A stretch of 64,000 nt of DNA from a virus. Its lineage: Duplodnaviria > Caudoviricetes. The notes under the pieces are model-generated. The model did not search any database, was not told the DNA's origin, and saw only the letters and a program-made list of their open reading frames with translations. Where the stretch lies: the IMG/VR virus record IMGVR_UViG_3300042554_001750. One strand, written 5' to 3'. Each line of letters opens with the position of its first letter. Positions within the stretch are counted from its first letter, which is position 1. The position numbers were made by a program, and so were the translations under genes. Positions 1 to 64,000 of the stretch are shown here, piece after piece.

Positions 1-582
1 GAAATTGATAATGAAGTCAAGAAAGGTGCCAAGAAAGGATACAAGGTAAGTATTCGTTGGCATGATGCTGGTGACTTCTTTAGTCCTGAGTATGTAGATA
101 TGGCATTTAATCTAGCAAAGAGTTTACCTAATGTAGACTTTTATGCTTACACAAAAGTTGCTGATGTTGCGTTAGGTGAGAAGCCCGACAACTTTATGAT
201 TAACTGGAGTGAAGGCGCAAGTGCTTCACAAGAGAAGAAGGTAAAGGGTAGTGATCCTAGTTTAGAAAAAACAAAGAACAGCAGAATTATTCCAAGCAAC
301 TTATTCTATGATTTATTAGTGAAGGACGAAAAGAAGAACTTGGTTAAGGGTCCTGAAGGCCAATGGCAAGTGATACCTGACAAGTTACCTGAACTAAAAC
401 AACGACTAGCAAAAGAATACGGACTAAGTCCAAATAGTATTCTTAGCTATAGTGAGTGGGAAAGTAAAGTCAAGGGTAAAGATAAATCACCATTGAAGTA
501 CAATGTGATTATTGCACCTGGCGAACCTGATTTAACTGCTAAGGATGCAGGAGTATTGAGTACATTGTTACTCAAGCATTAA
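1..582 (+). CDS. Gene product 88 (GP88)-like protein, 5'-truncated by window edge
   Basis: Frame 1 is open from base 1 (EIDNEVKKGAKKGYKVSIRWHDAGDFFSPEY...), upstream of the ORF-track Met at 100; the RWHDAGDF motif is typical of phage GP88-like proteins. Confidence 0.6.
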   Translation, partial: EIDNEVKKGAKKGYKVSIRWHDAGDFFSPEYVDMAFNLAKSLPNVDFYAYTKVADVALGEKPDNFMINWSEGASASQEKKVKGSDPSLEKTKNSRIIPSNLFYDLLVKDEKKNLVKGPEGQWQVIPDKLPELKQRLAKEYGLSPNSILSYSEWESKVKGKDKSPLKYNVIIAPGEPDLTAKDAGVLSTLLLKH

Positions 583-1402
583 TCTTAAGTAGTTCGTTGA
601 TAGTATACAAGTTACGCATATAGGGCGATACATCTTCTAATACACTTGAAGGTAAATCGCCCTTTCTTCTTGGGCCGTATTTTACTTCAAATTCATAGCC
701 ATTAATGTCTTGGAACATACAAGTCATTTCATAAACTGTTTTACCTACACCATGCCCTAATGATTCAACACTATTGCTAGGCTTATCAATTGCTGTTTTT
801 AATGCATCACAAATTTCCATGACATGGACATAATCACGCAGACATGTGCCATCTTTGGTATCATAATCATTGCCGAATATTGTGAACTCACCAGTCTTAA
901 CTGCTCTCATTAAATTGAGCATTAATCCGTCTGGATTTGTGGGAGGCACAACTGTGCTACCTATCACATTATAAAATCTAAAAATGCTATAATCTTTTTT
1001 GTTGTGTTGTGTGCAGTATTCACGGACTACATCTTCTGCGGCTCTTTTGCTAATACCATATGCACTAGCACAACCTTCGGCAGCGCCAGTACTGGCAAAA
1101 ATAAAATTCTTTGTTTTTATTTTATTCACAACATTCATTGTGCCGTTCAAATTAGTGATATAATATTGAATAGGCATCTTCTCACTTTCGCTTACATTAA
1201 CCTTTGCCGCTAAATGAATAACACAATCAAATTCTTCTTCTAAATTGAATTGACGGTTTATATCACAATGGTAAAAAGTATGCGGGTCAACTTGCGGATA
1301 GTTAATATCTAATCCATGAACCTCGTATTCATCTTTTAACAAATGTGTTAAATGTGATCCAATGTATCCTGAACTACCAGTGATTAAAACTTTCTTTACC
1401 AT
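572..1402 (-). CDS. galE: NAD-dependent epimerase/dehydratase (UDP-glucose 4-epimerase-like)
   Basis: TGSSGYIG Rossmann motif, HLAA, YxxSK (YGISK), FRFYNV, RDYVHV. Confidence 0.85.
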   Translation of the reverse strand: MVKKVLITGSSGYIGSHLTHLLKDEYEVHGLDINYPQVDPHTFYHCDINRQFNLEEEFDCVIHLAAKVNVSESEKMPIQYYITNLNGTMNVVNKIKTKNFIFASTGAAEGCASAYGISKRAAEDVVREYCTQHNKKDYSIFRFYNVIGSTVVPPTNPDGLMLNLMRAVKTGEFTIFGNDYDTKDGTCLRDYVHVMEICDALKTAIDKPSNSVESLGHGVGKTVYEMTCMFQDINGYEFEVKYGPRRKGDLPSSVLEDVSPYMRNLYTINELLKINA

Positions 1403-2724
1403 GCGAATAATTCCTCTTTATCTTCTGTGGGTATAAAATTAGGATCTTTTGTTAGATATGTATCTTCATCTGTATAGATTACACGAAACTTATGTTTATT
1501 CGTCAACACACTACGAATATCATCAATGCAAATTACTTTTCGTCCCAAACTTGCGATATAATCTTTTAGTTTTACAGTGGTCTCGTTGCAAATCTTTGCC
1601 GTATTATTATTAGATTGTTTTGTTTTAAAATCATTAAAACATTCATTCCATTTATGAAATACTGTATTTTCTATACTACCTGCATGACTCAAAACACCTT
1701 TATTATACCAATTTTCAGCAGTAGCAAACATATGATATGCATTTAATATATCTGTTGCCATATTCTTTTTATTTGTTTCAAAAAAGTAACGGCTGTCAAA
1801 GTTTTTTGTCCATCGTTGATCACTTAGGCAGAATGTGGGCAATTGTATGTGCTGTTCATAAAATGCCATACCATAGCTTTCAACTGTGCTAGGATTAAAT
1901 GCAACTCTTGCGCTTGTAATAAAATCTACTTTTTCTTTACCAACAATACTAGAATGAATGTCATACTTGACACCTAACTTAGATAAACGGTCCTCAAATT
2001 TTTTGACACCATTGGGGCTAGTCATTACTTTAGCAGGAAGTTTAGTCTGCTCAATCAAGTCAATAAACAATTCAGGATTTTTACCTTCTTCCCAGCGACC
2101 AACAAACAATACTCCCTCTCTAGGCGTGTGATGTTCTTCTAAAAGTCCACGCTCTGTGATAGGTATAGGAAGATGATATACTGTATCGCTGATGTTTAGT
2201 TGATTAAATTTGCTTTGTGTGCCAACATATATACCCGATGTTTCTAGCTGCTGTCGCATTAATTCATTTGTATTATGTAAAAATGGATTTTTAGTATCTT
2301 TGAAAATTTGACTTTCAAGATGTGTATAGGCAATAATCTGAATTACATCTTCAAGTCCCATTGTACTTGCAACCTGAACTGTCTCATATGTGTTACAAAT
2401 AAACGCATCATATAGATTATGCTCTAATGCTTCTATGATAGCATTTCTAAAGTTCGCCATTCTTTCATAGCAAAATGTATCACCATACATAAAGATATTG
2501 CTATGGTCTGTATAACGCAATGATTCTAGTGGTGCAATAACATTTGCTTTTAAAGATTTTACAAACTCGTTGTCTTGTGGCTCTTTGTCGGTGATAATAT
2601 CAACTTTGATATTACGACTATCCATTAACTCACAGAAGCTTTTAGCAAATTGTCCTATACCACCGTGAGGTATTAGTGTTTGATAACTAACTAAAAAACC
2701 AATTCTTTTATCGTATGTTCTCAT
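1396..2724 (-). CDS. GT-B glycosyltransferase (GT4-like)
   Basis: GGIG N-terminal motif, FVGRWEEGKNP, ESYGMAFYE (E-x7-E); start moved to 2724 because of the ATGA overlap with the upstream stop. Confidence 0.8.
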   Translation of the reverse strand: MRTYDKRIGFLVSYQTLIPHGGIGQFAKSFCELMDSRNIKVDIITDKEPQDNEFVKSLKANVIAPLESLRYTDHSNIFMYGDTFCYERMANFRNAIIEALEHNLYDAFICNTYETVQVASTMGLEDVIQIIAYTHLESQIFKDTKNPFLHNTNELMRQQLETSGIYVGTQSKFNQLNISDTVYHLPIPITERGLLEEHHTPREGVLFVGRWEEGKNPELFIDLIEQTKLPAKVMTSPNGVKKFEDRLSKLGVKYDIHSSIVGKEKVDFITSARVAFNPSTVESYGMAFYEQHIQLPTFCLSDQRWTKNFDSRYFFETNKKNMATDILNAYHMFATAENWYNKGVLSHAGSIENTVFHKWNECFNDFKTKQSNNNTAKICNETTVKLKDYIASLGRKVICIDDIRSVLTNKHKFRVIYTDEDTYLTKDPNFIPTEDKEELFAW

Positions 2725-2954
2725 TTCTTTAATTGCCAGATTAAAAATTCTTCTTTGCTGATCCAATATTTTTGTACGATCGGGTCACCGGGCCCGGTAA
2801 TCCAATTTTCGCCATAGTAGGCAATTTTACCCCAAAGTGGTTTTTCAGATAAAAAACATTTTTTTGGAATCCAACAGAGTTTTAATTTCCAACCTCTGGT
2901 TCTGTTTAATCCCCAATCTTCTGAAAGAGGCGCCTGCTGGGCATCTCCGTACAT
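2721..2954 (-). CDS. Hypothetical protein, 77 aa
   Basis: Fills the gap between queE and the GT gene, with an ATGA overlap. Confidence 0.65.
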   Translation of the reverse strand: MYGDAQQAPLSEDWGLNRTRGWKLKLCWIPKKCFLSEKPLWGKIAYYGENWITGPGDPIVQKYWISKEEFLIWQLKK

Positions 2955-2957
2955 TAA

Positions 2958-3809
2958 TCAGGTACCCCATTCATTCTTAAACAGTGGCACTTGAAGTCTA
3001 TCACTATAACGCCAACCGTTGTTCATAGCTTCAATAGCAACATTCTTAGCATTAAGAGTATACACTGGTTCTACCCCGCCACAAGGCATCAGGTAAACAG
3101 GACCTGTGAAGCCAGCTTTACGATATAAGTTTACTGCTTCTTTTGCTTCTTCTACATCTTCTTTAGTTGCTACCACAAACTTCAAATAAGTGAAACCATA
3201 TTCATCATATTGAGCAACAACATCAGGCTTTATAGCTTCATCCCATTTTTCACCTGAAATACTTAGTTTAGGACTAACACTAAATGTTACGCTAAAATAA
3301 CCTTTATCATGATGCCATTCACGATGCAACCATTGTCTAAATTCTTTAGTTAATTCTTGAGTGCCATTTGTCTCAAAGGTTAGTTCCTTCAATGGTCTCA
3401 TTTTTTCGTGCGAAAGTAATTCAGGATACGATCTTTGCCATCCAAGCAGAGGTTCACCCCCTGTGATAACCAAGTGCTCATCTTGCCAAGACCGTCCAGG
3501 AAGTAAATCAATAATACTACTAACAATAGTATCGGTATTGAGCACAGGACTAAGATGTTTGAAACGAGGGTCCCAAGATGCATAACTATCACATCCAGTG
3601 CTGACAAGCGGAAGGGATTTATAATCTGTATAAGTTTCTGCATTAATCGCAATTATATCTCTTTCTGTACTTAATTGACCTTTTGGCATGCCGAACCCGC
3701 CGCATGTAAAATTGCATCCAAAAGTTCTTAGGAAGACACTAGGTACACCCATGTATCTACCTTCTCCCTGTATTGAATAAAACAACTCTGATATTTTTAA
3801 ATGGCTCAT
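2958..3809 (-). CDS. queE: 7-carboxy-7-deazaguanine synthase (radical SAM)
   Basis: ELFYSIQGEG, FLRTFGCNFTC...CDS (extended radical SAM Cys motif), ITGGEP, FETNGT, VSPKL, RLQV; start 3809 overlaps the dadA stop (ATGA). Confidence 0.93.
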   Translation of the reverse strand: MSHLKISELFYSIQGEGRYMGVPSVFLRTFGCNFTCGGFGMPKGQLSTERDIIAINAETYTDYKSLPLVSTGCDSYASWDPRFKHLSPVLNTDTIVSSIIDLLPGRSWQDEHLVITGGEPLLGWQRSYPELLSHEKMRPLKELTFETNGTQELTKEFRQWLHREWHHDKGYFSVTFSVSPKLSISGEKWDEAIKPDVVAQYDEYGFTYLKFVVATKEDVEEAKEAVNLYRKAGFTGPVYLMPCGGVEPVYTLNAKNVAIEAMNNGWRYSDRLQVPLFKNEWGT

Positions 3810-4975
3810 ATTTGTTCCGAAATTAATTTTGCTGTGTATGGAGCTAATGTCCAACCTAGATGTCCGTGACCTGTATTATAAAATACATTTTTACATTTGT
3901 CACTTTTTTTGGTAATAGGCATCATATTCGGAGTCATTGGTCGCAAACATGCCCATTGTGTATAATCATGCGTGTTAATACGGGGAAAGTTTGTATGCAC
4001 CCATCGCAATAGTGGTTCAACTCTGTCCCTGCGAATATCATAGTTTTCACCTGTTAGTTCAGCAGTGCCAGCAACACGGAACCTATTACCTAAACTTGAA
4101 GTTACAATTTTGGCTTTATCATCAAGTAAACTAACTTTGGGCAATAAAGATGAATCTACATTATTGATAGTAATACTATAGCCCTTGACAGGATAGATCG
4201 GTAATTTATCACCCAAGCTTTCAGCTATGTCAACACTGCCTACTCCAGCACATATGACAACACAATCAGAATGATCCATTAGATACTCAATATCTGCTTC
4301 GTCGTTATAGTAAAACTTTACACGATATTTTTTCTCTAAGACTTTTGCTAACTGATAGCAAAATTTATGTATGTCACCTGTCCAATCGCTAGGAGTCCAA
4401 GCAGCACCAACCACACCTTTAATATCTTTTAAAGATGGATCTAGTGCTATTGTTTGTGCAGGTGTTAGTATATCCCACTCAACGTTGTTATTATTGTAAA
4501 GTTCTTTTGCAACTTTAGCAGAGTCAAAATACTTTTCATCTTTATAAAAGTGAAGTATGCCACAATCACTACGGTCAAACTCTAACTGTTCCTGGTTGCA
4601 AATTTCGTCATACAATTTTCTTGACTCTAAGCCCATGGCTATGGTTTTTTCAGTATTTGTTTTATACTGATTGGTCATAGTGTTGTAAAGAAATTTACTC
4701 ATCCAACTCCATTGCTTAAAGTCAAGCCGAGGACGAATAAGTAACGGGGCATCTTGGGTAAACATCCATTTAATGCCCTTCTTAACATTGCTCCATGTTG
4801 TCCATACTTCACTATTACTAACAGAGACTTGACCCCCATTAGCAAAACTAGTACGCATGGCAGGGTGAGGTTCCTGTTCAAATACAGAAACTTTATGTCC
4901 TGCTTTGGCTAAATAGTAAGCTGTCGTAATACCAGCGATACCTGCACCAATAACTGCTACATGTTTTTTATTCAT
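3806..4975 (-). CDS. dadA: D-amino acid dehydrogenase-like FAD oxidoreductase
   Basis: VIGAGIAG, TSFANGGQ, PVKGYSIT, WACLRPMTP, NTGHGHLGWT; start MNKKH at 4975. Confidence 0.88.
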   Translation of the reverse strand: MNKKHVAVIGAGIAGITTAYYLAKAGHKVSVFEQEPHPAMRTSFANGGQVSVSNSEVWTTWSNVKKGIKWMFTQDAPLLIRPRLDFKQWSWMSKFLYNTMTNQYKTNTEKTIAMGLESRKLYDEICNQEQLEFDRSDCGILHFYKDEKYFDSAKVAKELYNNNNVEWDILTPAQTIALDPSLKDIKGVVGAAWTPSDWTGDIHKFCYQLAKVLEKKYRVKFYYNDEADIEYLMDHSDCVVICAGVGSVDIAESLGDKLPIYPVKGYSITINNVDSSLLPKVSLLDDKAKIVTSSLGNRFRVAGTAELTGENYDIRRDRVEPLLRWVHTNFPRINTHDYTQWACLRPMTPNMMPITKKSDKCKNVFYNTGHGHLGWTLAPYTAKLISEQI

Positions 4976-5615
4976 GTTTATTCTCATAATTAAAAGAGTT
5001 ATTATCACCTAAAAACCATTTAGGATTGGTTTCAACAACATACTTTTTAGTACAAACCTTAAAATCAGGGAATAATAGTTCTTTAGGATTGCTAGCAGCA
5101 TCAAAAAATATACATCTATTATTTGGTTGTGCAGCGTACTGTCCATTATCTAGTTCAATAAAATTGAAACTTTTATGATCCTCAGGCCATTCAGCATAAC
5201 TAGTATCAATAATGTTCAAATCAGGAGCACTATGATCTACGGTAAAAAGATAATTGCCCTGATAGAAATTTTTATCTTTGGCATAAAATTTACAACTCAA
5301 ATTTCTTAGAAATGCCTTTTGCATGATTGTAAAATCATAACTAAAACAATCCCAAATTTGCAATGTATCAAGGCTTAAAAATTTGGCAGGATCTAAATCT
5401 TTATTTCTACTTACAAAAGCATGAAGTGGCAACTTATCGTATAGAGCACCATATCTTGGTAGATAAGCCTCTATACGAAAAGCCTGGCTGCGTAAACTTT
5501 TGATACTCACCCAAATACAAGGTTCATACTCATCATGACCTTTTGTAAAGTCATATAAGAATTCTCTGCGTACAAAACAATGTACTGGTGGTATGTTTGC
5601 GACTAAGTGTGCCAT
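4968..5615 (-). CDS. Hypothetical phage protein, 215 aa
   Basis: Long ORF abutting the queD stop and overlapping the dadA start. Confidence 0.8.
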   Translation of the reverse strand: MAHLVANIPPVHCFVRREFLYDFTKGHDEYEPCIWVSIKSLRSQAFRIEAYLPRYGALYDKLPLHAFVSRNKDLDPAKFLSLDTLQIWDCFSYDFTIMQKAFLRNLSCKFYAKDKNFYQGNYLFTVDHSAPDLNIIDTSYAEWPEDHKSFNFIELDNGQYAAQPNNRCIFFDAASNPKELLFPDFKVCTKKYVVETNPKWFLGDNNSFNYENKHE

Positions 5616-6116
5616 TTAATTGAATAAGTCCTCGTTCCATTCACGGTGACCTTCACGAAAGGCCATGTTTGCTTGTGTCTCTCTAACTTCTACACGGTAG
5701 CACCATAGGCGTTCGCTTTCTCCCGGTCCCCACATGTCAGGAATGTAGACACCATTAACATACTTGTAAAGCATGTCGGCTAGACCTTCACAGCCTAAGC
5801 GTGGAAGTATAGTTAGTTTAGCCATCTTTTTTTCTTGCAACATTTTAAATGTTTCAAGTTCTGGATCATCTTGCGCTACAAGCAATGTATGGTCAAACTG
5901 ATCTTCTAGAATTTTCTTAAGTTCTTTCAATCCACCGTAATCAGCAGCCCAATTGCGAACATCAAGATTATTAGTACCAAAATAAAATTTCATACTAAAA
6001 CTATATCCATGTATCATATTGCAATGACTGTCAGCACGCCATTGACGATACGCACAGGGAAATGCGTCATGGTATTCTTTAGTACTTGTATATTTGTATG
6101 TAATTGGATTATGCAT
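5616..6116 (-). CDS. queD: 6-carboxy-5,6,7,8-tetrahydropterin synthase
   Basis: CxxxHGYS motif (SHCNMIHGYSF), DYGGLK, FDHTLL, CEGLA, EVRET; SD AGGAG 5 nt upstream. Confidence 0.9.
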   Translation of the reverse strand: MHNPITYKYTSTKEYHDAFPCAYRQWRADSHCNMIHGYSFSMKFYFGTNNLDVRNWAADYGGLKELKKILEDQFDHTLLVAQDDPELETFKMLQEKKMAKLTILPRLGCEGLADMLYKYVNGVYIPDMWGPGESERLWCYRVEVRETQANMAFREGHREWNEDLFN

Positions 6117-6187
6117 ATTTTCTCCTATGTTAATTTTAGCATAGGCAGCGGAATTTTTAAAGCGGGACGATGCTGAGACCGCTATAC
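6117..6187 (-). promoter_or_regulatory. Candidate cis-regulatory RNA (pseudoknot versus anti-SD hairpin) in the queD leader
   Basis: AGCGG/CCGCU stem; loop AGCAU complementary to downstream AUGCU; competing CCUAUG/CAUAGG hairpin covering the SD. Confidence 0.5.
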
Positions 6188-6655
6188 TTATTTACCATTT
6201 TTATTTAGTTCTGTCTCAGCAACTCGTTTACGCAAACTACTTGAACTAAAACTATGATCACGACCGTTGAATACTAATTGTATTCCACGTTTCTCGCAAA
6301 TGGCACGACCAGTAAAATCTTTCTCCATGTACTCAACACCGAGTATACGCACATCAACGGGCAATGTCAAGAGGATATCTTCTAAGTCTTTTTCCGTATT
6401 GTAGACAACTATTTCATCTACAAAGCGGCAAGCACTTAATGTAATTTGGCGCTCTACAATACTTTGTATGGGAGCATTCTTTTCAGGACGATCCCAACTA
6501 GCATTGTTTTGTAATCCACAAATAAGATAGTCACAGTGATTTTTAGCCTCACTTAGCATTGCGACATGTCCGGCATGCAGTAAATCAAATTGGCTAAAAG
6601 TTATACCAATTCGTAAGCCTTGAGCTTTTAATTCTTTAATTCTGTTGAAGATCAT
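6188..6655 (-). CDS. Cytidylyltransferase (TagD/glycerol-3-phosphate cytidylyltransferase-like)
   Basis: FDLLHAGHV (HxGH), VDEI, RDHSFSSSSLR; start 6655 from ATGA overlap. Confidence 0.85.
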   Translation of the reverse strand: MIFNRIKELKAQGLRIGITFSQFDLLHAGHVAMLSEAKNHCDYLICGLQNNASWDRPEKNAPIQSIVERQITLSACRFVDEIVVYNTEKDLEDILLTLPVDVRILGVEYMEKDFTGRAICEKRGIQLVFNGRDHSFSSSSLRKRVAETELNKNGK

Positions 6656-6888
6656 TCTTGCAATCTTCTCCACATGATCTTTTGTTCATGTTCTTTTAAG
6701 AATTCATCCTCTCCTGCAAATTCGGGAGAATCTTTTAGTATTGAATCCACTAACCATTTAATTCTATAAAGGTCCTGTTTTAAGTAAAACGCAGTATAAC
6801 CATCGTTATATGAACTGTTAACTTCTACACCGGTCATATAGATTTGATGATGTACGCTAGTGTAGTCCATTGGTTTCTTAAAGCCCAT
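6652..6888 (-). CDS. Hypothetical protein, 78 aa
   Basis: Overlapping start/stop with both neighbours. Confidence 0.7.
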   Translation of the reverse strand: MGFKKPMDYTSVHHQIYMTGVEVNSSYNDGYTAFYLKQDLYRIKWLVDSILKDSPEFAGEDEFLKEHEQKIMWRRLQE

Positions 6889-7148
6889 TATACTAACTCC
6901 TCTAAGATTCCCAATAACTCAGCACCGATCAAAAAGAATCCTGCTACAAAAAATACACCACCTCCTTGAAGTAGTGCAACACCGGCGACAATTCTAAGAG
7001 CACTCTTTACAAGGCTAACATAAAAATGTCCTTTGCTGGGATCCTTGGGTTGTATATTAATCATAGGTGGATGATGAGGACAGCGTCCTTGTTGAAAATC
7101 ACAATCAGGGCTATAATCTTTTTTACAGATATCGCACTTCATCTGCAA
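6888..7148 (-). CDS. Small membrane protein with N-terminal CxxC/Cys cluster
   Basis: CDICKKDYSPDC...C followed by a hydrophobic C-terminal hairpin. Confidence 0.65.
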   Translation of the reverse strand: MQMKCDICKKDYSPDCDFQQGRCPHHPPMINIQPKDPSKGHFYVSLVKSALRIVAGVALLQGGGVFFVAGFFLIGAELLGILEELV

Positions 7149-7819
7149 CCCTTAGTTGCAATGTTTAAAAACTCTTGTCTAGCAGCAGGATCATTTTTGA
7201 AACCTCCACCGAGACGGCTAGTGACAGTTGAACTACCTGTATCCTCAACACCGCGACTCTTAACACAATAATGCTGTGCGTCAATCATAACCGCAACATC
7301 TTCTGTATCTAAGATAAACTGTAGTGTGTGGAAAATCTGTTCAGTTAACCGTTCTTGAATCTGCGGACGCTTGCTGAAATATTCTACAATCCGATTAATT
7401 TTAGATAGTCCAAGCACTTTATCCTTAGGCACATATGCAACAGTAGCGGTGCCATCAATGATAACAAAATGGTGCTCACAATTGCTTTGTACATTGACGT
7501 TCCTTTCAACGACCATTTCGTTGTACTTCATCTTGTTATCAACTGTAGTACACTTGGGGAATGCTTCATAATCAAGCCCCCAAAAGATTTCGTTTACATA
7601 CATCCGGGCAACACGTTTGGGTGTTTCTGCTAGACTGTCATCAGACAAATCTAATCCAAGCAATTCCATTATTTGCTTGAAATTAGTTTCAATGATTGAA
7701 ATCTTGGCTTTGCGATCAAGATCAACTTCCTTCATAGGAGTTTCAACACCCATTTTAACTAGATGTTCGTGAACTTTTAAACCAAGCTCAGGGTCTGTTT
7801 TTGTTTTATTGTAACTCAT
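7139..7819 (-). CDS. folE: GTP cyclohydrolase I
   Basis: TPKRVA, SNCEHH, GLSKINR, RPQIQERLT, HYCVKSRG. Confidence 0.95.
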   Translation of the reverse strand: MSYNKTKTDPELGLKVHEHLVKMGVETPMKEVDLDRKAKISIIETNFKQIMELLGLDLSDDSLAETPKRVARMYVNEIFWGLDYEAFPKCTTVDNKMKYNEMVVERNVNVQSNCEHHFVIIDGTATVAYVPKDKVLGLSKINRIVEYFSKRPQIQERLTEQIFHTLQFILDTEDVAVMIDAQHYCVKSRGVEDTGSSTVTSRLGGGFKNDPAARQEFLNIATKGCR

Positions 7820-7851
7820 AGAATCCTTCCTTACGCGGATATGAAATTGGA

Positions 7852-7879
7852 AAATGTGCTACCGTTGTGTAGCACATTT
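7852..7879 (-). terminator. 11-bp hairpin downstream of the Hc1-like gene
   Basis: AAATGTGCTAC-N6-GTAGCACATTT directly after the stop codon; U-tract weak. Confidence 0.55.
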
Positions 7880-7881
7880 AT

Positions 7882-8070
7882 TTATGCCTTAGCTTCTTTG
7901 CGGGCGTTTTTTGTTTCGGTAATTTCATTACGGCGAGCCTTGACAGCCTTCGCTAGTTCTGCCAATGCTTTACGGGCACGGGTGCCTGCAGCATTATTAC
8001 CTTTTTCAAACTTTTCATGTTCGGCTAAGTATGCTTCTAAGTGTGTATTAATATCATTGTGTGCGTTCAT
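7882..8070 (-). CDS. Histone H1-like (Hc1-type) small basic DNA-binding protein
   Basis: GNNAAGTRARKAL motif, basic C-terminus. Confidence 0.7.
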   Translation of the reverse strand: MNAHNDINTHLEAYLAEHEKFEKGNNAAGTRARKALAELAKAVKARRNEITETKNARKEAKA

Positions 8071-8333
8071 TTTGTTTCCTTTACTGTTTTCTTTTTTGTC
8101 TTTTTTACTGCTGTGACAGGAATAGTTGACTCATGTTTTAGTATAGCATTTCTAACTTCACTAAGCAATGCTTCATCATCCCATTCTAATTTAGTAGTAC
8201 CATCTTCGTATGTAGTTACTGTAAGATGTGTGCCCTTAACTACTTTGGGCCATGCTTCGCTATTTTTTGTTTTCTTTTCCTTTATAACACTGGCTGGTGT
8301 TGAATCAGCAGTGGTTTTCTTTTTTGTTGCCAT
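8067..8333 (-). CDS. Hypothetical Lys-rich protein
   Basis: SD present; overlaps the downstream start. Confidence 0.7.
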   Translation of the reverse strand: MATKKKTTADSTPASVIKEKKTKNSEAWPKVVKGTHLTVTTYEDGTTKLEWDDEALLSEVRNAILKHESTIPVTAVKKTKKKTVKETK

Positions 8334-8340
8334 TATCTCC

Positions 8341-9375
8341 TCACTTTAAAAATACATCATTAATCTGACGGTTAACACGGATGAATGTGGTGCACTTACT
8401 AAGTTGTTTAAGAGTTGGTGCTCCAACATATGTGCAAGTGCTACGCAAACCTCCGAGTAAATCTAGTACAGTATTTTTTACTGCACCGCGATATTTAACT
8501 TCAACTGTGCGACCCTCACTACTGCGATAATTAGCGACACCTCCGTGATGCTTGTCCATAGCAGTATCACTACTCATGCCATAAAACACTACACGAGGAT
8601 TCTTACCATCTTCACTAATTACTTCGCCTTCGCCTTCATCATGTCCAGATAACATGCCACCCAGCATTACAAAATCAGCGCCAGCTCCGAAGGCTTTAGC
8701 GACATCCCCAGGACAAGTACAACCGCCGTCAGCAATAATGTGTCCACCAAGACCATGAGCAGCGTCCGCGCATTCAATGATTGCTGAAAGTTGTGGATAG
8801 CCAACGCCAGTTTGAATACGAGTAGTACAAACACTCCCAGGGCCAATGCCCACTTTAACAATATCGGCTCCACGTAGAATTAACTCCTGTGTCATGTCAG
8901 CCGTTACTACATTGCCTGCTATGATAGTATGCTTGGGATACAATCTACGAACATCAGCTACAAAATCACCAAAATGTTCGCTATACCCATTTGCAATATC
9001 AATACAAATAAAATGTATTGCAGGATTATCTTCTAGTATGGCTACTAATCTATTTAAGTCTTTTTCGCTAGTTCCAGTGCTTACGGCAAAATAATTGCCA
9101 CCGATATTATCAGTTAATTTAGGAAATTCATCACGACCTAGTGACTTTACTAGACAAGTAAACATCCTATGTTCGTAAAGTGCTACAGCCATAGAAGGAG
9201 TTCCTACACCATCCATGTTAGCTGCCATGACAGGGACTCCAGTCCATTCCCACCCACTATGCTTAAACTGGTATGTGCGAGTTAAATCAACTTCTTTACG
9301 GCTTGCTAGAGTACTACGCTTAGGACGAATCAATACATCCTTGAAATCTAGCTTAATATCATCTTCAATACGCAT
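8341..9375 (-). CDS. guaC: GMP reductase
   Basis: [50 protein letters not shown]. Confidence 0.95.
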
Positions 9376-9430
9376 TAACAATTGCCTCTAATAAAAACTA
9401 ACTATACAACAAAACAACTATAAAACAAAA

Positions 9431-9455
9431 GAAAACGGGAATAAATCCCGTTTTC
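9431..9455 (-). terminator. Rho-independent terminator after dnaK
   Basis: GAAAACGGGA-N5-TCCCGTTTTC followed by a T-run on the minus strand. Confidence 0.75.
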
Positions 9456-9458
9456 CTT

Positions 9459-11336
9459 TTACTTGACTTCTGTAGTTTCTGCGTCTACTACATTTGGTTC
9501 CGTTTTTTGTTTAGCTTGTTCTGCTTCATACTTTTTACTAGTAATGGGACCAATTGCTTGATACAGTTCGGTAACCTTTTTATTGATTTCCTCAGCATCT
9601 TCACCCTTAAGTGCTTGCTCTAAATTGTCAAGTGCTTCCTTTGCTTTATTACTTTCTTCCTCTGTTACCTGATCTTTAAATTCATTGTAATCACTACGGA
9701 AGTTATTTAAAGCACCTTCACCACTGTTCTTTGCTTGAATCAGTTCAAGTTTCTTCTTATCAGCTTCTGCATTTTCTTCAGCTTCACGAACCATCTTATC
9801 AATTTCAGCTTCAGTTAATCCAGAATTAGACTTGATTGTAATCTTGTTTTCTTTACCTGTGCCTTGATCTTTTGCACTAACATGCATGATACCGTTAGCA
9901 TCAATATCAAGTGTTACTTCAATTTGAGGTACTCCACGCTTGGCTGGGGGAATTCCTTCAAGATTAAATTCACCTAACAATTTATTGTGTTGTACAAATT
10001 CTCTTTCACCTTGATAGACTTTGACAGTAACAGCAGGTTGATTATCATCCGCAGTACTAAACACTTGACTATGCTTGGTAGGAATAGTAGTGTTCTTTTT
10101 GATAAGCTTAGTCATGACACCACCCATAGTTTCAATACCGAGACTTAGAGGTGTAACATCAAGCAATAGAACATCCTTACGGTCACCTGCTAAAACACTA
10201 CCTTGAATAGCTGCACCAGCGGCAACTGCTTCATCAGGATTAACATCCTTGCGAGGTGCCTTAGCAAACAATTTTTCAACTTCTTCTTGAACCTTAGGCA
10301 TGCGAGTCATACCGCCAACAAGAATGACTTCATCAATGTCACTTGCTGTTACATTTGCATCCTTCATCGCAATCTTGCATGGTTCAATAGAACGCTTGAT
10401 TAATTCTTCAACCAAACTTTCTAACTTAGCACGGGTGAGCTTGATGTTCATGTGCTTGGGACCACTTGCATCAGCAGTAATGTATGGAAGATTAACATCA
10501 GTTTGGCTACTGCTGGACAATTCAATCTTGGCCTTTTCAGCAGCTTCTTTCAAACGCTGTAGTGCTAATACATCCTTAGTTAGATCAACACCTTGTTCCT
10601 TTTTAAATTCAGAAACAAGATAGTCCATGATGCGTTGGTCAAAGTCTTCACCACCTAAAAATGTATCACCGTTAGTGGACAGAACTTCAATCTGTTTCTC
10701 ACCATCAATGTTTGCAATCTCAATAATAGAAACGTCAAAGGTACCACCGCCCAAGTCATAGACAGCAACCTTACGGTCTTTCTTATCAGCTTTATCTACA
10801 CCATATGCCAGTGCAGCCGCTGTTGGTTCATTGATGATACGCAATACTTCTAGACCAGCAATGCGTCCGGCATCCTTAGTTGCTTGACGCTGGCTGTCGT
10901 TGAAATATGCAGGGACAGTAATAACTGCTTGAGTGACTTCGTGACCGAGATAATCTTCTGCGGTCTTTTTCATCTTGCGCAAAACTTCGGCTGAAATTTG
11001 CGGAGGTGCAATTTCTTTACCTGAAACACGGACCCATGCGTCACCATTAGTTGCCTCATAGATTTCATATGGCATGAGGTCAATATCTTTTTGAACTGCG
11101 TTTTCTTTAAACTTACGACCAATCAAACGCTTGGCTGCATAGATAGTATTTTTGGGATTTGTTACTGCTTGTCGTTTTGCACTTGCACCAACTAAGATTT
11201 CATCGTTAGTGTATGCAATGATTGATGGGGTTGTACGTGCGCCTTCACTGTTTTCAATAACTTTTGTAGAACCGTTTTCTACAACTGCAACGCACGAATT
11301 GGTTGTACCGAGGTCAATACCTATTACTTTGCTCAT
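9459..11336 (-). CDS. dnaK: Hsp70 chaperone DnaK
   Basis: [36 protein letters not shown]; full length. Confidence 0.98.
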
Positions 11337-11361
11337 ATTTTATCTCCTTTAAAAAAGCAAG

Positions 11362-11403
11362 AATATCGTAGGACCTGTAAGGCATCCTACGATATTATTT
11401 ATA
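11362..11403 (-). promoter_or_regulatory. Late promoter TATAAATA (11396-11403) abutting a 12-bp inverted repeat upstream of dnaK
   Basis: Exact T4 late box; AATATCGTAGGA-N11-TCCTACGATATT. Confidence 0.6.
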
Positions 11404-11414
11404 CCTAAAAATTA

Positions 11415-12590
11415 TTAGAACTTAGATTCTCTAGTGTGTTTACGATAATCCGTAGACATGCGCAAATATTTCTCACCCTTACCCTGAAGGACATCACAAA
11501 TTCTATCAATAGTACCGTCATTATAGTTACTAATTTTACCCATATTGACATGTGGTTTCTTTAGTAGAATTTCTAACTTGTTTATAGCATCTTCTATTGA
11601 CCATGGAACATAGAGGCGTTCATGATCATTAGCAAAAGTTTCTGGGAAACTGCGATAAGCAGGATACAATACATTACAACCAAGAGTATCGGCCTCAGAT
11701 ACTGTGTTTGATACCCAATCTTGTAAAGCACAATTAAACAAAACCCTACTATCATTAAGAATATTATAGTAAGTATTCTTATCTAGATCCTCATAAATTG
11801 ACAGTTTGTTTTCTTCTTCTAATTTACGGGTGCGTTTCATATAACTATCATTATTGCTACGCAACTTGCCGCCGCTACACAAAACAAATTCAACTTCGTT
11901 AGGATGCCTACGATTATATTCTTCAATTAGATCCATAAAGAAATCGGGCTGCTTTTCCTGATCCCAACGCGCGGCAAATACAACACGCATTCTGCGCTTG
12001 TTGAATGGTTTAATTTTACCTTCAACACGTTCTTCAACTTCTTCTTTACCGAATGCTAGCCCTGAAATATTGTATATAGGACTAGTCCATCCAGCAATAC
12101 GCATATGAGCAACCATTTCTTCGTTTGTTGCGAGGACTCCGTCCACAAACTCATTAACCATTTGTTCGTAGAGGCCCATCCATTTCGCCATACCCCATAC
12201 ATGTACGAAATCGTCAGGATCAATGGACTGAGCAAGACACCTAACATAAATGCGGGGACGTAGATTACTAGGGACTTGATCCAGTATGTAAGGTAAACTT
12301 TCCATACCGGGCTGGAACATGTCTTCAAAGTAGATAACATCTTCATTTGTTACTTTTCCCTCTTTCATCAATTTGACAAGGTTCATCATTTGACTCATGG
12401 AGTAGTAGCTACGACCATGAGCATCCAATACCTGACCAGTAACGATTGCCTGATCACTGGTTAGTGTTTCGCCGGATACAATTTCGTATTTGATTTTTCT
12501 TCGTTTGAAAACACGTTCATTCCAATCAGTTAACTGAAGGGTATAACGCGCTTTATAGGGCTCTAGCCCCATGTAAAATAGTTTTCTCAT
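11415..12590 (-). CDS. GT-B glycosyltransferase (putative DNA-modifying)
   Basis: FAARWDQEKQP, LQDWVSNTVSEA, YPAYRSFPE; lies next to the DpdL-like and DpdA-like genes. Confidence 0.7.
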   Translation of the reverse strand: MRKLFYMGLEPYKARYTLQLTDWNERVFKRRKIKYEIVSGETLTSDQAIVTGQVLDAHGRSYYSMSQMMNLVKLMKEGKVTNEDVIYFEDMFQPGMESLPYILDQVPSNLRPRIYVRCLAQSIDPDDFVHVWGMAKWMGLYEQMVNEFVDGVLATNEEMVAHMRIAGWTSPIYNISGLAFGKEEVEERVEGKIKPFNKRRMRVVFAARWDQEKQPDFFMDLIEEYNRRHPNEVEFVLCSGGKLRSNNDSYMKRTRKLEEENKLSIYEDLDKNTYYNILNDSRVLFNCALQDWVSNTVSEADTLGCNVLYPAYRSFPETFANDHERLYVPWSIEDAINKLEILLKKPHVNMGKISNYNDGTIDRICDVLQGKGEKYLRMSTDYRKHTRESKF

Positions 12591-12595
12591 ATTGA

Positions 12596-12841
12596 TTAGA
12601 AAAAGTTAATTTTTAACAATTTGCATACTGCATCATATGGATTTGATATCTCAACCCAAACATTAGATTTAATATCATATGTTTTGAATGCATCTACAGT
12701 AACATTCATTTTATCATTATTATATACTGTAGTCATATTGCATTTTCCCTCTAATACAAAATAATGTATATTAGAATCAGTAATGCTTCCTGTTATTGTT
12801 TCATTCTTATCTAGCTCAATTTGATTTATATTGTATGGCAT
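12596..12841 (-). CDS. Hypothetical protein, possibly cupin-like
   Basis: YFVLEG motif; preceded by TATAAATA (12878-12885) and a GCAA-tetraloop hairpin. Confidence 0.55.
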   Translation of the reverse strand: MPYNINQIELDKNETITGSITDSNIHYFVLEGKCNMTTVYNNDKMNVTVDAFKTYDIKSNVWVEISNPYDAVCKLLKINFF

Positions 12842-12854
12842 ATATTTTATGTAA

Positions 12855-12885
12855 AGAATGGCAGTTGCCTGCCATTCTATTTATA
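12855..12885 (-). promoter_or_regulatory. Late promoter TATAAATA overlapping a 10-bp GNRA hairpin
   Basis: AGAATGGCAG-GCAA-CTGCCATTCT; may also terminate the upstream gene. Confidence 0.55.
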
Positions 12886-12890
12886 TGCTT

Positions 12891-13106
12891 TTAAACCAAT
12901 TCAGCTTTTCCATCTATTTCCCAGTTGTCCTTGACAGGCTTTCCAGTAATAAATTTTGTATACTGACGGAATACATAACTCTTGTTACTGTATAGGTCAG
13001 ATTCGTCATATTTGTACCCAAACTGAACACAGAAATTAAGATACTTTTCTAGGTCCTCAAAAATCTGATTGACACGAGGATTGGGTTGAATAACGATTTT
13101 TGCCAT
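12891..13106 (-). CDS. Hypothetical protein, 71 aa
   Basis: SD AAGGAG upstream. Confidence 0.75.
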   Translation of the reverse strand: MAKIVIQPNPRVNQIFEDLEKYLNFCVQFGYKYDESDLYSNKSYVFRQYTKFITGKPVKDNWEIDGKAELV

Positions 13107-13117
13107 TTATATCTCCT

Positions 13118-13567
13118 TTAGATGGCTAGTTGTTGATAAGGTTGATGTGTTTTATAAGAAATTGTGGCACCGTTCTCACCGTCTTCGGATACGGTAATCT
13201 CAATGTCACGCCCGGGATAACGAGTAGCAATAACTTCATAAAGGTCATCGCTAATCATTTCACAACTCTTGAAATTCAATTCCAATGTGCCTTGGTAGAG
13301 CTTTTCTAGCCAACGCTTGAATTGGATAAACTCAATATCCCTATCGTTGTGAAATACTTGAATGCCTACGTTGAAATGAAAAATATGACGATGGGGAGTT
13401 CCCAAGAAACTTACATCATATTCATCACCAGTGGCAAGATTTGAGTCGGTTGCAGCAGCCGGGTACTTATGAATACCTTCTTTACGAAAGGTCACCCAGA
13501 TCATTCGGCGTGCTCGGTCGCGAATTCTTTCACGCTTTTCAGCCAATGCTTGTTCGTGTTGATTCAT
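13118..13567 (-). CDS. T-fold QueD paralogue (DpdL-like, predicted CDG decarboxylase)
   Basis: LGTPHRHIFHF metal-binding motif, DRDIEF, SCEM, VSEDGENGA; DpdL assignment is from recalled motif and needs an HMM check. Confidence 0.6.
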   Translation of the reverse strand: MNQHEQALAEKRERIRDRARRMIWVTFRKEGIHKYPAAATDSNLATGDEYDVSFLGTPHRHIFHFNVGIQVFHNDRDIEFIQFKRWLEKLYQGTLELNFKSCEMISDDLYEVIATRYPGRDIEITVSEDGENGATISYKTHQPYQQLAI

Positions 13568-13776
13568 TCATAACTCCGATTAAGTGTTGCCCACATCAAC
13601 CATTGATGGAAGGCGTTGTAAACTTTTTCTGCTTCTGTTGCATCTTGTTCAATTTTAATTCCGCGCACATAAAAGCCATCTTTTGCTACACGCAACATTT
13701 CAGACTCATTAGAGTGAAACAAGATTGTTGCAGGCTGAATGTCATGATCCAGATTAAAACTTGTAGTGTCGTCCAT
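13564..13776 (-). CDS. Hypothetical protein, 70 aa
   Basis: Coupled to neighbours. Confidence 0.65.
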   Translation of the reverse strand: MDDTTSFNLDHDIQPATILFHSNESEMLRVAKDGFYVRGIKIEQDATEAEKVYNAFHQWLMWATLNRSYE

Positions 13777-13940
13777 TATTCGTCACCGTAGCCTATACGC
13801 TGATTTTCTTCGTATTGGGCTTTGCGCAAAAGCCGTAATTCGTTTAAAACTTTATCAATTTTTTCTTTGTCTTTATTTTCGGCACTTTCCAAGTGCTTTA
13901 ATTGATTTTCTAAAATTCTAATTTGATTACTATAGTCCAT
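13776..13940 (-). CDS. Hypothetical protein, 54 aa (not in ORF track)
   Basis: MDYSNQIRILENQLKHLE...GYGDE; GGAG upstream; TAATG overlap with the next gene. Confidence 0.65.
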   Translation of the reverse strand: MDYSNQIRILENQLKHLESAENKDKEKIDKVLNELRLLRKAQYEENQRIGYGDE

Positions 13941-13941
13941 A

Positions 13942-15501
13942 CTATTCTCCTAACGCCTCTGTCATTGCATCATCACTATCAATGATTTCTTCATCAATTT
14001 CGGGTTCTGAATTTTCAAAACTAAACAGTTGATCAAACATAGTCATAGCGTTAACAGTCTTTTTACCACTAATACCCTGACTACCACTTTGCATTTGCGT
14101 CCATAGTTTGCTATGTCGCTCAATAACTTCTAAACTTTCAGCCTTTGTTTTCTTACTAAAGATTTCTTCAATCACATCTTTGTACAGTATACGATCAAAT
14201 GTTTCATTCATCAACATTTTTGGTATAACTCCCTGTTCATATCTACGGTTAGCTTCTTGAACACCATTGATATGCATCCAAACATTGTGACTTTGAACCA
14301 ATGTATAACTTAATGTATCCCAACTAGTTTTAGTTTCTTTACCGTGTTGACCCAAAAAGCCAACACCACGATAGCATAAATCTTTAAGTAAGAGTTTATC
14401 AGTTACTGGACTATCTGTAAATGTATCATGGATACCTTCAGCCAAAACAGCAGTGCTAAATTTGCGAGTATCATTAGCAAAGTTTTTATTTTCTGCGGTT
14501 TTTTCCATACTGTATGACCATTTTTTACCATGCTCAAAACTATTATTGAAATAAGCAAGGCCCTTAGCTGCACCATAAAATGGGCTAGCGCAGTCAAAAG
14601 TAATTTCCAAATTAGGATTGTGATATTTGCGTATTGCCTTTTTAATATCACTAAACAATACCGCATATTCCATGATACTAACACCTAGGCAATGAATTAA
14701 ATCATGTTTGCCCGGAATCAATAATCCATCATAGATAATATCAACTAATCTACGCAACATTAAATGTACATCAATTTTATTCTGACCACCGAATGCCCAA
14801 CCATTAAAATGATTGTCTGGATAGATATTTGGGTCACAATATTTTTTCATTTCAAGATACCAATCATCACTTTGAGTATGATTGCGACCTTGCAATACAT
14901 TTAAGAACTTACATTTGCCCGAACGGTTTTGAATAAAATATTCGTTGTTGATATGTGTAGCAGCAATCGCTTCTTCAATTGTGCTGATACCATGTGCTGA
15001 TTTACCAGTTTTGGGATCTTTGATATGAAAAGTAGTTAGTGACTGTGAAGGAATATCAAGACACATACCATAATCCATGTATGTATCCATCCATGTCAAA
15101 ACTTCCTTGCGCTTTTTCATGGCACGAGGACAGTTAGGATCCTTCCAATCAGCAGGCCACTGGCATTTTAGAATCTGAAATCCACCTGAGTCACCGAGCA
15201 TGAATGTGCCCGGTTCACGCTCACGGATAATGCTTTCATTTGGGTCATCTTTAGTGATATCTAAGTTAGCATGACCAGCACTGTACAATCCCCACTTATA
15301 ATAGTAAAGACCTTGTTGACTGTTTAAGAAATTCAAACATTCAACATCATTATTAAAACCAGCAGGAATCCTTGACTTCTCAAAATATTCCTCACCTTTG
15401 CGTTGCTTACCTAATCCACTGATGTAAAAACTACTAACAGCGGGCAAGAATAATGCCCACTCTGGATTGTGTTTACTAGAAAGATTATCTTGTTCCATCA
15501 T
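13942..15501 (-). CDS. dpdA: TGT-family guanine transglycosylase (DpdA-like, probably DpdA3-type)
   Basis: DSGGFQ, LDIP, VLQG, WAFGG, HCLG, FDCASP motifs; lacks the Zn-binding CxC motif of tRNA TGTs; in a folE/queD/queE context. Confidence 0.75.
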   Translation of the reverse strand: MMEQDNLSSKHNPEWALFLPAVSSFYISGLGKQRKGEEYFEKSRIPAGFNNDVECLNFLNSQQGLYYYKWGLYSAGHANLDITKDDPNESIIREREPGTFMLGDSGGFQILKCQWPADWKDPNCPRAMKKRKEVLTWMDTYMDYGMCLDIPSQSLTTFHIKDPKTGKSAHGISTIEEAIAATHINNEYFIQNRSGKCKFLNVLQGRNHTQSDDWYLEMKKYCDPNIYPDNHFNGWAFGGQNKIDVHLMLRRLVDIIYDGLLIPGKHDLIHCLGVSIMEYAVLFSDIKKAIRKYHNPNLEITFDCASPFYGAAKGLAYFNNSFEHGKKWSYSMEKTAENKNFANDTRKFSTAVLAEGIHDTFTDSPVTDKLLLKDLCYRGVGFLGQHGKETKTSWDTLSYTLVQSHNVWMHINGVQEANRRYEQGVIPKMLMNETFDRILYKDVIEEIFSKKTKAESLEVIERHSKLWTQMQSGSQGISGKKTVNAMTMFDQLFSFENSEPEIDEEIIDSDDAMTEALGE

Positions 15502-15869
15502 CCGATTTTAATTTCCATTGATGTAAGTTTCCTTACAATATCAATTTGTTCTTTTTTTTCTTTAATTTGTTTTTGAAGATCAGCAATGGTTGGGTTAGTT
15601 TTTGCTAACTCATTTAGTTCCATTTCTTCTTGGCGTTTTTGCCTTGCCCAATCAAGTAACGATTCAGCTTCGGGCGTCATTGAAACAGTAGAATATCCAG
15701 AAGCCATTTGAATCCAATTAGCTCCATCGTATATTTCAATATTTTGTGTTGAAGTATTAAACCGCATGTTACCAACACCTTGAGATCCACTGTAGTTATT
15801 CACATAAGTAGAGCCCGAGCCGCCGGTAACAGTCAGATATTTTCCACCGCCTGTAATGTTCTTAATCAT
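15498..15869 (-). CDS. Hypothetical protein, 123 aa
   Basis: Gly-rich N-terminus, coiled-coil C-terminus; overlaps both neighbours. Confidence 0.75.
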   Translation of the reverse strand: MIKNITGGGKYLTVTGGSGSTYVNNYSGSQGVGNMRFNTSTQNIEIYDGANWIQMASGYSTVSMTPEAESLLDWARQKRQEEMELNELAKTNPTIADLQKQIKEKKEQIDIVRKLTSMEIKIG

Positions 15870-16597
15870 TTTGCTTGCGCAGGAAGTAGATACTTGTATG
15901 TTGCAAGACCACTATCAACAGTAATCTCTGTAGCACCCTGATCACTAACCTTAACAGTCTTATCACCGGGCAAGTCCATAATAGATTGGAAGACCTTTAC
16001 AGGCCAGTTCCAAGCCTTACTTAGTGTACCAGTTACACCACTGTGAAACACAAAGTTACCACTGTGAGTTGAAGGATCACCGAAGTTAATCTTTAGATCA
16101 CCATTAAGTGTGGTCATAGTAAAGTGTTGTTCTTCACTGTTAGCACTTGCTTGTTTCTTCAAACGCAAGATACCTGCAATGCTAGGTTCAAATTCAACGT
16201 TCCAATTAGCACCCTTGAATACTGGAGTCTTGATTTTTTCTTCAACAATGGACTTGCTCATCAAACGGTAATCGTTTACGAAGTCATTGTTTTTAGTTTG
16301 AAAGTGAATGTTAGTGGGAACCATTGGATCATCTTTAGTTCCGCGTGTAACATTAACAGTGGCTTGTTCATCATACTCATCAAAACCAAGAATAGTTTTG
16401 AGCTTGCTAAGATTAGGCATACCAAATGTGCCGATAAAGTCACTAACTGGTTGCTTGAATGTACCCATTACGATAACACTCTTATCTTCTGCGATACTAA
16501 CAATTTGTGTTTCTTTGTCAGTACCCACAACCTTGACCAGCTCAATAACTCCTAGTCCATGTGTATGTTGAATCAAATCTTGTAAATAATCTTTCAT
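15866..16597 (-). CDS. Sliding clamp (gp45-like)
   Basis: Size, beta/alpha pattern, position next to polB. Confidence 0.65.
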   Translation of the reverse strand: MKDYLQDLIQHTHGLGVIELVKVVGTDKETQIVSIAEDKSVIVMGTFKQPVSDFIGTFGMPNLSKLKTILGFDEYDEQATVNVTRGTKDDPMVPTNIHFQTKNNDFVNDYRLMSKSIVEEKIKTPVFKGANWNVEFEPSIAGILRLKKQASANSEEQHFTMTTLNGDLKINFGDPSTHSGNFVFHSGVTGTLSKAWNWPVKVFQSIMDLPGDKTVKVSDQGATEITVDSGLATYKYLLPAQAK

Positions 16598-16634
16598 GTT
16601 TTTCCTTTTAAATATTTAGGCATTTATACTGTGT

Positions 16635-16663
16635 ATAATAATGGATTTTTTTGCGAATGTCAA
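16635..16663 (-). promoter_or_regulatory. Sigma70-type promoter upstream of the clamp gene
   Basis: TTGACA-N17-TATTAT. Confidence 0.65.
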
Positions 16664-16670
16664 TTTCAAT

Positions 16671-19385
16671 TTAACCGAAACTAAACAAATCATCAAATGT
16701 TGAATTTGTATCTGTGTTGCTACGCAAATCCCAACCTAACACACCTAGCAAGTTTTCAATCTTTTCGTCAACTAGTGTGCGTTCCATTTCACTATCATCA
16801 AACGGCAACTCACAGAACCATTGAGGCAATCTAAGTTCGTCAGTTGGATAAGCAATACTTGTAAAGTTCAATGGATTGGGTTTAAGTTTACAAACAATAA
16901 CCTTCATTCCGTCAACAATCTTCATACTATAGTTGTCACTGTTGACACGGCGTAGATAGTTGTAGTTTAGTGCTCCTCTGACATGTCCGGGCATATTAGC
17001 ACGACCTGTTGGGCTTTTCTTTTCTAGTTCTTCGTAATATGTAAGTTTGTTTACAGACTTAGGACTACCCTTTGTCCAACTATCCTGTGCAGATAAGATC
17101 CGTTTGAAACCTTTGATAGCTTCAATTACTTCGTCACGACCCTTACCTTGTTGAATGACCATGCTCAATATATTCATTAAGAATTCTTGAACATACTTAG
17201 GAGTATCAGCCCGTTTCAAATCAAGACCCATAGCCTTGATATCACCCAGTTTGCCATCTTTATCTTTGCGCTTACCTTCTTTATCAAAGATATTGATTGC
17301 ATAACGCTTCTTAGTAATAAAGATAGTACGGTCACCAATTAATTCACGACCAGCCTTGATGATTTCACCGTTCTTGCGAGGCGCGTGAAATGCACGTTCC
17401 ATGAATGCGGGGAATGTGTCATTTGTTTGTTCAGCAATACTATCGTATAAACCTATACAAACATCCTTGTTCCATTCTAATTCATTATTATCTATTTGTG
17501 TTTTAAGAATAGGATAAGCACTAAAGTAGCATGAGTCAGTATCCCCGTATACAATTGCGGGACCATTATGATTGTATTCGCCTTCTACAATTTCATTGAT
17601 CTGGCTCATCATGTGTTTAACAATCTGACGACCACTCAATGTTACTGATTGACCAATGCGTTTATCATAGAATCGGCAATGCTCATTCAAAAGTGCGCCA
17701 TACGCAGAGTTAAGCAAAATTTTACGGACAAGCTGTCGTTTGTCGTAATATTCATACATATCAGTGCCGTATGCTTCCTTAGCTTGCTTTTGAATTGACT
17801 TCCGTTCTGTATACCAGCGTGATAACAGACCTGGAATTACACCTTCAGTATCATACCTAAAGATTGTTCCATTAGCACTAAGAATAAATGGATTGTGACT
17901 ATCAAAGATTAATTTCCATATCTCAGCAGCACTCATTTCTACGCTATCACCATTTTCATAGTCAAGTGTAAGCATAGTACCACGCTCTTGGCGCATGATT
18001 GCTTCATATTCTAATGAACCAAATAAACCTTCCCAGAGTATCGCGCCAGTTACTTCTTCATCATCGTCCTTGGCACGTTTCTTTTCACTGGCTAGCCTTC
18101 TGCCTTTATCTCGCATGTACTGGTCAGTAAGTGTTTGTCTGACTTGTCCAACGATTGTTTCGGGGGCCATGTTAAGGGCGCGAATAGCCGAGGGATAGAG
18201 CGAGTTAATGTCAACTGCACCGACCCATTCGTGGATGCCTCTTTTGGGCGTAGCAACATAGGCACCTGCCGCTTGTTGTTCATCTGTATGATTTTCCTTT
18301 CGTCGTTTATCGGGTACTACCATACCACGTTCATGAGCCTCGTTCATGATTGCCATTTCAATCATTGCAACAGACCCCATGACAGTTGGCAATAGCACAG
18401 TATTTTCATGTGCTAGTGCATTAGCTAAATCTAAAAACTTAAGTTTATTATGAATCTTAACAAGCAACATTGTATCTTGGCGATTGTATTCTACGAACCT
18501 TTTAAAGTCCTTGTTATACAATTGATCCAATGTACCTTCGTACTGTGTTTTGTTTTCACCGACTTCCATTTCACCAATGAAGTCCAATTTATAACTATGC
18601 CGACTTTCATAGTTGTACTTCTTATACAACTGCAAATAGTCCATATGAACACGACCAACTAGATCATATGTTGTTTCTTCTTTACCGAAACGCTCATAGG
18701 TTCTTGGCTTGGGAAGTTGACCAAGCAAACAAAACTTGCGTGTGTCATCCTTGCTCATAACCCTTGTTACACGGTTAACCATGTAGGGTATATCATAGCC
18801 TTCTGAGTTCCAACCAGTAAGAATATCAGCATCCTCAATCAGTTGAAAGAATGTTTCAAACATTTCTATTTCACTACGGAACAGAAGTGTGTTGGGCATA
18901 TCTTTAACTAAATCGTGTGCAGTTTCATCTGTCATGCCGCGAGGAGGGATGACAAGGGTAACTAGTTGGTCTAGCCAATCTAGGTATAGACTGATTGCAG
19001 TTACAGGATTGAAGGGATCACTTGTGGGACTAAAACCCTTTTCAGGATCAAAGTCAACCTCAATGTCAAAGAAGCATGTATGTAGCTTGGGACTTTCTAC
19101 CCCAAGATAATTTTCGCTTAGACAACGGAACACAACGTTGATATCACTTTCAAACAATTTCTTGTTTGCGTGAATCCTGCGTTCCTTTTCAAATTCACTA
19201 CGCTTGCGTGAACTGAATTTAGTTACCTTATCTCCGAAGATGCTATGATATTTGCCTTTTAAATCGCTGAAATAAAAAGTATAATTGCAAGGATATTCCT
19301 TGTAGGTTCGTTTACCTTCAGGAGTTCGTTCTACTACATAGATGCGGTCACTATCACGGTCATGGATAGCATCAATATAACTCAT
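16671..19385 (-). CDS. Family B DNA polymerase (gp43-like)
   Basis: FDIE exonuclease motif, DINSLYP, KILLNSAYG, YGDTDS, KKRY. Confidence 0.97.
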   Translation of the reverse strand: MSYIDAIHDRDSDRIYVVERTPEGKRTYKEYPCNYTFYFSDLKGKYHSIFGDKVTKFSSRKRSEFEKERRIHANKKLFESDINVVFRCLSENYLGVESPKLHTCFFDIEVDFDPEKGFSPTSDPFNPVTAISLYLDWLDQLVTLVIPPRGMTDETAHDLVKDMPNTLLFRSEIEMFETFFQLIEDADILTGWNSEGYDIPYMVNRVTRVMSKDDTRKFCLLGQLPKPRTYERFGKEETTYDLVGRVHMDYLQLYKKYNYESRHSYKLDFIGEMEVGENKTQYEGTLDQLYNKDFKRFVEYNRQDTMLLVKIHNKLKFLDLANALAHENTVLLPTVMGSVAMIEMAIMNEAHERGMVVPDKRRKENHTDEQQAAGAYVATPKRGIHEWVGAVDINSLYPSAIRALNMAPETIVGQVRQTLTDQYMRDKGRRLASEKKRAKDDDEEVTGAILWEGLFGSLEYEAIMRQERGTMLTLDYENGDSVEMSAAEIWKLIFDSHNPFILSANGTIFRYDTEGVIPGLLSRWYTERKSIQKQAKEAYGTDMYEYYDKRQLVRKILLNSAYGALLNEHCRFYDKRIGQSVTLSGRQIVKHMMSQINEIVEGEYNHNGPAIVYGDTDSCYFSAYPILKTQIDNNELEWNKDVCIGLYDSIAEQTNDTFPAFMERAFHAPRKNGEIIKAGRELIGDRTIFITKKRYAINIFDKEGKRKDKDGKLGDIKAMGLDLKRADTPKYVQEFLMNILSMVIQQGKGRDEVIEAIKGFKRILSAQDSWTKGSPKSVNKLTYYEELEKKSPTGRANMPGHVRGALNYNYLRRVNSDNYSMKIVDGMKVIVCKLKPNPLNFTSIAYPTDELRLPQWFCELPFDDSEMERTLVDEKIENLLGVLGWDLRSNTDTNSTFDDLFSFG

Positions 19386-19645
19386 AGAGTCTTGCCAACT
19401 GCCTCTAGAATAGTATTCAAATCATCGTGTTCTTGATTGGCTTGTGTTAGACTAGCCTTGTGTGCAATACGGATAGCCTTCTTTAATACACTGGGCTTTA
19501 CTTCCAATTCTTCTGCGATTGCCTTAACTGTGTCACTCAAACCCTCATTCAATGTTTCAATCTCATGCATGACTGCCATGCCTTCATTGATGAGTTGGGT
19601 CAGTTTGATCTTTTGATCGCCACTAAAAGTCTTAGATGTAGTCAT
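19382..19645 (-). CDS. Small dsDNA-binding protein (T4 DsbA/GapR-like)
   Basis: Helical 87 aa, KAIAEELEVKPSVLKKAIR pattern. Confidence 0.6.
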   Translation of the reverse strand: MTTSKTFSGDQKIKLTQLINEGMAVMHEIETLNEGLSDTVKAIAEELEVKPSVLKKAIRIAHKASLTQANQEHDDLNTILEAVGKTL

Positions 19646-19679
19646 TGTTTCTCCTTAAAAGTGTTTGATTATATATGTA

Positions 19680-20270
19680 TTACAGTTGTTTTTCAACAAT
19701 CTTTTTTACCGTTTTGTGTAATCCGGGATTTACATGCAATGAATGCGGTACAAGATTTTTACGGATATAGTTGCGTGTATACCGTTCATCTTCGTTACTC
19801 AAATCTTCGCACCATTCTAAATTTTTTCTTTGACACCAATCAATGAGTTCACTTTTAGGTGTAGTAAGAAATGGGCGAATAACATTGCCACGAATAATAT
19901 TAGGCACTTTGGGCTTACCATGCATTGCTGACCAAAGATATGTTTCTACACAATCATCTAAATGATGTGCGGTAATTACTGGTCCCAATGTAGCCAAATA
20001 CTGATAGCGTTCTTCACGCCAAAATTCTTCGTAACTCATATCACTGGGTTTGTCCCGATTTAGCAAACCCAAAAACATAGGTAATTTTCTTTGTGTACAA
20101 AACTTGCTTACAAACTTTAATGCCCGTTCGCTATTCTCTGTACCATGGTGATAGAATGCACAGGCAACATCATGCTTTTTGGATAAGAAATCCACAACAG
20201 CAACACTATCCACACCGCCGCTAAAGGCTACGGTAACTTGTTTGGGCAATGGGAATAATAGTTTAATCAT
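19680..20270 (-). CDS. tilS: tRNA(Ile)-lysidine synthase, catalytic PP-loop domain only
   Basis: AFSGGVDS, TAHHLDDCVET, RPFL, EDLSN, RNYIR; start 20270 lies 6 nt after TATACT. Confidence 0.85.
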   Translation of the reverse strand: MIKLLFPLPKQVTVAFSGGVDSVAVVDFLSKKHDVACAFYHHGTENSERALKFVSKFCTQRKLPMFLGLLNRDKPSDMSYEEFWREERYQYLATLGPVITAHHLDDCVETYLWSAMHGKPKVPNIIRGNVIRPFLTTPKSELIDWCQRKNLEWCEDLSNEDERYTRNYIRKNLVPHSLHVNPGLHKTVKKIVEKQL

Positions 20271-20296
20271 TGTGCTAGTATAGCACAACTTAGAAT

Positions 20297-21001
20297 TTAT
20301 TGAAAGATGTGATGGTTCTGTTCGCCGTAAATCTTAATATATTTTCCAGCAAGTGCATCAGCCATTACCTCAATTGGGCTACCGGGATAACTATCACCCG
20401 GTTGAATCATATTCAATTCACCTTGGCGAACATGCACCAACTCATGGAAAACAGTTCTAAGAATATCTACAAGGTTACGGTTTTTAGCATAAACCCAAAC
20501 CTTATTGGAACCCTCAGTATGGCTACCTGTATGATGACCGTCTTGTGCTTCTTCGGTATCCATGCTAAGTTCTATTTCTGGGCGGGTTTGTAAATTCAAT
20601 CGTTTACGAGCCCAATCCGCAAACTTATTAACTTCATCCTCTAAATCACACTCAACATTTGCTTCGTCTAATTTACCTTTTATCCATTTATCTGGAGTTT
20701 CTTTATACTTTCGTTTAAATTTATTGTGTAATAACTCGCTTGTCATGTGATGGCGTTTAGCGATTTTTCTAATCAATTGATCAATAGTATTGTAATCATG
20801 CTTTGATAAGCTAGGTAACTTTTTTGCTAATTCATGTTCTGGTGATTCATACATGCTTTCGCCGCCGCCACCTCCGTCACCACCATCTGATTCGCCGGAG
20901 CCGAAACCAAAGTATCCGTAACCGGGAAAGAAATATCTACGTAAGGATTTTTTCCTAGACTTAGATTTTTTACGTTCGGTGATAAATTCAGTCGCTCTCA
21001 T
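20297..21001 (-). CDS. Modular protein with C-terminal HExxH metallopeptidase-like domain; putative internal head protein
   Basis: N-terminal MRATEFITE; HELVH...E motif. Confidence 0.65.
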   Translation of the reverse strand: MRATEFITERKKSKSRKKSLRRYFFPGYGYFGFGSGESDGGDGGGGGESMYESPEHELAKKLPSLSKHDYNTIDQLIRKIAKRHHMTSELLHNKFKRKYKETPDKWIKGKLDEANVECDLEDEVNKFADWARKRLNLQTRPEIELSMDTEEAQDGHHTGSHTEGSNKVWVYAKNRNLVDILRTVFHELVHVRQGELNMIQPGDSYPGSPIEVMADALAGKYIKIYGEQNHHIFQ

Positions 21002-21015
21002 AATAAGTATTTATC

Positions 21016-21450
21016 TTAACACCAACTCTGTTTGGCTTCACCGTAATATTCACGGGCAAAACCATTTTGAATCAGCATACTACGAAGGCTTTGTCCGTTA
21101 AGTATAATATCTCCTAGAACACGACCCCCAAACTTATCCCAATCATATAATACAACTTGGCGCTTTTGTGCGTTTGCTACTGCTTGTTTTGTAAATGCAC
21201 TTGCAGCTTGTCCACGCTGATCTTCCTGCGGGCATTTAGCACGGAATCCTTTCTCAGGTGTGTCAACCCCAAAGACACGAACTGCTAGTTCTTTCTTTAA
21301 TGGTGCTGGTAAAAAAGGTGCCTCTATGACTACAGTATCACCGTCATTTACCCTAAGAATATTAGCATCATAAGTTACACCTTGAGGTTTCTTTTGTGCA
21401 TAAGCAGTTGACATTAACGCTAATAAAACTATTGCTATTATTTTTTTCAT
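21016..21450 (-). CDS. Thermonuclease (SNase-like) with signal peptide
   Basis: DGDT, RVFGVDTPE, DKFGGRVLG, NGFA; hydrophobic N-terminus. Confidence 0.88.
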   Translation of the reverse strand: MKKIIAIVLLALMSTAYAQKKPQGVTYDANILRVNDGDTVVIEAPFLPAPLKKELAVRVFGVDTPEKGFRAKCPQEDQRGQAASAFTKQAVANAQKRQVVLYDWDKFGGRVLGDIILNGQSLRSMLIQNGFAREYYGEAKQSWC

Positions 21451-21454
21451 TCTT

Positions 21455-21561
21455 ACTCCGTAATAAAATGCTCACTTTGTAGTTTCACGGTAGCGAATCG
21501 TTACTCCTAAAGCCAGCAGCCGGCTACACCACGCAACGGATTGCGGTCCTAAGGTGGGTTC
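21455..21561 (-). ncRNA. Candidate structured intergenic RNA
   Basis: GC-rich island with CGCAA-UCCG-UUGCG hairpin inside CACC/GGUG, plus AGCC/GGCU and GUAGC/GCUAC pairings; class unknown. Confidence 0.4.
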
Positions 21562-22668
21562 TTAAACTCTTGCTAATACAAATTGATTACCTTCAGCTTG
21601 TGGTTGATTTGCAATTTCTGGTGGTAAATCACTATATGGAATAGGCTTATACCCATATCTACCTGCGAATCTACGAATCATAGCTTGATACGCACTTGTC
21701 CTTGAGCCACCTTTACTCGCAAATAATATATAGTCCGGAACATTTATGTTTTTCAAATATTCGTTGAATGCTTTTAATACCGTAGCAAAAACTTTACCTG
21801 CATCACCTTCGCCAGTTTTTTCATATGTGCCACCTCTAGTGAAATCAAAATCAATCGCATTGATTTCTTCATGTAATGGGGTAAAGATAACTTCAATGTC
21901 ACGACCTTCACTATCATGTGCTACCGCAACATTGGCATATGTTTCATCATCTTCATACCAACTTTCAATTGGAAAAGATTTTTCAACATCAATTGATTCA
22001 TTTGTTTGTTTTTGTTGTGTTATCCATTGTCTAGCTTGTGGCTTGTTGGGCGGTGCGTTCGTAAATTTAACTAATTTTTTATAGGTATTTTGAATTTGAG
22101 ACTCGGTGCTAGCGCCATCACCACTATTGTCTATGATTGACAAATTATCAAATATCTGGGCAAATTTTCCAATATTGTTTTGAACATCATACCAGCTTTG
22201 TACTACCAATTTATCAGGTACAGTTCTTGTTCTTTGTTGATTGCGCTTTCGTGCTACTTCTAATTCTGTGTTGACAACAACAAGAAATGTATTATAACCT
22301 AATGCATCAAAGTTATTTTTTAACTTAGAAACTTTTTCATAGTCGTCGCCGGTACCGTCAATTACAAGACCCAATCTCCCGTCAATTGCTAGTTCTGATT
22401 TATCAGCAGTGATATCTTTTGCTTTTTGTCTTACAACATCACGCTTTTCTTTTTCTTCAGGTGGCATTTTAGGATCAATTGCATGTTTTTTCATTAGATA
22501 TTCAAAAGCAATATCACTATTGATGTTTACATATCCTAAAGCCTGTAACCCTAATTTTTGAGTAACATAACTTTTACCACTTCCGGGACCACCGATAATA
22601 AACACTGCTTTGAAAATAGCAGGGTCATTTACACCTTCACTGACATTAGTGAATTCTACGGCTCTCAT
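21562..22668 (-). CDS. P-loop kinase (zeta-toxin/AAA_33-like) fused to a GNAT-like module; putative internal head protein
   Basis: N-terminal MRAVEF..VSE; GGPGSGKS, IDGTG, RNQQR; C-terminal TGEGDAGKVFATV module. Confidence 0.7.
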   Translation of the reverse strand: MRAVEFTNVSEGVNDPAIFKAVFIIGGPGSGKSYVTQKLGLQALGYVNINSDIAFEYLMKKHAIDPKMPPEEKEKRDVVRQKAKDITADKSELAIDGRLGLVIDGTGDDYEKVSKLKNNFDALGYNTFLVVVNTELEVARKRNQQRTRTVPDKLVVQSWYDVQNNIGKFAQIFDNLSIIDNSGDGASTESQIQNTYKKLVKFTNAPPNKPQARQWITQQKQTNESIDVEKSFPIESWYEDDETYANVAVAHDSEGRDIEVIFTPLHEEINAIDFDFTRGGTYEKTGEGDAGKVFATVLKAFNEYLKNINVPDYILFASKGGSRTSAYQAMIRRFAGRYGYKPIPYSDLPPEIANQPQAEGNQFVLARV

Positions 22669-23111
22669 TATGCACGCTGTTTCTTAAGTATGCTACGCAA
22701 CATCCAGCCATGTTTGCCATGTGCGTCAATGCGACTTGCTATGAAATCAGCAATGCCCTGTTCGTTTTCTTGTTCAGCAATAGGAAATGCTTGTTTCCAC
22801 ATGTTTAATAATGTGGCATTGTCTTGTTGTAATTCTGCAATCATTAATTCGGCACGAGGAATTTTAGTTTGATCTGGTATTTGGCTTAGTTCAGCAAAGC
22901 GAGTAATAGAACCAGGTGTATAACTATCTAATTGACGAATTAATTCTGCTGTTTGGTCAATAGCGTTATCATATACTTCTTCGTACAAATTACCTAAAAA
23001 CTCATGGTATTGTGGGAAATCTGGACCTTCCACATTCCAATGAAAGTTTTGTGCTTTAATTACAAAAGCATAGCTTGTTGCTAATAATGTTTTAAGTGCG
23101 TCTGCTAACAT
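22668..23111 (-). CDS. dps: Dps/ferritin-like DNA protection protein
   Basis: HWNVEGPDFPQYHEFLGNLYEE, DQTAELIRQL, HGWML. Confidence 0.9.
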   Translation of the reverse strand: MLADALKTLLATSYAFVIKAQNFHWNVEGPDFPQYHEFLGNLYEEVYDNAIDQTAELIRQLDSYTPGSITRFAELSQIPDQTKIPRAELMIAELQQDNATLLNMWKQAFPIAEQENEQGIADFIASRIDAHGKHGWMLRSILKKQRA

Positions 23112-23120
23112 AAATTACCT

Positions 23121-23240
23121 TTAATTATTTTTTGCAAATTCTGCTAATAAATCTCTTGCATGAGAAAAATCAATTGCCTGACAGTTGAAATCTTTCCATT
23201 CACCGCTTGCACATAACACTCTGAAATTGTATGTTTTCAT
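23121..23240 (-). CDS. Small hypothetical protein, 39 aa (not in ORF track)
   Basis: MKTYNFRVLCASGEWKDF...; TAATG overlap with the upstream gene. Confidence 0.55.
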   Translation of the reverse strand: MKTYNFRVLCASGEWKDFNCQAIDFSHARDLLAEFAKNN

Positions 23241-23935
23241 TATTTCTTTCTACCCTGACAATGTGCTCTTTGACTGAATCCTTTTGGATTAGAACAGTTA
23301 ATGCTACGCTTGTATTTTTCAGACCACTTTTCGTTAATTTCTTCTTCGTTGGTCATTGCCATAATACGGCGTTGTCCATGGCGCTTGAACTTATCAGTTT
23401 CTTGCTCATAAGTACCGGGCATCGGTAAGCCTTTACCACCACCGGTGTGAAATTCTTGGTCTGTGCCTTCTTCTACACTTTCAGATTTGTTGCCCCAGTT
23501 GCTAGCACCTTTTTTACGGCACTTAACTAATGCGCCACTAGCATATGCAGAAGGCCATACTTTGTAACGGCTCTTTACTTTGTAGTAGCAAGCATCCTTC
23601 TTTTCATTAATCATTAATTCGCTAAACATTGCCCCACCACAATGTGGACATTTTTCTTCCATTACGCCTTCATTTGATTTTTTCTTAGTAGCAACATTGA
23701 TTGCCTTGCCACTGCGCTCTGGATTAGGATCTTCTCTGCGCTTTTTACTAGCCGCATACTTGCGACCTTTCTTACCCAATGAATGTGCTTTTGCTTGTGG
23801 TAAACATTTTGGCTTACCTTCGCTATCATCACCTCTAGCACATGCGCCACGAATCTTACCATCAGGACCAAATCTTACCCACTTCTCTTTAAACCATTTT
23901 CTAAGATTTTCAGTAATGATTTCATTTGCTCTCAT
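23240..23935 (-). CDS. Modular basic/Cys-rich protein; putative processed head polyprotein
   Basis: MRANEIITE start; short modules each following an x-N/E-E site. Confidence 0.7.
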   Translation of the reverse strand: MRANEIITENLRKWFKEKWVRFGPDGKIRGACARGDDSEGKPKCLPQAKAHSLGKKGRKYAASKKRREDPNPERSGKAINVATKKKSNEGVMEEKCPHCGGAMFSELMINEKKDACYYKVKSRYKVWPSAYASGALVKCRKKGASNWGNKSESVEEGTDQEFHTGGGKGLPMPGTYEQETDKFKRHGQRRIMAMTNEEEINEKWSEKYKRSINCSNPKGFSQRAHCQGRKK

Positions 23936-24341
23936 TTTGTAAGCCCTTCATGATAGCACTTTCTTTTGGTACACAATTAGGTACCATTTTGTCACCCTTC
24001 TTTTTCATACCAACTTGCTTATGGGTGTCCCAACATTTCTCATCTAATTTCTCTATTTCAGCTTGATTAGGCACATGTCTTGGCTTGTAATATCTTTGTG
24101 CTTGTCCCGCGCCACCACCAGTAGAATAAATTTGACCTTCGTCTACTTCTAATTCTTTTTTGGTTGCTTTTACAATTCCACTGAATCTTTTGTTTGCTTT
24201 AGCTATTTTTTCTTGGGACTTAGGGTCATCTACATTGCTAAATGCTTCTTTATCTAAACGGCTGGCTTCTGCACCAGCTTTCTTTTTGTAACTTGCTAAT
24301 GTTGCAGGACTTAACTCAAATAAAAATTCAGTAGATTTCAT
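23922..24341 (-). CDS. Modular basic protein; putative processed head polyprotein
   Basis: MKSTEFLFE start; modules LSPATLASYKKKA and KCWDTHKQVGMKKKGDKMVPNC follow E sites. Confidence 0.7.
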   Translation of the reverse strand: MKSTEFLFELSPATLASYKKKAGAEASRLDKEAFSNVDDPKSQEKIAKANKRFSGIVKATKKELEVDEGQIYSTGGGAGQAQRYYKPRHVPNQAEIEKLDEKCWDTHKQVGMKKKGDKMVPNCVPKESAIMKGLQNESK

Positions 24342-24342
24342 A

Positions 24343-25152
24343 TTAGTCCTTTTTTACTTTTTCAGGTAAACCCTTATGCTTTGTGGCAGCAAAATCTTTA
24401 ACATCGCCTTTAGTCATAGATTTAGCAACGCCTTTTAGTTCTTTGCTTGCACCTTTAATTTTTGCACCCTTTTGCATAGCATGTGCCATACCAAAGAATT
24501 TCTGTTGTGCTTTACTGACTGCTTTTTCATTTACCTTTGATTCACCTACGCCTCCACCTGCAATGACACCACCTGTCATTTCTTGCATCATTTTTTCATC
24601 ATAGTATTCTTTTACTGCGTTTAGATAATCATTGGCTTTGATGAGTTTTTCTTGTACCCAACCTTCAATGCCTTCTTCTTCGCTGCGGTTTTGTAGTAAT
24701 TCATAAATTGATTTAGCATTCTTCATTGTTGCTAAAACATCGCTGCGAGCCATTTCAACTTCGTGGTCTACACGACTTTGACCATGCTGTACAAAGCCTG
24801 TTTTACGCTTCATTTTTGTTCCTGGAACAATGATTACATCATCTTCATCTAATTTAGCTTCTTCAACTTTTTTCTTATCATCCTGATGTTGTTTGATTTT
24901 TTCTTCTGTATCTTTTTTCTGCTTGTTAGACTTATCAACATTTTTTTGTAGTTTACTTAAAAAGTCTTTTTTAGCTTCAGAAATACTATTAGCGTATGGG
25001 CCTTTTTTCTTTGCCTTACCAGACATAACCTTTTCTGCTGGTTCAAGACCTTTTACATCAGGTCTTTTTTGTGTTTCGCCCATTGGTTTAGCAACAGTGG
25101 CGACTGCTCCTGCAGTTGTCATTTCATTAATGATAATTTGATTGATTTTCAT
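24343..25152 (-). CDS. Modular protein; putative processed head polyprotein
   Basis: MKINQIIINE start at 25152; GATAAATA at 25176-25183. Confidence 0.7.
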   Translation of the reverse strand: MKINQIIINEMTTAGAVATVAKPMGETQKRPDVKGLEPAEKVMSGKAKKKGPYANSISEAKKDFLSKLQKNVDKSNKQKKDTEEKIKQHQDDKKKVEEAKLDEDDVIIVPGTKMKRKTGFVQHGQSRVDHEVEMARSDVLATMKNAKSIYELLQNRSEEEGIEGWVQEKLIKANDYLNAVKEYYDEKMMQEMTGGVIAGGGVGESKVNEKAVSKAQQKFFGMAHAMQKGAKIKGASKELKGVAKSMTKGDVKDFAATKHKGLPEKVKKD

Positions 25153-25197
25153 AGTAAAGTTCCGAAATAATATAGTATTTATCAAAATACCATCTAA

Positions 25198-27720
25198 TCA
25201 GAACTTCCCACTGGGTTTGAGTGTTGGGGGTATTCCTGCACGACTAATCTTGTTACCGAACTTTTTAGCGTCTTTTTTCATGGTGTCGGGCTTAATATCT
25301 ACAGTTAATGCTGTTTTGAATCTTGGATCATTCTTTTCTGCGTTGCTAGGAATATATCCTGAAGCACCCTCTGCTACACCTTTATTGGTATTTTCTATTC
25401 GTTTTAATTTGTATGAATTTGATCCAGGTTCTTCTCGTTTTTGTACTGTATATCCTAAACCAGTAGCAAATCGTTGAACTAATCTGTCGTATAGTTTTGT
25501 TCTGCTACCTGTAGGATCATCTTCTTTCACTGCGGAGAAAAATAAACTTGCAGGTTTTTTCTTCTTTATAAACTGTTGTATCGCATGTAATACTGTAGCA
25601 AAGATTCTTTGAGCATCACCTTCGCCGGTTACTGCCTGACTGTTATTTCTATAGAATTCAACCATCCAATTCTTTTTATATTCATTGTTGAACATGATGC
25701 TAAGATTAGTTCCATCTGGTAACTTAGCCAATGCGTCATAGTCTCCGTAGGCACTTTTCTCCCACTTAAGTGGATAGGGTTGGTCAAAGCCTTCATCAAC
25801 TTTAGGTCTATAAGTTCTCCATCCGCCGGGCTGCACACCTACTGGACCTGATGTGTCGGGCATCTCACTAATTGCCCCGCGAAACTGTCTATCTTTTAAT
25901 CCACCATATGGATTGATAGCAGGAGTTTTCTCACCGGCGAATTGCAGTGTCTCGTCTTCCCCTAATCCTCTAACTCTGTCAAAGAAACTAGGAGTAGGTT
26001 TACCTTTTACTTCTCCATGTCTTTGATGTTGACCTGCATAGTCATAGTACTTACCTACAACATCAAATCCATGTGTAAAGAATATAGCAGCTGGTGGAAG
26101 GCTCATCCGTAACATACCCACACGCTGTTTACCTTCTGGTGCTTGTACAACTTTATTGTCACCGTGTTTTACTTTTTGAAGCCATGCATTTGGTTTGAGT
26201 CTTACTAACCATACATAAGGTTGTTCGCTAGCATAAGGCTTATCGTCTTTGAGATAATAACTTAATGGATAAAACCATAATGCTCTGCGCCCTTGTCCGG
26301 TTCCTATATAATCTACATCAAATTTAGGGTCATCAACATCAGGTGTTTGTCCAAACCCTTGTTTGGCACTGAATCCTAATTTATCACTATCCGTAAATCG
26401 TACAAAGTACTCATTGATATTACCGCCATTTTTCTTAACATCGTTGATGATTTGTTGACGAACACTAGGAACCTTTGCTTCGTTGACATTATATGTAGGA
26501 TCAACTTTCTGACGAGGGATGCCTTTAGGTTGTTTAGGATCAAATGGGTCAATATCAGTTGTAGATAGACCTGTCTTTTGTAACGCTTTAATGTATTGAT
26601 GTTCTAAATCTTCATCACCGAATGCCATGACAGTACTAGGAGGTCCCTTACCAAAGTCATGCTTGCCTAAACCCTTCATATTACTAATGTGTTGTCCTAG
26701 TTTGTACCAGTCATACACATCACTAACATCAACTCTTACTGTACCTGCCGGCATTGTTGGTTTAAACTCTGGGCCCGGAGGAGGTCCATTTGGATCATAA
26801 TCTTCGTTTGTTCCGTCAGATGGTTGCCAAACTATATCTGTAGGATTTACTTGATGCTTTTTAACTAAGAAGTTGATAGCGTTATCTAAATTGTTGTATG
26901 GTAAATTTTGTAAAATTTTAGTAAGGCTATATTTACTTAAATCTTTACCTTGCATCCGACGCAAATACAAATCAATTAATTGTTTTGGATCTTTGTATAA
27001 AATATTTTCTTCAATACTTAAATCAATACTATGCAATTTGTCACGCAATTGGTACAGTTTATCAATGTAACCCTGTGTGCGTAGTGCTTTATATGCTAAG
27101 TTTTCGGGACCAAACTCACCACCTTTATCTAAGCCTGCTTTTCTATATCGTTTAATAGTAGTAATAATGTTTTCAATTTGTTCTAGGTCTTTAGATTTTA
27201 ATGCTTTCTTAATAATATGTAGTAGTTTATCGTATTTTTGTTTGGTGATGGTTTGGTCAAAATTTGCTCTGCGTTTTGTTGGAATCTTTAGCCACTTATC
27301 TTGTAAAATGCTATACTCGCCTAAACTGACTACAGGTTCATTGCTGTCTTGTACATATAATTCAACTGGAACTCCGTGTACAGTTATGTCGTGGCTATCA
27401 TTATATAAATTCTTTTTTGCTGTGAAAAGTTCTTTGTAAACTTCATTATCGGGAAGCTTACTCATATCTACTAATATATGTAAATCTAAATCGCTATGTT
27501 TTGTGTATGTATATGCGGCGTTTGAGCCTGAAATTGTAATATCTTTTACATCTAAATCTTTTATTCCCAATTCATCAATAAAATCTTTAGCGATTAAAAT
27601 TAACTGGTTTTTTACTTCAGGATGTAATTTATTGTTCTCATCCCATAGGTTTTGATTCAATTCATCATGAAAAAAGATGGCGTCGCTTAATTTGAAAGAT
27701 TCCAGTGTTTTAATGTCCAT
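25198..27720 (-). CDS. Multi-module protein: N-terminal Pol-beta-family nucleotidyltransferase plus about five further modules
   Basis: GS...SDLDLH NTase motif; modules bounded by IEE/TNE/VNE/ISE/VDE/VAE. Confidence 0.7.
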   Translation of the reverse strand: MDIKTLESFKLSDAIFFHDELNQNLWDENNKLHPEVKNQLILIAKDFIDELGIKDLDVKDITISGSNAAYTYTKHSDLDLHILVDMSKLPDNEVYKELFTAKKNLYNDSHDITVHGVPVELYVQDSNEPVVSLGEYSILQDKWLKIPTKRRANFDQTITKQKYDKLLHIIKKALKSKDLEQIENIITTIKRYRKAGLDKGGEFGPENLAYKALRTQGYIDKLYQLRDKLHSIDLSIEENILYKDPKQLIDLYLRRMQGKDLSKYSLTKILQNLPYNNLDNAINFLVKKHQVNPTDIVWQPSDGTNEDYDPNGPPPGPEFKPTMPAGTVRVDVSDVYDWYKLGQHISNMKGLGKHDFGKGPPSTVMAFGDEDLEHQYIKALQKTGLSTTDIDPFDPKQPKGIPRQKVDPTYNVNEAKVPSVRQQIINDVKKNGGNINEYFVRFTDSDKLGFSAKQGFGQTPDVDDPKFDVDYIGTGQGRRALWFYPLSYYLKDDKPYASEQPYVWLVRLKPNAWLQKVKHGDNKVVQAPEGKQRVGMLRMSLPPAAIFFTHGFDVVGKYYDYAGQHQRHGEVKGKPTPSFFDRVRGLGEDETLQFAGEKTPAINPYGGLKDRQFRGAISEMPDTSGPVGVQPGGWRTYRPKVDEGFDQPYPLKWEKSAYGDYDALAKLPDGTNLSIMFNNEYKKNWMVEFYRNNSQAVTGEGDAQRIFATVLHAIQQFIKKKKPASLFFSAVKEDDPTGSRTKLYDRLVQRFATGLGYTVQKREEPGSNSYKLKRIENTNKGVAEGASGYIPSNAEKNDPRFKTALTVDIKPDTMKKDAKKFGNKISRAGIPPTLKPSGKF

Positions 27721-27730
27721 AAAGTATTTA

Positions 27731-27826
27731 TTACTTTTTTGGATCTTTGTTTTCTTTGACGGGGACTGGAATAGGATTTGGTCTGTATGGAGGATTTTTT
27801 GGAGGTCTATGTCTAAACCAACTCAT
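27731..27826 (-). CDS. Pro-rich peptide, 31 aa (not in ORF track)
   Basis: MSWFRHRPPKNPPYRPNPIPVPVKENKDPKK; GATAAATA 5 nt upstream of ATG. Confidence 0.5.
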   Translation of the reverse strand: MSWFRHRPPKNPPYRPNPIPVPVKENKDPKK

Positions 27827-27846
27827 AAAAATATTTATCGTAGCCA

Positions 27847-27872
27847 ATAAAAAAGCCCCTTTCGGGGCTTTT
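27847..27872 (-). terminator. Rho-independent terminator (bidirectional-looking)
   Basis: AAAAGCCCC-GAAA-GGGGCTTTTTT. Confidence 0.85.
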
Positions 27873-27873
27873 A

Positions 27874-28767
27874 TTACTGAGCGATTTCGTTGCCGTTTTG
27901 ATCAACTAATTTCATACCCTTGTTTCGCTGTTCCTGCATCCACATGGGTCCAACAGTATTCAACAAATGTTGTTGATTTTCCATGCAGAAAACATAAGAA
28001 CCTGAATGGCGTAGTAATACTCGCTTGTCTACCCAAATCTTACCACCAAGATCACGCCAATTTTCACAGAATGTCCAGTCCTCTGAATAATAACGGTTCT
28101 GACGAACTGCGGTATCAAAGTAGGTCTTCAAGTGTTGATCGTACTTGGGATCTAAGCCGATATCGTTCTTGTATTGCTTAACTGCAGGGTGAGTCTTAAG
28201 CTTTTCAAATACATGTCGCTTCATTAACAAGAAGCCCGTACCAGCTTTTGATACTTCCTGCAATCCATCAGGACCTTCTTCCGCACCCTCAAATCCATTG
28301 ACAACCCACTTGATGGGCATAGTCTTCATTGGATAAAGGCCTGCCATTACATCCTTGTCACGGTTCAATAGAACTAACAAGTGCCATGGTTCCCAACCAA
28401 TATCAGCGTCAACAAAGAACAAGTGAGTAGCATCGGGCATATCCAAGTATTTGGCAGTTAATGTATTACGGGCACGTGAAATTAATGATTCATTAACCAT
28501 TGTTTCTAATGTCCAATCAATGCCAAGTTGACGGGCAGTATTTGCCCACTTGATGAAACTCATAAATGTAGATTCAGTTAGCATACCACCATAGCAGGGC
28601 ATTGCTATATGTACTTTAGTAGTGCGCAAGTAATCTACATTAACCTGAACCTGCCCTTGGGTGTTTTCGGCAGGCTGTTGTGGTTGTTGTGCTTGTTCAG
28701 CTAGTTCTTGAACCTGTTCAACAGGTACAGTTGCAGCTTCGGTTTTCTTTGACTTTTTTGTTGCCAT
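27874..28767 (-). CDS. GT-A-fold glycosyltransferase-like protein
   Basis: HIAMPCYGG, SLISRARN, FFVDAD (DxD), GTGFLL, SEDWTFC. Confidence 0.7.
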   Translation of the reverse strand: MATKKSKKTEAATVPVEQVQELAEQAQQPQQPAENTQGQVQVNVDYLRTTKVHIAMPCYGGMLTESTFMSFIKWANTARQLGIDWTLETMVNESLISRARNTLTAKYLDMPDATHLFFVDADIGWEPWHLLVLLNRDKDVMAGLYPMKTMPIKWVVNGFEGAEEGPDGLQEVSKAGTGFLLMKRHVFEKLKTHPAVKQYKNDIGLDPKYDQHLKTYFDTAVRQNRYYSEDWTFCENWRDLGGKIWVDKRVLLRHSGSYVFCMENQQHLLNTVGPMWMQEQRNKGMKLVDQNGNEIAQ

Positions 28768-28818
28768 GTATTCCTCTTAAAAATATAAGATTATTTACAT
28801 GGTATAACGGTGATCAAA

Positions 28819-29865
28819 TTATTTTTCTTCTAGATAATCTAGATTTTCACTTTCAGTTATAGCAGCGATGCCCACGCCTACCCCTGCACTTGCTAATGTG
28901 TATTTGATTGTATCTTTCCAATTTTTACCATTAATGCGTGACACTAATGTTGGAATAACAGTATTAAGTATTCCTTGTAGTGCTAGATTAGTCTGTTGTG
29001 GATTTAGTCCCATACTTTGTGCAGAATTTAACACACCACCTGCTAATAATGCACCGACTGTTGTAATAATGCCACCTTGCAAGTATGGGTTCTCTTTGCC
29101 CTTTTTAAGTATGTCTAGTACTTTTCTTCTGATCGTAGGATCATCAGTCTTACTTAATAATTCACGTGCCTGATCAACATAATCAGGCACTTTTTCTTTT
29201 TGTACATCAGCTATAACTGGCTTATAGAAATCAATTACTGCGTTCGCTACTGGACTTGTTTCTTTATCTTCCGCCACATCTTGTGCGCCCATAACCTGAT
29301 CAAACATACCAACAACTGTTTGTGCTAATTTAGGATTCTTTTGTGCAGCAGGATACAAACTCATAACAAGTGCTGTCTTGCGTTTGTCATTCAATGTAGG
29401 CCATGCCTTGCGAATTTCTGTAGCACTCTTGATGCCGGGTCCAAATGTCACAGTGGGTAAATATGCCATGTAAGCATGTTTACTAAATGGTTGTAAATCT
29501 TTTCCTGTATATGGTTGAAAGTAAGCTGGGCTACCATCTTTCTTTGTTCCGCCAGGCTGTGGAGCTTCATTTCTATCTTTTTCACTGCGAACAAATATTA
29601 GTACATCTTCGTCGGGATTATAATTGCTTGTGATTTCTTTTGCCTGAAATGGACTCTTAACTTGAACAAATCTTCCTGGTGCTACACCTGCTAACTTAGC
29701 TAATTTTTCTTTTAGTGCGAAGGGAAAAGGTCTTTCGCTTTGATCGTTTGTAGCAGCTACATATACATCAGCATTTGGAAATGCTTTTAATGCAGACTGG
29801 TATAACGCATAGTGTCCTGCGTGAAATGGATGAAACCCACCTGGCATTATAACAATCTGTTTCAT
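28819..29865 (-). CDS. HxGH nucleotidyltransferase domain plus C-terminal module
   Basis: PGGFHPFHAGH, SATEIR; second module begins after DVAE. Confidence 0.7.
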   Translation of the reverse strand: MKQIVIMPGGFHPFHAGHYALYQSALKAFPNADVYVAATNDQSERPFPFALKEKLAKLAGVAPGRFVQVKSPFQAKEITSNYNPDEDVLIFVRSEKDRNEAPQPGGTKKDGSPAYFQPYTGKDLQPFSKHAYMAYLPTVTFGPGIKSATEIRKAWPTLNDKRKTALVMSLYPAAQKNPKLAQTVVGMFDQVMGAQDVAEDKETSPVANAVIDFYKPVIADVQKEKVPDYVDQARELLSKTDDPTIRRKVLDILKKGKENPYLQGGIITTVGALLAGGVLNSAQSMGLNPQQTNLALQGILNTVIPTLVSRINGKNWKDTIKYTLASAGVGVGIAAITESENLDYLEEK

Positions 29866-29866
29866 A

Positions 29867-30253
29867 TTAATAACTCAATTTAACGAATTGAAGGGTACCG
29901 TTATTAAACCCTTCTAACTTTGCTCTCATATACACGAAATTGCCTTCAATGTTTGTATAAACACTGGCATTGCTTGCTAATTGGGGAGCACTATTCGGTG
30001 TGGCATTTGCGTCAGCAACTAATTCATAGACTTTAAACCAGTCGTCAGCAGTTGGGCTTGTGGCTAAACTAGCCTGGATCACAATGTTACCAGTTAAATT
30101 TGTACATTTAATGTTAACAGTTTGTAAATCTCTGTTACCGAGATAATAAGCGGCTGCAGGCTGGCTATTACCAGTAACGGTATAGGGAGCACCGTTACCT
30201 GGATTGACATATGAGGTCTCGGGCAAAAGTATTAATGTAGTTGACTGTGGCAT
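29867..30253 (-). CDS. Hypothetical beta-rich protein (possibly virion)
   Basis: ORF in the late cluster; TAATG coupling. Confidence 0.7.
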   Translation of the reverse strand: MPQSTTLILLPETSYVNPGNGAPYTVTGNSQPAAAYYLGNRDLQTVNIKCTNLTGNIVIQASLATSPTADDWFKVYELVADANATPNSAPQLASNASVYTNIEGNFVYMRAKLEGFNNGTLQFVKLSY

Positions 30254-30423
30254 TATTCAGCCCCCACAACCTCAACAATAACACCCTCACCTACTAATTC
30301 TTGGGCTACTTGTTCTAATGCTTGCTGGATATCGCGGTTAGCGAGAACTTTTACATCAGCCTCGCTATCCTTAACAATCTTACTAAATTTTACTACTAGA
30401 ACATCTTCTACAATTTTAGCCAT
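30253..30423 (-). CDS. Hypothetical protein, 56 aa (not in ORF track)
   Basis: MAKIVEDVLVVKFSKIVKD...; GGAG SD and late promoter upstream. Confidence 0.7.
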   Translation of the reverse strand: MAKIVEDVLVVKFSKIVKDSEADVKVLANRDIQQALEQVAQELVGEGVIVEVVGAE

Positions 30424-30450
30424 AAATACTCCATTATTAGAGTATTTATC
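30422..30450 (-). promoter_or_regulatory. Late promoter within an SD/AUG-sequestering hairpin
   Basis: ATAAATACTC-N8-GAGTATTTAT(G). Confidence 0.65.
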
Positions 30451-30453
30451 ATT

Positions 30454-31173
30454 TTATTCTGTATCTGGTCGCTTTTCTAGTTTGTACTTTCTTCCCAAAA
30501 GATCACCGTGCATTATGGCTAGATAACTAAGTGTGGATTCATCGTCATAATCAATGAAATACGCAGAGCTTAGGTAAAAGCTTTTCCATCTACTTATGTT
30601 ATCTAATCCAAATAACCACTTTTCCAATGCCCTGCTTGGATTTAAGCTTTTATTGTTTGAAAGTAGACTTCCCAAATCATTATAGATACTGTTCTCAATT
30701 CTTTTGGATTTAAGATAAACGCGGTACTTATGTGGGGGATCACCTACAAAATACTTAGTCCCCTTGTATTCAGCACAAACAGCTTCTGTAAAGTCTACAT
30801 TATTAGCCCAAGTTTTTATATCTTGCAAAAACTGTAAATCATTACTAAATATCGCGGCTGTTTCACCCTCAATTCTTATGGAAGCATTTTTATTTTTCTT
30901 AAGATTGTTTTTAAGATCAATAAATTTTTCCATAGTGGGTGACATGTTAAGCATTTCTACTTTTTCTTGAGGGGTATAAGTACGACTCCATGTTTTACCA
31001 TTCCTTACTTTGTCTCGCCACTCGTCAATGGTTTTGACCCAATAAGTAAATCTAACTCCAGGTAATACAACCCTGGCTCGGTACTTAAATTTATTAAAAT
31101 AATCCATGTCTCGGTATTCATAATAATGAATACCGGGCACGTTATCAACTGACCTCAATAATCCCATCTTCAT
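30454..31173 (-). CDS. Hypothetical protein, 239 aa
   Basis: Long ORF; two similar halves (YKYRA/YRVY motifs). Confidence 0.75.
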   Translation of the reverse strand: MKMGLLRSVDNVPGIHYYEYRDMDYFNKFKYRARVVLPGVRFTYWVKTIDEWRDKVRNGKTWSRTYTPQEKVEMLNMSPTMEKFIDLKNNLKKNKNASIRIEGETAAIFSNDLQFLQDIKTWANNVDFTEAVCAEYKGTKYFVGDPPHKYRVYLKSKRIENSIYNDLGSLLSNNKSLNPSRALEKWLFGLDNISRWKSFYLSSAYFIDYDDESTLSYLAIMHGDLLGRKYKLEKRPDTE

Positions 31174-33409
31174 TCACCTTCGCTGTCATTTTATTACTTA
31201 CAACGAATTCTACAGTATCGTTAGCAAGATTAACAACAATATTGGCATTTTTGATTTGTTCAAAGAGAATTTTCTTACTCAATGGAACACGAATCAATTC
31301 GTCAATTTTTCTTGCTAACGGACGAGCGCCCATCTTTTTGTCATATCCTTTATCAGCGAGGTACTCAACAACTGATTCGGTAAGAGTCAAGGTAATGTTA
31401 TGCTTTTCAACTAAGGACTTCTTAAGGTCTTCAGTAAACTTAATAACAATCTTCTTAATAGAAAGCATATCCAACTTGTTAAACTTACAAACCAAATCAA
31501 GACGGTTTCTGAATTCAGGCTTGAAGAATTCTTTCAATGCTTTGTCATCTTCACCAATTTTATCTTGGCTACCAAAACCAATATTCAACCGTTCACCATC
31601 GGCACTACCCAAATTACTGGTCATGATAATGATAGTATTCTTGCAACTGACCTTTTTACCATTACTCCCTGTGATAGTACCTTCATCAAGCATTTGTAAG
31701 AAGATGTTAAAGATATCAGGGTGCGCCTTCTCAACTTCGTCAAACAGCATGATAGCATGTGGATTCTTGCTCAAGTCTGAAATCAAACGACCACCTTGAA
31801 CTTGACTGTCTCCGAAGCCAACATAGCCAGGAGGAGGTCCGATCAATGAACTGACAGAGTGCTTTTCGCTGTATTCTGACATATCATACTTGAGCAACGG
31901 CATGTCAAGATTTTTACCCAACAACTTTGCAAGTTCAGTTTTACCTGTACCCGTTGGGCCCAAGAACAAGAAGCTTGCAGTAGGCTTAGTGTCATTACCG
32001 ATTCCAGCAAATGACACATATACTCTTTCAAGTACCTGTTCTACCATTTCATCTTGACCATAGAGTTTACCCTTGACATTTACTTCAAGATTTTTAATCT
32101 TGTCAAGATTGTTGTTATTGAGTTTATTTGCAGGAACACCTGTGTACTTCTCAACTTGTTCGTAAATCAGATCCTTAGTGATATCTGCTCCTGTATTTTC
32201 AAGCACCCGTTGTTTTGCGCAAGCCGCATCCAACAAGTCAATACTCTTATCAGGATTTTTACGGTCGTTAATATAACGCTGAGACATTTCTACAGCAGTA
32301 ACAATAGCTTCTTCAGTAATGTTTACATTATGGAAATCATTAAGTCTAGGACTTAGACCTTTCAAGATACGGATAGTAGATTCATTAGAAGGTTCATCAA
32401 CAGAAATTTTGTAGAATCTACGCATCAACGCACGATCCTTTTCAAAACTTTCGTAGAATTCTTCCCATGTTGTACTTGCAATAACCTTGAGTGTTCCCTT
32501 AGTAATTGCTGGCTTGATCATGTTAGCAAAGTCTACCGAACCATTGCTACTTGATCCTGCACCTTGCATAGTGTGTGCTTCGTCAATAAAAAGGATAGCG
32601 TTCTTTTTAGTGTTAAGAGCATCAAGGACATGCTTTACCTTTTCTTCAAAGTCACCGCGATACTTACTACCTGCAAGCAGACTTCCGATTTCAAGTGAAT
32701 ACAATTCATATCCATTGAGGAAATCAGGAACTTCATCGTTTGCAAGAGCATTAGCAAGTCCTTCTACGATAGCAGTCTTGCCTACGCCCGGATCTCCCAC
32801 CATCAATACATTTGATTTAAAACGCTTGGCAAGAACATTGATAATGTCATCCAATTCTTTGCTACGACCAATAACTGGTTCTAGCTTATTGTCTCTTGCA
32901 AGTTGTGTAAGATTAGTAGTGTACTCACCTAGAATTTCTTCAGCTTGAGATTCAGTAAGTGTACTTTGATAGTCGCCACCCTTATATGACTTTTGCCAAT
33001 GCTGAACAAATTCATTTTTGTTTACGCCATACTTCAACAAAAAATAATGTGCGTGACTGTTACCCTCACTGGCAATACTCAAATACAAGTCAATAGTAGT
33101 AACTTGCCTGCGTCCAGTAAACAGAACTTGTGTTACTGAACGGTTCATAACTCTTTCTAAGCTATTTGTTTTTCTCGGTGCAACATCTGGCTCTTTGCTT
33201 TGAATTGCATGCAAGCCATTGAGATATGCATCCAATTCATGGCTCAACAAATCTACATCTGCTCCGAAGCTTGTTAAGCATTTCTTAAATGGGGGATGTT
33301 GTACCAAAGCCAAAAGTAAATGTTCCACTGTACAGTAGATATGTTTTTTACTTTTGGCATATTGAATTGCATGCTCAATGATGTTTTCAATTTCGGGAGA
33401 ATTTGTCAA
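31145..33409 (-). CDS. clpA: ATP-dependent Clp protease ATP-binding subunit ClpA-like
   Basis: Clp-N domain, GDPGVGKT and GPTGTGKT Walker A motifs, IGFG ClpP-docking loop, no ClpB middle domain; TTG start. Confidence 0.93.
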   Translation of the reverse strand: MTNSPEIENIIEHAIQYAKSKKHIYCTVEHLLLALVQHPPFKKCLTSFGADVDLLSHELDAYLNGLHAIQSKEPDVAPRKTNSLERVMNRSVTQVLFTGRRQVTTIDLYLSIASEGNSHAHYFLLKYGVNKNEFVQHWQKSYKGGDYQSTLTESQAEEILGEYTTNLTQLARDNKLEPVIGRSKELDDIINVLAKRFKSNVLMVGDPGVGKTAIVEGLANALANDEVPDFLNGYELYSLEIGSLLAGSKYRGDFEEKVKHVLDALNTKKNAILFIDEAHTMQGAGSSSNGSVDFANMIKPAITKGTLKVIASTTWEEFYESFEKDRALMRRFYKISVDEPSNESTIRILKGLSPRLNDFHNVNITEEAIVTAVEMSQRYINDRKNPDKSIDLLDAACAKQRVLENTGADITKDLIYEQVEKYTGVPANKLNNNNLDKIKNLEVNVKGKLYGQDEMVEQVLERVYVSFAGIGNDTKPTASFLFLGPTGTGKTELAKLLGKNLDMPLLKYDMSEYSEKHSVSSLIGPPPGYVGFGDSQVQGGRLISDLSKNPHAIMLFDEVEKAHPDIFNIFLQMLDEGTITGSNGKKVSCKNTIIIMTSNLGSADGERLNIGFGSQDKIGEDDKALKEFFKPEFRNRLDLVCKFNKLDMLSIKKIVIKFTEDLKKSLVEKHNITLTLTESVVEYLADKGYDKKMGARPLARKIDELIRVPLSKKILFEQIKNANIVVNLANDTVEFVVSNKMTAKVNEDGIIEVS

Positions 33410-34209
33410 TTTGTGTTTCCTTTGTTTTTATAGCTTAAAATGCTTTGAATTACTTCATCATCTATTCTATCAGGAATGAATGTTTTTAGTACAATGAATT
33501 GGTCCCCATATTGACCCGAATTCATCTTGGGCATGCCTTGATTTGGAATCTTAAGATGCATGTGTGGCTGTGTTTTGGGTTGGATATTAACTTCTAATGT
33601 TTTACCCGATATTGTTTTGAATTCAAATGTTCCCCCTACTATCAAATCAAAAACAGACACAGTATGTTGGGAGTATAAATCATCACCCTGTCGTTCAAAT
33701 TTTAAATTGTGAATAATAACATATTCTACAATCAATGTGGCATTATCTAATACATTATCATACCTAAGTTGTTGCCCATGATGTATACCTTTGGGTATTT
33801 CTAAAGTAACAACCTTAGGTCCTTGGGGAGTTTGCAATTGTAAAATATGTGATTTACCGTTATACGCTTCATCTAATGTAACGGCTACCTGTGTTCTAAA
33901 GTTTTGTCTATGAAATCCCTGATGTCCTTGTTGCCCAAACATCTGACCAAAAATTTCGTCAATATTAAAACCATGTGCATGGAATTGAAATCCACCAGGG
34001 AACCCATGCATATTGTGGGCATGTGGATTATCATGTTGTGCCCGTTTTGCAGGGTCACTTAATATGTCGTATGCTTGTTGTATTTTTTGAAATTGAGCAG
34101 TATCGCCGCCGCGGTCAGGATGATGTTGTGCTGCTAGTTTTCTATATGCTTTTTTTATTTCGTCGGGAGTAGCATTTTTAGCTACTCCCAAAGTTTGATA
34201 GTGGTCCAT
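33406..34209 (-). CDS. dnaJ: DnaJ/CbpA-type co-chaperone (J domain plus C-terminal domain, no Zn finger)
   Basis: DHYQTLGV, HPDRGGD, GQYGD. Confidence 0.9.
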   Translation of the reverse strand: MDHYQTLGVAKNATPDEIKKAYRKLAAQHHPDRGGDTAQFQKIQQAYDILSDPAKRAQHDNPHAHNMHGFPGGFQFHAHGFNIDEIFGQMFGQQGHQGFHRQNFRTQVAVTLDEAYNGKSHILQLQTPQGPKVVTLEIPKGIHHGQQLRYDNVLDNATLIVEYVIIHNLKFERQGDDLYSQHTVSVFDLIVGGTFEFKTISGKTLEVNIQPKTQPHMHLKIPNQGMPKMNSGQYGDQFIVLKTFIPDRIDDEVIQSILSYKNKGNTN

Positions 34210-34215
34210 ATATTG

Positions 34216-34244
34216 ATTATAACACTAACTTAGTGCAATGTCAA
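34216..34244 (-). promoter_or_regulatory. Consensus sigma70 promoter of dnaJ
   Basis: TTGACA-N17-TATAAT; ATG 6 nt after the -10 box. Confidence 0.8.
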
Positions 34245-34247
34245 TAT

Positions 34248-34817
34248 TTATTTTGCTGCACCTTCAATTTTTTCTTTTGTGCGACCATATGCAGCGATAC
34301 CAAGAACAGCACCCATAGCAATATGGTATAGTCCAGCACCTTGCAATGTCAAGGGCTGCCACTGACTAGTAACTTGACCTTTACTCATTGCTTGTAATAC
34401 AGACCATAATACTGGAAAAATTACAAAGTCAAAGAAGCAAGTTAACATATATAGCCATCCCATTGCAGGACGCCATTTCTTATTGATCCAATCAGTAGAT
34501 TCTTTATCATGTGCAACCAATACATCAGCACCTTGAGCAGCATTGCTACCTGCTTGTGTTAAATTCATTTGCTGCTGAGGGGCTTGATTTATTTGTGTTC
34601 CGATATTGGTTGTTCCCCCGAACCCGGAATTTGAAGACGAACCGAAGCCTCCTGCGGATGGTGCACCAAATGAATTGGATACACTTGTTGTTCCAAAAGA
34701 ACTGCCTTGAGGAAATTGTTGTATTGTTGGATCTGCGGCAAGTTGCGCGTGATGATTGTCATCCGTTGCTATTGGATTTTCAAATCCTGCTTTTTTAGGT
34801 AAAATTGTCGTAGCCAT
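34248..34817 (-). CDS. Holin-like membrane protein (3TM/GTA-holin type)
   Basis: WINKKWRPAMGW, C-terminal TM segments, GIAAYGRTKEK. Confidence 0.6.
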   Translation of the reverse strand: MATTILPKKAGFENPIATDDNHHAQLAADPTIQQFPQGSSFGTTSVSNSFGAPSAGGFGSSSNSGFGGTTNIGTQINQAPQQQMNLTQAGSNAAQGADVLVAHDKESTDWINKKWRPAMGWLYMLTCFFDFVIFPVLWSVLQAMSKGQVTSQWQPLTLQGAGLYHIAMGAVLGIAAYGRTKEKIEGAAK

Positions 34818-34819
34818 GT

Positions 34820-35371
34820 TTACATCCCTGCTATTGCTTTTAAATTTTTGATTTCTTGGTCTTGTGCTTCTTGAGTTGGTTTAGTTGCAAGTCCAGCAAT
34901 TTCTCTCATCTCATTTAATTCTTCTTCGTTTTCTTTTTCTTTTTTATAAACATTTGGATTTGTAATAATTACCTGACGCAATACATGTTCATCAGCATCA
35001 TAATCCTCATCATCAACTTGTACAGTCCACTCAGTTAATTTTAATCCTGTCAAAGTTTTTAGGTCTGAAAGTAATTCTACGATGCGACCAGGTACAGTTG
35101 ATCTTCTGCTTAATTCAACAAATACTAAGTATTTTCCAATGTCAATCTCACTGTCACTTAAACTAGCATCTAAAACCCAGTCATAACCTCTTTCAAACCA
35201 ATCAACTAAATCATTTCCTACTTGTTCGGATTTTACTGTGAAAGCTAAAGTAACTATGTCTTTATCTTCACCCATTTTAGCCGCATACTCATCTACTGTA
35301 ACGGTAGGAAAAACTTGATTTTCCATATCGTGAAAATCTAAGCCTTCAGTAATAAAAATTCTATCTTTCAT
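34820..35371 (-). CDS. Hypothetical protein, 183 aa
   Basis: Long ORF; N-terminal ..FITE. Confidence 0.75.
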   Translation of the reverse strand: MKDRIFITEGLDFHDMENQVFPTVTVDEYAAKMGEDKDIVTLAFTVKSEQVGNDLVDWFERGYDWVLDASLSDSEIDIGKYLVFVELSRRSTVPGRIVELLSDLKTLTGLKLTEWTVQVDDEDYDADEHVLRQVIITNPNVYKKEKENEEELNEMREIAGLATKPTQEAQDQEIKNLKAIAGM

Positions 35372-35373
35372 GA

Positions 35374-35949
35374 TTATTTTGTAGCTTCTTGATTTGATTC
35401 TTGATTTTCAGTGTTTTCACTTTGGTCAATATTTTCTTTATCTAAATCTTCTTCGTATGCATTTTCAATTTCTTCTAAATCTACGGTCTGATCAGATAAA
35501 TCTATGTATCCTTCTTTGATATCGTTCATTAAGTCTTTTGGTATTGTAATTTTAACAAACCAAACTTTTCGTTCTTTCCACTTAGGATAGCGAGTTCCGG
35601 GCTCAAAGTCATCGTAATCTTTGACTTCAATAGGTACTTTAATTTCACTTTTGCCAAAAGATACATCACATCCCAAAGCAGCTAATCTTTTGATTGCACT
35701 TGGATCGGGCATAAGTTTGTATGGCCACATGAATACACAAGAAACTGTGTATCTACCAATATTAGGCCCTTGTACTAATTCACCTAGCTGCCAATTTTTA
35801 AAAGCATATAAATCGGCTTCGTCTAATACTCGTTCGTAGTCCAATAAGGTAGACATAGAACCATCGCTGGTCATGATACCTTTAACTGTGCTTATAATAC
35901 TTACAAAGTCAATGTCGTCAAAGAAGTTGTCTGCGGATTTATGTTTCAT
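35374..35949 (-). CDS. Hypothetical protein, 191 aa
   Basis: GATAAATA 4 nt upstream of ATG. Confidence 0.75.
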   Translation of the reverse strand: MKHKSADNFFDDIDFVSIISTVKGIMTSDGSMSTLLDYERVLDEADLYAFKNWQLGELVQGPNIGRYTVSCVFMWPYKLMPDPSAIKRLAALGCDVSFGKSEIKVPIEVKDYDDFEPGTRYPKWKERKVWFVKITIPKDLMNDIKEGYIDLSDQTVDLEEIENAYEEDLDKENIDQSENTENQESNQEATK

Positions 35950-36116
35950 CTTGTATTTATCAAGATATAAAAGAAATTGAAAGATTGAAATTTTTACCCT
36001 TAGCCTAATATTTATCTAGGAATTTGTGTAAAAACATGCACATTTTACAGTATGCATGACCTTTTTAAATAACATTGAATGTTGCAACATTTACTGCTCT
36101 TAAAAAGGAGAAAAAC

Positions 36117-36896
36117 TTGAGCAAAAGAAAAACTAGTGCATTACGCAATAATATCCAAGATACACGCTCACATTCAAAACAATCAGATCAAACATTCTAC
36201 ATGAAAGAGTCTAAAACTATTGACTTCAATAAGGGACAACTAAAGGTTAAAGTACGAAAACCAGTTGACCTAATCCCCAAAACCCTAAATCAAGAAAAGT
36301 ATATACTTTCGCTACTTGACAATGAAACCGACATTGTAGTAGTATCGGGGCCAGCGGGCACGGGTAAAACTTATTTGGCAATGGTTGCAGCCATCAAAGC
36401 AATGCGCTCTGGTGAATGCAGTTCAATCATTTTAACTAGACCTGCAGTAGGTGTAGACGATGAAAAACATGGATTCTTACCCGGCGATTTAAATCAAAAG
36501 ATGGAACCATGGACTCGTCCATTACTTGATGTACTCAGAGAATATTATTCGGTTAAAGAAATACAACAAATGCTAGAAGAACAAATTATAGAAATAGCAC
36601 CCCTAGCATTTTGCAGAGGCAGAAATTTCAAAAATAGCTGGGTAATATTAGATGAGGCTCAAAACGCTACTCCAAGTCAATTAAAAATGATTATGACAAG
36701 AATAGGAGTAGGAAGCAAAATTGTAATTACAGGTGATGTTGAACAGACTGACCGAAAATCTACTCAAAATGGTTTACAAGACCTTGTAGATAGATTACAA
36801 GAATCCAAAGTTCCAGGATTAACTTCGTGTAAATTTGATATCCGTGATGTACAGCGACACAAAATCATAGAACATGTGTTGAAACTATACTCTTAA
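36117..36896 (+). CDS. phoH: PhoH-like ATPase
   Basis: GPAGTGKT, GFLPG, RGRNF, DEAQN, GDVEQTD; TTG start after GGAG; TAAATA at 36066. Confidence 0.92.
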   Translation: MSKRKTSALRNNIQDTRSHSKQSDQTFYMKESKTIDFNKGQLKVKVRKPVDLIPKTLNQEKYILSLLDNETDIVVVSGPAGTGKTYLAMVAAIKAMRSGECSSIILTRPAVGVDDEKHGFLPGDLNQKMEPWTRPLLDVLREYYSVKEIQQMLEEQIIEIAPLAFCRGRNFKNSWVILDEAQNATPSQLKMIMTRIGVGSKIVITGDVEQTDRKSTQNGLQDLVDRLQESKVPGLTSCKFDIRDVQRHKIIEHVLKLYS

Positions 36897-36920
36897 AAAT
36901 GGGGCTTAGGCCCCATTTTT
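36895..36920. terminator. Bidirectional terminator between convergent genes
   Basis: AAAAATGGGGC-TTAG-GCCCCATTTTT. Confidence 0.85.
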
Positions 36921-37185
36921 ATTCGGCTTTTGAAGTAATAGTTGCTTCTTTTTCTAGTTGCTCAACTAGATTGGGATAAATTTTCTTATAATATTCCTGC
37001 ATCTTTTCCCAATCAGTATCTACAATCTTACCTTCAATAACACATTTATTGACTGTTTTTGAAACGAAATCCATAATAACATTACATGTTTGTAGATCGG
37101 CTGGCTTGATCCGTTTTGAAACTACAACCTGTTCGTCAATCTGCCCACCGGGCTTTCTAATAAAAGTTATAAGTAAATATCTCAT
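36919..37185 (-). CDS. Hypothetical protein, 88 aa
   Basis: Overlap with the clamp loader stop. Confidence 0.7.
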   Translation of the reverse strand: MRYLLITFIRKPGGQIDEQVVVSKRIKPADLQTCNVIMDFVSKTVNKCVIEGKIVDTDWEKMQEYYKKIYPNLVEQLEKEATITSKAE

Positions 37186-38105
37186 GATGTTAGTTCTGCT
37201 AATGTTGCTGCCAAACTGATTTCGGGAATTCCTACTAGTGGAAGATTGGCAAGACCGTTCCTTATAATAATGATACTTTCGTCTTTCTTTTCTTGTGTAC
37301 TACCCCAAAGATCAATATTATCATACATCCATTTATAAGTATCTTCAATTCGTGTAGGATGCAGACTAATATATTGCATCAGTCGTTGTCTTCCTTCAAG
37401 AATTTTTCCAGCCTTGAATAATTGAGTCGCTTCAATCAACAATTCATGTTCACTAGCACCCTGACTTTGTGAGGGTAGAAGCTTACCACTGTTGCTATTG
37501 ACTTGAAGTTGATTCAAGCATTTGCGTAAATCTGGATAAGTTCCTCGCACATAAGTATCCAATGTATCTAAATCAAACTCAACATTTTCAGTTACAAGAA
37601 CAGTGGCTGCTCTTGCTGTGAATTCTGTCATGTCCGTTTTAGCAATATGGAATTCGTGACAGCGTGACTTCAACGCAGGAATAATCTTGTGTGCATAGTT
37701 ACAAGTTAGAATATATCTAACAGTCATATGATATGCTTCCATATCATTACGCAATGCTGCCTGACTTGGTTGAGTTAGATAGTCAGCCTCATCTAGTAAT
37801 ACGACTTTAAACTTACCAAAGGGCATTGTTTGAACAAAGCCATTGATCTTTTCACGCAACATATCAATACCGTTTTCACGGCTTGCGTTGATTTCAAGTA
37901 CATCAAAATCTTCTACACCAAGTTCGTTTATAAGAACTTTAGCCAGTGTAGTTTTACCTGTACCCGGATCACCACTGAACAGTAGATGCGGAATACTTTC
38001 GTCAGTAATCCATTGTTTTACTTGTTGTCTTTGCCGATCATCAACAAAAACATACTCATCTACTGTACCAGGACGATATTTCTCTACCCAAAGTTGATTC
38101 TTCAT
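37182..38105 (-). CDS. Clamp loader subunit (gp44/RFC-like AAA+)
   Basis: WVEKYRP, GDPGTGKT, NAS, DEAD, SRC. Confidence 0.93.
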   Translation of the reverse strand: MKNQLWVEKYRPGTVDEYVFVDDRQRQQVKQWITDESIPHLLFSGDPGTGKTTLAKVLINELGVEDFDVLEINASRENGIDMLREKINGFVQTMPFGKFKVVLLDEADYLTQPSQAALRNDMEAYHMTVRYILTCNYAHKIIPALKSRCHEFHIAKTDMTEFTARAATVLVTENVEFDLDTLDTYVRGTYPDLRKCLNQLQVNSNSGKLLPSQSQGASEHELLIEATQLFKAGKILEGRQRLMQYISLHPTRIEDTYKWMYDNIDLWGSTQEKKDESIIIIRNGLANLPLVGIPEISLAATLAELTS

Positions 38106-38791
38106 TCTTTCTTTTCACCAAAAAGTTGTAGTAACGACAAGAAGATATTAATGAAATCTAGGTACAATGTCAATGCCCCTGACACTTCCGCTGCACCCGT
38201 ATCAGTATCATAACTGACCATTTCACGAATCTTTTGGGTGTCATATGCTGTTAGTCCCAAAAAGATAATAATAGCCAAAGCACTAATAACCATAGCACCC
38301 ACAGTACTACCAATGAAAATATTAATGATAGAGGCAATAATAATGGCAATGAGACCAACAAACATAAACTTGCCAAGACTATCAAGGTTGCTCTTAGTAA
38401 AGTACCCATATAAACTCATGACTCCAAATAATACGGCAGCACCCATAAATGCTGTAAAGATGCTACCCATTTGATATACAGCAAAGATTGTAGCAAAGCT
38501 AAGTCCCATCAATGCCGCAAAACCGTATAGCATTAGTTGTGCTATTGATTTTGGAGGATTAGCGTTAAGTGCTGCTGAGATACCAAATATTGCAACCAGT
38601 GGTAGAAAAATAACAACCCACTTTAGCCAACCTGTAAAGAAAAATTCTAGCAATGCTGGAGTAGTTCCAACAAAATAACTTACAAACATACTTACAAGAA
38701 CAGCAAGGCTCATGTGTTGATATACTCTTGCCATCGCTGTGTTGATTTGTTCAGCATTTCTATATGCTGGAATAGCTTCAGTGTAAAACAT
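38102..38791 (-). CDS. Bax inhibitor-1/YccA family membrane protein
   Basis: Seven hydrophobic segments, YDTQKI, ALTLYLDFINIF. Confidence 0.9.
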   Translation of the reverse strand: MFYTEAIPAYRNAEQINTAMARVYQHMSLAVLVSMFVSYFVGTTPALLEFFFTGWLKWVVIFLPLVAIFGISAALNANPPKSIAQLMLYGFAALMGLSFATIFAVYQMGSIFTAFMGAAVLFGVMSLYGYFTKSNLDSLGKFMFVGLIAIIIASIINIFIGSTVGAMVISALAIIIFLGLTAYDTQKIREMVSYDTDTGAAEVSGALTLYLDFINIFLSLLQLFGEKKE

Positions 38792-38794
38792 AGT

Positions 38795-39085
38795 TTAACT
38801 CCTTAAATTTTGATATGTAATAATTTTTCCAATTTCAGAACCAAGGTCCTTATCATCAGTAATAATATGTAGATTCATGTTATTTTCATCGCGCTTTCTG
38901 TCATATTGGCGAGTTTCAATAACGAATCCACCGTCAGCACGATAAACACTAAAATTCATGCCGTGAGTATTCAGTGACCGTTCTGATACGGTTGCTAACC
39001 TGGGTGATATATCTTTCTCTAGTTGATTAGCATCTTCCCATGCCTCACGACACATTTTAGCAAACCATTTTTTAAAAAAACTCAT
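38795..39085 (-). CDS. Hypothetical protein
   Basis: ATGA overlap places the start at 39085. Confidence 0.65.
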   Translation of the reverse strand: MSFFKKWFAKMCREAWEDANQLEKDISPRLATVSERSLNTHGMNFSVYRADGGFVIETRQYDRKRDENNMNLHIITDDKDLGSEIGKIITYQNLRS

Positions 39086-39717
39086 TGTAAATTTACCTTT
39101 CCTCCGCACTTAGGGCATACAAAAGCACCCTCACTATCTTCGTCAGGATTCTCAACTAACTCCATAATATCGTCAGTTACAAAATCGCAACTTTCACATT
39201 TGAATTGTGCGTATTCTGCAGGTTCGGTAGCATTCTCAAAAGGCCAAGCGGCACCGGGCTTTAATTCAACTGAACTAATTTCTGTAGTTTCTTCGTGTTC
39301 GCCTGTTGTGAAACTTTCACCTTCTGTGCCATCATCATTGATTCTTGTGATTTCTAAATCACAATCAATGATCATTTCACATTCATCTTGCGTCCAGCCA
39401 TGATCACATTCAAGGTCTAACCAACTGTTACCTTCATCAAAGAATTCTTCAAGCCATTCTTGTGTTTCTTCGTCACAATCATCCAGATCATGGTCTTCCC
39501 AACAACCGTCGGTAGTTTCAATTAGTTCGCTTTCATATCCGCAGTTATAGATATCTACCCCTGCTTCAATTTTGGGAGGATTATCGTCGTCAGTGTAAAC
39601 ATAAAATTCACCCCAGCGCCAACCTGTTTCAACCATAATAGTATTGTCATCTTTGGTCAAGTAGTTGCGTTCAACTACTGACTTCTTCCAGGTTGGTTCT
39701 ACTTTCCAAGTTGCCAT
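39082..39717 (-). CDS. Acidic protein with C-terminal Zn ribbon
   Basis: CESC...CPKC. Confidence 0.7.
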   Translation of the reverse strand: MATWKVEPTWKKSVVERNYLTKDDNTIMVETGWRWGEFYVYTDDDNPPKIEAGVDIYNCGYESELIETTDGCWEDHDLDDCDEETQEWLEEFFDEGNSWLDLECDHGWTQDECEMIIDCDLEITRINDDGTEGESFTTGEHEETTEISSVELKPGAAWPFENATEPAEYAQFKCESCDFVTDDIMELVENPDEDSEGAFVCPKCGGKVNLQ

Positions 39718-39718
39718 T

Positions 39719-40087
39719 TTAATATACCTTATCACTCATTGTATGATCATTGACGGGTTCATCACTCACCATGAGTACTTCATTGTTATCAACTTTACGG
39801 ATAACTTTTTCACCCTCGTCATCTTCTATTTTAATCCCTCTTGTCCAACGACCGTGACTGATTAGGATATATTGCCCAACCTGTATGTCCTTTTGTTCGG
39901 GTCCAATAGCATATACCTTTGCCCATCTTGGACGAATGCCCGAACTTTTCATATCATCATTTAACAATACGATGCCACCATTACTAATACGTTCATCAAA
40001 TGTCATATCAGATACAATGATAGTATCATTTAATGGATACAACTTTTTGATTTTGTGCGCTGCGTAGGCTAACTTTTTATCTTCCAT
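39719..40087 (-). CDS. groES: Co-chaperonin GroES-like (gp31 analogue)
   Basis: PLNDTIIV, GGIVL, VYAIGP, VGQYIL. Confidence 0.75.
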   Translation of the reverse strand: MEDKKLAYAAHKIKKLYPLNDTIIVSDMTFDERISNGGIVLLNDDMKSSGIRPRWAKVYAIGPEQKDIQVGQYILISHGRWTRGIKIEDDEGEKVIRKVDNNEVLMVSDEPVNDHTMSDKVY

Positions 40088-40464
40088 TACTCTTCCTCTT
40101 TATTGCTGGCCTTTTTGATTTCTTCTACTTCAAAATCATCTTCCATTTCAGCAATAAGTTCTATTTCTTCTTGGGTTAATTCTTCTTCTTTGGGTAGTTC
40201 AGCTAACACAATCTGTTCCTGGATTGGTTCAGGTTGAATTTTATCGGCGACTGCTCTAACTGGATTAGCTGTTCTATTACCCACAGTCTTAGAATAGTTT
40301 TTGTTAACCTTTGAAGTAACGGGCTGAATGATTCTGCCATTACTATCAATCGTGTCTCCGCGGGCGTTAACCTTCATATTTCCAACAGCCCTAGTTTTGT
40401 CATTTTTTGTAACCAGTGCCGACATATCAAAAGGTTTACCCAATGCTGTTCTGCGAATAACCAT
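40087..40464 (-). CDS. Hypothetical protein, 125 aa
   Basis: Late box TAAATA (40484-40489) and SD. Confidence 0.75.
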   Translation of the reverse strand: MVIRRTALGKPFDMSALVTKNDKTRAVGNMKVNARGDTIDSNGRIIQPVTSKVNKNYSKTVGNRTANPVRAVADKIQPEPIQEQIVLAELPKEEELTQEEIELIAEMEDDFEVEEIKKASNKEEE

Positions 40465-40486
40465 AATAATCTCCTTAAAAATGTAT

Positions 40487-40993
40487 TTACTTCAAAAACT
40501 CGTCAATTGACAAATCATAGAATATTGAATTGATTTTGTGTACTCCCAAGAGATACAAAACATAACTTGCTACGCTACTACCTCGTCCTACTCCCCAAAC
40601 AATATTATGTTGTCGCATCGTGTCTACTAAAAATTTAAGATACCTTAGTAGGTCAAACATATCCCGTTCTTGATACAACAAAAGTTCTTGACCCACCCGT
40701 TGCAATTCAACTTCCGTAGTACACAAATCTAAAACATATTTGGCTATATCCAGTTGTTTATACTGTTCGGGCATGAGCCACTGTCTTTGTAGTCCCAAAT
40801 CAAAATCCTCAACAGACAAGTTAGTTGGGATGTATTGTTCAATTTGGGGAATGTCTGACAAATCTAAAGATTCGTCAAATAAAATTTCCTTGTCAGTCAA
40901 AACTTTAGACAAAGAGATTTCAGGATTCTTTAGATAGAATTCACATAAGTCTGTTTCAGAATAAATCTTCTGACCATAAATATCTTGGCGCAT
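40487..40993 (-). CDS. Stand-alone fragment of DNA polymerase III alpha (DnaE-like)
   Basis: WGVGRGSSVASYVLYLLGV; ends before the PDxDxD catalytic motif. Confidence 0.75.
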   Translation of the reverse strand: MRQDIYGQKIYSETDLCEFYLKNPEISLSKVLTDKEILFDESLDLSDIPQIEQYIPTNLSVEDFDLGLQRQWLMPEQYKQLDIAKYVLDLCTTEVELQRVGQELLLYQERDMFDLLRYLKFLVDTMRQHNIVWGVGRGSSVASYVLYLLGVHKINSIFYDLSIDEFLK

Positions 40994-40999
40994 TTAGAT

Positions 41000-41029
41000 A
41001 TTATAAAGCATACCAACTACTGGTGTCAA
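41000..41029 (-). promoter_or_regulatory. Sigma70 promoter of the DnaE fragment gene
   Basis: TTGACA-N18-TATAAT; ATG 6 nt after the -10 box. Confidence 0.7.
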
Positions 41030-41638
41030 CTATTCTTTATCCAAACTCAGTATGACCACATCTTGATTTTTATTCTTTTTGGGTTTCCCTGGCCAATTCA
41101 ATCCAATGTCATGCCAATCTACATCTGTTTTGTTTAAATGGACAATTTTTTCCTTTTTGGTAGTTTTCTTTACCCAATCACTAACAATGGGTTTCGTAGA
41201 GAACCACCAAGAATCGGTCATATAAAATATGTCTGATTCTTCTTCTGCTGAGATATGAAATTCTACCCCCTCACAAATTTTACTAAGGATAGTGATATTT
41301 TTAACCTTTAATCTATCTTCACAGATGCTATCAATTTTTTTCATTAGAACACATGCAACAACTTGATCATATGGATCCTCAGGCAATGTTGATATTTTTA
41401 AGCCTGCTTTTATATAATTCTCAATTATAGATTTATCCTCATGCAAAGATATAAACAACACATTTTCAAAACATTCATCAAATATAAATTTAATGCGTTC
41501 CAAACTAATTGTTTGTTCTTCCATTTCTTCAGTGTATACTTCCATCAACAAGTCAATATCATAAGTATTGATTATAAATGTGTTTTCAAAATGAATGGCA
41601 GAATTAAAAGAGAATTTTTTAGATACTAAAGCTGTCAT
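41030..41638 (-). CDS. Hypothetical protein, 202 aa
   Basis: Long ORF coupled to neighbours. Confidence 0.75.
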   Translation of the reverse strand: MTALVSKKFSFNSAIHFENTFIINTYDIDLLMEVYTEEMEEQTISLERIKFIFDECFENVLFISLHEDKSIIENYIKAGLKISTLPEDPYDQVVACVLMKKIDSICEDRLKVKNITILSKICEGVEFHISAEEESDIFYMTDSWWFSTKPIVSDWVKKTTKKEKIVHLNKTDVDWHDIGLNWPGKPKKNKNQDVVILSLDKE

Positions 41639-41871
41639 TTGTTGTCTTTTTCAATATTGATTTTGGTTTGAATGTTTTGCTTTTTAATCAACGCATCCAT
41701 TTTTTTGTTGTATTCGGTTTTATAGCTTTCTAAAACCATATTCAGTTGATGAATAAGAGGACCATTGGCTGTCCTATAGGCAAAAGTCAATTTACCCGTA
41801 AGCTGACCAATGGTTTCTTGAAGTTCTTCTAACGATTTATCGTCTAAACTATGTACAAAAGGATGTTGCAT
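41635..41871 (-). CDS. Hypothetical coiled-coil protein
   Basis: ATAAATA 6 nt upstream of ATG. Confidence 0.7.
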   Translation of the reverse strand: MQHPFVHSLDDKSLEELQETIGQLTGKLTFAYRTANGPLIHQLNMVLESYKTEYNKKMDALIKKQNIQTKINIEKDNK

Positions 41872-41883
41872 CCTAAATATTTA

Positions 41884-43173
41884 TTACCAAGAACTTAAGC
41901 TAATTCTTTTCCAGATATCTGTGCCGTTGTACGCAGTTGCAGTTATAGCAACGTTTGCATTTGGATAATTCTCATTAGTTAGAGTAACTACATTTCCGGC
42001 TACGCCTGCTGTTCTAGTATCACTTATAGAAATAACACCCGATACTGGCGTATTCAAAGTTTTAACATAATAAACTTGATTTTGGGTAATGTTTCCAAAA
42101 GCATTAGATGTAAATGCATCTCCGGTAAAGATAATAGGATCGTTGACACTTAAACTAGTTGTATTATCTAATTGAATTAAATCAGCGGTACCTGTGATTG
42201 TAGTTGAACCTACTGTTTGGCTTGTGCTGATGTTATATGTTCCTGCACCACCTGAACCTGAACCCAATGATGTAATATATGTGCCGGCTGTGACACCAGT
42301 ACCAGTTAAGAACATTCCTACTAAGAATGTACCAGTTACTGTGCCACCAACAGTTAAAACTGTTCCTGTTATTGAGCTAGCAGTGCCACTAGCTGTTAAA
42401 TGATTGGTAACGTTGCCGTAAATCGTATTTGCTCCGGACTTCAATGTAGTGGTAGCATCATATGTGCCGGTGCATACATACAAATAGTCCGCATCAACAG
42501 CGACAGTTCCAGCTACATCCCCCTTAAATCCTGTTGGGGAAGGAGTTCTATTTTGAATCTGAGTTGTTATACGAGGCCTGTTTGTTGGTGATATAACAAT
42601 TGTGTCACCGCAATCATTAGAATTAAGTTGATAATTTAATTGTGAGACTCCATATGGAGTAGTAATCACGGCTGCATTAGCAGTATTAGTGAAATTTTCT
42701 AAGGTTGTAGCACCAAAGTTATTGTTTGTACAAACAACTTCACTTGGGAAAGTGATTGACGCATTAGCATTGCTAACTGCCAATTCTAATTTTATACCAC
42801 CTTGAGTAGCTACTGGGGACCATCCGCCGAACTGAATTACTACATCTTCTGCTACTGTACCATATTGAACATCACCCAATGATGCATCTATTAAAACTGT
42901 ACCGGAAAGATTATTTCCTAAATTATAAGTTGTGGCTCTGAAACTGCGTGTGGATGCATTACTGATCAGTGTGTTGGCCATATCATTATTCAATGCAGCA
43001 TTAGCCAATGCTGATTTAAGAACTACTTTATTCTGTAAATCAGAAATTTCATTTCCTGCTGCATCTAAATTTGTTTTGATGGCGGCAAAATTATTTCTAA
43101 AGCCCTGTGAACTATTATTTTGTCCGGGCACTGGATAATTTACATCAATTCCGTTTGTGTTAATTGTACTCAT
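41884..43173 (-). CDS. Virion structural protein (baseplate/fibre-like)
   Basis: T/G/N-rich beta composition; late box upstream. Confidence 0.65.
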   Translation of the reverse strand: MSTINTNGIDVNYPVPGQNNSSQGFRNNFAAIKTNLDAAGNEISDLQNKVVLKSALANAALNNDMANTLISNASTRSFRATTYNLGNNLSGTVLIDASLGDVQYGTVAEDVVIQFGGWSPVATQGGIKLELAVSNANASITFPSEVVCTNNNFGATTLENFTNTANAAVITTPYGVSQLNYQLNSNDCGDTIVISPTNRPRITTQIQNRTPSPTGFKGDVAGTVAVDADYLYVCTGTYDATTTLKSGANTIYGNVTNHLTASGTASSITGTVLTVGGTVTGTFLVGMFLTGTGVTAGTYITSLGSGSGGAGTYNISTSQTVGSTTITGTADLIQLDNTTSLSVNDPIIFTGDAFTSNAFGNITQNQVYYVKTLNTPVSGVISISDTRTAGVAGNVVTLTNENYPNANVAITATAYNGTDIWKRISLSSW

Positions 43174-43193
43174 AATTTAATTCCGTATTATAT

Positions 43194-45977
43194 TTAGTAT
43201 TGTGTCTGATCGGGTAAAATAGTTTTACGGGGGAACAATACATAAAAATCTTTGCTATCAATGGGCGATGGTACGGGAGTTCCACTAGGTAATCCTGTCC
43301 AACTCGGTGGTGTGACAAAGTTATCGTAGTTGTAAGTTAACGACTTATCTACAGTAAATCTATCAAGTGCAAAATTAATCAAATTGAGTTGATAAGCATT
43401 GCCAATTGGATCCAACCACATTGTTTCAATATTCGTTTTAACTGTCGTACTATATCCTGGCTTAGTATAGCAAATTACCCATGCAGGAGTGTAGCCTAAA
43501 GTACTACCATTTTCTTGTTGACTAGTCATCCATAATGGTAAAATTCTGCTATCAAATTCTTGCCCAAGTTCTTGACCAACACGGTCACGCATGTTCGGTA
43601 GACTATTAGGATACAATGTGTTTGCGCTACCGGGTGTTAAACTGGTGTAAAATTGTTGACCTAAAATTTCAACATAGCTGGTATAAATGTTTGTTATGCT
43701 AGTATACCATGGTCCTAAATTTAAATTGATGGTTCTAGGCCAAGCAATTTCTTCAGGAATACTTATTCCCCGAGGATTGATTAAGTCATCAATAATTTCA
43801 CTATATACGACCTCGTATATTATTCTACCATTTTCATCTCTTGCAATAGCTGTTTTAATTTCACCCAATGTTATGCTGCGGTCATAATGGTTTCTAGTAA
43901 CGGCTGCTATATATTCTTGTACATCACTAGCATGTATGCCGTATGCATGTTCATAAATCACACTTGTAGATAAACCAAAATAAGGGTCATTTGGTCTATA
44001 TAGCACATTGGGTGGGAAGATTTCAGAGTTTGTTAGTAAACTTTCTAAAATATTTCTGTCCTGAATATCAGGAGCACACTTAATATATAGAGTATCTGTA
44101 GGTTGATCAAATTCTTGAACAACAGTAATAGTAAATGTTTTTTCTGATTTAACAACTGGATATTGAGGTGAATAAGCCTCTACTGTAAATGTAAATTCTG
44201 TTTCGGCACCTATAGGTAAAATTTCGTCTGTTGGCTGAAATGCAGTATACCCGGTAATTTCTCCGTTACTTAATAATACTAAGTTGGGTGGCAATGATCC
44301 CGAAATTATTCTATATTGCAATTCTACATCAGATTCTGCAACCACAGATTTGATACTTAACGACCCATTAAAAATATTTCCTAAACTGCTTGGGGATACC
44401 CATACAATATCACCATTAATTTCATTAGATACATTAAAAGAAAATATAAAGAAAGGTGTCTGAATTGCTGGATTAGAAATTTTGTTTACAGATACTCTAA
44501 AAGAAAAATTATTTATATTTACTGTGCTTAAACTAGGTGTACCTGTTACCCAACCTGTTTCTGAATTACCTGTTAAGAATGAAGGCAAATCAGCGAATAG
44601 ATAATTCAATCCTGTTCCATCAAAATCATGTCCTATGATTTTAAATGCAAAGAAATTATCATTTTTTATAGTACCGATAAATGCCGGAGTTGAAGGAGGA
44701 TATGTTCCTTCAACAGGTAAAACATAGTACCCATAATATGGATCAGTATCGTTTAAGTTGTATGTAGGTGGCCTTGTATTATAAATTGTTGGTATACGTG
44801 TGTTCGGCAAAAAGTTAGGACCATTGGGAGCATTTTGATTTACTACAGTAATTGAATAGGATTGTGTAGTGTTACCTAATGGACTTGTTAGAGTTAGATT
44901 AAAACCATAACTTCTAATTGTAGGTTGCCCAACAGATACCGGTGGCAATACAACAGTCATAAATCCAGTATCATTGTTTAAATTAAATGTTGCACCGTTT
45001 TGAATTGTACTTATTGTAAAACTAGTTGCGTCTATAACACTCTTAATATAATAGATGGTGCCTATTTCTATGTTATCAAATGCTGTAGCACCAGTAAAAT
45101 ATACAGGTCTGCCCGCAAAAAAATTAGTTGTACTTACACAGGTAATTACATCACTCGCGGAAGTAGCCGTCGCAGAGGTCGTTATTTGTGGCACAGTTAC
45201 ATTATTTGTAGGGGGTTGTGCGTAACCTCTAATAATACCCTGATCATTAATTTCTAACCCCGGTGGTAATAATCCTTGAGTTACTGATATTTTAATAGGA
45301 TTATCTACTAGAGGATTTAGATAATCTATCGGAAATTCAATCCATACGCTATCGTTCGTGCTAAACAAAATACCAGAGGGGGTTGTAAAGCTGGGTGTCG
45401 CAGATCCATTAATAGTTATAGTAAAAGTTTTATCTTTGATATTGCCTAAATTATCAGTTGCCCTTATTACTAATTTGTTAGTTTCGGCTTGGCTAATGGT
45501 AGTAGGAGTACCTGCAATAGTACCATTAGTAAAAGATAATCCCGAAGGAAGTATTCCTGATATCAAAGTGTATGAAATAGTAGTAGCCGGCAATACAGGA
45601 ATAGCCACAACACTTACTTCTAACGGTGCGTTAGTAATAAATGATCCCAAATCAGTACCTGAGGGTGACACCCATACAGGTTGTATGGGATTGTATGTAG
45701 TGGTTAATACAAAAGTTTTCGTTGAAGAATTACCTAAATTGTCTGTTGCTAAAACTGTAAAAGTGTAGTTTGTAGTGCTTAATACATATGACAAAGTGCC
45801 ACTTAGTAATCCATTAATATTTAAAGTTGTGCCAGCCGGTAAACTACCATTCGCCAAAGTGTATGATACAATTGATGTTGCGGGTAGTATAGATTTTGCA
45901 ATTAAAGAAATACTAATTTCTTCTCCGGCTGGATAAGAACTTAGGTTATAATCTGTCGTCCAAACTGGCTTTGCCAT
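43194..45977 (-). CDS. Baseplate wedge-like protein with putative Ig (He_PIG-like) repeats
   Basis: Repeated GSLPxGL...G.I.G.P...Y.FT(V/I).ATD units. Confidence 0.65.
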   Translation of the reverse strand: MAKPVWTTDYNLSSYPAGEEISISLIAKSILPATSIVSYTLANGSLPAGTTLNINGLLSGTLSYVLSTTNYTFTVLATDNLGNSSTKTFVLTTTYNPIQPVWVSPSGTDLGSFITNAPLEVSVVAIPVLPATTISYTLISGILPSGLSFTNGTIAGTPTTISQAETNKLVIRATDNLGNIKDKTFTITINGSATPSFTTPSGILFSTNDSVWIEFPIDYLNPLVDNPIKISVTQGLLPPGLEINDQGIIRGYAQPPTNNVTVPQITTSATATSASDVITCVSTTNFFAGRPVYFTGATAFDNIEIGTIYYIKSVIDATSFTISTIQNGATFNLNNDTGFMTVVLPPVSVGQPTIRSYGFNLTLTSPLGNTTQSYSITVVNQNAPNGPNFLPNTRIPTIYNTRPPTYNLNDTDPYYGYYVLPVEGTYPPSTPAFIGTIKNDNFFAFKIIGHDFDGTGLNYLFADLPSFLTGNSETGWVTGTPSLSTVNINNFSFRVSVNKISNPAIQTPFFIFSFNVSNEINGDIVWVSPSSLGNIFNGSLSIKSVVAESDVELQYRIISGSLPPNLVLLSNGEITGYTAFQPTDEILPIGAETEFTFTVEAYSPQYPVVKSEKTFTITVVQEFDQPTDTLYIKCAPDIQDRNILESLLTNSEIFPPNVLYRPNDPYFGLSTSVIYEHAYGIHASDVQEYIAAVTRNHYDRSITLGEIKTAIARDENGRIIYEVVYSEIIDDLINPRGISIPEEIAWPRTINLNLGPWYTSITNIYTSYVEILGQQFYTSLTPGSANTLYPNSLPNMRDRVGQELGQEFDSRILPLWMTSQQENGSTLGYTPAWVICYTKPGYSTTVKTNIETMWLDPIGNAYQLNLINFALDRFTVDKSLTYNYDNFVTPPSWTGLPSGTPVPSPIDSKDFYVLFPRKTILPDQTQY

Positions 45978-45978
45978 T

Positions 45979-46602
45979 TTAATGTGCGCCTAAATGTTGT
46001 AATGCCAAATGATAGTGATGTTGTCTATCCGCTAAACCAATGGTGCCACCATTGATTCTTTTTGTCAATGTAATGAAATCATCTTTGTCGCAGAACTGAT
46101 TTAACTTATTATTGTCCCAGAACCAGCCGGCACTTGCTACAGCACCATTGGGTGTTTCTAAATAAGCAATTGTACTGTCAAGATCCATATCTAGTGCTTC
46201 TGCAAAGCGTGTGTAGTTGTCACGACCGGTAAGTTGAATCAACCCACGACCTCTGAACTTAAATCCATCACCACTTGCTTCATCACCGTTCTTCATGCGA
46301 TTAGCATAAACACGGTTAGCAATCATTTGTGGTTTTCTTTCATACTGCTTTGCTAATTCTTCTGTAGGAAAGTATTTCTTAAATGTAGTCATCAAACCTT
46401 TAGCACTGTAGTTAAGATTTTCTACAACAGCAGTAAATCCACCTGATTCGTGTGCTATTTGTGCCAAGAATCCTGCAACTCTGCGCGGATTCTGAAACAT
46501 CTCATAATATTCTGCTACTGTATTTAAAGGTTCCACATAACCTTCTAATATAGCTCTTTTTGTTTTTGGGCACATTGCCGTTAATAATTCTAATGTTACC
46601 AT
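45979..46602 (-). CDS. Glycoside hydrolase family 19 lysin
   Basis: FLAQIAHESGG, FRGRGLIQLTGRDNY, WFW, TKRING. Confidence 0.92.
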   Translation of the reverse strand: MVTLELLTAMCPKTKRAILEGYVEPLNTVAEYYEMFQNPRRVAGFLAQIAHESGGFTAVVENLNYSAKGLMTTFKKYFPTEELAKQYERKPQMIANRVYANRMKNGDEASGDGFKFRGRGLIQLTGRDNYTRFAEALDMDLDSTIAYLETPNGAVASAGWFWDNNKLNQFCDKDDFITLTKRINGGTIGLADRQHHYHLALQHLGAH

Positions 46603-46611
46603 ATTTCACCT

Positions 46612-49600
46612 TTATGCGTATGTTGCTCCAACTGTGTACCAATCTGTGGTATTTGGAGTCATGAATTGCAGTGTTGAACCTGCAGTCTGTGTATATGCAA
46701 CGTTGGCTGCAGCACCGTTAATATCGCCACCTGTATGCGGATAAACTAGTAATGAATTAGCAGACAAGTTCGTAATTATTATAACCATACCTGCAACGGC
46801 TGTTGGTAATCTTACACCTTGCCCGCTTGAAACAGTTGATATCATGTTAATTTCTGTAGTCAATGCTGTAGCATTGCCTTGAGCAGTACCTGCTGCCGCA
46901 ATACCAGTAGTTACTGAACGAATATGGAATCCACTTACTGAAACATTCGCAGCACTAATATTACCGCTAGATGATAAACTTGTTAAAGTACCGACAGATG
47001 TAATATTTGGTTGAGCGGCTGTTGTTACTGTACCTGCTGTAGTTGCGCTAGTAGCAGCACCGCTCAATGCACCGACGAATGTTGTAGCAGTAATAGAGTT
47101 ATTAGATAAGTTAGCGGTAAGACCGGTACTTGTTAGTTCTGCAACGTTGCCTGTTGCCGCATTTGCAAAAATAAGGAAGTTGTTTCCTGTGCCGGCAGCC
47201 ACGTTAATATTATCAGCAACGTTTGCATAAGCAACGTTCAAATTTGAAACGCGGGTAGTGCTTGTTACTGTTAGTGGAGCGGTACCAGTTGCTACGTTTG
47301 AAGTTAATGTACTTGCAACAACCGCAGTAGTCGCATTTAAATTACCGACGTTAGCATTTCCTGTTACTGCAACAGAAGTTAATGTACCAACACTAGTAAT
47401 ATTTGGTTGAGCCGCTGTTGTTACTGTACCTGCAGTAGTTGCACTTGTTGCTGAGCCACTAAGTGTTGCAGTAATAGTTCCTGCACTAAAGTTACCGCTA
47501 GCATCTCTAGCAACAACCTTGCTTGCAGTATTCGCTGATGTAGCATCAACTGCCGCTGTTACTGCTGTACCACCATTGAAACTTGTACCAGTTAGGAATG
47601 AACCTAAAGTCAATGTTTGTGTAGTGTTTGCAGTAATAGTTCCTGAACCACCAAGCGTAATACTTGTGCCGTTAACAGTCAATGAACTGTTAGCAAGTCT
47701 TGCTTGTGCAAGAGTACCACTTGAAATGTTACTTGCATTTAGTGTCGTTAAGTTAGCACCACTACCACTAAATGTTGTTGCGGTTATTACGTTACCTGCA
47801 AAACTACCATTTGTATCACGCGCCACAACCTTACTTGCTGTGGCTGCATCTGTTGCATCAACTGCCCAAGTAATAGCAGTTCCACCGTTGAAACTACCAC
47901 CGGTTATATATGAACCATTACTATGGCTTTGAGTAGTATTAGCAGTAATTGTGCCTGAACCACCAAGCGTAATACTTGTGCCGTTAACAGTTAATGATGC
48001 GTTAGCAAGCCTTGCTTGTGCTAATGTACCACTTGAAATGTTACTTGCATTTAGTGTCGTTAAGTTAGCACCACTACCGGCAAATACACCTGTATTAGCA
48101 GTGAAGTTTACTGCGGTGACTGTGCCGTTAACACCTAGTGAAGTTAGTGTACCCACTCCAGTGATGTTTGGCTGGCTTGCGGTAGTTAGTGTGCCACCTA
48201 ATGTCGTTGCGACAACACCCGCAGCTCCTAAATTACCAACGTTAGCATTACCGGTTACATTCAATGTACCTGCAACGTTTACTCCCGTACCTGTTACTAC
48301 AACAATATTAGCATTACCTGATGCACTGATAGTTACATTACTATTACTGAAAGTTCTTACATTAGCATTTCCGTTTTGTATTGCAGTTGCATCTATACCT
48401 GTTAGTTGACTACCATTTCCTATAAAATAATTACCAGTGATGTTTCCAGTAGCTACTACTTGTCCGGCTGTAGTTAGATTTCCACCCGTGACATTGCCGG
48501 CGGCATTTACGAAACCTGCATTTAGAATAATATTTCCGCTGCTATTGATATTTCCGGAAAGAACTAAAGATACTAAAGTACCAACACTAGTAACATTTGG
48601 TTGCGAACTTGTTGTTAAAGCACCGGTAAAAGTTGTCGCAGTAACATTATTGCCTACAACTAAATTACTTGGTAAATTTACATTACCGGTAGTCTTATTA
48701 AATGTAAATCCTGAGTTAGCAGCATAATTGCCATTGTCATTAAAAAAGATTTGTGTGTTAGACCCGGGCGCGGGAACTCCTGCTGCATTATTCCATGATA
48801 GAGATCCTGATCCGTTTGTCATCAAAAAATAATTTGCAGTGCCACCTGTAATTGTCACATTACCAACGGCACCTAAATTAGTTGTACCACTAACTGTTAA
48901 ACCTGTTAATGTGCCTAAACTTGTGATATTAGGTTGTGCTGATGTAGTAACATTACCAGATAAGTTTCCAACAATAGTAGTAGCACCTAGGTTTCCTACG
49001 TTAGCATTGCCAGTAGCATTTAATGTTCCTGCCACAGTAACACCGGTACCAGTGACTACAAATACATTTGCGTTTCCACCAACACTAGTCCTTACATTAC
49101 TATTAATATCTACATATACATTACTAGTACCATTTAAAATATAGCTTCCAGCTGCTACTGAAACATTAGTTAATAAGCTACCATCACCTTGAAAGAAGTT
49201 AGCTTTAGCTAAGTTACCTAAATTTGCATTTCCCGAAGTCAAGTTACCAGTAACATTTAAGTCACCGGTAATATTACCGGATCCTGTTATAGCAATATTT
49301 CCTGTAGAAATATTAGCAGCAGAAATATTTGATGTTACTGCTACATTTCCACTAATGTTAGCACCGGTGTTTGAAACAACAACTACATTAGAAGTTCCAG
49401 CCACACTTATTGCAACGTTACCATTGGCAACAGGAACGATACTTGTATTACCGCTGGTTATGTTTGCAGTCACATTAGGTGTTGAAATTGAAGTGTTTCC
49501 GATAACCGTTGTACCAACCGTGACATTATTATTAGCAACGGTGGTATTTCCTATTACAATGTTTGCATTATTAATCGTTGTATTACCCACTGTCACTGTG

Positions 49601-49896
49601 TTATTTGCTACGACTGTATTACCAACAGTAACGTTTGCATTATTGACAGTTGTATTACCCACAGTTACACTATTATTAGCAACTGTAGTATTACCTACAG
49701 TAATATTGGCAGGGCTAACAGCAACATTTCCTGTAGTAACATTGCCATTTGAAGTTACAACATTGGCACTAGGAGATGAAATATTAGAAACCGTTTGTGC
49801 TATCTTAGTCCAGGATCTGAACATAGAATTATAACGGTAATTATAAGTACCATCGTTGTAGATTTGATTATTTGTAGGACTTACTGGAAATGGCAT
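46612..49896 (-). CDS. Long tail fibre-like protein with GN/T-rich repeats
   Basis: Low-complexity N/G/T/V repeats, QPNITSVGTL motifs, internal 104-aa duplication. Confidence 0.75.
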   Translation of the reverse strand: MPFPVSPTNNQIYNDGTYNYRYNSMFRSWTKIAQTVSNISSPSANVVTSNGNVTTGNVAVSPANITVGNTTVANNSVTVGNTTVNNANVTVGNTVVANNTVTVGNTTINNANIVIGNTTVANNNVTVGTTVIGNTSISTPNVTANITSGNTSIVPVANGNVAISVAGTSNVVVVSNTGANISGNVAVTSNISAANISTGNIAITGSGNITGDLNVTGNLTSGNANLGNLAKANFFQGDGSLLTNVSVAAGSYILNGTSNVYVDINSNVRTSVGGNANVFVVTGTGVTVAGTLNATGNANVGNLGATTIVGNLSGNVTTSAQPNITSLGTLTGLTVSGTTNLGAVGNVTITGGTANYFLMTNGSGSLSWNNAAGVPAPGSNTQIFFNDNGNYAANSGFTFNKTTGNVNLPSNLVVGNNVTATTFTGALTTSSQPNVTSVGTLVSLVLSGNINSSGNIILNAGFVNAAGNVTGGNLTTAGQVVATGNITGNYFIGNGSQLTGIDATAIQNGNANVRTFSNSNVTISASGNANIVVVTGTGVNVAGTLNVTGNANVGNLGAAGVVATTLGGTLTTASQPNITGVGTLTSLGVNGTVTAVNFTANTGVFAGSGANLTTLNASNISSGTLAQARLANASLTVNGTSITLGGSGTITANTTQSHSNGSYITGGSFNGGTAITWAVDATDAATASKVVARDTNGSFAGNVITATTFSGSGANLTTLNASNISSGTLAQARLANSSLTVNGTSITLGGSGTITANTTQTLTLGSFLTGTSFNGGTAVTAAVDATSANTASKVVARDASGNFSAGTITATLSGSATSATTAGTVTTAAQPNITSVGTLTSVAVTGNANVGNLNATTAVVASTLTSNVATGTAPLTVTSTTRVSNLNVAYANVADNINVAAGTGNNFLIFANAATGNVAELTSTGLTANLSNNSITATTFVGALSGAATSATTAGTVTTAAQPNITSVGTLTSLSSSGNISAANVSVSGFHIRSVTTGIAAAGTAQGNATALTTEINMISTVSSGQGVRLPTAVAGMVIIITNLSANSLLVYPHTGGDINGAAANVAYTQTAGSTLQFMTPNTTDWYTVGATYA
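47714..48078. repeat. Internal tandem duplication (312-bp period) in the fibre gene
   Basis: 53-nt identical segments at 47714-47766 and 48026-48078, with further near-identical flanks. Confidence 0.9.
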
Positions 49897-49908
49897 AATT
49901 AATTATCC

Positions 49909-51327
49909 TTAAAAGCTTGGTGGTAAAAAGTCATAGAAGTAGTCACTTGATCCATCAGTAACCCACATATATAGTCTTTGAAAATTATTTGGTGCATCAA
50001 TGTAAAAGAATATGTCTCCATAATTTAAATCACTAAAGGTCGGTGGAGTGTTACCATAATAAAATTGTGTAGACCAAATCGCATTACTGTTACCATCTGA
50101 CTTGAGTGTTTGCCCCCTAGTTCCAAAGCTACCACTCAATGAGACTCCTGATGTTGCTCCGCTTAGAATAACATTACCTGCGGTCGTATTTCCTGTAACA
50201 TTAAGTGTACCAGTAACATTTGCACCCGTGCCAGTTACTACTACTACGTTGGCATTCCCTACAGCACTAAGGTTGATATTACCATTGGCATTTGGTATGC
50301 TTATATTACTGTTACCATTGGCCAATGAACCTTGTAAATTTGCTCCGGTAATATTACCCGTAACAGATAGACTTGTTAATGTACCGACACTAGTAATATT
50401 AGGTTGTGCATTAGTTGTCAACGTGCCTGTTAATAATAAAGCACCAATCGTGCCACTATTCGCATAAACATTACCAGCGGTCACATTACCAGTTACTGCT
50501 AAAGAAGTTAATGTACCAACACTAGTGATATTAGGTTGTGCATTAGTTGTTATTGTACCTGTTAACAATGTCGCTGAAATGTTTCCGGCAGACACATTGC
50601 CTGTTATAGAAGCATTGCCTGTTGTAACAAGGTTTGCACCTGACACATTGCCAGTTGCAGACACATTTCCACTAGTGATTAAATTACCACCGGTTATATT
50701 TCCGGATACTAAAAGATTACCGCTGAATGAACCGTTACCTACACTAATATTACCTGTAGTGAACGCCGTGATGCTAATTGAGTTAGCTGAGATATCACCG
50801 TCTTTATTAACACTAAATTTACTAGCTGCATTTACTTGTAAATCAATTAGTTTTGAGGCGGATGAACTATTAGTATCTGTAATATTTGTATAGAAAGCAA
50901 TGAATGTATTTGATGCACTATTCCAAGTTTGTTGTATTCTTACTGCAGGCGCATTTGATAATAAAGTTGTAGTAGGTTGTAAGTTGATAGATTGAACATT
51001 AGAAATGTTGATAGGTAAATCTACCCAAAGAACCTGAGATGAAGATGTTAATGTTGCATCTGTAAGACCATTGGCACCTATACCAACAGAAAGTGTGCTA
51101 GTATGCACTTGAACACAGGCAATATTTGCAATTAAAACTACATTTCCTGCTGGGCTGCTTACATCAATGCCTCCACCTGTAGGGCTTGATATAGTCTGTA
51201 CGCTTCCCGAAGAGGCTTGTGTGAATAGTTGATTAAAGTTATTCTGTGTTTTTTGAAACGCGGTTCTAATCGCATCTGCATCTGGATCATCAGGAAATGA
51301 ACCAAAATCAATAAACTGTTGAGCCAT
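49909..51327 (-). CDS. Tail fibre/baseplate-associated protein
   Basis: N-terminal IDFG..PDD..AD..RTAF..K motif; two TTNAQPNITSVGTLTSL repeats. Confidence 0.7.
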   Translation of the reverse strand: MAQQFIDFGSFPDDPDADAIRTAFQKTQNNFNQLFTQASSGSVQTISSPTGGGIDVSSPAGNVVLIANIACVQVHTSTLSVGIGANGLTDATLTSSSQVLWVDLPINISNVQSINLQPTTTLLSNAPAVRIQQTWNSASNTFIAFYTNITDTNSSSASKLIDLQVNAASKFSVNKDGDISANSISITAFTTGNISVGNGSFSGNLLVSGNITGGNLITSGNVSATGNVSGANLVTTGNASITGNVSAGNISATLLTGTITTNAQPNITSVGTLTSLAVTGNVTAGNVYANSGTIGALLLTGTLTTNAQPNITSVGTLTSLSVTGNITGANLQGSLANGNSNISIPNANGNINLSAVGNANVVVVTGTGANVTGTLNVTGNTTAGNVILSGATSGVSLSGSFGTRGQTLKSDGNSNAIWSTQFYYGNTPPTFSDLNYGDIFFYIDAPNNFQRLYMWVTDGSSDYFYDFLPPSF

Positions 51328-51379
51328 TTTATTTTTTACCTTATTTTGTATTTATCGTTAATATACAAACACTATACCC

Positions 51380-51410
51380 AAAAAAATACCCGACATTAAG
51401 CCGGGTATGT
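51380..51410 (-). terminator. Rho-independent terminator
   Basis: ATACCCG-N9-CGGGTAT followed by TTTTT on the minus strand. Confidence 0.7.
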
Positions 51411-51425
51411 TTGTGAAGTAAAGTA

Positions 51426-53429
51426 TTACTTCTTAATGCCAGCAAGTCTTGCCCAGGCCATTGGATCTTCCATACGGGTATCTTGACCAGCAATAACTGG
51501 AATAGTTGTTTGACCCGTTGACTTAGGCTTGTTCAAGCCGCCCGCAATCACTTTAGTCATGAATTCAATATCTTGCTCAAAACTTGCATCAGTACCTTTT
51601 CCGGGTCCTGATCCTGTTTGATTAGCCCACTCTTTTAAGCTGTCAGCTTTTGCCAATGCCTCATCTTCCTGAGCTTCTGCATTTTCATCGGCTGCAGTTT
51701 CTGCTTCATCACTATCAGGGGCATTATCTTCAGCGACTTCGTATGTCATTTGATCTTCAGATTCTACTTCATCAACCATTTCTTTGTCACATTCGCACTT
51801 GCTTTCCATGTACCCACATTCGTTACATGTTTCTTCATCGGAATGCTCATGGTCGTGTTCTTCAGATCCTTCTTCATCAGCATAATCACCGTTACTAGGC
51901 TCACCACCGGTTACTTTCTTAATTAGAGCCATCATACCATCATGGTCTCCCACAACATCTACACCACCGTGTTGAGGTGTATCACCCTGTGGAGCACCAT
52001 AACCGTTTGATTCTTCACCACCAAATAAACCTAAACCAGCTTGCTTAATAAGACCTAGCAATTGTTCCGCTTCACCGTCTTGTGCTGAAACACTTACTGA
52101 GTCTGGCATGCCTTGTTGACCTTTACTGATACTTACAGTCATGCCTTCGTCTACTTGCTCACCTTCAGTTAACAAAGCATTTAACTGCTTGTCTAGTGAT
52201 TCAAAAGCCATAGAGTCCATTTCTAAAACATCTTTGTCTTTCATGGTTTGACCGAATGCTTTGAATGTATCGCCCGGTGTTGTTTTTGCTTTGTGTTTCA
52301 TCCACTCAGACTTATCCATTTCGTACATGTCATCTTCCATTGCTGGCATAGCTTGACTTGCCATTCCAGGAACTGTTGCTGGTGGAGTTTCTTTTACTAA
52401 ACCAACGATAGGTTGTTGACCATAGCACTCATCAAGACCTTCTTTGAAACCTTCGTGATACTGTCTTGCTTCTTCCATGTCTTCATATTTGCAATTATAT
52501 GCTTCTTTAGCTAGAGCATGGTGCTTACCTAATAATCTTGCTGCGGTGTGCTTATGCATACTTTCATTTACTTTCTTTTTGTCTTTTTTAGCATCGTCTG
52601 CTGCTTTCTTCATAGATTCTTTTTTATTACCATCTTTATCTAAATCTATAAAGTCAGGCTTTGCTGCCTCTAATGTTGTTTGACTACGACCAGCACCTAG
52701 ACCAGCTCCAATAGTATCTATACTTGAAGATGAAGGAATGTCACCTTCATTTGTTTTGGCGCGCAATTTAGCAAGAACGGCGCCAGCTACTTTTTCACCA
52801 CGCTCTTTGCTACCGTACTTTTCACCGGCTGCCTTAGCAATCTTAGCAAACTGCTTACCTGGCTTACCAATATCTTTACCAGCACGGGCTTTCTTTGCAC
52901 TGTAATCTTCATCACCTTCACCTAGCTTATGATCACCTGCTAAGGTCATTTCACCCTTACCAATAGATTGCTTAATTTGTGCAGCTAGTTGAGGATTAGT
53001 TACAGTTCCTAATGTCTTTGTACCTTGCTTAATAACCTGTGTATTTTGTTGGGCTGGTTGAATTGTAACTTGTTCTGCTTCAGCAACATACTTTTCTTCA
53101 ATCTCTTGAACCCACTCTTTCAAGCTATGCTTCTTGCTAGCCTTGCCTGGAAGTTTACCTTTTGGTAAATTACCAATCATATATGATTGTAGTTCTTTAG
53201 CACCGCCGTATGTTTTTACTTCTCCGGTGTCGCTATCGGCACCCTTCTTAGGACGACCACGACCACGCTTTACTTCGGGCTTCTTTTCTTTTTTCTCATC
53301 ACCCTCTTCATCGGTGTCAAATTTACGGCCATAACCACCTGGTTCTGCTTTGTGTACTTTACCAGTTGAAGTTTCTTTAGTTGCTTCACTTAACTGGCTA
53401 AGTTGATTTAACATTGATTTGAAATCCAT
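51426..53429 (-). CDS. Large charged modular protein; putative internal head/scaffold polyprotein
   Basis: Alternating basic modules and acidic linkers bounded by LSE/VAE/TNE/TLE/VNE. Confidence 0.7.
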   Translation of the reverse strand: MDFKSMLNQLSQLSEATKETSTGKVHKAEPGGYGRKFDTDEEGDEKKEKKPEVKRGRGRPKKGADSDTGEVKTYGGAKELQSYMIGNLPKGKLPGKASKKHSLKEWVQEIEEKYVAEAEQVTIQPAQQNTQVIKQGTKTLGTVTNPQLAAQIKQSIGKGEMTLAGDHKLGEGDEDYSAKKARAGKDIGKPGKQFAKIAKAAGEKYGSKERGEKVAGAVLAKLRAKTNEGDIPSSSSIDTIGAGLGAGRSQTTLEAAKPDFIDLDKDGNKKESMKKAADDAKKDKKKVNESMHKHTAARLLGKHHALAKEAYNCKYEDMEEARQYHEGFKEGLDECYGQQPIVGLVKETPPATVPGMASQAMPAMEDDMYEMDKSEWMKHKAKTTPGDTFKAFGQTMKDKDVLEMDSMAFESLDKQLNALLTEGEQVDEGMTVSISKGQQGMPDSVSVSAQDGEAEQLLGLIKQAGLGLFGGEESNGYGAPQGDTPQHGGVDVVGDHDGMMALIKKVTGGEPSNGDYADEEGSEEHDHEHSDEETCNECGYMESKCECDKEMVDEVESEDQMTYEVAEDNAPDSDEAETAADENAEAQEDEALAKADSLKEWANQTGSGPGKGTDASFEQDIEFMTKVIAGGLNKPKSTGQTTIPVIAGQDTRMEDPMAWARLAGIKK

Positions 53430-53444
53430 TTTCTTATTTCCTTA

Positions 53445-54074
53445 TTATTTGTTAAACGCAGCACCGGTTTGTGGTTTGGCTGGTCTTGTAATCTTTGACA
53501 TGGGGCTTTCTTTGCCCATTGATGCCATATATGTTTCTGGCTTGAAGGGATCAAAACTATCAGGTGTTTTCTTACCTTCATATGGTATATCAATTTTGTC
53601 GTCTTTAGTTTGATCTTTAATGCTGTTTAGATAACTATTGCCATATGCATCACTAGCTTCTTTAGCGCCTGGTGCACTTCCCATTTCTTCTTTAGTTAGT
53701 AATGGGTCTTGACTCATTTGATTTACATAGTCATCATGTTCAGTATTAATACTGTCATCATACTTTGTAGAAACAACACGAACAGCATTTACATTATAAC
53801 CAAGCAATTGAGCAATTTGTTGAATCATTGGCTCTGTTGCTGGATATCTAAATTCGCATTTAATAATTGTCACAGGGACATTACTCATATTAGGAAAACC
53901 ATATGGGTCTTTCTGAATAGGAGTTGATTTTGGGGTATCAATTTTGATAGGATCAAACTTCTTTAGATTGTAGGCAAACATATCTAAGAAGTTCTTATCC
54001 ACTTCACCCGCAATTTTAATAGTGTAATTATATGTATGTACACTTTCTACGATGTATTGTTTAAGGCTTCGCAT
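53445..54074 (-). CDS. Hypothetical late protein
   Basis: GATAAATA at 54094-54101; MRSLKQYIVE start. Confidence 0.75.
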   Translation of the reverse strand: MRSLKQYIVESVHTYNYTIKIAGEVDKNFLDMFAYNLKKFDPIKIDTPKSTPIQKDPYGFPNMSNVPVTIIKCEFRYPATEPMIQQIAQLLGYNVNAVRVVSTKYDDSINTEHDDYVNQMSQDPLLTKEEMGSAPGAKEASDAYGNSYLNSIKDQTKDDKIDIPYEGKKTPDSFDPFKPETYMASMGKESPMSKITRPAKPQTGAAFNK

Positions 54075-54102
54075 GTTTTAATCCTGTATTAATTATTTAT
54101 CA

Positions 54103-54585
54103 TTATTCACTGTTTTTATTGAGCAGGGCTCTAAGCAACTCGTTACGGTCTAGTGACTTACCCTCTCCCAATGGGGTGGCTTCAATTTGTTCGTCTTTAG
54201 TCTGTTGCTTTTGATCCAGTGCTGCTTTCTTTAATTGCAACTCAATCATTTTAAGTTTTTTGTTGATTTTAGCTGTTTTTGCTGTAATAGCATGACCTAA
54301 CATTGTTCCGGCAACACCAAATATTTCAGCACTAAAACGACTATCCACTTGCATCCCAAGATCCATTAAGTCTTTGTAACTGTTAGTGGCAAGACTTGTA
54401 AGCTCATCCATTTCAGTGTCAGTAGCTTCCAAGCCACGAACTTGAGGCAATGCATTTTCTATTTTTTCTAAGTTGGTGTAAGCTTCTTGCGAAGTTATAT
54501 CATACTCAGCCTTCTCTAAATTAGACTCGTTAGCTTCTTTTTCAGGCTGAGGTAATTCAAACAATTCTTCAAGTTTCTTAGTCAT
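54103..54585 (-). CDS. Hypothetical helical protein (possible terminase small subunit)
   Basis: Coiled-coil; next to the head completion nuclease; functional guess is weak. Confidence 0.5.
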   Translation of the reverse strand: MTKKLEELFELPQPEKEANESNLEKAEYDITSQEAYTNLEKIENALPQVRGLEATDTEMDELTSLATNSYKDLMDLGMQVDSRFSAEIFGVAGTMLGHAITAKTAKINKKLKMIELQLKKAALDQKQQTKDEQIEATPLGEGKSLDRNELLRALLNKNSE

Positions 54586-54596
54586 GAAGTATTTAT

Positions 54597-55034
54597 TTAC
54601 CTTTTTCTACCGTTGTAGAAAAGGTCATCTTCAGTTATTACGCGAAAAGTATAGCCCTGCGACTTGCAATATGCCATTGCTGCTGCCCACTTAGCATGAT
54701 TTATAGCAATAACTGCCCTATCCTTTGCACTTACTACTTTACTTTCTATGATACTTTGTTTTTTGGGCTTTATTTCTACTACTTCTGCAATTTGTTTTCC
54801 GTACTTGTTTTTGTATAGTACAAAAAAATCAGGTATGTAATTTGTAGGTTTACCTGTTAATGGATGCCTATATGGAATAGCCATCGCCTCACTAGCCCAA
54901 TATATTACATTATCATTACCATCGCAGAAGGTCATGAATGTAAGTTCCCAACCACTGCGGTATTTAGGTTTATGTTTACCTACATATTTCTGAGGATTTT
55001 TAATGTTATAAATGCCTTGTGCCCACTTAGCCAT
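54597..55034 (-). CDS. Head completion nuclease (T4 gp4/TnsA-like)
   Basis: YRSGWE, YIPDF, EIKP, KWAAA. Confidence 0.85.
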   Translation of the reverse strand: MAKWAQGIYNIKNPQKYVGKHKPKYRSGWELTFMTFCDGNDNVIYWASEAMAIPYRHPLTGKPTNYIPDFFVLYKNKYGKQIAEVVEIKPKKQSIIESKVVSAKDRAVIAINHAKWAAAMAYCKSQGYTFRVITEDDLFYNGRKR

Positions 55035-55397
55035 TTATAAAACCACATTTCTTGCAGCAAATTGATTAGGCTTGGGTATACTTGCAACGCCGTATAATGA
55101 TGTCTTTGATTTAAAACTATTTAAATAATAGGCTAAAACTTTATTCATTTGTAACTTATTATTCAAGCCTTTGATTTCGTTCAATAGTTCTAATACATCT
55201 ACATTAGCTTCTTGTGCAACTCTGAAAAATAAAGCAGTAAAGTTTTCTGCTATATTTTTTGTTGGGCAAACGCCTCTAAAATATCCGAAAACTATATCAT
55301 ATTGAGCAGCGCCAACTACTAAATTGGTAGCATAAAAACTATCAAAAATTCTTATTGTTTGATCTAATGATGTTCTATTATCTATAATTTGTGTCAT
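55035..55397 (-). CDS. Hypothetical virion protein
   Basis: Coupled within the tail operon. Confidence 0.7.
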   Translation of the reverse strand: MTQIIDNRTSLDQTIRIFDSFYATNLVVGAAQYDIVFGYFRGVCPTKNIAENFTALFFRVAQEANVDVLELLNEIKGLNNKLQMNKVLAYYLNSFKSKTSLYGVASIPKPNQFAARNVVL

Positions 55398-56644
55398 ATG
55401 TCTAATCCGTTAATATTATCTTGTGGATTGGTTGTGTCCAAATCTAATCCATTAATATTATTTTGTTGACCTGCAGTATTTATAGTACCTACATCCTGCG
55501 GAGCTGCTCTAGCAACAGGTGGGGTACCTGCTGTACCTTGTGTAGAAGCAGTAGCCCCATATGTAGGTATATCAAAGTTTTTAGAGCGTGTATTATTTGT
55601 GGCTCCTTGCAAGGCATTCTGGATACCTTGCTTGAGTTCTGCACTTAATGTGGCTTTTAGATTAATATTTTTTGCAGAGTTATATGCAGCACCTGCGGTT
55701 CTTATGCCTGTTAAAAGATTTCCTTCAGCCATATCTTTAATTGCACCACCTGCACTTGCAATCAGTCCCGTTGGACCTAAAACATTTGAATTAGAACCAG
55801 GTGTAGCTATCGGACTTAGACGCTTATCGTAATTTGCCTCTAAACCAAATCCAGTAACAATGTCCGATGATTTTTGACCGTCCATGTTTCCTCTGTTATA
55901 GACTACTGTTTCATAGTCTAATGTCATGCTATTAGTCATAGTACCGGCGGCTTCAGCGTAGTCATATGTGTCATGGCCAAATCGTGTAATTATTGGATTT
56001 ATTAAAGTATATGCTAAAAAGTTATGTTGATTAAATCCAAAGATAGTAATATTTTTAAAGAATGTTGCTTTGCCCTTACTAGGATCGCCTGTTTCTCCGA
56101 TATAACCCCAATCATCACCACCGGTTATAGAATCTAAATAGGTAGTTCTTTCGTTATAGTTTGCTAAGGTAGCAGTCGCAGAGTTTCCTCCACCAACTAT
56201 ATCTGAAGCTGGAGCACCACCTCTGTTGCCTTTAAAAACTACTTTAGGCTTTGTGCCGTCTTTGTAATAATATGTATAGTACTTGTACCACAAATTTGCT
56301 ATAGAATCATCATTATCATCATGGAATTGAATATCTATAGGGTCATATTTGATTTTAGTTTGTACAATTCTTTTTCTGTTGTACTGATTTAATTGATGTG
56401 TATCAAAACTGAAGTTAGGTAACTTAACAGATTTAACTAATAAACCAAAATTAGTCTGTGATGTTCTAGGTTGTGCTTCTGGATTAATTTCAAAATAGAC
56501 ATGGAAAAGAAACTTAAACTTGGGTGCGTTTGCATAGAACCCAGGTTTAAATGTCTTGCTTGCGTGAGTGTAATCCCTAAGGTAATCGTTGCCGAAGAAT
56601 CCTCCGGCAACGTCCTTAAGAAAAGTTTTGATTGCGCCTGGCAT
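55394..56644 (-). CDS. Tail tube-like/baseplate junction protein (gp48/gp54-like)
   Basis: Tube fold cues (VKSVKLP, I.F.DD, L.NP.I, ..YE); next to gp19. Confidence 0.65.
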   Translation of the reverse strand: MPGAIKTFLKDVAGGFFGNDYLRDYTHASKTFKPGFYANAPKFKFLFHVYFEINPEAQPRTSQTNFGLLVKSVKLPNFSFDTHQLNQYNRKRIVQTKIKYDPIDIQFHDDNDDSIANLWYKYYTYYYKDGTKPKVVFKGNRGGAPASDIVGGGNSATATLANYNERTTYLDSITGGDDWGYIGETGDPSKGKATFFKNITIFGFNQHNFLAYTLINPIITRFGHDTYDYAEAAGTMTNSMTLDYETVVYNRGNMDGQKSSDIVTGFGLEANYDKRLSPIATPGSNSNVLGPTGLIASAGGAIKDMAEGNLLTGIRTAGAAYNSAKNINLKATLSAELKQGIQNALQGATNNTRSKNFDIPTYGATASTQGTAGTPPVARAAPQDVGTINTAGQQNNINGLDLDTTNPQDNINGLDI

Positions 56645-56673
56645 CAGAATCCTTTTAGGATCTTAAATCCCTA

Positions 56674-57312
56674 TTAGGTTCCGCCACCGATACCTGTTAC
56701 GACTGAGCCGCCAAGTATACGACCAACTGATGTACCAACCCCAGAAGTCAATGGTGACTGAACTGCGTTATCATAACGAATTGTCAATGATACAGTTACT
56801 GCATCGCTTGCCGCATAGTTTAATGTGTTATAGTTAGCTGTCTGTAAGAAGCAACCATAAAGTTCCCATGTTTCTAATACGATTGGTGCGTTTGCTCCAT
56901 TACCACCATCAAGAATTTCAATGTTTGTTTGGAACTTGTAATCTTGACCTGTTGCTGCTGAAGCCTGCTCTACGAAGTCTAATTGTTTCTGTAATTGCTG
57001 ACCAACTGCTTTTGAAACAGATCCTGAAGCATCATCACGAATATTAACAGTGATTGGTGCCCAGGTGTGCTTACCTGCTAGATATAATGTTGAGTTATAT
57101 ACGGGCAATGTGATTTCAGCAAATGATAGGTTAGGACGAGTAACGTCTACTACTTGCTTTGTTAACTGTAATCCATTAACTGCATCTACGCCAAAGTTTA
57201 AGAAATTAACTCTAAAGCGATATTGTAGTTTGGGCATCAACAAGCCTTGGTTTCCACCAGCGTTGTCAGACGCTACGGTCATGTTGAACAATGATTGTGA
57301 GGCTGTTGCCAT
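56674..57312 (-). CDS. Tail tube protein (gp19-like)
   Basis: YRFRV, TRPNL, GKHTW, W.L.GCF, IRYD; downstream of the sheath gene. Confidence 0.85.
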   Translation of the reverse strand: MATASQSLFNMTVASDNAGGNQGLLMPKLQYRFRVNFLNFGVDAVNGLQLTKQVVDVTRPNLSFAEITLPVYNSTLYLAGKHTWAPITVNIRDDASGSVSKAVGQQLQKQLDFVEQASAATGQDYKFQTNIEILDGGNGANAPIVLETWELYGCFLQTANYNTLNYAASDAVTVSLTIRYDNAVQSPLTSGVGTSVGRILGGSVVTGIGGGT

Positions 57313-57346
57313 TTTTTAAGTTCTCCTATGTATTATTTATCTTAGT

Positions 57347-57369
57347 AAAAGGGGGACTAGCCCCCTTTT
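57347..57369 (-). terminator. Terminator after the tail sheath gene
   Basis: AAAAGGGGG-N5-CCCCCTTTT. Confidence 0.8.
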
Positions 57370-57370
57370 A

Positions 57371-60300
57371 TTATGCTCCGCCTAGTTCACCTGTGTTCAA
57401 GATACGAACTGGTATATAGATGAATTCAGCAGCCTTGACAGGCTCAACTGCAACATCTACCCACAATTCATTTCTATCAATTCTAGCAGGAGTGTTGTTT
57501 GACTCATCACAAACTACTAGATAGTCATAGATACCACGTTTTGCGACTAGATCAACCATTAATGACTCAATGACACCAGCGATTTGCTGTCTTGTCAATG
57601 CATCATTAGGTTCAAACACGAATGGTCTTCCTGCTAATGTCAATTGTCTGCGGATATATGCAACTAGTCTTGCAACGTTGCATCTATCTAGTGCGCTTTG
57701 ACTATTGAAGCTAGACTTGTTACCATAGTTCAACAAACCGTTACCAGTGAAGAACACTAATGGGTTGATGAAGTTTGTGTATAGAACATCACGGACACCT
57801 ACGCGAGTCTTGATGACTACGAATTCGCCAGTTGTTCTGTCAACATAGCCAATATTTGCTGCGTTGTCAATAATACCACGGCGTGTACCTGCTGCTGCTA
57901 ACCAAGGATAAGCAACAGTATCATTGCGTAAGAAAGTGCGTAGCATCATGTGTGATGCAGGAACAGCTACTAAGTTACCACTTAGGTCAGTTGCCAAGCC
58001 ACTTGGATAGAACAATCCCATGTAAGAACTACGGTTTACAAGACCTTCTTCACCTGTGCTTGTTGCGCCTGCAGCATTGGTTGCCCAATTTTGAATTGCA
58101 GTTGCATTGTCAGATAGACCTAATGGAGTGTCACCGATAATGAAGCCAGTCTCTCCACGATCACTATTAAGAGTAATCATGTTAGGCTGCAATTCAGGAT
58201 AATTTGGAGCAGCCATTAGATTGAAGAAATTATCTTCATCACGGATTGCCAAATTAGTGTCAATTGCACTTCTCAATGATTGAACTACCATTGCACGCTG
58301 AGCCTTACGACCCATATATGGTGCACCGTTGCTCTGTAATCCACTCTGACTTACCCAAGCATTTGTCTCAGTGGGCAATGATGCTCCTGGGAAGTTAGTT
58401 GTATTAAAGTAATTTGAACGGAATTGTTTTACATTATATCCTGAACGGCGTGTGTTAAACAACAACATTCCTGTTGGATACAATGCGCTAGAAGGTGCAT
58501 CTAAATCTAGATAGTTACTTGTTAACAATGACACTATTGTTGGAATAGGATCATCAGTAACGCTTGTTACACCGTTAGTTGCCCAACGTGCATCAGCAAA
58601 TACAATGCCTTCTGAACTTGTTTGATCTGTGTTGTTTAGTAACACCCACTGATCAGCACCGTCTACTAGCTGCCAACGATAGATAACTGGATAGTTTTCT
58701 AGATCAGCAGTAGAAATCCATAGATCACCGTATACCAGTGCAGTAGCGTCACTCTGGCTTGTAGGTGCAGTAGCACTTACGATAGGACCATTTGGATCAG
58801 TTGCATTGCTACCTGTTGGTGTAGGAAATCCATTGGTATCATAGTTTTGATTCTTGTATCCTCTCCAGTTACCGTTGTAGTTAACCATGATGTCAACTTC
58901 ATCAGTAACGCTATAGAACCAATTTGTATTATTAGCAGGTTCTGCTACTGGAGCACCCTCATTAGGTGTGAAGTATGAAAACTCTACCCAGTTACTTAGT
59001 TGAACAGTGGTATTATTAACTGCCTGACCAGATACAATAGCCACAGACGTTACCGCGTTAGTAGGAGCTCCTGATGTAGTGATAACACGAATTTCAAGGT
59101 TATTACCAGATGGGTAATTTCCAGTTACACCTCCCAAGTTTGAACCATCTACATATAGTGTATCACCTACTGTATATCCAGATCCTGCATTGTTAAAAGA
59201 TGTACCTGTGATATTATACACACCGTTGTTTCTAACAACAGTCAATGTACATCCTGAACCACTGCCGCCGGCGGCACTGACTGCATTATATACTTGCTGA
59301 CTGTTTGGTCCAAATTTAACACCGGCAGTCGTACCTGCAACAAAACCTGCTTCTAGACATAGTCCAGTGGACACCCCGTTTTCGTTATCATCAATTGTAA
59401 TTGATCCACCCTCAGTGTGCGTGATTTGTATCGCACCACTGGTAGTTACAGCAGCCGTAGTAAATGGAATACCAGCTGCATACCAGGCAGTAACAAAATC
59501 AGTTGCATCAGAATTGTCAGCTAATGTTACGGTGTATGTAGACTGGCTAGATGAATTTGGAACACTAATAGTAACAAGGAATGTATAAGGTCCATTGTCA
59601 AAATTTGGATTTGTGTTTGTTCCAGTTACTACTGTAGGTCCTGTAGCAATTCTTTCCCAATAGTAAACAGGAACAGTTCCAACTGAAGATAGTTGTGTAC
59701 CGAAATTGTACTGACCGTAAATTGTTCCTGCAGGGATAGCTTGACCGCCCGTAGGATCTAGTTCAAGGTTAACTGCTGCATCAGATGTTGACATTGTAAC
59801 TGTCTTTGCAACCCAGCTAGCAATACTAGAATTATATTGACTTAGAACAGAATTTAAACCTCCACCTGCATTACCTATTTTAATCCAGACAGATCCAGTT
59901 GGCATAGGAGTTGTTTGACTGCTTGTCCACAAAGGCATTTGAGCAGAAGTACCATATGCTACTGAAGGCTGATAATATGTTCCTGCAGGGATACCCAATG
60001 CAGTTAACAACCCGGCAGTTCCACTAGCAATTTGAATTGAGCGAGAACCAACTGGACCACCGTTTTGAGAAGAAAATATACACAATCTTCCATTACGGAC
60101 AGCAGCACTGACATATGAAACACCAAAGTTATTTATTGCAGTAACCACGTTACTTATTGTATTACCTGGAGTGATTGTTACAGTAAGAACAGTGCCAGTA
60201 CTAAGTGTGATCGTAAATGTTCCAGCAACTAATGATGGATTAGTTGCTGTGCTTATTACTGTAGGAACATCACTCATCCATTCTGGAGAACCTAATGGGG

Positions 60301-60940
60301 TCCAGGCGTTTTGAGTGGTTTTATAATAATAAGTTTTCTCAGAATCAATTGTTGAAACAGTAGTTACAGGAATTGCTACTACCGCATAGTCACCGATACT
60401 TCCGATACTTGCTAGAGGTACTCCACTTGAAAGATTTACAGAATCAGTAATAACAACTGGACTTTGCTCAGTGAACTGGCCAGTTGTTTCGTCAAATTCA
60501 AAAATACCCCAGGTAGAAGTTGTTGCATCTAACCAGTATGTACCATTGTCAGGTGCACCAACTGGGCGACCTGTTTGACCGACTAAACTTGCTAAGTCAA
60601 TATCAGCACGTAAAACATAGCAACGATTGGTTACACCTAATAAACTATAAGCTGCTAATAAACCATATTCGTTGAGTTCATAACCCTGAATAGGGGTACC
60701 ATTTGTCGTTGTATAGAAGAAAGGTACACCATATAAGGTTGTCAAATCACGCTGACTTGTGACTTCAAATAATTTTCCGGCGTTTGCAGCAGTTGTTGCT
60801 TGTGCAACGCCAATACCGTTTGGATCAGCTTTGTTCTGTGCTGTAGCAAGTACAACTAATGGAACAGAGCCAGTTGGGGCTGGAAGATATTGACTTTGAT
60901 CAATAATTGATACTTCTACGCCTGGAGATGTTAATGCCAT
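57371..60940 (-). CDS. Tail sheath protein (gp18-like), 1189 aa
   Basis: SPGVEVSIID N-terminus; C-terminal PAS.M, W.A.AG..RG, RCNVARL, VVCDESNNT..RIDRNEL, EFIYIP. Confidence 0.93.
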   Translation of the reverse strand: MALTSPGVEVSIIDQSQYLPAPTGSVPLVVLATAQNKADPNGIGVAQATTAANAGKLFEVTSQRDLTTLYGVPFFYTTTNGTPIQGYELNEYGLLAAYSLLGVTNRCYVLRADIDLASLVGQTGRPVGAPDNGTYWLDATTSTWGIFEFDETTGQFTEQSPVVITDSVNLSSGVPLASIGSIGDYAVVAIPVTTVSTIDSEKTYYYKTTQNAWTPLGSPEWMSDVPTVISTATNPSLVAGTFTITLSTGTVLTVTITPGNTISNVVTAINNFGVSYVSAAVRNGRLCIFSSQNGGPVGSRSIQIASGTAGLLTALGIPAGTYYQPSVAYGTSAQMPLWTSSQTTPMPTGSVWIKIGNAGGGLNSVLSQYNSSIASWVAKTVTMSTSDAAVNLELDPTGGQAIPAGTIYGQYNFGTQLSSVGTVPVYYWERIATGPTVVTGTNTNPNFDNGPYTFLVTISVPNSSSQSTYTVTLADNSDATDFVTAWYAAGIPFTTAAVTTSGAIQITHTEGGSITIDDNENGVSTGLCLEAGFVAGTTAGVKFGPNSQQVYNAVSAAGGSGSGCTLTVVRNNGVYNITGTSFNNAGSGYTVGDTLYVDGSNLGGVTGNYPSGNNLEIRVITTSGAPTNAVTSVAIVSGQAVNNTTVQLSNWVEFSYFTPNEGAPVAEPANNTNWFYSVTDEVDIMVNYNGNWRGYKNQNYDTNGFPTPTGSNATDPNGPIVSATAPTSQSDATALVYGDLWISTADLENYPVIYRWQLVDGADQWVLLNNTDQTSSEGIVFADARWATNGVTSVTDDPIPTIVSLLTSNYLDLDAPSSALYPTGMLLFNTRRSGYNVKQFRSNYFNTTNFPGASLPTETNAWVSQSGLQSNGAPYMGRKAQRAMVVQSLRSAIDTNLAIRDEDNFFNLMAAPNYPELQPNMITLNSDRGETGFIIGDTPLGLSDNATAIQNWATNAAGATSTGEEGLVNRSSYMGLFYPSGLATDLSGNLVAVPASHMMLRTFLRNDTVAYPWLAAAGTRRGIIDNAANIGYVDRTTGEFVVIKTRVGVRDVLYTNFINPLVFFTGNGLLNYGNKSSFNSQSALDRCNVARLVAYIRRQLTLAGRPFVFEPNDALTRQQIAGVIESLMVDLVAKRGIYDYLVVCDESNNTPARIDRNELWVDVAVEPVKAAEFIYIPVRILNTGELGGA

Positions 60941-60996
60941 TTTCTTTTTCCTTTATTGTAAAATTATGAGGTTTACCACCTTGAAATGCATAAAAG

Positions 60997-61054
60997 TATT
61001 TATAAAAATATTAGGAAAACAGTGGTTTACCGTACCTTCAAAGGTCTATAAATA
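60997..61054. promoter_or_regulatory. Divergent late promoters (TATAAATA at 60997-61004 minus; 61047-61054 plus)
   Basis: Two exact T4 late boxes facing the sheath and HNH genes. Confidence 0.75.
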
Positions 61055-61058
61055 CTTA

Positions 61059-61412
61059 ATGCCGATTCTTAGACCTATTTGTAGTAAGTGTAACAAAAAC
61101 TTTTCTGCTGTAAATTACATACGCAATGGGGTCACACATTACCGTAGCATTTGTGATGAGTGTGGTAGAAAAAAGAACAAACTAAAACCCAGAAAAGCGA
61201 ACTGGATCAAAAGTGGATATAAGAAAAAAGCCACATGTGATTTATGTGGCTTTCATAGTATATTCCCAAGTCAAATTACTGTCTTTCATATTGATGGTAA
61301 CTTAGAAAATATTGCTCTTAATAATCTAAGAAGTATTTGTCTTAACTGTGTAGAAGTTGTTAAAAAGAAAAATGTAACTTGGAAACGGGGAGATTTAGAA
61401 GTTGATTATTGA
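61059..61412 (+). CDS. Zn-finger HNH endonuclease-like protein
   Basis: CxxC pairs, HIDGN..N...NL..CLNC; start moved to the ATG 4 nt after the late box. Confidence 0.75.
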   Translation: MPILRPICSKCNKNFSAVNYIRNGVTHYRSICDECGRKKNKLKPRKANWIKSGYKKKATCDLCGFHSIFPSQITVFHIDGNLENIALNNLRSICLNCVEVVKKKNVTWKRGDLEVDY

Positions 61413-62027
61413 CTTAATTTGGTGGTGCAACGAATCTATAGTACCGTTGTTGTCAATATAATGATCATAATCTAATCCTACACTAGAATATTCACTGGCA
61501 TGAATACCCAGTTTGTTGAGTCTGTCTTTAGCTATTGCCCAGCCAATCTGAGTAGGTCCTTTGTTTAGGTTTATCGCATCACTATACCAGTCAGGTTGTA
61601 GACCTCTTTCCACCCGACAAGTGATTCCCCCTGCCTTTTTGATAGCTTGTAACTCGTTGGCAAATCTACAATCGGTAATAACAATATTATCTTTAGATTG
61701 ACGAAGCTTATTTTCTACACTGGCAACCCAAATATCGGTGTGAAATCCGTTTCTACAAACTTCAGTACCCCAATATTGTAGTACCCACCTTGGAGTCAGA
61801 TTTGGAATATTTAATCGTTCTGCCCACCAAGGATCCACTTGCTCTCGCCATTCACGGCTTGACTTAGTAGTTCCCTCTAATAGTTCTCTATCCCAGCCAA
61901 ATACAGAACTCACTGCATCCTTTAAACTAGCCGCAAAACTTAATCTCTGGAATCCATGAAAAGTGCATAGATAGTCTGCAATAGTATCCTTACCACTTCC
62001 AATCAGTCCCGTAACCCCTAGAATCAT
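61395..62027 (-). CDS. Deoxynucleoside monophosphate kinase (T4 gp1-like)
   Basis: GLIGSGKDT, SFAASLK, PRWVLQYWGTE, ITDCRF.NE, HASE. Confidence 0.88.
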   Translation of the reverse strand: MILGVTGLIGSGKDTIADYLCTFHGFQRLSFAASLKDAVSSVFGWDRELLEGTTKSSREWREQVDPWWAERLNIPNLTPRWVLQYWGTEVCRNGFHTDIWVASVENKLRQSKDNIVITDCRFANELQAIKKAGGITCRVERGLQPDWYSDAINLNKGPTQIGWAIAKDRLNKLGIHASEYSSVGLDYDHYIDNNGTIDSLHHQIKSIINF

Positions 62028-62033
62028 GTAAAA

Positions 62034-62066
62034 ACTCCTGTCAAATACTTAGTATAAGACAGGAGT
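62034..62066 (-). promoter_or_regulatory. SD-sequestering hairpin with a -10 box (TATACT) in its loop
   Basis: ACTCCTGTC-N15-GACAGGAGT, 6 nt from ATG. Confidence 0.55.
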
Positions 62067-62086
62067 ATAAAAAAGAAAAGAAGCAA

Positions 62087-62872
62087 TTAGCCCTGAATCC
62101 AAGTTAATGGTTGACTGTAATCTTGATACTTGCGTAAGTCATCAATTAGTGATTCTTGTAATGCCTTGCCTTCAGCTTTCATAGCTGTACCATTTAGGCT
62201 AGTGCCGCCGCCCGGGCCTGCAATACTGCCGAATTTTTCACGGGCCTCACCAATGATAGTTTTTAATGTTGCTAATGTGAAGTCCCCTATCCAAACTCCG
62301 GCACCCGGATCCTGCAATAATTCAATTACAGGCCTTTGTACATCAGCCCAAATAAGAATACGCTCACCCGAGCCCTTGAAATCTCGTACTACTTTTAATA
62401 CTTTAGTTACAGGGTTGAATGTATAGTTTACATATCCACCGAACATTCGTGCTGCCAATTCTACATAGCCGGCGTAAAAATCGTATGTTGCCATGCCACC
62501 TGTATAGTTATAGTTCAATAGATATGTGTTTAGAATCGCACTTGAAAATGGGTCAAATGCAGTAGAACTAGGGCCTGTTTCTAAGCCCACTGTTCTACGG
62601 TATAAGCATCTTACATTAATAAATTCTTGAGGGAGAGTATATGTGTCTACATTTTTTATAACCGTCATTAAGGTATATGATTCAATTGTAGCATTTTGTG
62701 CTCTTTGACGATATAGTTTGATAGCATAAGTGAATGCAGCCTCATAGTGTTGAGGATCTAATTCAATATCAATTATGCCGTCACCCAAACGCAACGCAAG
62801 ATTTTTAAACAATGCTTGCTTTAGTTCATCTTCTGTAAGATTGGTAGGTGTTGTTAAAATATTTGCGGTCAT
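62087..62872 (-). CDS. Neck protein (gp13-like)
   Basis: LRLGDGIIDIEL, A..K...G..R.KF..I.GPGG...LNG; late box at 62891-62898. Confidence 0.75.
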   Translation of the reverse strand: MTANILTTPTNLTEDELKQALFKNLALRLGDGIIDIELDPQHYEAAFTYAIKLYRQRAQNATIESYTLMTVIKNVDTYTLPQEFINVRCLYRRTVGLETGPSSTAFDPFSSAILNTYLLNYNYTGGMATYDFYAGYVELAARMFGGYVNYTFNPVTKVLKVVRDFKGSGERILIWADVQRPVIELLQDPGAGVWIGDFTLATLKTIIGEAREKFGSIAGPGGGTSLNGTAMKAEGKALQESLIDDLRKYQDYSQPLTWIQG

Positions 62873-62903
62873 AAGTAATCCCAGATATATTATTTATCAG
62901 GAA

Positions 62904-63341
62904 TTACAGGTCTCCCTCTTTTCGGTTCTCAGAGTAAAATGCGTCAAAGTGTCCGCCCGGATATCGTGCTTCAAGCTTCTTGACATTCTCGGCAATGACC
63001 TCATTAGGATCGTAGCCGAGTGCCCTACATGCATTAATCCAGTACCAAATGATATCTCCGAGTTCTCTTTTTAGATGATATACATTTTCATCACTCAATG
63101 GTTTACCTTGAAAAAAGATTTTCTTATTGATTTCAATAAACTCTCCGCTCTCTGCGGCTAATCCAAGACATGCCGTTAGTAGCAATGGAATATTAACACT
63201 CGGACCAGTTACATTTTCGCCATTTTGAGAATTCAATTCTTCACATCGTTGCTGAAAAATATGAAAATGGTTACTTGGATTACTTGTTACTGCTTCTACG
63301 AATTGTGTGTATTTTGTTAGGTCAATTTGATTATTGGACAT
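62904..63341 (-). CDS. MazG-like nucleotide pyrophosphohydrolase
   Basis: GLAAESGEF, ELGDIIWY, N..KL..RY. Confidence 0.88.
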   Translation of the reverse strand: MSNNQIDLTKYTQFVEAVTSNPSNHFHIFQQRCEELNSQNGENVTGPSVNIPLLLTACLGLAAESGEFIEINKKIFFQGKPLSDENVYHLKRELGDIIWYWINACRALGYDPNEVIAENVKKLEARYPGGHFDAFYSENRKEGDL

Positions 63342-63398
63342 GTGTTTCTCCTATAGTCAATTATACACTAACTATACAGAAAAACAATAGAAAAGGAC

Positions 63399-63442
63399 TA
63401 AATAAAAGTGTAGTTCGCGGGACGGGAATCCCCAACTACTCT
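63399..63442 (+). promoter_or_regulatory. TAAATA box followed by a bulged hairpin upstream of the GIY-YIG gene
   Basis: GTAGTT-CGC-GGGA-N6-TCCC-C-AACTAC. Confidence 0.45.
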
Positions 63443-63465
63443 ATGATTGAAAAGGAATCACAGCA

Positions 63466-64000
63466 ATGATATTTAGCAAAAGAAATTATCCTTCAGGATA
63501 TTATGTTTATATCTACCTAAGAGAAGACGGTACGCCGTATTATGTCGGAAAGGGTAGTAAAGGCAGAGCGTGGTCTCTAAATCATAGAATAAAGCCGCCG
63601 CACGATACTAACAAGATTCTCATAACCCATTATGGTCTTACTGAATTATGGGCATTAGCAATGGAACGTTGGTATATTCGCTGGTATGGGCGCAAAGACT
63701 TGTGTACCGGTATTTTGAGAAACATGACCGAGGGAGGTGATGGATCTCCGAAGAGAAAATACAAGCCATTATCAGAACAAGATAAGAAAAAGAAAAGTCA
63801 AGCATCATATAAGAGATGGGCTGAGTGGCGAGGGCCAGATCCAAAGAATATTAGTATTGGTAGGTCAGGCGTCACACCGAAGGGTCATTCGTCAATGATT
63901 GGTAGTGAAAATCATAAAAAGAAGATGCTGGAAAAGTACGGTGTTACTAACCCGTCTTTGGTTCCTGCCATCAGAGAACGAAAAAGGGGTTCCGGAAACG
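63466..64000 (+). CDS. GIY-YIG homing endonuclease-like protein, 3'-truncated (not in ORF track)
   Basis: MIFSKRNYPSGYYVYIYLREDGTPYYVGKG..RAW...E...I..YGRKD..TG.LRNMTEGGDG; open to the window end; AAGGA SD. Confidence 0.85.
   Translation, partial: MIFSKRNYPSGYYVYIYLREDGTPYYVGKGSKGRAWSLNHRIKPPHDTNKILITHYGLTELWALAMERWYIRWYGRKDLCTGILRNMTEGGDGSPKRKYKPLSEQDKKKKSQASYKRWAEWRGPDPKNISIGRSGVTPKGHSSMIGSENHKKKMLEKYGVTNPSLVPAIRERKRGSGN

What the first reader, a model, noticed from the sequence alone, without database searches (positions are those of the whole stretch)
572..7819. 7-deazaguanine biosynthesis genes interlocked with sugar-nucleotide enzymes and a glycosyltransferase: candidate new DNA hypermodification
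Seen: folE-hyp-hyp-cytidylyltransferase-[71-nt leader]-queD-hyp-dadA-queE-hyp-GT4-galE is one co-oriented run in which, apart from the 71-nt leader, neighbouring genes overlap or lie within 3 nt (ATGA overlaps at 2721-2724, 3806-3809, 6652-6655). Known: FolE-QueD-QueE make CDG, and DpdA inserts deazaguanines into phage DNA. The described derivatives I know (dPreQ0, dPreQ1, dG+, dADG, mdPreQ1, fdPreQ1, dDG, dCDG) carry no sugar. Inference: GalE and the CTase supply activated sugar or polyol that the GT attaches to a deazaguanine (or another base), giving an undescribed glyco-deazaguanine.
Basis: partly seen in the sequence, partly recalled or inferred. Interest (0 to 1): 0.85.

Follow-up and report, generated by a model that had tools for sequence, protein, structure and literature searches.

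The report
Sugar enzymes inside phage deazaguanine DNA-modification cluster
A roughly 340-kb uncultured phage carries the gene set for replacing guanine in its DNA with 7-deazaguanine, interleaved with two sugar-transferring enzymes; the same pairing recurs in several unrelated cultured phages and predicts a sugar-bearing purine in DNA that has not been chemically described.

Summary

Upstream, at 11.4-15.5 kb next to the DNA polymerase, lie three further genes:
- A DpdL homolog carrying the published LxxxHRHxF motif.
- A 519-aa TGT-fold protein with DSGGFQ and FDC motifs, which is DpdA-like.
- A second GT-B glycosyltransferase, GT391.

No QueC was found. This is therefore a QueC-less, DpdL-type 7-deazaguanine DNA-modification system, of the kind that puts dDG into phage phiST DNA.

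'dadA' is a D-amino-acid-dehydrogenase-like accessory gene, not DpdA. It and the neighbouring 'hyp' are variable inserts.

In all 44 related viral contigs with enough flank, GT391, FolE, QueD, QueE and GT456 keep the same order. SDR is kept in 43, NTase in 41 and h77 in 40.

A GT391-type enzyme also sits within 3 kb of DpdL in PA5oct-like phages, ACP17, X1/BUDD, BCSR5, Phosso and BUCT-ZZ01. PA5oct DNA is reported to carry an unidentified modified G.

That a sugar ends up on the deazaguanine remains an inference. This scan has already flagged the same association on other DNA and on this window.

The parts
7139..7819 (-). FolE, GTP cyclohydrolase I
   Evidence: NCBIfam NF006824, 333.8 bits (cut-off 202); Pfam PF01227, 1.3e-62
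6888..7142 (-). h86, a small Cys-rich protein with a hydrophobic tail; rarely conserved
   Evidence: No family hit. Found in 1-2 related loci
6652..6888 (-). h78, a small conserved protein of unknown function
   Evidence: No family hit. Present in 31 of 44 relatives, between FolE and NTase
6188..6655 (-). NTase, a cytidylyltransferase-fold nucleotidyltransferase (TagD / ECT / RfaE-II-like)
   Evidence: PF01467, 1.7e-10; TIGR02199, 9.8e-21 (far below its cut-off). PDB matches: ethanolamine-phosphate and glycerol-3-phosphate cytidylyltransferases, 1e-12 and 2e-10. HAGH motif present. Found in 41 of 44 relatives
6117..6187 (-). 71-nt intergenic spacer with an imperfect hairpin and a promoter-like site
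   Evidence: Such sites are no more frequent here than in shuffled sequence
5616..6116 (-). QueD-like 6-carboxytetrahydropterin synthase
   Evidence: PF01242, 1.1e-15; phrog_2389, 6.5e-37; phmmer to phiST QueD 2.3e-22 and to ACP17 QueD 3.6e-56. CxxxHGY motif, as in phiST QueD
4968..5615 (-). p215, the cyanophage 'PurM'/'ferredoxin' protein (phrog_3704); a variable insert
   Evidence: phrog_3704, 8.6e-85; 52% identity to cyanophage S-TIM5. Found in 12 of 80 related loci
3806..4987 (-). DAO-family FAD oxidoreductase, D-amino-acid-dehydrogenase-like; a variable insert and not DpdA
   Evidence: PF01266, 4.5e-62; NF009074, 452 bits (cut-off 494). Found in 8 of 80 related loci
2958..3809 (-). QueE-like radical-SAM 7-carboxy-7-deazaguanine synthase
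   Evidence: phrog_2076, 1.4e-53; TIGR03365, 2.1e-14 (below its cut-off); 48% identity to BUCT-ZZ01 QueE
2721..2954 (-). h77, a small basic protein (pI 9.2) with an ATGA overlap onto GT456
   Evidence: No family hit. Found directly upstream of GT456 in 40 of 44 relatives
1396..2724 (-). GT456, a GT4-type GT-B glycosyltransferase
   Evidence: PF00534, 3.8e-4 (below its cut-off). ESM Atlas neighbours are GT4 clusters at 0.97-0.98. EX7E motif at residue 282. 38% identity to the BUCT-ZZ01 gene that lies between FolE and the DpdA-like gene
572..1402 (-). GalE-like short SDR epimerase/dehydratase (276 aa)
   Evidence: PF01370, 5.3e-34. Best PDB matches are UDP-glucose 4-epimerases, 5e-33. GxxGxxG and YxxxK motifs present. 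Found in 43 of 44 relatives
11415..12590 (-). GT391, the GT-B glycosyltransferase that travels with DpdL and DpdA-like across phage lineages
   Evidence: PF00534, 3.6e-5 (below its cut-off). AF2 model pLDDT 82; Foldseek top hits are MshA, BshA, glycogen synthase, OtsA and PimA. Homologs: ACP17_404, PA5oct gp167, X1_306, BCSR5_063, BUCT_032
13118..13567 (-). DpdL homolog, a QueD paralog proposed to be the CDG decarboxylase
   Evidence: phrog_17812, 2.3e-34, the same PHROG as phiST CGPG_00067 (DpdL). phmmer to phiST DpdL 8.4e-14. LGTPHRHIF matches the published LxxxHRHxF motif
13942..15501 (-). win519, a DpdA-like TGT-fold transglycosylase
   Evidence: In the 54-sequence family alignment, D104, S105 and G107 of DSGGFQ are invariant (G106 and Q109 nearly so), as are H270/G273 and D303 (FDC). 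AF2 model pLDDT 88. All 50 best PDB matches are tRNA-guanine transglycosylases, probability 1.00. hhalign to ACP17_403 gives 96%
15866..16597 (-). w243, a conserved protein between PolB and the DpdA-like gene (phrog_12062)
   Evidence: Homolog of PA5oct gp170, 1e-37. Same position in relatives and in L085
16671..19385 (-). Family-B DNA polymerase, flanking the cluster
   Evidence: PF00136, 2.7e-41; phrog_262, 8.7e-198
8341..9381 (-). GuaC/IMPDH-family protein, a variable insert between GT391 and FolE
   Evidence: PF00478, 1.8e-71. Found in 14 of 80 related loci
9459..11336 (-). Hsp70/DnaK, an insert found in none of the 80 related IMG/VR loci examined
   Evidence: PF00012, 2.9e-261. No hit in any of the 80 related loci

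Best explanation
Window 572-16597 holds one replication-linked DNA-modification system of a jumbo phage of about 340 kb.

**Proposed steps.**
1. FolE, QueD and QueE convert GTP to 7-carboxy-7-deazaguanine (CDG).
2. DpdL removes the carboxyl group to give 7-deazaguanine.
3. The TGT-fold enzyme win519 swaps this base for guanine in phage DNA after replication. The result is dDG, as measured in phage phiST.
4. Two GT-B glycosyltransferases then decorate the deazaguanine with sugar. GT391 probably adds the first sugar, because it is the GT that follows DpdL and DpdA-like across lineages.
5. GT456, with its coupled small partner h77, probably adds or extends a second group. Its donor would be made by the cytidylyltransferase-fold NTase and the GalE-like SDR.

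The result would be a bulky modified G that blocks restriction enzymes.

**Shown here.**
- Gene identities, protein folds and catalytic motifs.
- Absence of QueC.
- Conservation of the gene neighbourhood.

**Taken from the literature.**
- dDG in phiST DNA.
- A modified G in PA5oct DNA.

**Inferred.**
- That the GTs act on the deazaguanine at all.
- The order of the two GTs.
- The donor sugars.
- The atom of attachment. N2 or the nucleophilic C7 are chemically conceivable; this is my speculation.

**Confidence by layer.**
- Core deazaguanine DNA-modification reading: about 0.85.
- The added sugar on the deazaguanine: about 0.45-0.5.
For: **The pathway is a QueC-less, DpdL-type deazaguanine system.**
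- FolE, QueD and QueE are identified.
- DpdL carries the published motif and falls in the same PHROG as phiST DpdL.
- win519 has the TGT fold with DSGGFQ and FDC and is homologous to ACP17_403 and X1_307. X1_307 was annotated by its depositors as queuine tRNA-ribosyltransferase.
- No QueC, and no Pfam TGT, DUF6610 or DpdA match, was found in four related genomes of 349-525 kb that CheckV rates complete.

**Synteny.** The order PolB, w243, w123, w519, DpdL, o71, GT391, FolE, h78, NTase, QueD, QueE, h77, GT456, SDR holds in relatives.

**The GT391-type GT follows DpdL across lineages.**
- It lies within 3 kb of DpdL in ACP17, the PA5oct group, Phosso, X1/BUDD, BCSR5 and BUCT-ZZ01.
- 18 of the 23 GenBank phage records with this DpdL type also have this GT. 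Only 23 of 50,697 records have such a GT at all.
- phiST and Vibrio phage D479 have DpdL with the short DpdA3 and no GT. phiST DNA contains plain dDG (PMC10516641).

**Experimental support from a cultured relative.** PA5oct DNA resists G-containing restriction sites and is attacked by nucleases that sense hypermodified DNA (PMC12191111).

**No competing acceptor is visible.** The complete relatives have a single canonical-looking ThyA far from the cluster, and BUCT-ZZ01 has none.
Against: - No chemistry exists for any GT-bearing member.
- GT391's nearest structures are small-molecule or polysaccharide GT-B enzymes (MshA, BshA, OtsA). No DNA glucosyltransferase appears among the 50 best matches.
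- Both GTs are acidic (pI about 6), which gives no hint of DNA binding.
- 7-deazaguanine has no hydroxyl group, so the attachment chemistry would be unusual.
- This stretch is a hotspot for accessory metabolic genes (Hsp70, GuaC, DAO, PurM-like, aldolase, PsiE). Some of the linkage of NTase, SDR and GT456 may therefore be passive.
- NTase and SDR are not found in the deazaguanine clusters of the other lineages.
- DpdL's decarboxylase activity is itself unproven. Cui et al. could not reconstitute dDG in E. coli.
- win519 falls below the threshold of every Pfam TGT or DpdA model, and it links to phiST DpdA3 only weakly (hhalign 49%).
Confidence: 0.5

Rival explanations
1. The phage makes plain dDG DNA, as phiST does. 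The two GTs, NTase and SDR are unrelated accessory genes that glycosylate something else, such as host envelope polymers, virion proteins or a metabolite. They sit here only because this early/replication region collects accessory genes.
For: - Many unrelated accessory genes are inserted in the same stretch.
- The NTase resembles glycerol-3-phosphate and ethanolamine-phosphate cytidylyltransferases of envelope pathways.
- GT391's structural neighbours act on small molecules or glycans.
- NTase and SDR are absent from the clusters of the other lineages.
Against: - A GT391-type GT lies next to DpdL or the DpdA-like gene in seven lineages whose clusters are otherwise rearranged.
- That GT type is almost confined to DpdL-bearing phages: 18 of the 23 records that have it.
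- GT456 again lies inside the cluster in BUCT-ZZ01, in a different order.
Confidence: 0.25
2. The GT391-type GT-B protein is a non-decorating helper of the long DpdA-like enzyme or of DpdL. It might bind a nucleotide or carry a transient sugar-linked intermediate, and the final base would still be dDG.
For: - Cui et al. could not reconstitute dDG from the ACP17 or phiST dpdL plus dpdA genes in E. coli, and suggested that other enzymes may be required (PMC10516641).
- In ACP17 the GT lies between those two genes.
- The GT accompanies the long DSGGxQ-type DpdA-like proteins but not the short DpdA3 of phiST and D479.
- GT391 has a D-x7-E variant instead of the EX7E motif.
Against: - phiST reaches complete dDG replacement without any such GT.
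- A second, canonical EX7E GT plus sugar-nucleotide enzymes accompany the pathway here.
- The complex prediction for win519 with GT391 gave no verdict, so it adds nothing either way.
Confidence: 0.1
3. The pathway modifies RNA or makes a soluble deazapurine, not DNA. One version is a tRNA modification by the TGT-fold enzyme. Another is a glycosylated deazaguanine small molecule or nucleotide, like huimycin or toyocamycin, made through the phosphoribosyltransferase (PRTase) seen in relatives.
For: - TGT-fold enzymes classically act on tRNA.
- A PRTase sits beside QueE in BUCT-ZZ01, in PA5oct (gp163) and in 8 related loci.
Against: - The cluster abuts PolB in this family, in PA5oct, in ACP17, in X1 and in L085.
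- PA5oct DNA itself carries a modified G (PMC12191111).
- phiST, with the same FolE/QueD/QueE/DpdL set, has 100% dDG in its DNA.
- No PRTase is present in this window.
- win519 lacks the tRNA-TGT zinc motif.
- The PRTase is equally well explained as salvaging the guanine released by base exchange (my inference).
Confidence: 0.08

Closest known systems
DpdL-type dDG system of Cellulophaga phage phiST (FolE, QueD, QueE, DpdL, DpdA3; Cui, Hutinet et al., NAR 2023, PMC10516641)
   Same: - FolE, QueD and QueE are homologous.
- DpdL has the same LxxxHRHxF motif and falls in the same PHROG.
- There is no QueC.
- The cluster lies next to the DNA polymerase.
- A TGT-superfamily transglycosylase is present.
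   Different: - The transglycosylase here is 519 aa with a clear DSGGFQ motif. It belongs to a family shared with PA5oct gp168 and is related to ACP17_403 and X1_307. It is not a clear DpdA3 (259 aa; hhalign 49%).
- phiST has no glycosyltransferase, NTase or SDR in its cluster, and its DNA carries plain dDG.
Pseudomonas jumbo phage PA5oct gp162-gp170 region
   Same: - The order is the same: PolB, w243-like, DpdA-like (gp168, 2e-66), GT (gp167), DpdL (gp166, 5e-42), then QueE.
- Its DNA is reported resistant to G-containing restriction sites (PMC12191111).
   Different: - PA5oct has one GT, not two.
- It has no GT456, h77 or NTase module.
- It has a PRTase (gp163).
- FolE and QueD lie elsewhere in its genome.
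- The chemical identity of its modified G is unpublished in what I could search.
T-even phage DNA glucosyltransferases (alpha- and beta-GT acting on 5-hydroxymethylcytosine)
   Same: - GT-B fold enzymes encoded by a phage.
- They are proposed to add sugar to an already modified base in DNA to block restriction.
- Two GTs may act in combination.
   Different: - The acceptor would be a purine without a hydroxymethyl handle.
- There is no sequence similarity, and none of these enzymes appears among the 50 best structural matches.
- No hydroxymethylase pathway is evident.
Queuosine glycosylation in vertebrate tRNA (QTMAN/QTGAL; recalled from my own knowledge, not tested here)
   Same: A glycosyltransferase adds a hexose to a 7-deazaguanine derivative that already sits in a nucleic acid.
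   Different: - The sugar goes on the cyclopentenediol side chain of queuosine, which 7-deazaguanine lacks.
- The substrate is tRNA, not DNA.
- No homology was tested or shown here.

Membership tests
Phage QueC-less 7-deazaguanine (dDG-type) DNA-modification system (Cui et al. 2023) | FolE, QueD and QueE are present, giving synthesis of CDG | tested here: met
   - FolE scores above the equivalog cut-off.
- QueD and QueE match the phage PHROGs (6.5e-37 and 1.4e-53) and the phiST, ACP17 and BUCT-ZZ01 proteins, but fall below the bacterial NCBIfam cut-offs.
Phage QueC-less 7-deazaguanine (dDG-type) DNA-modification system (Cui et al. 2023) | DpdL, a QueD paralog with LxxxHRHxF in place of CxxxHGH | tested here: met
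   Window 13118-13567 carries LGTPHRHIF. phrog_17812, 2.3e-34; phmmer to phiST DpdL 8.4e-14.
Phage QueC-less 7-deazaguanine (dDG-type) DNA-modification system (Cui et al. 2023) | No QueC, QueF or ArcS | tested here: met
   - Among the window proteins scanned (ORFs between 1 and 23111; ORFs beyond were not scanned), none is QueC. The only PP-loop protein found (19680-20288) is of the TilS-type PF01171 family.
- PF06508 (QueC) is below its cut-off in four complete relatives and absent from BUCT-ZZ01.
- QueF and ArcS were not searched separately.
Phage QueC-less 7-deazaguanine (dDG-type) DNA-modification system (Cui et al. 2023) | A DpdA-family transglycosylase is encoded | tested here: met
   win519 has the TGT fold and catalytic motifs. 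Its subfamily is not DpdA3 on present evidence.
Phage QueC-less 7-deazaguanine (dDG-type) DNA-modification system (Cui et al. 2023) | dDG replaces dG in virion DNA | not testable with these tools
   Only indirect evidence exists: restriction resistance of DNA from the relative PA5oct (PMC12191111).
TGT/DpdA superfamily (for win519) | TIM-barrel TGT fold | tested here: met
   AF2 model pLDDT 88. The 50 best Foldseek PDB matches are all TGTs, probability 1.00, E about 1e-6, target TM about 0.5.
TGT/DpdA superfamily (for win519) | Catalytic aspartates in DSGGxQ and FD(C/S) motifs | tested here: met
   DSGGFQ at residue 104 and FDCASP at residue 302. D104, S105, G107 and D303 are invariant in 54 family members. 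The equivalence to TGT Asp102 and Asp280 rests on my own knowledge, not on a residue-level structural alignment.
TGT/DpdA superfamily (for win519) | Match to Pfam TGT (PF01702), DpdA (PF23859) or DUF6610 (PF20314) | tested here: not met
   No HMMER hit for win519, for any of its 54 family members, or in the relatives' genomes. The known phiST DpdA3 also fails PF01702 in HMMER, so this test lacks sensitivity.
TGT/DpdA superfamily (for win519) | Zinc site CxCxxC...H of the tRNA-acting TGTs | tested here: not met
   No CxCxxC or CxxC in the sequence. This fits an enzyme that does not act on tRNA, but it is not diagnostic.
GT4-like retaining GT-B glycosyltransferases (GT391, GT456) | Two-Rossmann-domain GT-B fold | tested here: met
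   - GT391 model pLDDT 82; top matches are MshA, BshA, glycogen synthase, OtsA and PimA.
- GT456 was not folded. Its ESM Atlas neighbours are GT4 clusters at 0.97-0.98.
GT4-like retaining GT-B glycosyltransferases (GT391, GT456) | EX7E motif, and a Pfam Glycos_transf_1 match above its cut-off | tested here: inconclusive
   - GT456 has EX7E (ESYGMAFYE). GT391 has D-x7-E.
- PF00534 scores 20.5 and 23.8 bits, below the 26.4 cut-off.
T-even-type DNA glucosyltransferases | A 5-hydroxymethyl-pyrimidine acceptor pathway, and similarity to alpha- or beta-GT | tested here: not met
   - The complete relatives have only one canonical-looking ThyA (357 bits), far from the cluster. BUCT-ZZ01 has none.
- No DNA glucosyltransferase appears among the 50 best fold matches.
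UDP-glucose 4-epimerase (GalE) (for the SDR at 572-1402) | Extended-SDR motifs and full-length similarity to GalE | tested here: inconclusive
   GxxGxxG and YxxxK are present and the best PDB matches are GalE (5e-33). However, the protein is 276 aa against about 338 aa, and no equivalog test was run.
Glycerol-3-phosphate / ethanolamine-phosphate cytidylyltransferase or RfaE domain II (for the NTase) | HxGH nucleotidyltransferase motif and an equivalog-level score | tested here: inconclusive
   HAGH is present. All NCBIfam scores are far below their cut-offs (74 against 181.5; 48.5 against 165.4), so the substrate cannot be assigned.
Huimycin/dapiramicin-type preQ0-glycoside biosynthetic clusters | preQ0 synthesis (QueC) together with a GT, giving a soluble product | tested here: not met
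   QueC is absent. The cluster lies beside PolB in a lytic-type jumbo phage and includes a DpdA-like enzyme.

The most novel reading that the evidence does not exclude
Virion DNA of this abundant jumbo-phage family, and of cultured phages such as PA5oct, ACP17, X1, BCSR5, Phosso and BUCT-ZZ01, contains a glycosylated 7-deazaguanine. GT391-type enzymes would add a first sugar to dDG. In this family, GT456 with h77 would add a second sugar or polyol-phosphate, activated by the NTase and the SDR. This would be the first sugar-bearing purine described in any DNA.
Probability: 0.4. Interest if true: 0.9.

Novelty: new variant of a known kind. Interest (0 to 1): 0.72.

Why it matters
**Why the chemistry would be new.** All 7-deazaguanine DNA bases named in Cui et al. 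2023 are sugar-free, that paper never mentions a glycosyltransferase, and my literature searches found no report of a glycosylated deazaguanine in DNA. The DNA glycosylation I know of, from my own knowledge and from the papers returned, is on hydroxymethyl-pyrimidines. A glycosylated deazapurine would therefore be a new class of DNA chemistry. It would have consequences for restriction evasion, for defence systems that sense hypermodified DNA, for nanopore and enzymatic handling of phage DNA, and for tools that install bulky groups on G.

**Why it can be tested now.** Several cultured phages carry the same trio of DpdA-like gene, GT and DpdL.

**Why it may be widespread.** The family is very common in metagenomes. 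Word-indexed searches returned more than 6,700 homologs of the transglycosylase and at least 8,000 of GT391.

**A further implication.** The analysis defines a long DSGGxQ-type DpdA-like family that current Pfam models miss.

Tried and rejected
**Searches that found nothing or could not reach.**
- No whole genome is held for the window.
- Pfam TGT, DUF6610 and DpdA HMM searches of four complete relatives and BUCT-ZZ01 found nothing. This proved to be a sensitivity problem rather than true absence.
- phmmer and jackhmmer from phiST DpdA3 found no window protein.
- A profile of the win519 family against PDB sequences gave only a chance hit.
- A Pfam scan of all 54 family members gave nothing relevant.
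- The supplements of Cui et al. are not held, so I could not confirm which ACP17 protein they called DpdA.
- Looking up contigs for distant win519-family members gave one informative contig and two that were too short.

**Tests without a usable result.**
- The complex prediction of win519 with GT391 returned no verdict. It counts neither for nor against binding.
- The promoter and terminator scan did not exceed shuffled controls, so I make no operon claims.

**Ideas considered and rejected.**
- dadA as DpdA. It is a DAO-family enzyme.
- A tetrahydrobiopterin-glycoside pathway built from FolE, PTPS, SDR and GT. It is rejected because QueE, DpdL and a TGT-fold enzyme are present.
- A toyocamycin- or tubercidin-like nucleotide route using the GuaC-like reductase. 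GuaC and the PRTase are variable, and no PRTase is in this window.
- The p215 'ferredoxin/PurM' protein as part of the pathway. It is a variable insert.

Full report
**Observation**

- The ATGA start/stop overlaps at 2721-2724, 3806-3809 and 6652-6655 are real, and there is a fourth at 7139-7142.
- The only true gap is the 71 nt at 6117-6187.
- These overlaps imply ATG starts at 2724 (GT), 3809 (QueE) and 6655 (NTase). The ESM Atlas record for the GT begins at that same ATG.
- Independent gene calls on public contigs that hold the identical sequence agree with my ORFs.

**Gene identities inside 572-7819**

| Gene | Main evidence |
|---|---|
| FolE | NCBIfam equivalog, 334 bits against a cut-off of 202 |
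| QueD | phage QueD-like PHROG 6.5e-37; CxxxHGY as in phiST QueD |
| QueE | phage QueE-like PHROG 1.4e-53; matches phiST, ACP17, BUCT-ZZ01 proteins |
| NTase (155 aa) | cytidylyltransferase fold with HAGH; nearest solved relatives are ethanolamine-phosphate and glycerol-3-phosphate cytidylyltransferases; nearest NCBIfam is RfaE domain II |
| SDR (276 aa) | GalE-like: PDB 5e-33; GxxGxxG and YxxxK present; about 60 residues shorter than GalE |
| GT456 | GT4-type, with EX7E |
| 'dadA' | DAO-family D-amino-acid-dehydrogenase-like protein, 452 bits against a cut-off of 494; not a DpdA |
| 'hyp' beside dadA | phrog_3704, annotated PurM or ferredoxin in cyanophages, 8.6e-85 |

QueD and QueE fall below the bacterial NCBIfam cut-offs. 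The NTase scores fall far below every NCBIfam cut-off, so its substrate cannot be named.

**The system extends upstream**

Comparing the window with phiST, ACP17 and BUCT-ZZ01 showed that three more genes belong to the set.

1. **DpdL, 13118-13567.** This protein falls in phrog_17812 together with phiST CGPG_00067. Cui et al. named CGPG_00067 DpdL, the proposed CDG decarboxylase. The window protein carries their signature LxxxHRHxF, as LGTPHRHIF.

2. **GT391, 11415-12590.** This second GT-B protein is 65% identical to a BUCT-ZZ01 gene and homologous to ACP17_404.

3. **win519, 13942-15501.** This protein has no Pfam or PHROG hit. The evidence that it is DpdA-like is as follows.
   - A HMMER search of 1.84 billion cluster representatives found 812 relatives.
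   - In a 54-sequence alignment, D104, S105 and G107 of the GDSGGFQ motif are invariant (G106 and Q109 nearly so), as are H270/G273 of an HxLG motif and D303 of an FDC motif.
   - The AlphaFold2 model is confident (pLDDT 88, pTM 0.86).
   - All 50 of its best PDB matches are tRNA-guanine transglycosylases, at probability 1.00.
   - hhalign links the family to ACP17_403 at 96%.
   - ACP17_403 in turn is homologous to X1_307, which its depositors annotated as queuine tRNA-ribosyltransferase.
   - The link to the short phiST DpdA3 is weak, at 49%.

   I therefore call win519 DpdA-like and do not assign a subfamily. It lacks a CxCxxC zinc motif.

A family-B DNA polymerase lies immediately upstream.

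QueC is absent, with these limits:
- Among the window proteins I scanned (ORFs between 1 and 23111), none is QueC. ORFs beyond 23.1 kb were not scanned.
- QueC is below its cut-off in four relatives that CheckV rates complete.

**Conservation within the family**

IMG/VR holds 202 related contigs, and I examined 80 of them.

The conserved order is PolB, w243, w123, w519, DpdL, o71, GT391, [variable], FolE, h78, NTase, QueD, [variable], QueE, h77, GT456, SDR.

Among the 44 loci with a full 10 kb of upstream flank:
- GT391, FolE, QueD, QueE and GT456 are present in all 44.
- SDR is present in 43, NTase in 41 and h77 in 40.

Genes in the variable slots:
- DAO is in 8 of 80 loci, p215 in 12, GuaC in 14 and Hsp70 in none.
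- Relatives also carry there a P-loop kinase, a PRTase, a class II aldolase, PsiE, a Bax-inhibitor homolog, a radical-SAM/SPASM enzyme and homing endonucleases.

**Other lineages**

A GT391-type GT lies beside or within 3 kb of DpdL and a DSGGxQ-type DpdA-like gene in six further groups of cultured phages.

| Phage | Arrangement |
|---|---|
| PA5oct group | gp168 (DpdA-like), gp167 (GT), gp166 (DpdL) |
| ACP17 | 403, 404, 405 |
| X1 / BUDD | 306, 307, 308 |
| BCSR5 | 062, 063, with DpdL at 068 |
| Phosso | DpdL and GT adjacent |
| BUCT-ZZ01 | GT456-like also sits between FolE and the DpdA-like gene |

- Across 50,697 GenBank phage records, 23 have this DpdL type and 23 have this GT type. Eighteen records have both. 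These records are not independent: eleven are PA5oct-like.
- phiST and Vibrio phage D479 carry DpdL with the short DpdA3 and no GT.
- A distant win519-family member (L085) sits with QueC and FolE and has neither DpdL nor a GT.

The GT therefore tracks the combination of a long DpdA-like enzyme with DpdL. Rhizobium phage RHph_I1_18 may be an exception.

**Published experiments**

- phiST DNA has all of its G replaced by dDG (PMC10516641).
- The same paper reports that dpdL plus dpdA from phiST or ACP17 gave no dDG in E. coli, and suggests that other enzymes may be needed. It never mentions a glycosyltransferase.
[quoted passage not shown] PA5oct is restricted by END nucleases, which target hypermodified DNA. 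The base itself was not identified (PMC12191111).
- I found no report of a glycosylated deazaguanine in DNA.

**Mechanism**

Shown here or taken from the literature:
- Step 1: FolE, QueD and QueE make CDG, according to established knowledge of these families.
- Step 2: DpdL gives 7-deazaguanine. This activity is proposed but unproven.
- Step 3: A DpdA-type enzyme exchanges the base into DNA.

Inferred:
- GT391 glycosylates the deazaguanine, either in DNA or before insertion.
- GT456, with its coupled basic partner h77, adds or extends a second group.
- The NTase and SDR make the donor for that second group.
- The PRTase and GuaC seen in relatives could recycle the guanine released by base exchange.
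- The attachment atom is unknown. N2 and the nucleophilic C7 are conceivable.

GT391 folds as a retaining-type GT-B enzyme nearest to MshA, BshA, glycogen synthase and OtsA. This confirms that it is a glycosyltransferase but does not identify its acceptor. No hydroxymethyl-pyrimidine route is visible as an alternative acceptor.

**Rivals**

| Rival | Confidence |
|---|---|
| The GTs are passengers in an accessory-gene hotspot and act on something else | 0.25 |
| The GT-B protein is a non-decorating helper of the long DpdA-like enzyme | 0.10 |
| The pathway serves tRNA or makes a soluble deazapurine | 0.08 |

The first rival fits NTase, SDR and GT456 better than it fits GT391.

**Novelty and standing**

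- The core is a known kind of system. The interleaved glycosylation module is a new variant that the literature I could search does not describe.
- Other readers and agents of this scan flagged the same association on other genomes and on this window. I treated those notes as leads and re-derived each point.
- The decisive experiment, nucleoside mass spectrometry of cultured carriers, is straightforward.

**What led nowhere**

- Pfam-level searches for TGT and DpdA.
- Sequence searches from DpdA3.
- The profile search against PDB sequences.
- The supplements of Cui et al.
- The promoter and terminator scan.
- The win519-GT391 complex prediction, which returned no verdict.

Noticed in passing
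window 9459-11336: A full-length Hsp70/DnaK (PF00012, 2.9e-261) sits between GT391 and GuaC, followed by a strong hairpin with a T run. It is found in none of the 80 related IMG/VR loci, so it looks like a recent insertion in this lineage.
   Followed up: partly
window 3806-4987 and 4968-5615: Two accessory metabolic genes are inserted between QueD and QueE. One is a DadA-like FAD oxidoreductase just under the bacterial equivalog cut-off (452 against 494 bits). The other is the cyanophage 'PurM/ferredoxin' protein phrog_3704, 52% identical to cyanophage S-TIM5. They occur in only 8 and 12 of 80 relatives.
   Followed up: partly
window 19680-20288: A PP-loop ATPase of the TilS-like family (PF01171, 5.8e-34) lies just upstream of PolB. 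Xanthomonas phage X1 has a PAPS-reductase-family (also PP-loop) gene directly after FolE in its deazaguanine cluster. Any link to the pathway is untested.
   Followed up: no
related loci, e.g. L077:3240-4103, L051:6866-7483, L040:8179-8829, L066:7228-8322: Relatives carry extra genes inside the cluster:
- A P-loop kinase (APS-kinase/KTI12-like) between NTase and QueD, in 22 loci.
- A phosphoribosyltransferase between QueD and QueE, in 8 loci. A PRTase also lies beside QueE in BUCT-ZZ01 and PA5oct.
- A class II aldolase, in 9 loci.
- A radical-SAM/SPASM enzyme, in 4 loci.

These may point to further tailoring steps or to guanine salvage.
   Followed up: partly
L085:8452-9585: In a distant lineage, the win519-family transglycosylase is followed by a myo-inositol-1-phosphate synthase gene, then QueC and FolE. 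This is a different and unexplained combination.
   Followed up: no
L024 and L064 (IMGVR_UViG_3300027749_002876, 524,565 bp): This single IMG/VR record holds two diverged copies of the whole cluster about 460 kb apart. It may be a chimeric or concatenated assembly of two related phages.
   Followed up: no
window 15866-16597; L084:7912-8658: The conserved 243-aa protein between PolB and the DpdA-like gene is homologous to PA5oct gp170. The PA5oct record annotates gp170 as a structural protein detected by ESI-MS/MS. That is odd for a gene inside a replication and modification module.
   Followed up: no
window 21016-23111: Three genes lie upstream of the PP-loop gene: a staphylococcal-nuclease-like gene, a Zeta-toxin/AAA-type P-loop kinase with a DUF6934 tail (368 aa), and a ferritin-like gene.
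   Followed up: no

Follow-up and report, generated by a model that had tools for sequence, protein, structure and literature searches.

The window, by which we mean the whole 64,000-nt stretch of viral DNA analysed here (IMGVR_UViG_3300042554_001750), has lake water as its source, and at least half of its sampled words are found in each of 19 DNA runs from lakes or fresh water. Its minus strand carries a run of genes in the order folE, two small ORFs, a cytidylyltransferase-like gene, a gap of 71 nt between the upstream stop codon (6190-6188) and the next ATG, and a queD-like gene, downstream of which follow, in order, genes for a PHROG-3704 protein, a DAO-family flavoprotein, and a QueE-like radical-SAM protein. 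The genes that matter most for the gap are placed as follows, P1 being the first helix of the element that fills it:

7819..7139, minus strand: folE, upstream in the same gene run
6673..6188, minus strand: cytidylyltransferase-like ORF, with its TAA stop at 6190-6188, 4 nt before P1
5616..6116, minus strand: queD-like T-fold gene of 166 aa, with its ATG at 6116-6114; the gene that the leader would regulate

The queD-like product matches Pfam PTPS (1.1e-15) and the QueD-like family PHROG 2389 (6.5e-37), and its best match in the PDB, 7v0f (CPH4 synthase), reaches an E value of 2e-4 only. It carries CxxxHGY in place of the QueD signature CxxxHGH, a tyrosine replacing the second zinc histidine, and the same holds for about 140 of the 141 motif-associated homologues (131 by a strict regular expression, plus NHGY variants). 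Such HGY-type QueD proteins may form a distinct T-fold subfamily, whose chemistry would bear on what an RNA in front of the gene might sense.

Farther along the minus strand, a 149-aa T-fold protein (13118-13567), whose sole PHROG match is to a family of unknown function, contains LGTPHRHIF, which fits the signature LxxxHRHxF proposed for the CDG decarboxylase DpdL (PMC10516641). No queC was seen among the ORFs scanned at 572-16597, and this, together with the DpdL-like signature, suggests that the pathway encoded in the window is a DNA modification of the 7-deazaguanine type. A 519-aa ORF at 13942..15501 (minus) has no Pfam or PHROG match at E<=0.01/0.001, and a strong bidirectional terminator-like hairpin (9427-9459; 14 pairs plus a T-run) lies directly 3' of a phage dnaK. 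In metagenome contigs from other lakes, agreement with the window stops precisely at the two edges of the queD leader, at positions 6118 and 6177, which suggests recombination breakpoints flanking an aptamer-queD module.

IMG/VR holds at least 589 QueD-like relatives of the gene, and we took the best 80 of these at least 589, at 89-95% identity. Nearly all of them carry upstream of queD the motif AGCGG-YCU..-GGCAUCA-UC-CCGCU-WUAYAAAYUC-UGCUGCC. Single-sequence folding of the leader is no better than chance (MFE z scores of -0.83 for 91 nt and -1.56 for 71 nt against dinucleotide shuffles), so that the support for a structure is comparative; the MFE fold of the window pairs UAGCGG with the second CCGCUG, a non-conserved pairing. 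Comparison among relatives gives instead an H-type pseudoknot, whose parts in the window, in the order in which they are transcribed, are:

6179..6183, minus strand: 5' strand of P1, AGCGG, pairing with 6165-6161; G6180 and G6179 invariant
6174..6178, minus strand: L1, UCUCA; YCU plus a spacer of variable length in relatives
6168..6173, minus strand: 5' strand of P2, GCAUCG, pairing with CGCUGC at 6150-6145
6166..6167, minus strand: L2, UC, at the P1/P2 junction; C6166 invariant
6161..6165, minus strand: 3' strand of P1, CCGCU, pairing with 6183-6179; C6165 and C6164 invariant
6151..6160, minus strand: L3, UUAAAAAUUC, the A-rich third loop; consensus WUAYAAAYUC, always with UC at its end
6145..6150, minus strand: 3' strand of P2, CGCUGC, the putative switching strand; C6145 common to the SD hairpin described below

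A preliminary description of this leader had paired AGCGG (6183-6179) with CCGCU (6165-6161), formed a pseudoknot between AGCAU (6174-6170) in the intervening loop and AUGCU (6142-6138), set against it a hairpin of CCUAUG (6145-6140) and CAUAGG (6129-6124) that overlaps the Shine-Dalgarno sequence AGGAG (6126-6122) ahead of the ATG at 6116, and allowed a second CCGCU (6151-6147) to capture AGCGG and destroy the pseudoknot. All of these minus-strand elements are present. P1 is real: 99.7% of its positions are paired in a set of 63 distinct sequences (A2) and 99.8% in a largely independent one of 91 (A5), with double-sided changes at three of its five pairs. The leader does form a conserved H-type pseudoknot, but the partner AUGCU was wrong: it is invariant in 63 of 67 window-type leaders, changes in the loop opposite go uncompensated, and the pairing holds at 60-70% for the variable positions, whereas the true P2, GCAUCG with CGCUGC, covaries. 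The trap by the second CCGCU belongs to the window lineage only, in which the basal P2 pair is G:C (6 of 63 sequences, and 5 of 145 in a second count); the fold is not conserved because other relatives read UCUGC at that place, with a basal A:U.

Covariation in homologous leaders, the check that had been proposed for these folds, is found in both helices. Double-sided changes occur at eight of the nine P2 pairs counted in A2 (n=63) and at all seven variable pairs in A5 (n=91). The overall covariation score for P1 and P2 is 0.338 in A2 and 0.360 in A5, against 0.131 and 0.123 in shuffles, 0 of 500 of which reach the observed value, and against at most 0.095 in either set when the register is slid. 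The variants of P1 themselves record compensatory change:

AGCGG/CCGCU, 90 of 144 distinct aptamers
AGAGG/CCUCU, 16 of 144 distinct aptamers
UGCGG/CCGCA, 13 of 144 distinct aptamers
AGUGG/CCACU, 12 of 144 distinct aptamers
ACCGG/CCGGU, 10 of 144 distinct aptamers
AUCGG/CCGAU, 3 of 144 distinct aptamers

P2 comprises 6-10 bp, made up of two basal pairs, a U•C mismatch, and a variable upper helix of 4-7 pairs with compensatory changes at every pair; the two basal pairs, CA/UG, are invariant but for 6 of 63 distinct sequences, where both strands change together to give CG/CG. In the window the pairs are G6173:C6145, C6172:G6146, A6171:U6147, C6169:G6149, and G6168:C6150, with U6170•C6148 as the conserved mismatch, and the next pair is broken (A6174 x C6144). 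Since the MAFFT and covariance-model alignments misplace about eight sequences with a 3-nt L2, we also parsed the structure directly in the 144 distinct aptamers, where P2 is 0.83 paired, compared with 0.54 when partners are swapped and 0.21-0.48 in shifted registers.

The loops combine variable length with fixed bases. L1 spans 3-13 nt across the 144 aptamers, with C at its second position in 58 of 63 sequences; L2 takes the forms UC, UUC, CC, AC, or CUC, that is, 2-3 nt of which the last is an invariant C; and L3 is 10 nt long in nearly all aptamers, with A6158, A6154, U6152, and C6151 invariant, as is G6149 in basal P2. The equivalent of C6166 is C in 63 of 63 distinct sequences from protein-homology loci, and, being invariant and located at the P1/P2 junction, it is a candidate ligand-pairing base. 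The invariant bases thus gather where the two helices meet (the two uppermost G:C pairs of P1, C6166, the A, A, and UC of L3, and G6149), and the set was found by protein homology, hence free of RNA-pattern bias. The pseudoknot of the window is among the weaker versions, with its one broken P2 pair and an overlap of 1 nt with the SD hairpin. We consider it nearly certain that a conserved, gene-specific pseudoknot exists in the queD leader.

Its tie to one gene is close, as the preliminary description had placed it. A covariance model, R1, built from 60 distinct copies of the motif, has one match in the 64-kb window (6186..6138, minus; 58.3 bits, E 5.6e-14) and one match per locus in 78 of the 80 QueD-homology loci, always just 5' of queD; the two loci with no match are cut by contig ends. 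A protein-independent scan with a DNA pattern yielded at least 119 further viral loci. Among the matches listed, a QueD homologue of 25-90% identity lies directly downstream on the same strand in 113 of the 119, and queD is directly 3' of the motif in 102 of the 102 loci with enough downstream sequence. The exceptions among the 119 listed are two chance matches in coding sequence, one contig end, and three loci at which an extra ORF or a second T-fold gene stands between the motif and queD. At one of these three (L150:7161-7239, minus) the motif stands before a T-fold gene of the canonical HGH type, with the HGY queD next in line, and at the others (L151 and L188) it is separated from queD by an unrelated ORF of about 250-300 aa; the insertions at all three may be mobile genes. 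R1 finds one copy each in 98 of 100 pattern-found loci (928 kb scanned), the other two being chance matches to the pattern, and just one copy in a phage genome that is complete at 364 kb and bounded by direct terminal repeats (L072, G001). One copy per locus, before queD, makes the motif gene-specific and not a repeated promoter or terminator element, and the completeness of the motif-bearing 364-kb genome places jumbo phages in the clade.

In all, about 190 related phage contigs show conservation and covariation of the motif, which is known from one clade only, that of uncultured lake phages. Among cultured phages, ACP17, X1, and R5C have the most similar QueD proteins, but there queD directly adjoins the gene before it and R1 has no match, and a blastn search of the aptamer against 50,697 phage records returned chance matches only. 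A pattern scan of genome contigs gave, among the matches listed, nearly all chance matches and one true copy. This copy lies on a 5.9-kb contig binned into the uncultured Bacteroidetes MAG YR_bin-4742 (L303, L240), a second contig of which also fits the DNA pattern. We did not adopt a Bacteroidetes host assignment from this MAG, against which the strong AGGAG SD sites argue.

The surroundings of the motif vary. In 111 of 129 related loci, an upstream ORF on the same strand stops no more than 48 nt from P1; the distance is usually 4-20 nt (range, -1 to 48 nt), and these ORFs belong to varied genes with 108 different C-termini. Because the nearby upstream ORFs are co-directional and varied, we place the pseudoknot element inside polycistronic units, in which it travels with queD. 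The commonest gene order in related loci is FolE, with the pseudoknot farther on, directly followed by QueD and QueE, so that folE would lie outside the element's control.

The region of the 3' strand of P2 also takes part in a second helix, which sequesters the SD in leaders of the window type and the start codon in a second type. In the window its features are:

6124..6145, minus strand: SD-sequestering hairpin, CCUAUG (6145-6140), a 10-nt loop, and CAUAGG (6129-6124); RNAalifold consensus
6122..6126, minus strand: Shine-Dalgarno sequence AGGAG, its first three bases inside the hairpin

In platform type A, the window type (71 distinct leaders), CCUAUG-N10-CAUAGG covers the AGG of the SD, and the first two C's of the hairpin are the last two P2 partners, with one C in common in the window. 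RNAalifold on 60 window-type leaders returns this hairpin as the consensus, with six almost invariant pairs, so the earlier proposal of it is borne out by conservation; the near-invariance means that covariation says little about it. Its variants are two closing pairs of CCUAUA type, one read as compensated to A:U and one gapped in the alignment. In type B (70 distinct leaders), the 3' strand of P2 pairs with the start-codon region, for example UGUCAUC with GAUGGCA or UGUCAUUG with CAAUGGCA, and some of these leaders pair with the SD instead (UGUCUUC with GGAGACA). RNAalifold predicts no consensus for type B platforms, and the AUG helix was therefore counted explicitly: it is 86.8% paired, against 27-67% for slid registers, and one of its pairs covaries (C:G in 35 sequences, U:A in 16).

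A competing helix of 4-11 bp is found in every leader, to the SD in 64 and to the AUG in 77, with widely differing sequences; its mean best run is 6.58, against 5.94 with swapped partners, a control that is not far below. Folded without P2, 139 of 141 leaders have at least 2 nt of the P2 3' strand paired with the SD/AUG region at minimum free energy, and blocking of the P2 strands raises the modelled accessibility of the SD/AUG from 0.34 to 0.55. The predicted energies of the P2 duplex (-6.0±1.5 kcal/mol) and of the competing fold (-5.3±1.8 kcal/mol) are similar and balanced, and correlate weakly across leaders (rho 0.27, with the kinship of the sequences not corrected for). The two folds overlap by 1 nt in the window, by 2 nt in most window-type relatives, and by up to 7-8 nt in type B. 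Of the mutually exclusive folds proposed earlier, the opposition of a pseudoknot to a start-hiding helix thus stands, whereas the overlap in the window itself is a single nucleotide, and the evidence for mutual exclusion of aptamer and platform is stronger for type B than for the window type. Regulation of queD translation in cis by the pseudoknot, through the shared strand, is in our judgement probable.

The reading we favour, at a probability of roughly 0.55, is that the element is a small-molecule riboswitch. A compact H-type RNA pseudoknot would act in cis on translation of the queD-like gene, as a riboswitch-like translational device within a polycistronic mRNA, with folE before it and queD-queE after it. 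In the pseudoknot the 3' strand of P2 would pair with the P1 loop, and otherwise with the SD (type A) or the AUG (type B). Binding of what is most likely a small molecule to the conserved P1/P2 junction would stabilise the pseudoknot, release the SD or AUG, and turn translation ON. Candidate ligands, which have in common a 2-amino-4-oxopyrimidine face, would include 7-deazaguanine, CDG, preQ0/preQ1, guanine, and the pterins H2NTP and CPH4. The leader has what riboswitches generally show, namely a conserved aptamer supported by covariation, a position in the same-strand 5' leader of genes of one pathway, and a platform fold exclusive with the aptamer, this last weaker for the window type. Since the 3' strand of P2 otherwise pairs with the SD or AUG, the modelled architecture points to a pseudoknot that frees the start site, a polarity that the preliminary description had left open; given a riboswitch, we think an ON switch reasonably likely. 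An ON switch on a biosynthetic gene is unusual, and this counts against the reading.

The same structural evidence would serve a protein-binding translational operator, in which a phage or host protein on the pseudoknot or on the alternative fold sets queD translation. Candidates would be a pathway enzyme (a TGT/DpdA-like or T-fold protein) or a regulator of the RegA or gp32 type. Translational operators of the T4 gene 32 type are established in phages, and the T4 gene 32 leader offers a parallel as a phage H-type pseudoknot upstream of a ribosome-binding site that controls translation downstream; it differs in being the autoregulatory nucleation site of a single-strand-binding protein, whereas the queD element would regulate a metabolic enzyme of the T-fold kind and is in direct competition with an SD/AUG helix. 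Confinement of the element to one phage clade fits a lineage-specific protein partner. The conserved bases, however, form a small junction pocket, not an extended surface of single strand; the motif accompanies queD beside very different neighbours, with no co-varying protein gene identified; and the link to a metabolic gene is typical of riboswitches. We regard an operator as unlikely, though, with the device considered next, as a main rival of the riboswitch.

Still less probable is a ligand-independent folding device, in which a co-transcriptional pseudoknot keeps the start open or protects the mRNA, or, in a variant, reports upstream translation when a terminating ribosome unwinds P1. A type B P2 of up to 10 bp may be stable with no ligand, and the upstream stop is often only 4-20 nt from P1. 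Yet a conserved and energetically balanced competing helix would be purposeless in a constitutive element, the spread of stop-to-P1 distances is inconsistent with a fixed coupling geometry, and the invariant unpaired bases of the junction would be left unexplained.

A divergent but true member of preQ1-I, binding preQ1 or preQ0 and repressing queD, is improbable to a further degree. PreQ1-I binds preQ1 or preQ0 by a Watson-Crick pair with its L2 cytosine, and C6166 stands in the equivalent position, by analogy a candidate ligand contact. The two share an H-type pseudoknot, a 5-bp P1 with G:C pairs at its top, UCCC before the 3' strand of P1 with a C directly 5' of that strand, an A-rich L3, a size of about 45-50 nt, and a place before a gene of the queuosine/7-deazaguanine pathway (queD). 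RF00522 (preQ1-I) aligns to the window at 14.6 bits (E 0.66; model positions 6-34 of 45), far under its threshold of 39. This is the only relevant Rfam match in the window at E<=10, and relatives do not reproduce it: RF00522 has no match at E<=10 in the typical relatives L020 and L006 or in ten whole related loci. At the gathering threshold no Rfam family matches anywhere in the window, in keeping with the earlier impression, for which an Rfam search had been the suggested check, that the leader fits none of preQ1-I, -II, and -III.

The structures differ as well. PreQ1-I has a 5-bp P1, a 2-nt L1, and a 4-bp P2 (PMC10639078), whereas the phage element has an L1 of 3-13 nt, a P2 of 6-10 bp with a U•C mismatch, an L3 of 10 nt ending in YUC, and an SD that lies outside P2 and outside the aptamer. 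The preQ1-I pseudoknot sequesters the SD or favours a terminator and so is an OFF switch, as are the known preQ1 riboswitches (PMC10639078). In the phage element, by contrast, the SD or AUG pairs with the 3' strand of P2 in the alternative fold, so that its platform has the opposite polarity and the pseudoknot should free the start site (ON); the element is, moreover, found only in phages. In preQ1-III (RF02680), which has the same pathway context as the phage element, the aptamer pseudoknot is, as in the phage element, separate from a downstream RBS hairpin; preQ1-III is about twice as long, has a pseudoknot of HLout type, and is an OFF switch, and the phage element has no Rfam match to it. 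Guanidine-III (mini-ykkC class III) is a small H-type pseudoknot and a translational ON switch, like the phage element as modelled here, from which it differs in its unrelated sequence, its conserved core, and its gene context (guanidine exporters), again with no Rfam match.

The leader also contains a promoter-like arrangement in the window:

6133..6161, minus strand: sigma-70-like geometry, TTTAAA (6161-6156), 17 nt, TG (6141-6140), and TAAAAT (6138-6133); 9/12 matches, TG present

An equivalent arrangement of a -35-like hexamer, a 17-18 nt spacer, and TAnnnT occurs in 67 of 71 type A leaders, with TG in 65. The -35-like hexamer, TTTACA or TATACA, is supplied by L3, and the loop of the SD hairpin supplies a conserved extended -10 (TGnTAnnnT: TG, one base, and TAnnnT), which varies at positions 3-5 only; this promoter-like -10 could explain the conservation of the SD hairpin at the DNA level. 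An internal promoter may thus coexist with the RNA element in type A, the region being dual-coded, and if active its transcripts, with a start predicted near 6126-6124 in the window, would be devoid of the aptamer. Promoter-like sites in the region are no commoner than in shuffles. One metatranscriptome run gave a single contig, at 5445-5624, with the leader outside its span. A near-consensus TTGACA-17-TATACT (11/12) lies at 6342-6370 (minus), inside the cytidylyltransferase-like ORF and about 160 nt upstream of the pseudoknot.

That the leader holds DNA-level signals only, a terminator hairpin and an internal promoter with no functional RNA structure, is very improbable in spite of this geometry. 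Neither promoter nor terminator explains compensatory changes in two interleaved helices, and type B keeps the pseudoknot with the promoter geometry in only 8 of its 70 leaders. P1, with 5 bp, a loop of 13-22 nt, and no U-tract (WUAYAAA follows), does not resemble a terminator, and a terminator scan makes no call. A new small self-cleaving ribozyme is scarcely credible either: pseudoknotted ribozymes are common in phage DNA, and the element is compact, pseudoknotted, and phage-borne with conserved junction nucleotides, but it has a strict association with one gene, one copy per genome, a platform tied to the SD/AUG, and no match to an Rfam ribozyme family.

With the riboswitch reading preferred, comparison of sequences makes the leader element a strong riboswitch candidate, new and phage-borne, on a pathway of DNA modification. 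More tentative, and put by us at somewhat less than even odds, is the full proposal of a new riboswitch class of large freshwater phages that senses a 7-deazapurine or pterin intermediate and turns translation of the queD-like gene ON. A paper on the 7-deazaguanine pathway in phages (NAR 2023, PMC10516641) mentions no riboswitch, and a non-exhaustive search of the literature found no published description of this motif.

If the element is a riboswitch, phages would carry their own metabolite sensors for the 7-deazaguanine pathway, whose DNA modifications shield phage DNA from restriction enzymes. On the full proposal, if true, the element would be the first case of a riboswitch devoted to a DNA-hypermodification pathway of phages and an activator to set beside the repressing preQ1 classes. 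It would bring an ON-type pseudoknot aptamer into a chemical family whose known switches are all OFF. An aptamer of about 50 nt with abundant natural variation would be useful for structural and synthetic-biology work, and the use of one aptamer with two platforms, the SD together with a promoter in one and the AUG in the other, offers a natural experiment on the evolution of expression platforms.

What the first reader, a model, noticed from the sequence alone, without database searches (positions are those of the whole stretch)
11415..15501. GT-B + DpdL-like + DpdA-like trio without QueC: predicts CDG/7-deazaguanine insertion with a dedicated DNA glycosyltransferase
Seen: a 519-aa TGT-fold protein (DSGGFQ, LDIP, VLQG, HCLG), a T-fold QueD paralogue with LxxxHRHxF, and a second GT-B enzyme within 4 kb; no queC, queF or arcS in the window. 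Known: a QueD paralogue (DpdL) is the proposed CDG decarboxylase, and DpdA3 is linked to near-complete G replacement. Inference: the pathway stops at CDG or DG, and this GT may decorate it (for example at the CDG carboxylate).
Basis: partly seen in the sequence, partly recalled or inferred. Interest (0 to 1): 0.7.

Follow-up and report, generated by a model that had tools for sequence, protein, structure and literature searches.

The report
Sugar transferase tied to phage deazaguanine DNA
A giant lake phage carries the genes for swapping guanine in its DNA for 7-deazaguanine, plus a virus-only sugar-adding enzyme found only beside that gene set, which predicts a sugar-bearing purine in DNA that has not been described chemically.

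Summary
All three genes lie on the minus strand at the stated coordinates, and every quoted motif is present.

- **519-aa protein:** it has no Pfam, NCBIfam or PDB sequence hit, but its model has a tRNA-guanine transglycosylase fold (Z 19.4). It is a long relative of DpdA2, of the Pseudomonas phage PA5oct type. It is not DpdA3.
- **149-aa protein:** it is a clear DpdL, 57.6% identical to the Acidovorax phage ACP17 DpdL.
- **Upstream pathway:** folE, queD and queE are also in the window. No queC was found in the window or in 10 complete or near-complete relatives.
- **Main result:** the glycosyltransferase belongs to a virus-only GT4-like clade. It occurs once per genome, on the same strand as dpdL and at most 2.7 kb from it.
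- **Where the GT occurs:** it is present only where DpdL is combined with a DpdA2-like enzyme. It is absent from DpdL+DpdA3 phages, including phiST, where plain dDG was measured. It is also absent from QueC+DpdA2 phages.

So the GT very likely belongs to the deazaguanine pathway, most plausibly by glycosylating it. The acceptor, the site and the timing are unknown. A CDG-carboxylate acceptor is unlikely. The scan reached a similar reading on an adjacent stretch (e1-5370076).

The parts
13942..15501 (-). Long DpdA-like transglycosylase (519 aa, P0001), PA5oct type and distantly related to DpdA2. Residues 476-519 form an acidic, disordered tail.
   Evidence: TGT fold: Foldseek E 1e-7; VIA Z 19.4 over 304 residues. 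Invariant D104, D149, H270 and D303. 33% identical to PA5oct EST35_0316. hhalign probability 98% to DpdA2-type proteins. No CxCxxC zinc motif (read).
13118..13567 (-). DpdL (149 aa, P0002), a QueD paralogue and the proposed CDG decarboxylase.
   Evidence: LGTPHRHIF signature. 57.6% identical to ACP17 DpdL and 33.9% to phiST DpdL. hhalign probability 91% to QueD over 67 columns.
11415..12590 (-). GT2 (391 aa, P0003), a virus-only GT4-like GT-B glycosyltransferase that accompanies DpdL plus a DpdA2-like enzyme.
   Evidence: Fold. Invariant E10, R15, Y16, D90, D127, E142, R208, K213, K271 and E299. Homologous to ACP17 ASD50404 (E 3e-17) and to PA5oct EST35_0317. Co-occurrence.
7139..7819 (-). FolE, GTP cyclohydrolase I.
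   Evidence: PF01227 E 1.3e-62. 62% identical to ACP17 FolE.
5616..6116 (-). QueD (CPH4 synthase).
   Evidence: PF01242 E 1.1e-15. 52% identical to ACP17 QueD.
2958..3854 (-). QueE (radical-SAM CDG synthase).
   Evidence: 49% identical to BUCT-ZZ01 QueE (E 4e-75). Weak Radical_SAM hit.
1396..2766 (-). GT1, a second GT-B glycosyltransferase (456 aa) and a possible chain extender.
   Evidence: Weak Glycos_transf_1 hit. 38% identical to BUCT-ZZ01 UTS52035, which lies inside that phage's deazaguanine cluster. Found in only 3 of 57 diverse GT2 loci.
572..1402 (-). NAD-dependent sugar epimerase/dehydratase.
   Evidence: PF01370 E 5e-34.
6188..6673 (-). Cytidylyltransferase-like nucleotidyltransferase, a candidate maker of an activated sugar or polyol.
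   Evidence: PF01467 E 1.7e-10. Present in 48 of 80 loci of the same lineage.
15498..15869 (-). 123-aa ORF whose stop overlaps the dpdA start. Function unknown.
   Evidence: ORF list. Conserved in 56 of 80 related loci. Only partial PHROG hits.
12596..13106 (-). Two small ORFs (81 and 71 aa) between dpdL and GT2. Function unknown.
   Evidence: ORF list. No Pfam or PHROG hit.

Best explanation
This is the insertion-and-tailoring end of a QueC-less 7-deazaguanine DNA-modification module in a lake jumbo phage of about 340 kb. FolE, QueD and QueE, all in the same window, make 7-carboxy-7-deazaguanine (CDG). DpdL is the proposed decarboxylase that turns CDG into 7-deazaguanine (DG). The 519-aa TGT-fold enzyme, a long DpdA2-related DpdA, exchanges guanine in phage DNA for the deazapurine. 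GT2 is a virus-only GT4-like GT-B enzyme with its nucleotide-sugar-binding residues intact. It then puts a sugar on that deazaguanine, so the final DNA base is a glycosylated deazaguanine rather than the plain dDG of phiST. In this lineage GT1 may add a second sugar.

Shown here: the folds, the family memberships, the absence of queC, and the co-occurrence rules.

Inferred: the decarboxylation, which has never been demonstrated for any DpdL; DNA rather than tRNA as the target; and the glycosylation itself. Whether the sugar goes on after insertion or on the free base before it, and at which atom, is open.
For: Pathway:
- folE, queD and queE are in the window.
- DpdL identity is clear.
- The 519-aa protein has the TGT fold with its catalytic Asp residues.
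- No QueC in the window, in the complete genomes of PA5oct, ACP17, BUCT-ZZ01, Phosso and phiST, or in 5 related contigs of 105-133 kb. Four of 5 jumbo genomes at least 91% complete lack it; the fifth, G007, has only partial PP-loop hits, described in the Against line.

DNA as the target:
- PA5oct carries the same DpdA-GT2-DpdL trio next to its DNA polymerase. Its DNA resists G-containing restriction sites, and it is restricted by nucleases that target phages with modified G (PMC12191111).
- The phiST DpdL system gives dDG in DNA (PMC10516641).

Link between GT2 and the pathway:
- GT2 is single-copy.
- 49 of 57 diverse IMG/VR loci seeded on GT2 have dpdL within 8 kb. Seven of the 8 exceptions are cut by a contig end.
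- In all 49 pairs the two genes share a strand, with a median gap of 219 nt and a maximum of 2.6 kb.
- 47 of 47 loci of the window's own lineage that have enough room carry both genes.
- GT2 is absent from six DpdL+DpdA3 phages and from three QueC+DpdA2 phages, with positive controls.

Catalysis and supply:
- R208, K213 and E299 are invariant, and the EX7E position reads D291-x7-E299.
- Sugar-nucleotide genes are interleaved in this lineage, and GT1 is shared with BUCT-ZZ01.

Precedents:
- The huimycin family of gene clusters carries GT4-type (PF13439) glycosyltransferases, and HuiG is proposed to glycosylate the 2-amino group of a 7-deazapurine (PMC7439116; bioRxiv 10.64898/2026.04.15.718813).
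- QTMAN-family clusters appear among the feature-based neighbours.
Against: - There is no chemical evidence for a sugar on any deazaguanine in DNA, and none was found in the paper library.
- DG has no hydroxyl group, which is the usual acceptor of GT4 enzymes.
- The nearest solved folds act on small molecules, not on DNA.
- The GT2 family is acidic, with median pI 5.6. The DpdA family is about 6.1, so this is a weak point.
- DpdL's decarboxylase activity is only a proposal, and heterologous expression of dpdA with dpdL from ACP17 gave no dDG (PMC10516641).
- The rest of this phage's genome could not be searched for queC.
- G007, one of the 5 near-complete jumbo genomes, has PP-loop ORFs that score up to 26.5 bits on the first 65 positions of the QueC model.
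Confidence: 0.5

Rival explanations
1. The DNA base is plain dDG, as in phiST. GT2 belongs to the module but does something other than glycosylating the deazapurine. For example, it could glycosylate another acceptor that DpdA2-like enzymes need when they handle DG, modify a protein or a different base, or make a soluble metabolite.
For: phiST reaches dDG with DpdL and DpdA3 and no GT2. DG offers no hydroxyl acceptor. The nearest folds to GT2 use small-molecule acceptors, and the family is acidic. Bacterial DpdA needs a non-homologous helper, DpdB (PMC10164549).
Against: GT2 is not a general DpdA2 helper, because nt-1, Moby and pf16 lack it. Its strict restriction to DpdL genomes, same-strand adjacency and conserved catalytic residues point to an acceptor that depends on DpdL's product.
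Confidence: 0.25
2. One reading: the pathway stops at CDG, which is inserted into DNA, and the GT esterifies the CDG carboxylate with a sugar.
For: There is no queC. dCDG does occur in the DNA of one virus (Sulfolobus virus STSV-2, PMC10516641). A carboxylate is a possible oxygen acceptor.
Against: GT2 is never seen without DpdL, the candidate enzyme for removing that carboxylate. No CDG was found in the DNA of phiST, a DpdL phage. Acyl glycosides are labile, and I know of no precedent among GT4-like enzymes (from my own knowledge).
Confidence: 0.08
3. A nucleotide-level, tubercidin-like route. CDG or DG is phosphoribosylated and processed as a nucleotide, the deazapurine enters DNA through the polymerase, and GT2 and DpdL act on soluble intermediates.
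For: QueC-less tubercidin clusters use a phosphoribosyltransferase, a decarboxylase and a GMP-reductase homologue (bioRxiv 10.64898/2026.04.15.718813). The window has a GMP-reductase-family gene beside folE. An XGPRT-like gene recurs in 19 of 57 GT2 loci, in BUCT-ZZ01 and in PA5oct.
Against: A DpdA-type transglycosylase with intact catalytic residues is present in 36 of the 49 GT2+DpdL loci and in every complete GT2 genome examined. No phosphoribosyltransferase homologue was found in the window. The GMP reductase is not conserved in other clusters (1 of 57). Salvage of the guanine released by base exchange explains an XGPRT equally well.
Confidence: 0.07
4. The three genes are neighbours without a shared function. 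The TGT-fold enzyme acts on tRNA, and the GT serves cell-surface or virion glycosylation.
For: TGT enzymes are classically tRNA enzymes, and phage GT-B enzymes often have other roles.
Against: The trio recurs across phages of Pseudomonas, Acidovorax, Xanthomonas, Burkholderia, Sinorhizobium and Synechococcus and across 49 metagenomic loci. PA5oct DNA is modified at G.
Confidence: 0.05

Closest known systems
DpdL-type dDG system of Cellulophaga phage phiST (FolE, QueD, QueE, DpdL, DpdA3; Cui, Hutinet et al., NAR 2023, PMC10516641)
   Same: FolE, QueD and QueE with no QueC, plus a DpdL carrying the LxxxHRHxF signature (34% identical). A TGT-superfamily enzyme lies beside it.
   Different: phiST uses a short DpdA3 (259 aa, DNSGFE-type motif) and has no GT2 anywhere in its genome. 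The window has a 519-aa DpdA2-related enzyme plus GT2, and in this lineage GT1 and sugar-nucleotide genes as well.
Gene trio of Pseudomonas jumbo phage PA5oct (EST35_0316, 0317, 0318) and its relatives
   Same: The same three families in one operon next to the DNA polymerase and clamp: DpdA 33% identical, DpdL 56% identical, GT2 homologous (E 3e-10). The DNA is experimentally resistant to restriction at G-containing sites (PMC12191111).
   Different: PA5oct has the short GT2 subtype and an XGPRT-like gene. It has no GT1. The chemical identity of its modification is unpublished in the library searched.
DpdA2 systems (Vibrio phage nt-1; Stenotrophomonas phage Moby; Pseudomonas phage pf16)
   Same: Same catalytic core layout: DSGG(F/L)Q, (L/F)DxP, QG, HxLG and (F/Y)D(C/S). 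hhalign gives probability 98% over 186 columns. Same position beside the replication genes.
   Different: Those phages carry QueC and insert preQ0-type bases. They lack both DpdL and GT2. The window's enzyme is about 100 aa longer, and only its core aligns.
T4 alpha- and beta-glucosyltransferases acting on 5-hydroxymethylcytosine DNA
   Same: A phage-encoded GT-B enzyme proposed to sugar-coat a non-canonical base as an anti-restriction measure. The optional second transferase recalls the gentiobiosyl DNA of T2 and T6 (from my own knowledge).
   Different: No specific likeness was found. Proteins annotated as DNA alpha-GT appear only among generic GT-B hits (ranks 16 and 18). The acceptor here would be a purine without a hydroxyl group.
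Glycosyltransferases acting on 7-deazaguanines: HuiG of huimycin (free base, N2-GlcNAc) and QTMAN/GTDC1 (mannosyl-queuosine in tRNA)
   Same: GT4-clan GT-B enzymes whose acceptor is a 7-deazaguanine derivative (PMC7439116). QTMAN-family clusters account for 17 of the 100 whole-protein feature neighbours, with scores of 0.97.
   Different: No GT2 member gives an HMMER hit to QTMAN_N. The N-terminal domain alone ranks QTMAN_N only 25th, behind generic GT4 domains. HuiG and QTMAN use acceptors (an O-methylated preQ0 amine, a cyclopentenediol hydroxyl) that a DpdL pathway would not provide.

Membership tests
TGT superfamily / DpdA (DNA 7-deazaguanine transglycosylase) | TIM-barrel TGT fold | tested here: met
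   AF2 pLDDT 89.6. All of the top 50 Foldseek PDB hits are TGTs. VIA Z 19.4, rmsd 4.3, 304 residues aligned to 2ash.
TGT superfamily / DpdA (DNA 7-deazaguanine transglycosylase) | Catalytic Asp in the DSGGFQ motif and nucleophile Asp in the FDC motif | tested here: met
   D104 and D303 are invariant in 50 homologues. The motifs align with DpdA2 in hhalign. Equivalence to Z. mobilis D102 and D280 is inferred from the motif order.
TGT superfamily / DpdA (DNA 7-deazaguanine transglycosylase) | Zinc-binding CxCxxC...H subdomain of canonical TGT | tested here: not met
   There is no CxCxxC in the sequence and no invariant Cys in the family. Whether phage DpdA2 or DpdA3 need this subdomain is not known to me.
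TGT superfamily / DpdA (DNA 7-deazaguanine transglycosylase) | Acts on DNA rather than tRNA | not testable with these tools
   Indirect only: the homologous trio in PA5oct, whose DNA resists G-site restriction enzymes, and the position beside the DNA polymerase and clamp.
DpdA3 subfamily | Sequence membership with phiST gp042 and its relatives | tested here: not met
   hhalign to a six-member DpdA3 profile gives probability 63% over 174 columns, with DNSGFE in place of DSGGFQ. HMM score to phiST DpdA3 is 7.7 bits. BLAST clustering puts all DpdA3 proteins in a separate group.
DpdA2 subfamily (prototype: Vibrio phage nt-1) | Sequence membership | tested here: inconclusive
   hhalign probability 98%, E 2e-13, but only over the 186-column core at 19% identity. 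The A1 profile scores ACP17 DpdA2 at 29.8 bits. tblastn with P0001 finds no DpdA2 phage. It is best described as a sister family.
DpdL (proposed CDG decarboxylase, QueD paralogue) | Signature LxxxHRHxF replacing the CxxxHGH of QueD | tested here: met
   L55-G-T-P-H-R-H-I-F63. The signature is defined in PMC10516641.
DpdL (proposed CDG decarboxylase, QueD paralogue) | Homology to the named DpdL proteins of phiST and ACP17 | tested here: met
   57.6% identical to ACP17 (E 8e-36) and 33.9% to phiST (E 2e-8).
DpdL (proposed CDG decarboxylase, QueD paralogue) | Genome context: FolE, QueD, QueE and a DpdA, but no QueC | tested here: met
   The remainder of this phage's own genome was not searchable.
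DpdL (proposed CDG decarboxylase, QueD paralogue) | CDG decarboxylase activity | not testable with these tools
   Never shown for any member. Heterologous expression failed in PMC10516641.
GT-B glycosyltransferase, GT4-like | Two-Rossmann GT-B fold with a Glycos_transf_1 C-terminal domain | tested here: met
   AF2 pLDDT 86.9. Foldseek E 1e-13 to GlgM, MshA and BshA. Pfam PF00534 matches 29 of 38 members.
GT-B glycosyltransferase, GT4-like | Nucleotide-sugar-binding Arg/Lys and the EX7E motif | tested here: met
   R208, K213 and E299 are invariant. The first position of the motif is D291 here and E in most members.
DNA glucosyltransferases of T-even phages | Specific structural likeness or a DNA-binding groove | tested here: inconclusive
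   None is among the top 50 PDB hits. Viral proteins annotated as DNA alpha-GT rank 16 and 18 among generic GTs. The family's median pI is 5.6. Surface electrostatics could not be computed.
QTMAN (tRNA-queuosine mannosyltransferase, PF12038) | QTMAN_N N-terminal domain | tested here: inconclusive
   Whole-protein feature neighbours include 17 QTMAN clusters at 0.97. There is no HMMER hit in 38 members, and the N-terminal domain alone ranks it 25th at 0.90.

The most novel reading that the evidence does not exclude
Phages that combine DpdL with a DpdA2-like enzyme carry a glycosylated 7-deazaguanine in their DNA. As far as I know this would be the first sugar-bearing purine in any genome. The GT2 family would be its dedicated transferase. 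The sugar may sit on C7, freed by decarboxylation, which would mimic queuine. In that case the DpdA2-like enzyme might insert the already glycosylated base, which would explain why GT2 tracks the DpdA type.
Probability: 0.45. Interest if true: 0.85.

Novelty: new variant of a known kind. Interest (0 to 1): 0.68.

Why it matters
7-deazaguanine DNA modifications are an active front in the phage-host arms race: restriction evasion, Dpd systems, END nucleases, and the Dag glycosylases that excise dDG (bioRxiv 10.1101/2025.10.29.685425). The published catalogue lists eight deazaguanine derivatives, and none carries a sugar.

The rule found here is simple. GT2 is present if, and only if, DpdL meets a DpdA2-like enzyme. 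That rule:
- defines a third, widespread system type, with thousands of environmental homologues;
- names the candidate enzyme;
- points to cultured phages (PA5oct, ACP17, BUCT-ZZ01, X1, BCSR5, Phosso) where one LC-MS run would settle the chemistry.

It may also explain two open points. One is why co-expressing ACP17 dpdA and dpdL gave no product (PMC10516641). The other is what the unidentified modified G of the therapeutic-candidate phage PA5oct is. If the sugar is real, it would add a new base and a new class of DNA- or deazapurine-directed glycosyltransferase.

Tried and rejected
- **Sequence searches with the 519-aa protein.** Pfam, PHROGs, PADLOC, NCBIfam and PDB phmmer all found nothing meaningful, and neither did a 50-sequence profile against the PDB. 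Only 2 of 50 family members touch Pfam TGT, at E 0.043. Named DpdA2 and DpdA3 proteins also miss Pfam TGT, so this blank is typical of the group.
- **Nucleotide search.** Megablast of the region against GenBank phages gave no match.
- **Whole genome.** None is held for this window, so queC could be sought only in the window and in relatives.
- **Supplementary tables of PMC10516641.** They are not held, so I could not see how the authors classed the ACP17 or PA5oct DpdA.
- **The search for related loci with the 7-sequence GT2 alignment.** It failed for lack of a conserved stretch. A 3-sequence alignment worked.
- **Complex prediction of DpdA with GT2.** The result was 'no answer' (score 0.00). 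I do not use it either way.
- **QTMAN lead.** It was raised by the feature search. HMMER did not confirm it, nor did the N-terminal domain alone. I keep it only as a functional analogy.
- **GT2 as a general DpdA2 helper.** Rejected, because nt-1, Moby and pf16 lack it.
- **The PP-loop protein at 19680-20288 as a hidden QueC.** Pfam assigns it to PF01171 (E 5.8e-34) with no QueC hit. A QueC-like adenylating role is not excluded.
- **Isoelectric point of GT2 as a proxy for DNA binding.** It is acidic, but so is the DpdA family, so the result is uninformative.

Full report
**Anatomy.** The finding spans three minus-strand genes: a 391-aa glycosyltransferase (11415-12590, here GT2), a 149-aa protein (13118-13567) and a 519-aa protein (13942-15501). 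Four small ORFs lie between them. Upstream on the coding strand lie a sliding clamp (15866-16597), a family-B DNA polymerase (16671-19385) and a PP-loop ATPase (19680-20288). Downstream lie dnaK, a GMP-reductase-family gene, folE (7139-7819), a cytidylyltransferase-like gene, queD (5616-6116), an FAD oxidoreductase, queE (2958-3854), a second GT-B (GT1, 1396-2766) and a sugar epimerase/dehydratase. The exact GT2 protein also occurs on a 339,748-base contig. Related IMG/VR contigs of 105-133 kb are rated 30-38% complete. This is therefore a jumbo phage of about 340 kb. Its relatives are very common in metagenomes.

**The 519-aa protein.** HMMER-level searches against Pfam, PHROGs, PADLOC, NCBIfam and the PDB gave nothing.
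- It heads a family of at least 812 representative clusters. In an alignment of 50 members, D104, S105, G107, D149, H270, G273 and D303 are invariant.
- The AF2 model (pLDDT 89.6) matches only tRNA-guanine transglycosylases at the top of the PDB list: Foldseek E about 1e-7, and VIA Z 19.4 over 304 residues.
- The family profile aligns to ACP17-type DpdA proteins with hhalign probability 98%. Those proteins are DpdA2: the ACP17 protein is 35.7% identical to that of Vibrio phage nt-1, the DpdA2 prototype (PMC6884629).
- Against a profile of six DpdA3 proteins the probability is only 63%. The motifs fall in the same order, but DpdA3 reads DNSGFE where this protein reads DSGGFQ.
- There is no CxCxxC zinc motif.
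- The closest GenBank homologue is PA5oct EST35_0316 at 33% identity.

I therefore call it a long, DpdA2-related DpdA of the PA5oct type, and not a DpdA3.

**The 149-aa protein.** It carries LGTPHRHIF, the published DpdL signature. It is 57.6% identical to the ACP17 DpdL and 33.9% to the phiST DpdL. Membership is clear. The decarboxylase activity is still only a proposal.

**No QueC.**
- Fifty of the window's 76 ORFs were scanned against Pfam without a QueC, QueF or ArcS hit.
- The only PP-loop motif in six frames belongs to a PF01171 TilS-type protein.
- QueC (PF06508) is absent from the complete genomes of PA5oct, ACP17, BUCT-ZZ01, Phosso and phiST and from five related contigs of 105-133 kb.
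- It is also absent as a full-length match from five jumbo genomes at least 91% complete. One of these is a 356-kb genome whose DpdA is 41.5% identical and whose DpdL is 71% identical to the window's. One other genome has PP-loop ORFs that match only the first 65 positions of the model.

**The glycosyltransferase.** GT2 is a GT-B enzyme (pLDDT 86.9). Its nearest solved folds are GT4/5/20 enzymes: GlgM, glycogen synthase, MshA, BshA, OtsA and PimA. Its nearest predicted structures are all viral 'hypothetical proteins' (TM 0.89-0.92) and the ACP17 and BCSR5-like proteins. Across 38 diverse members E10, R15, Y16, Q67, D90, D127, E142, R208, K213, K271 and E299 are invariant. The N-terminus carries a striking LEPxETRYT motif. 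The nucleotide-sugar-binding residues are intact, so catalysis is expected.

**Co-occurrence rule.** GT2 is homologous to ACP17 ASD50404 (E 3e-17) and to PA5oct EST35_0317 (E 3e-10). Both lie between dpdA and dpdL in their genomes. The same pairing is seen in BUCT-ZZ01, Phosso, Xanthomonas phage X1 and Burkholderia phage BCSR5.
- Of 57 diverse IMG/VR loci seeded on GT2 (31-49% identity to the ACP17 GT2, plus ACP17's own record at 100%), 49 have dpdL within 8 kb. Seven of the eight exceptions are cut by a contig end.
- In all 49 pairs the two genes share a strand, with a median gap of 219 nt.
- In the window's own lineage, 47 of 47 loci with enough room carry both.
- Whole-record profile searches, with positive controls, find exactly one GT2 in PA5oct, Phosso, X1, BCSR5, ACP17 and BUCT-ZZ01.
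- They find none in phiST, RHph_I1_18, Bakedbeans, Ahp1, D479 or MA9V-3, which have DpdL plus DpdA3. They find none in nt-1, Moby or pf16, which have QueC plus DpdA2.

So GT2 appears only where DpdL and a DpdA2-like enzyme coincide. In syntenic T4-like phages, Moby has QueC-DpdA2-QueE where ACP17 and X1 have GT2 and DpdL around DpdA2-QueE.

**Interpretation.** That this module makes a QueC-less 7-deazaguanine and puts it into DNA is well supported by homology.
- phiST DNA contains dDG in place of dG.
- PA5oct DNA resists G-containing restriction sites, and PA5oct is restricted by END nucleases that target phages with modified G. Its base has not been identified chemically.

That GT2 belongs to the pathway is strongly supported by the co-occurrence rule. 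That it glycosylates the deazaguanine is the most economical inference. The enzyme looks catalytically intact and depends on DpdL's presence. Sugar-nucleotide genes and a second GT are interleaved in this lineage and in BUCT-ZZ01. GT4-type enzymes acting on 7-deazapurines have precedents in HuiG and QTMAN.

The inference is unproven, and the acceptor atom is a real difficulty because DG has no hydroxyl group. Two timings are possible:
- **After insertion.** A bulky sugar would compensate for the partial, motif-limited substitution typical of DpdA2. This is my inference.
- **Before insertion.** The DpdA2-like enzyme would insert a pre-glycosylated base, as eukaryotic TGT inserts queuine. That would explain why GT2 tracks the DpdA type.

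The small-molecule bias of the nearest folds and the acidic pI lean slightly towards the second.

**Relation to earlier work.** Iyer et al. (PMC7824862) noted a deazaguanine system in PA5oct. Cui et al. named DpdL and tried ACP17 dpdA plus dpdL without success. Neither mentions the GT. No paper in the library describes a glycosylated deazaguanine in DNA. Within this scan, e1-5370076 reached a similar reading from the adjacent 572-7819 stretch. My added results are the three-way rule (DpdA3, DpdA2+QueC, DpdA2-like+DpdL+GT2), the structural confirmation and the subfamily placement.

**Verdict.** This is a new variant of a known kind of system, with a concrete and cheaply testable prediction.

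Noticed in passing
window 19680-20288 (-): A 202-aa PP-loop ATPase (SGGVDS motif; PF01171 TilS-type, E 5.8e-34). It is the only PP-loop protein in the window, lies 4 kb upstream of dpdA, and is kept in 46 of 80 related loci. QueC is also a PP-loop enzyme, so a QueC-like adenylating role on CDG is not excluded.
   Followed up: partly
window 8341-9381 (-): A GMP reductase/IMPDH-family gene (PF00478, E 1.8e-71) lies between dnaK and folE. GMP-reductase homologues are tailoring enzymes of the QueC-less tubercidin pathway. It is not conserved in other GT2 clusters (1 of 57 loci).
   Followed up: partly
L004:4093-4554 (BUCT-ZZ01), L001:9946-10380 (PA5oct): An XGPRT-like phosphoribosyltransferase recurs inside GT2/DpdL clusters (19 of 57 metagenomic loci) but was not found in this window. 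It could salvage the guanine released by base exchange, or it could make a deazapurine nucleotide.
   Followed up: partly
L156 (Moby) compared with L003 (ACP17) and L088 (X1): Module swap in syntenic T4-like phages. Moby has QueC-DpdA2-QueE between the recombinase and the helicase, where ACP17 and X1 have GT2 and DpdL around DpdA2-QueE.
   Followed up: partly
L147:7212-8363 (Vibrio phage Bakedbeans gp176), L150:7431-8312 (Chryseobacterium phage MA9V-3): In these phages DpdL is the C-terminal part of longer proteins (383 and 293 aa). The N-terminal parts have no Pfam hit. A fusion partner might reveal DpdL's true reaction.
   Followed up: no
L005 (Phosso) and record PV764938.1 at 323249-324697: In the 469-kb Sinorhizobium phage Phosso the DpdA homologue lies about 170 kb from the DpdL-GT2-FolE-QueE cluster. 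DpdL-GT2 is therefore the tighter unit.
   Followed up: no
window 13942-14073 (-), residues 476-519 of the DpdA-like protein: An acidic, disordered C-terminal tail (pLDDT below 50), reminiscent of the protein-recruiting tails of replication proteins.
   Followed up: no
window 28819-29865, 33406-34209, 36075-36896 (+), 38102-38791: A second cytidylyltransferase-like ORF, a DnaJ, a PhoH and a Bax1-inhibitor-family membrane protein. Together with the dnaK at 9459-11336, the phage carries its own DnaK/DnaJ chaperone pair.
   Followed up: no
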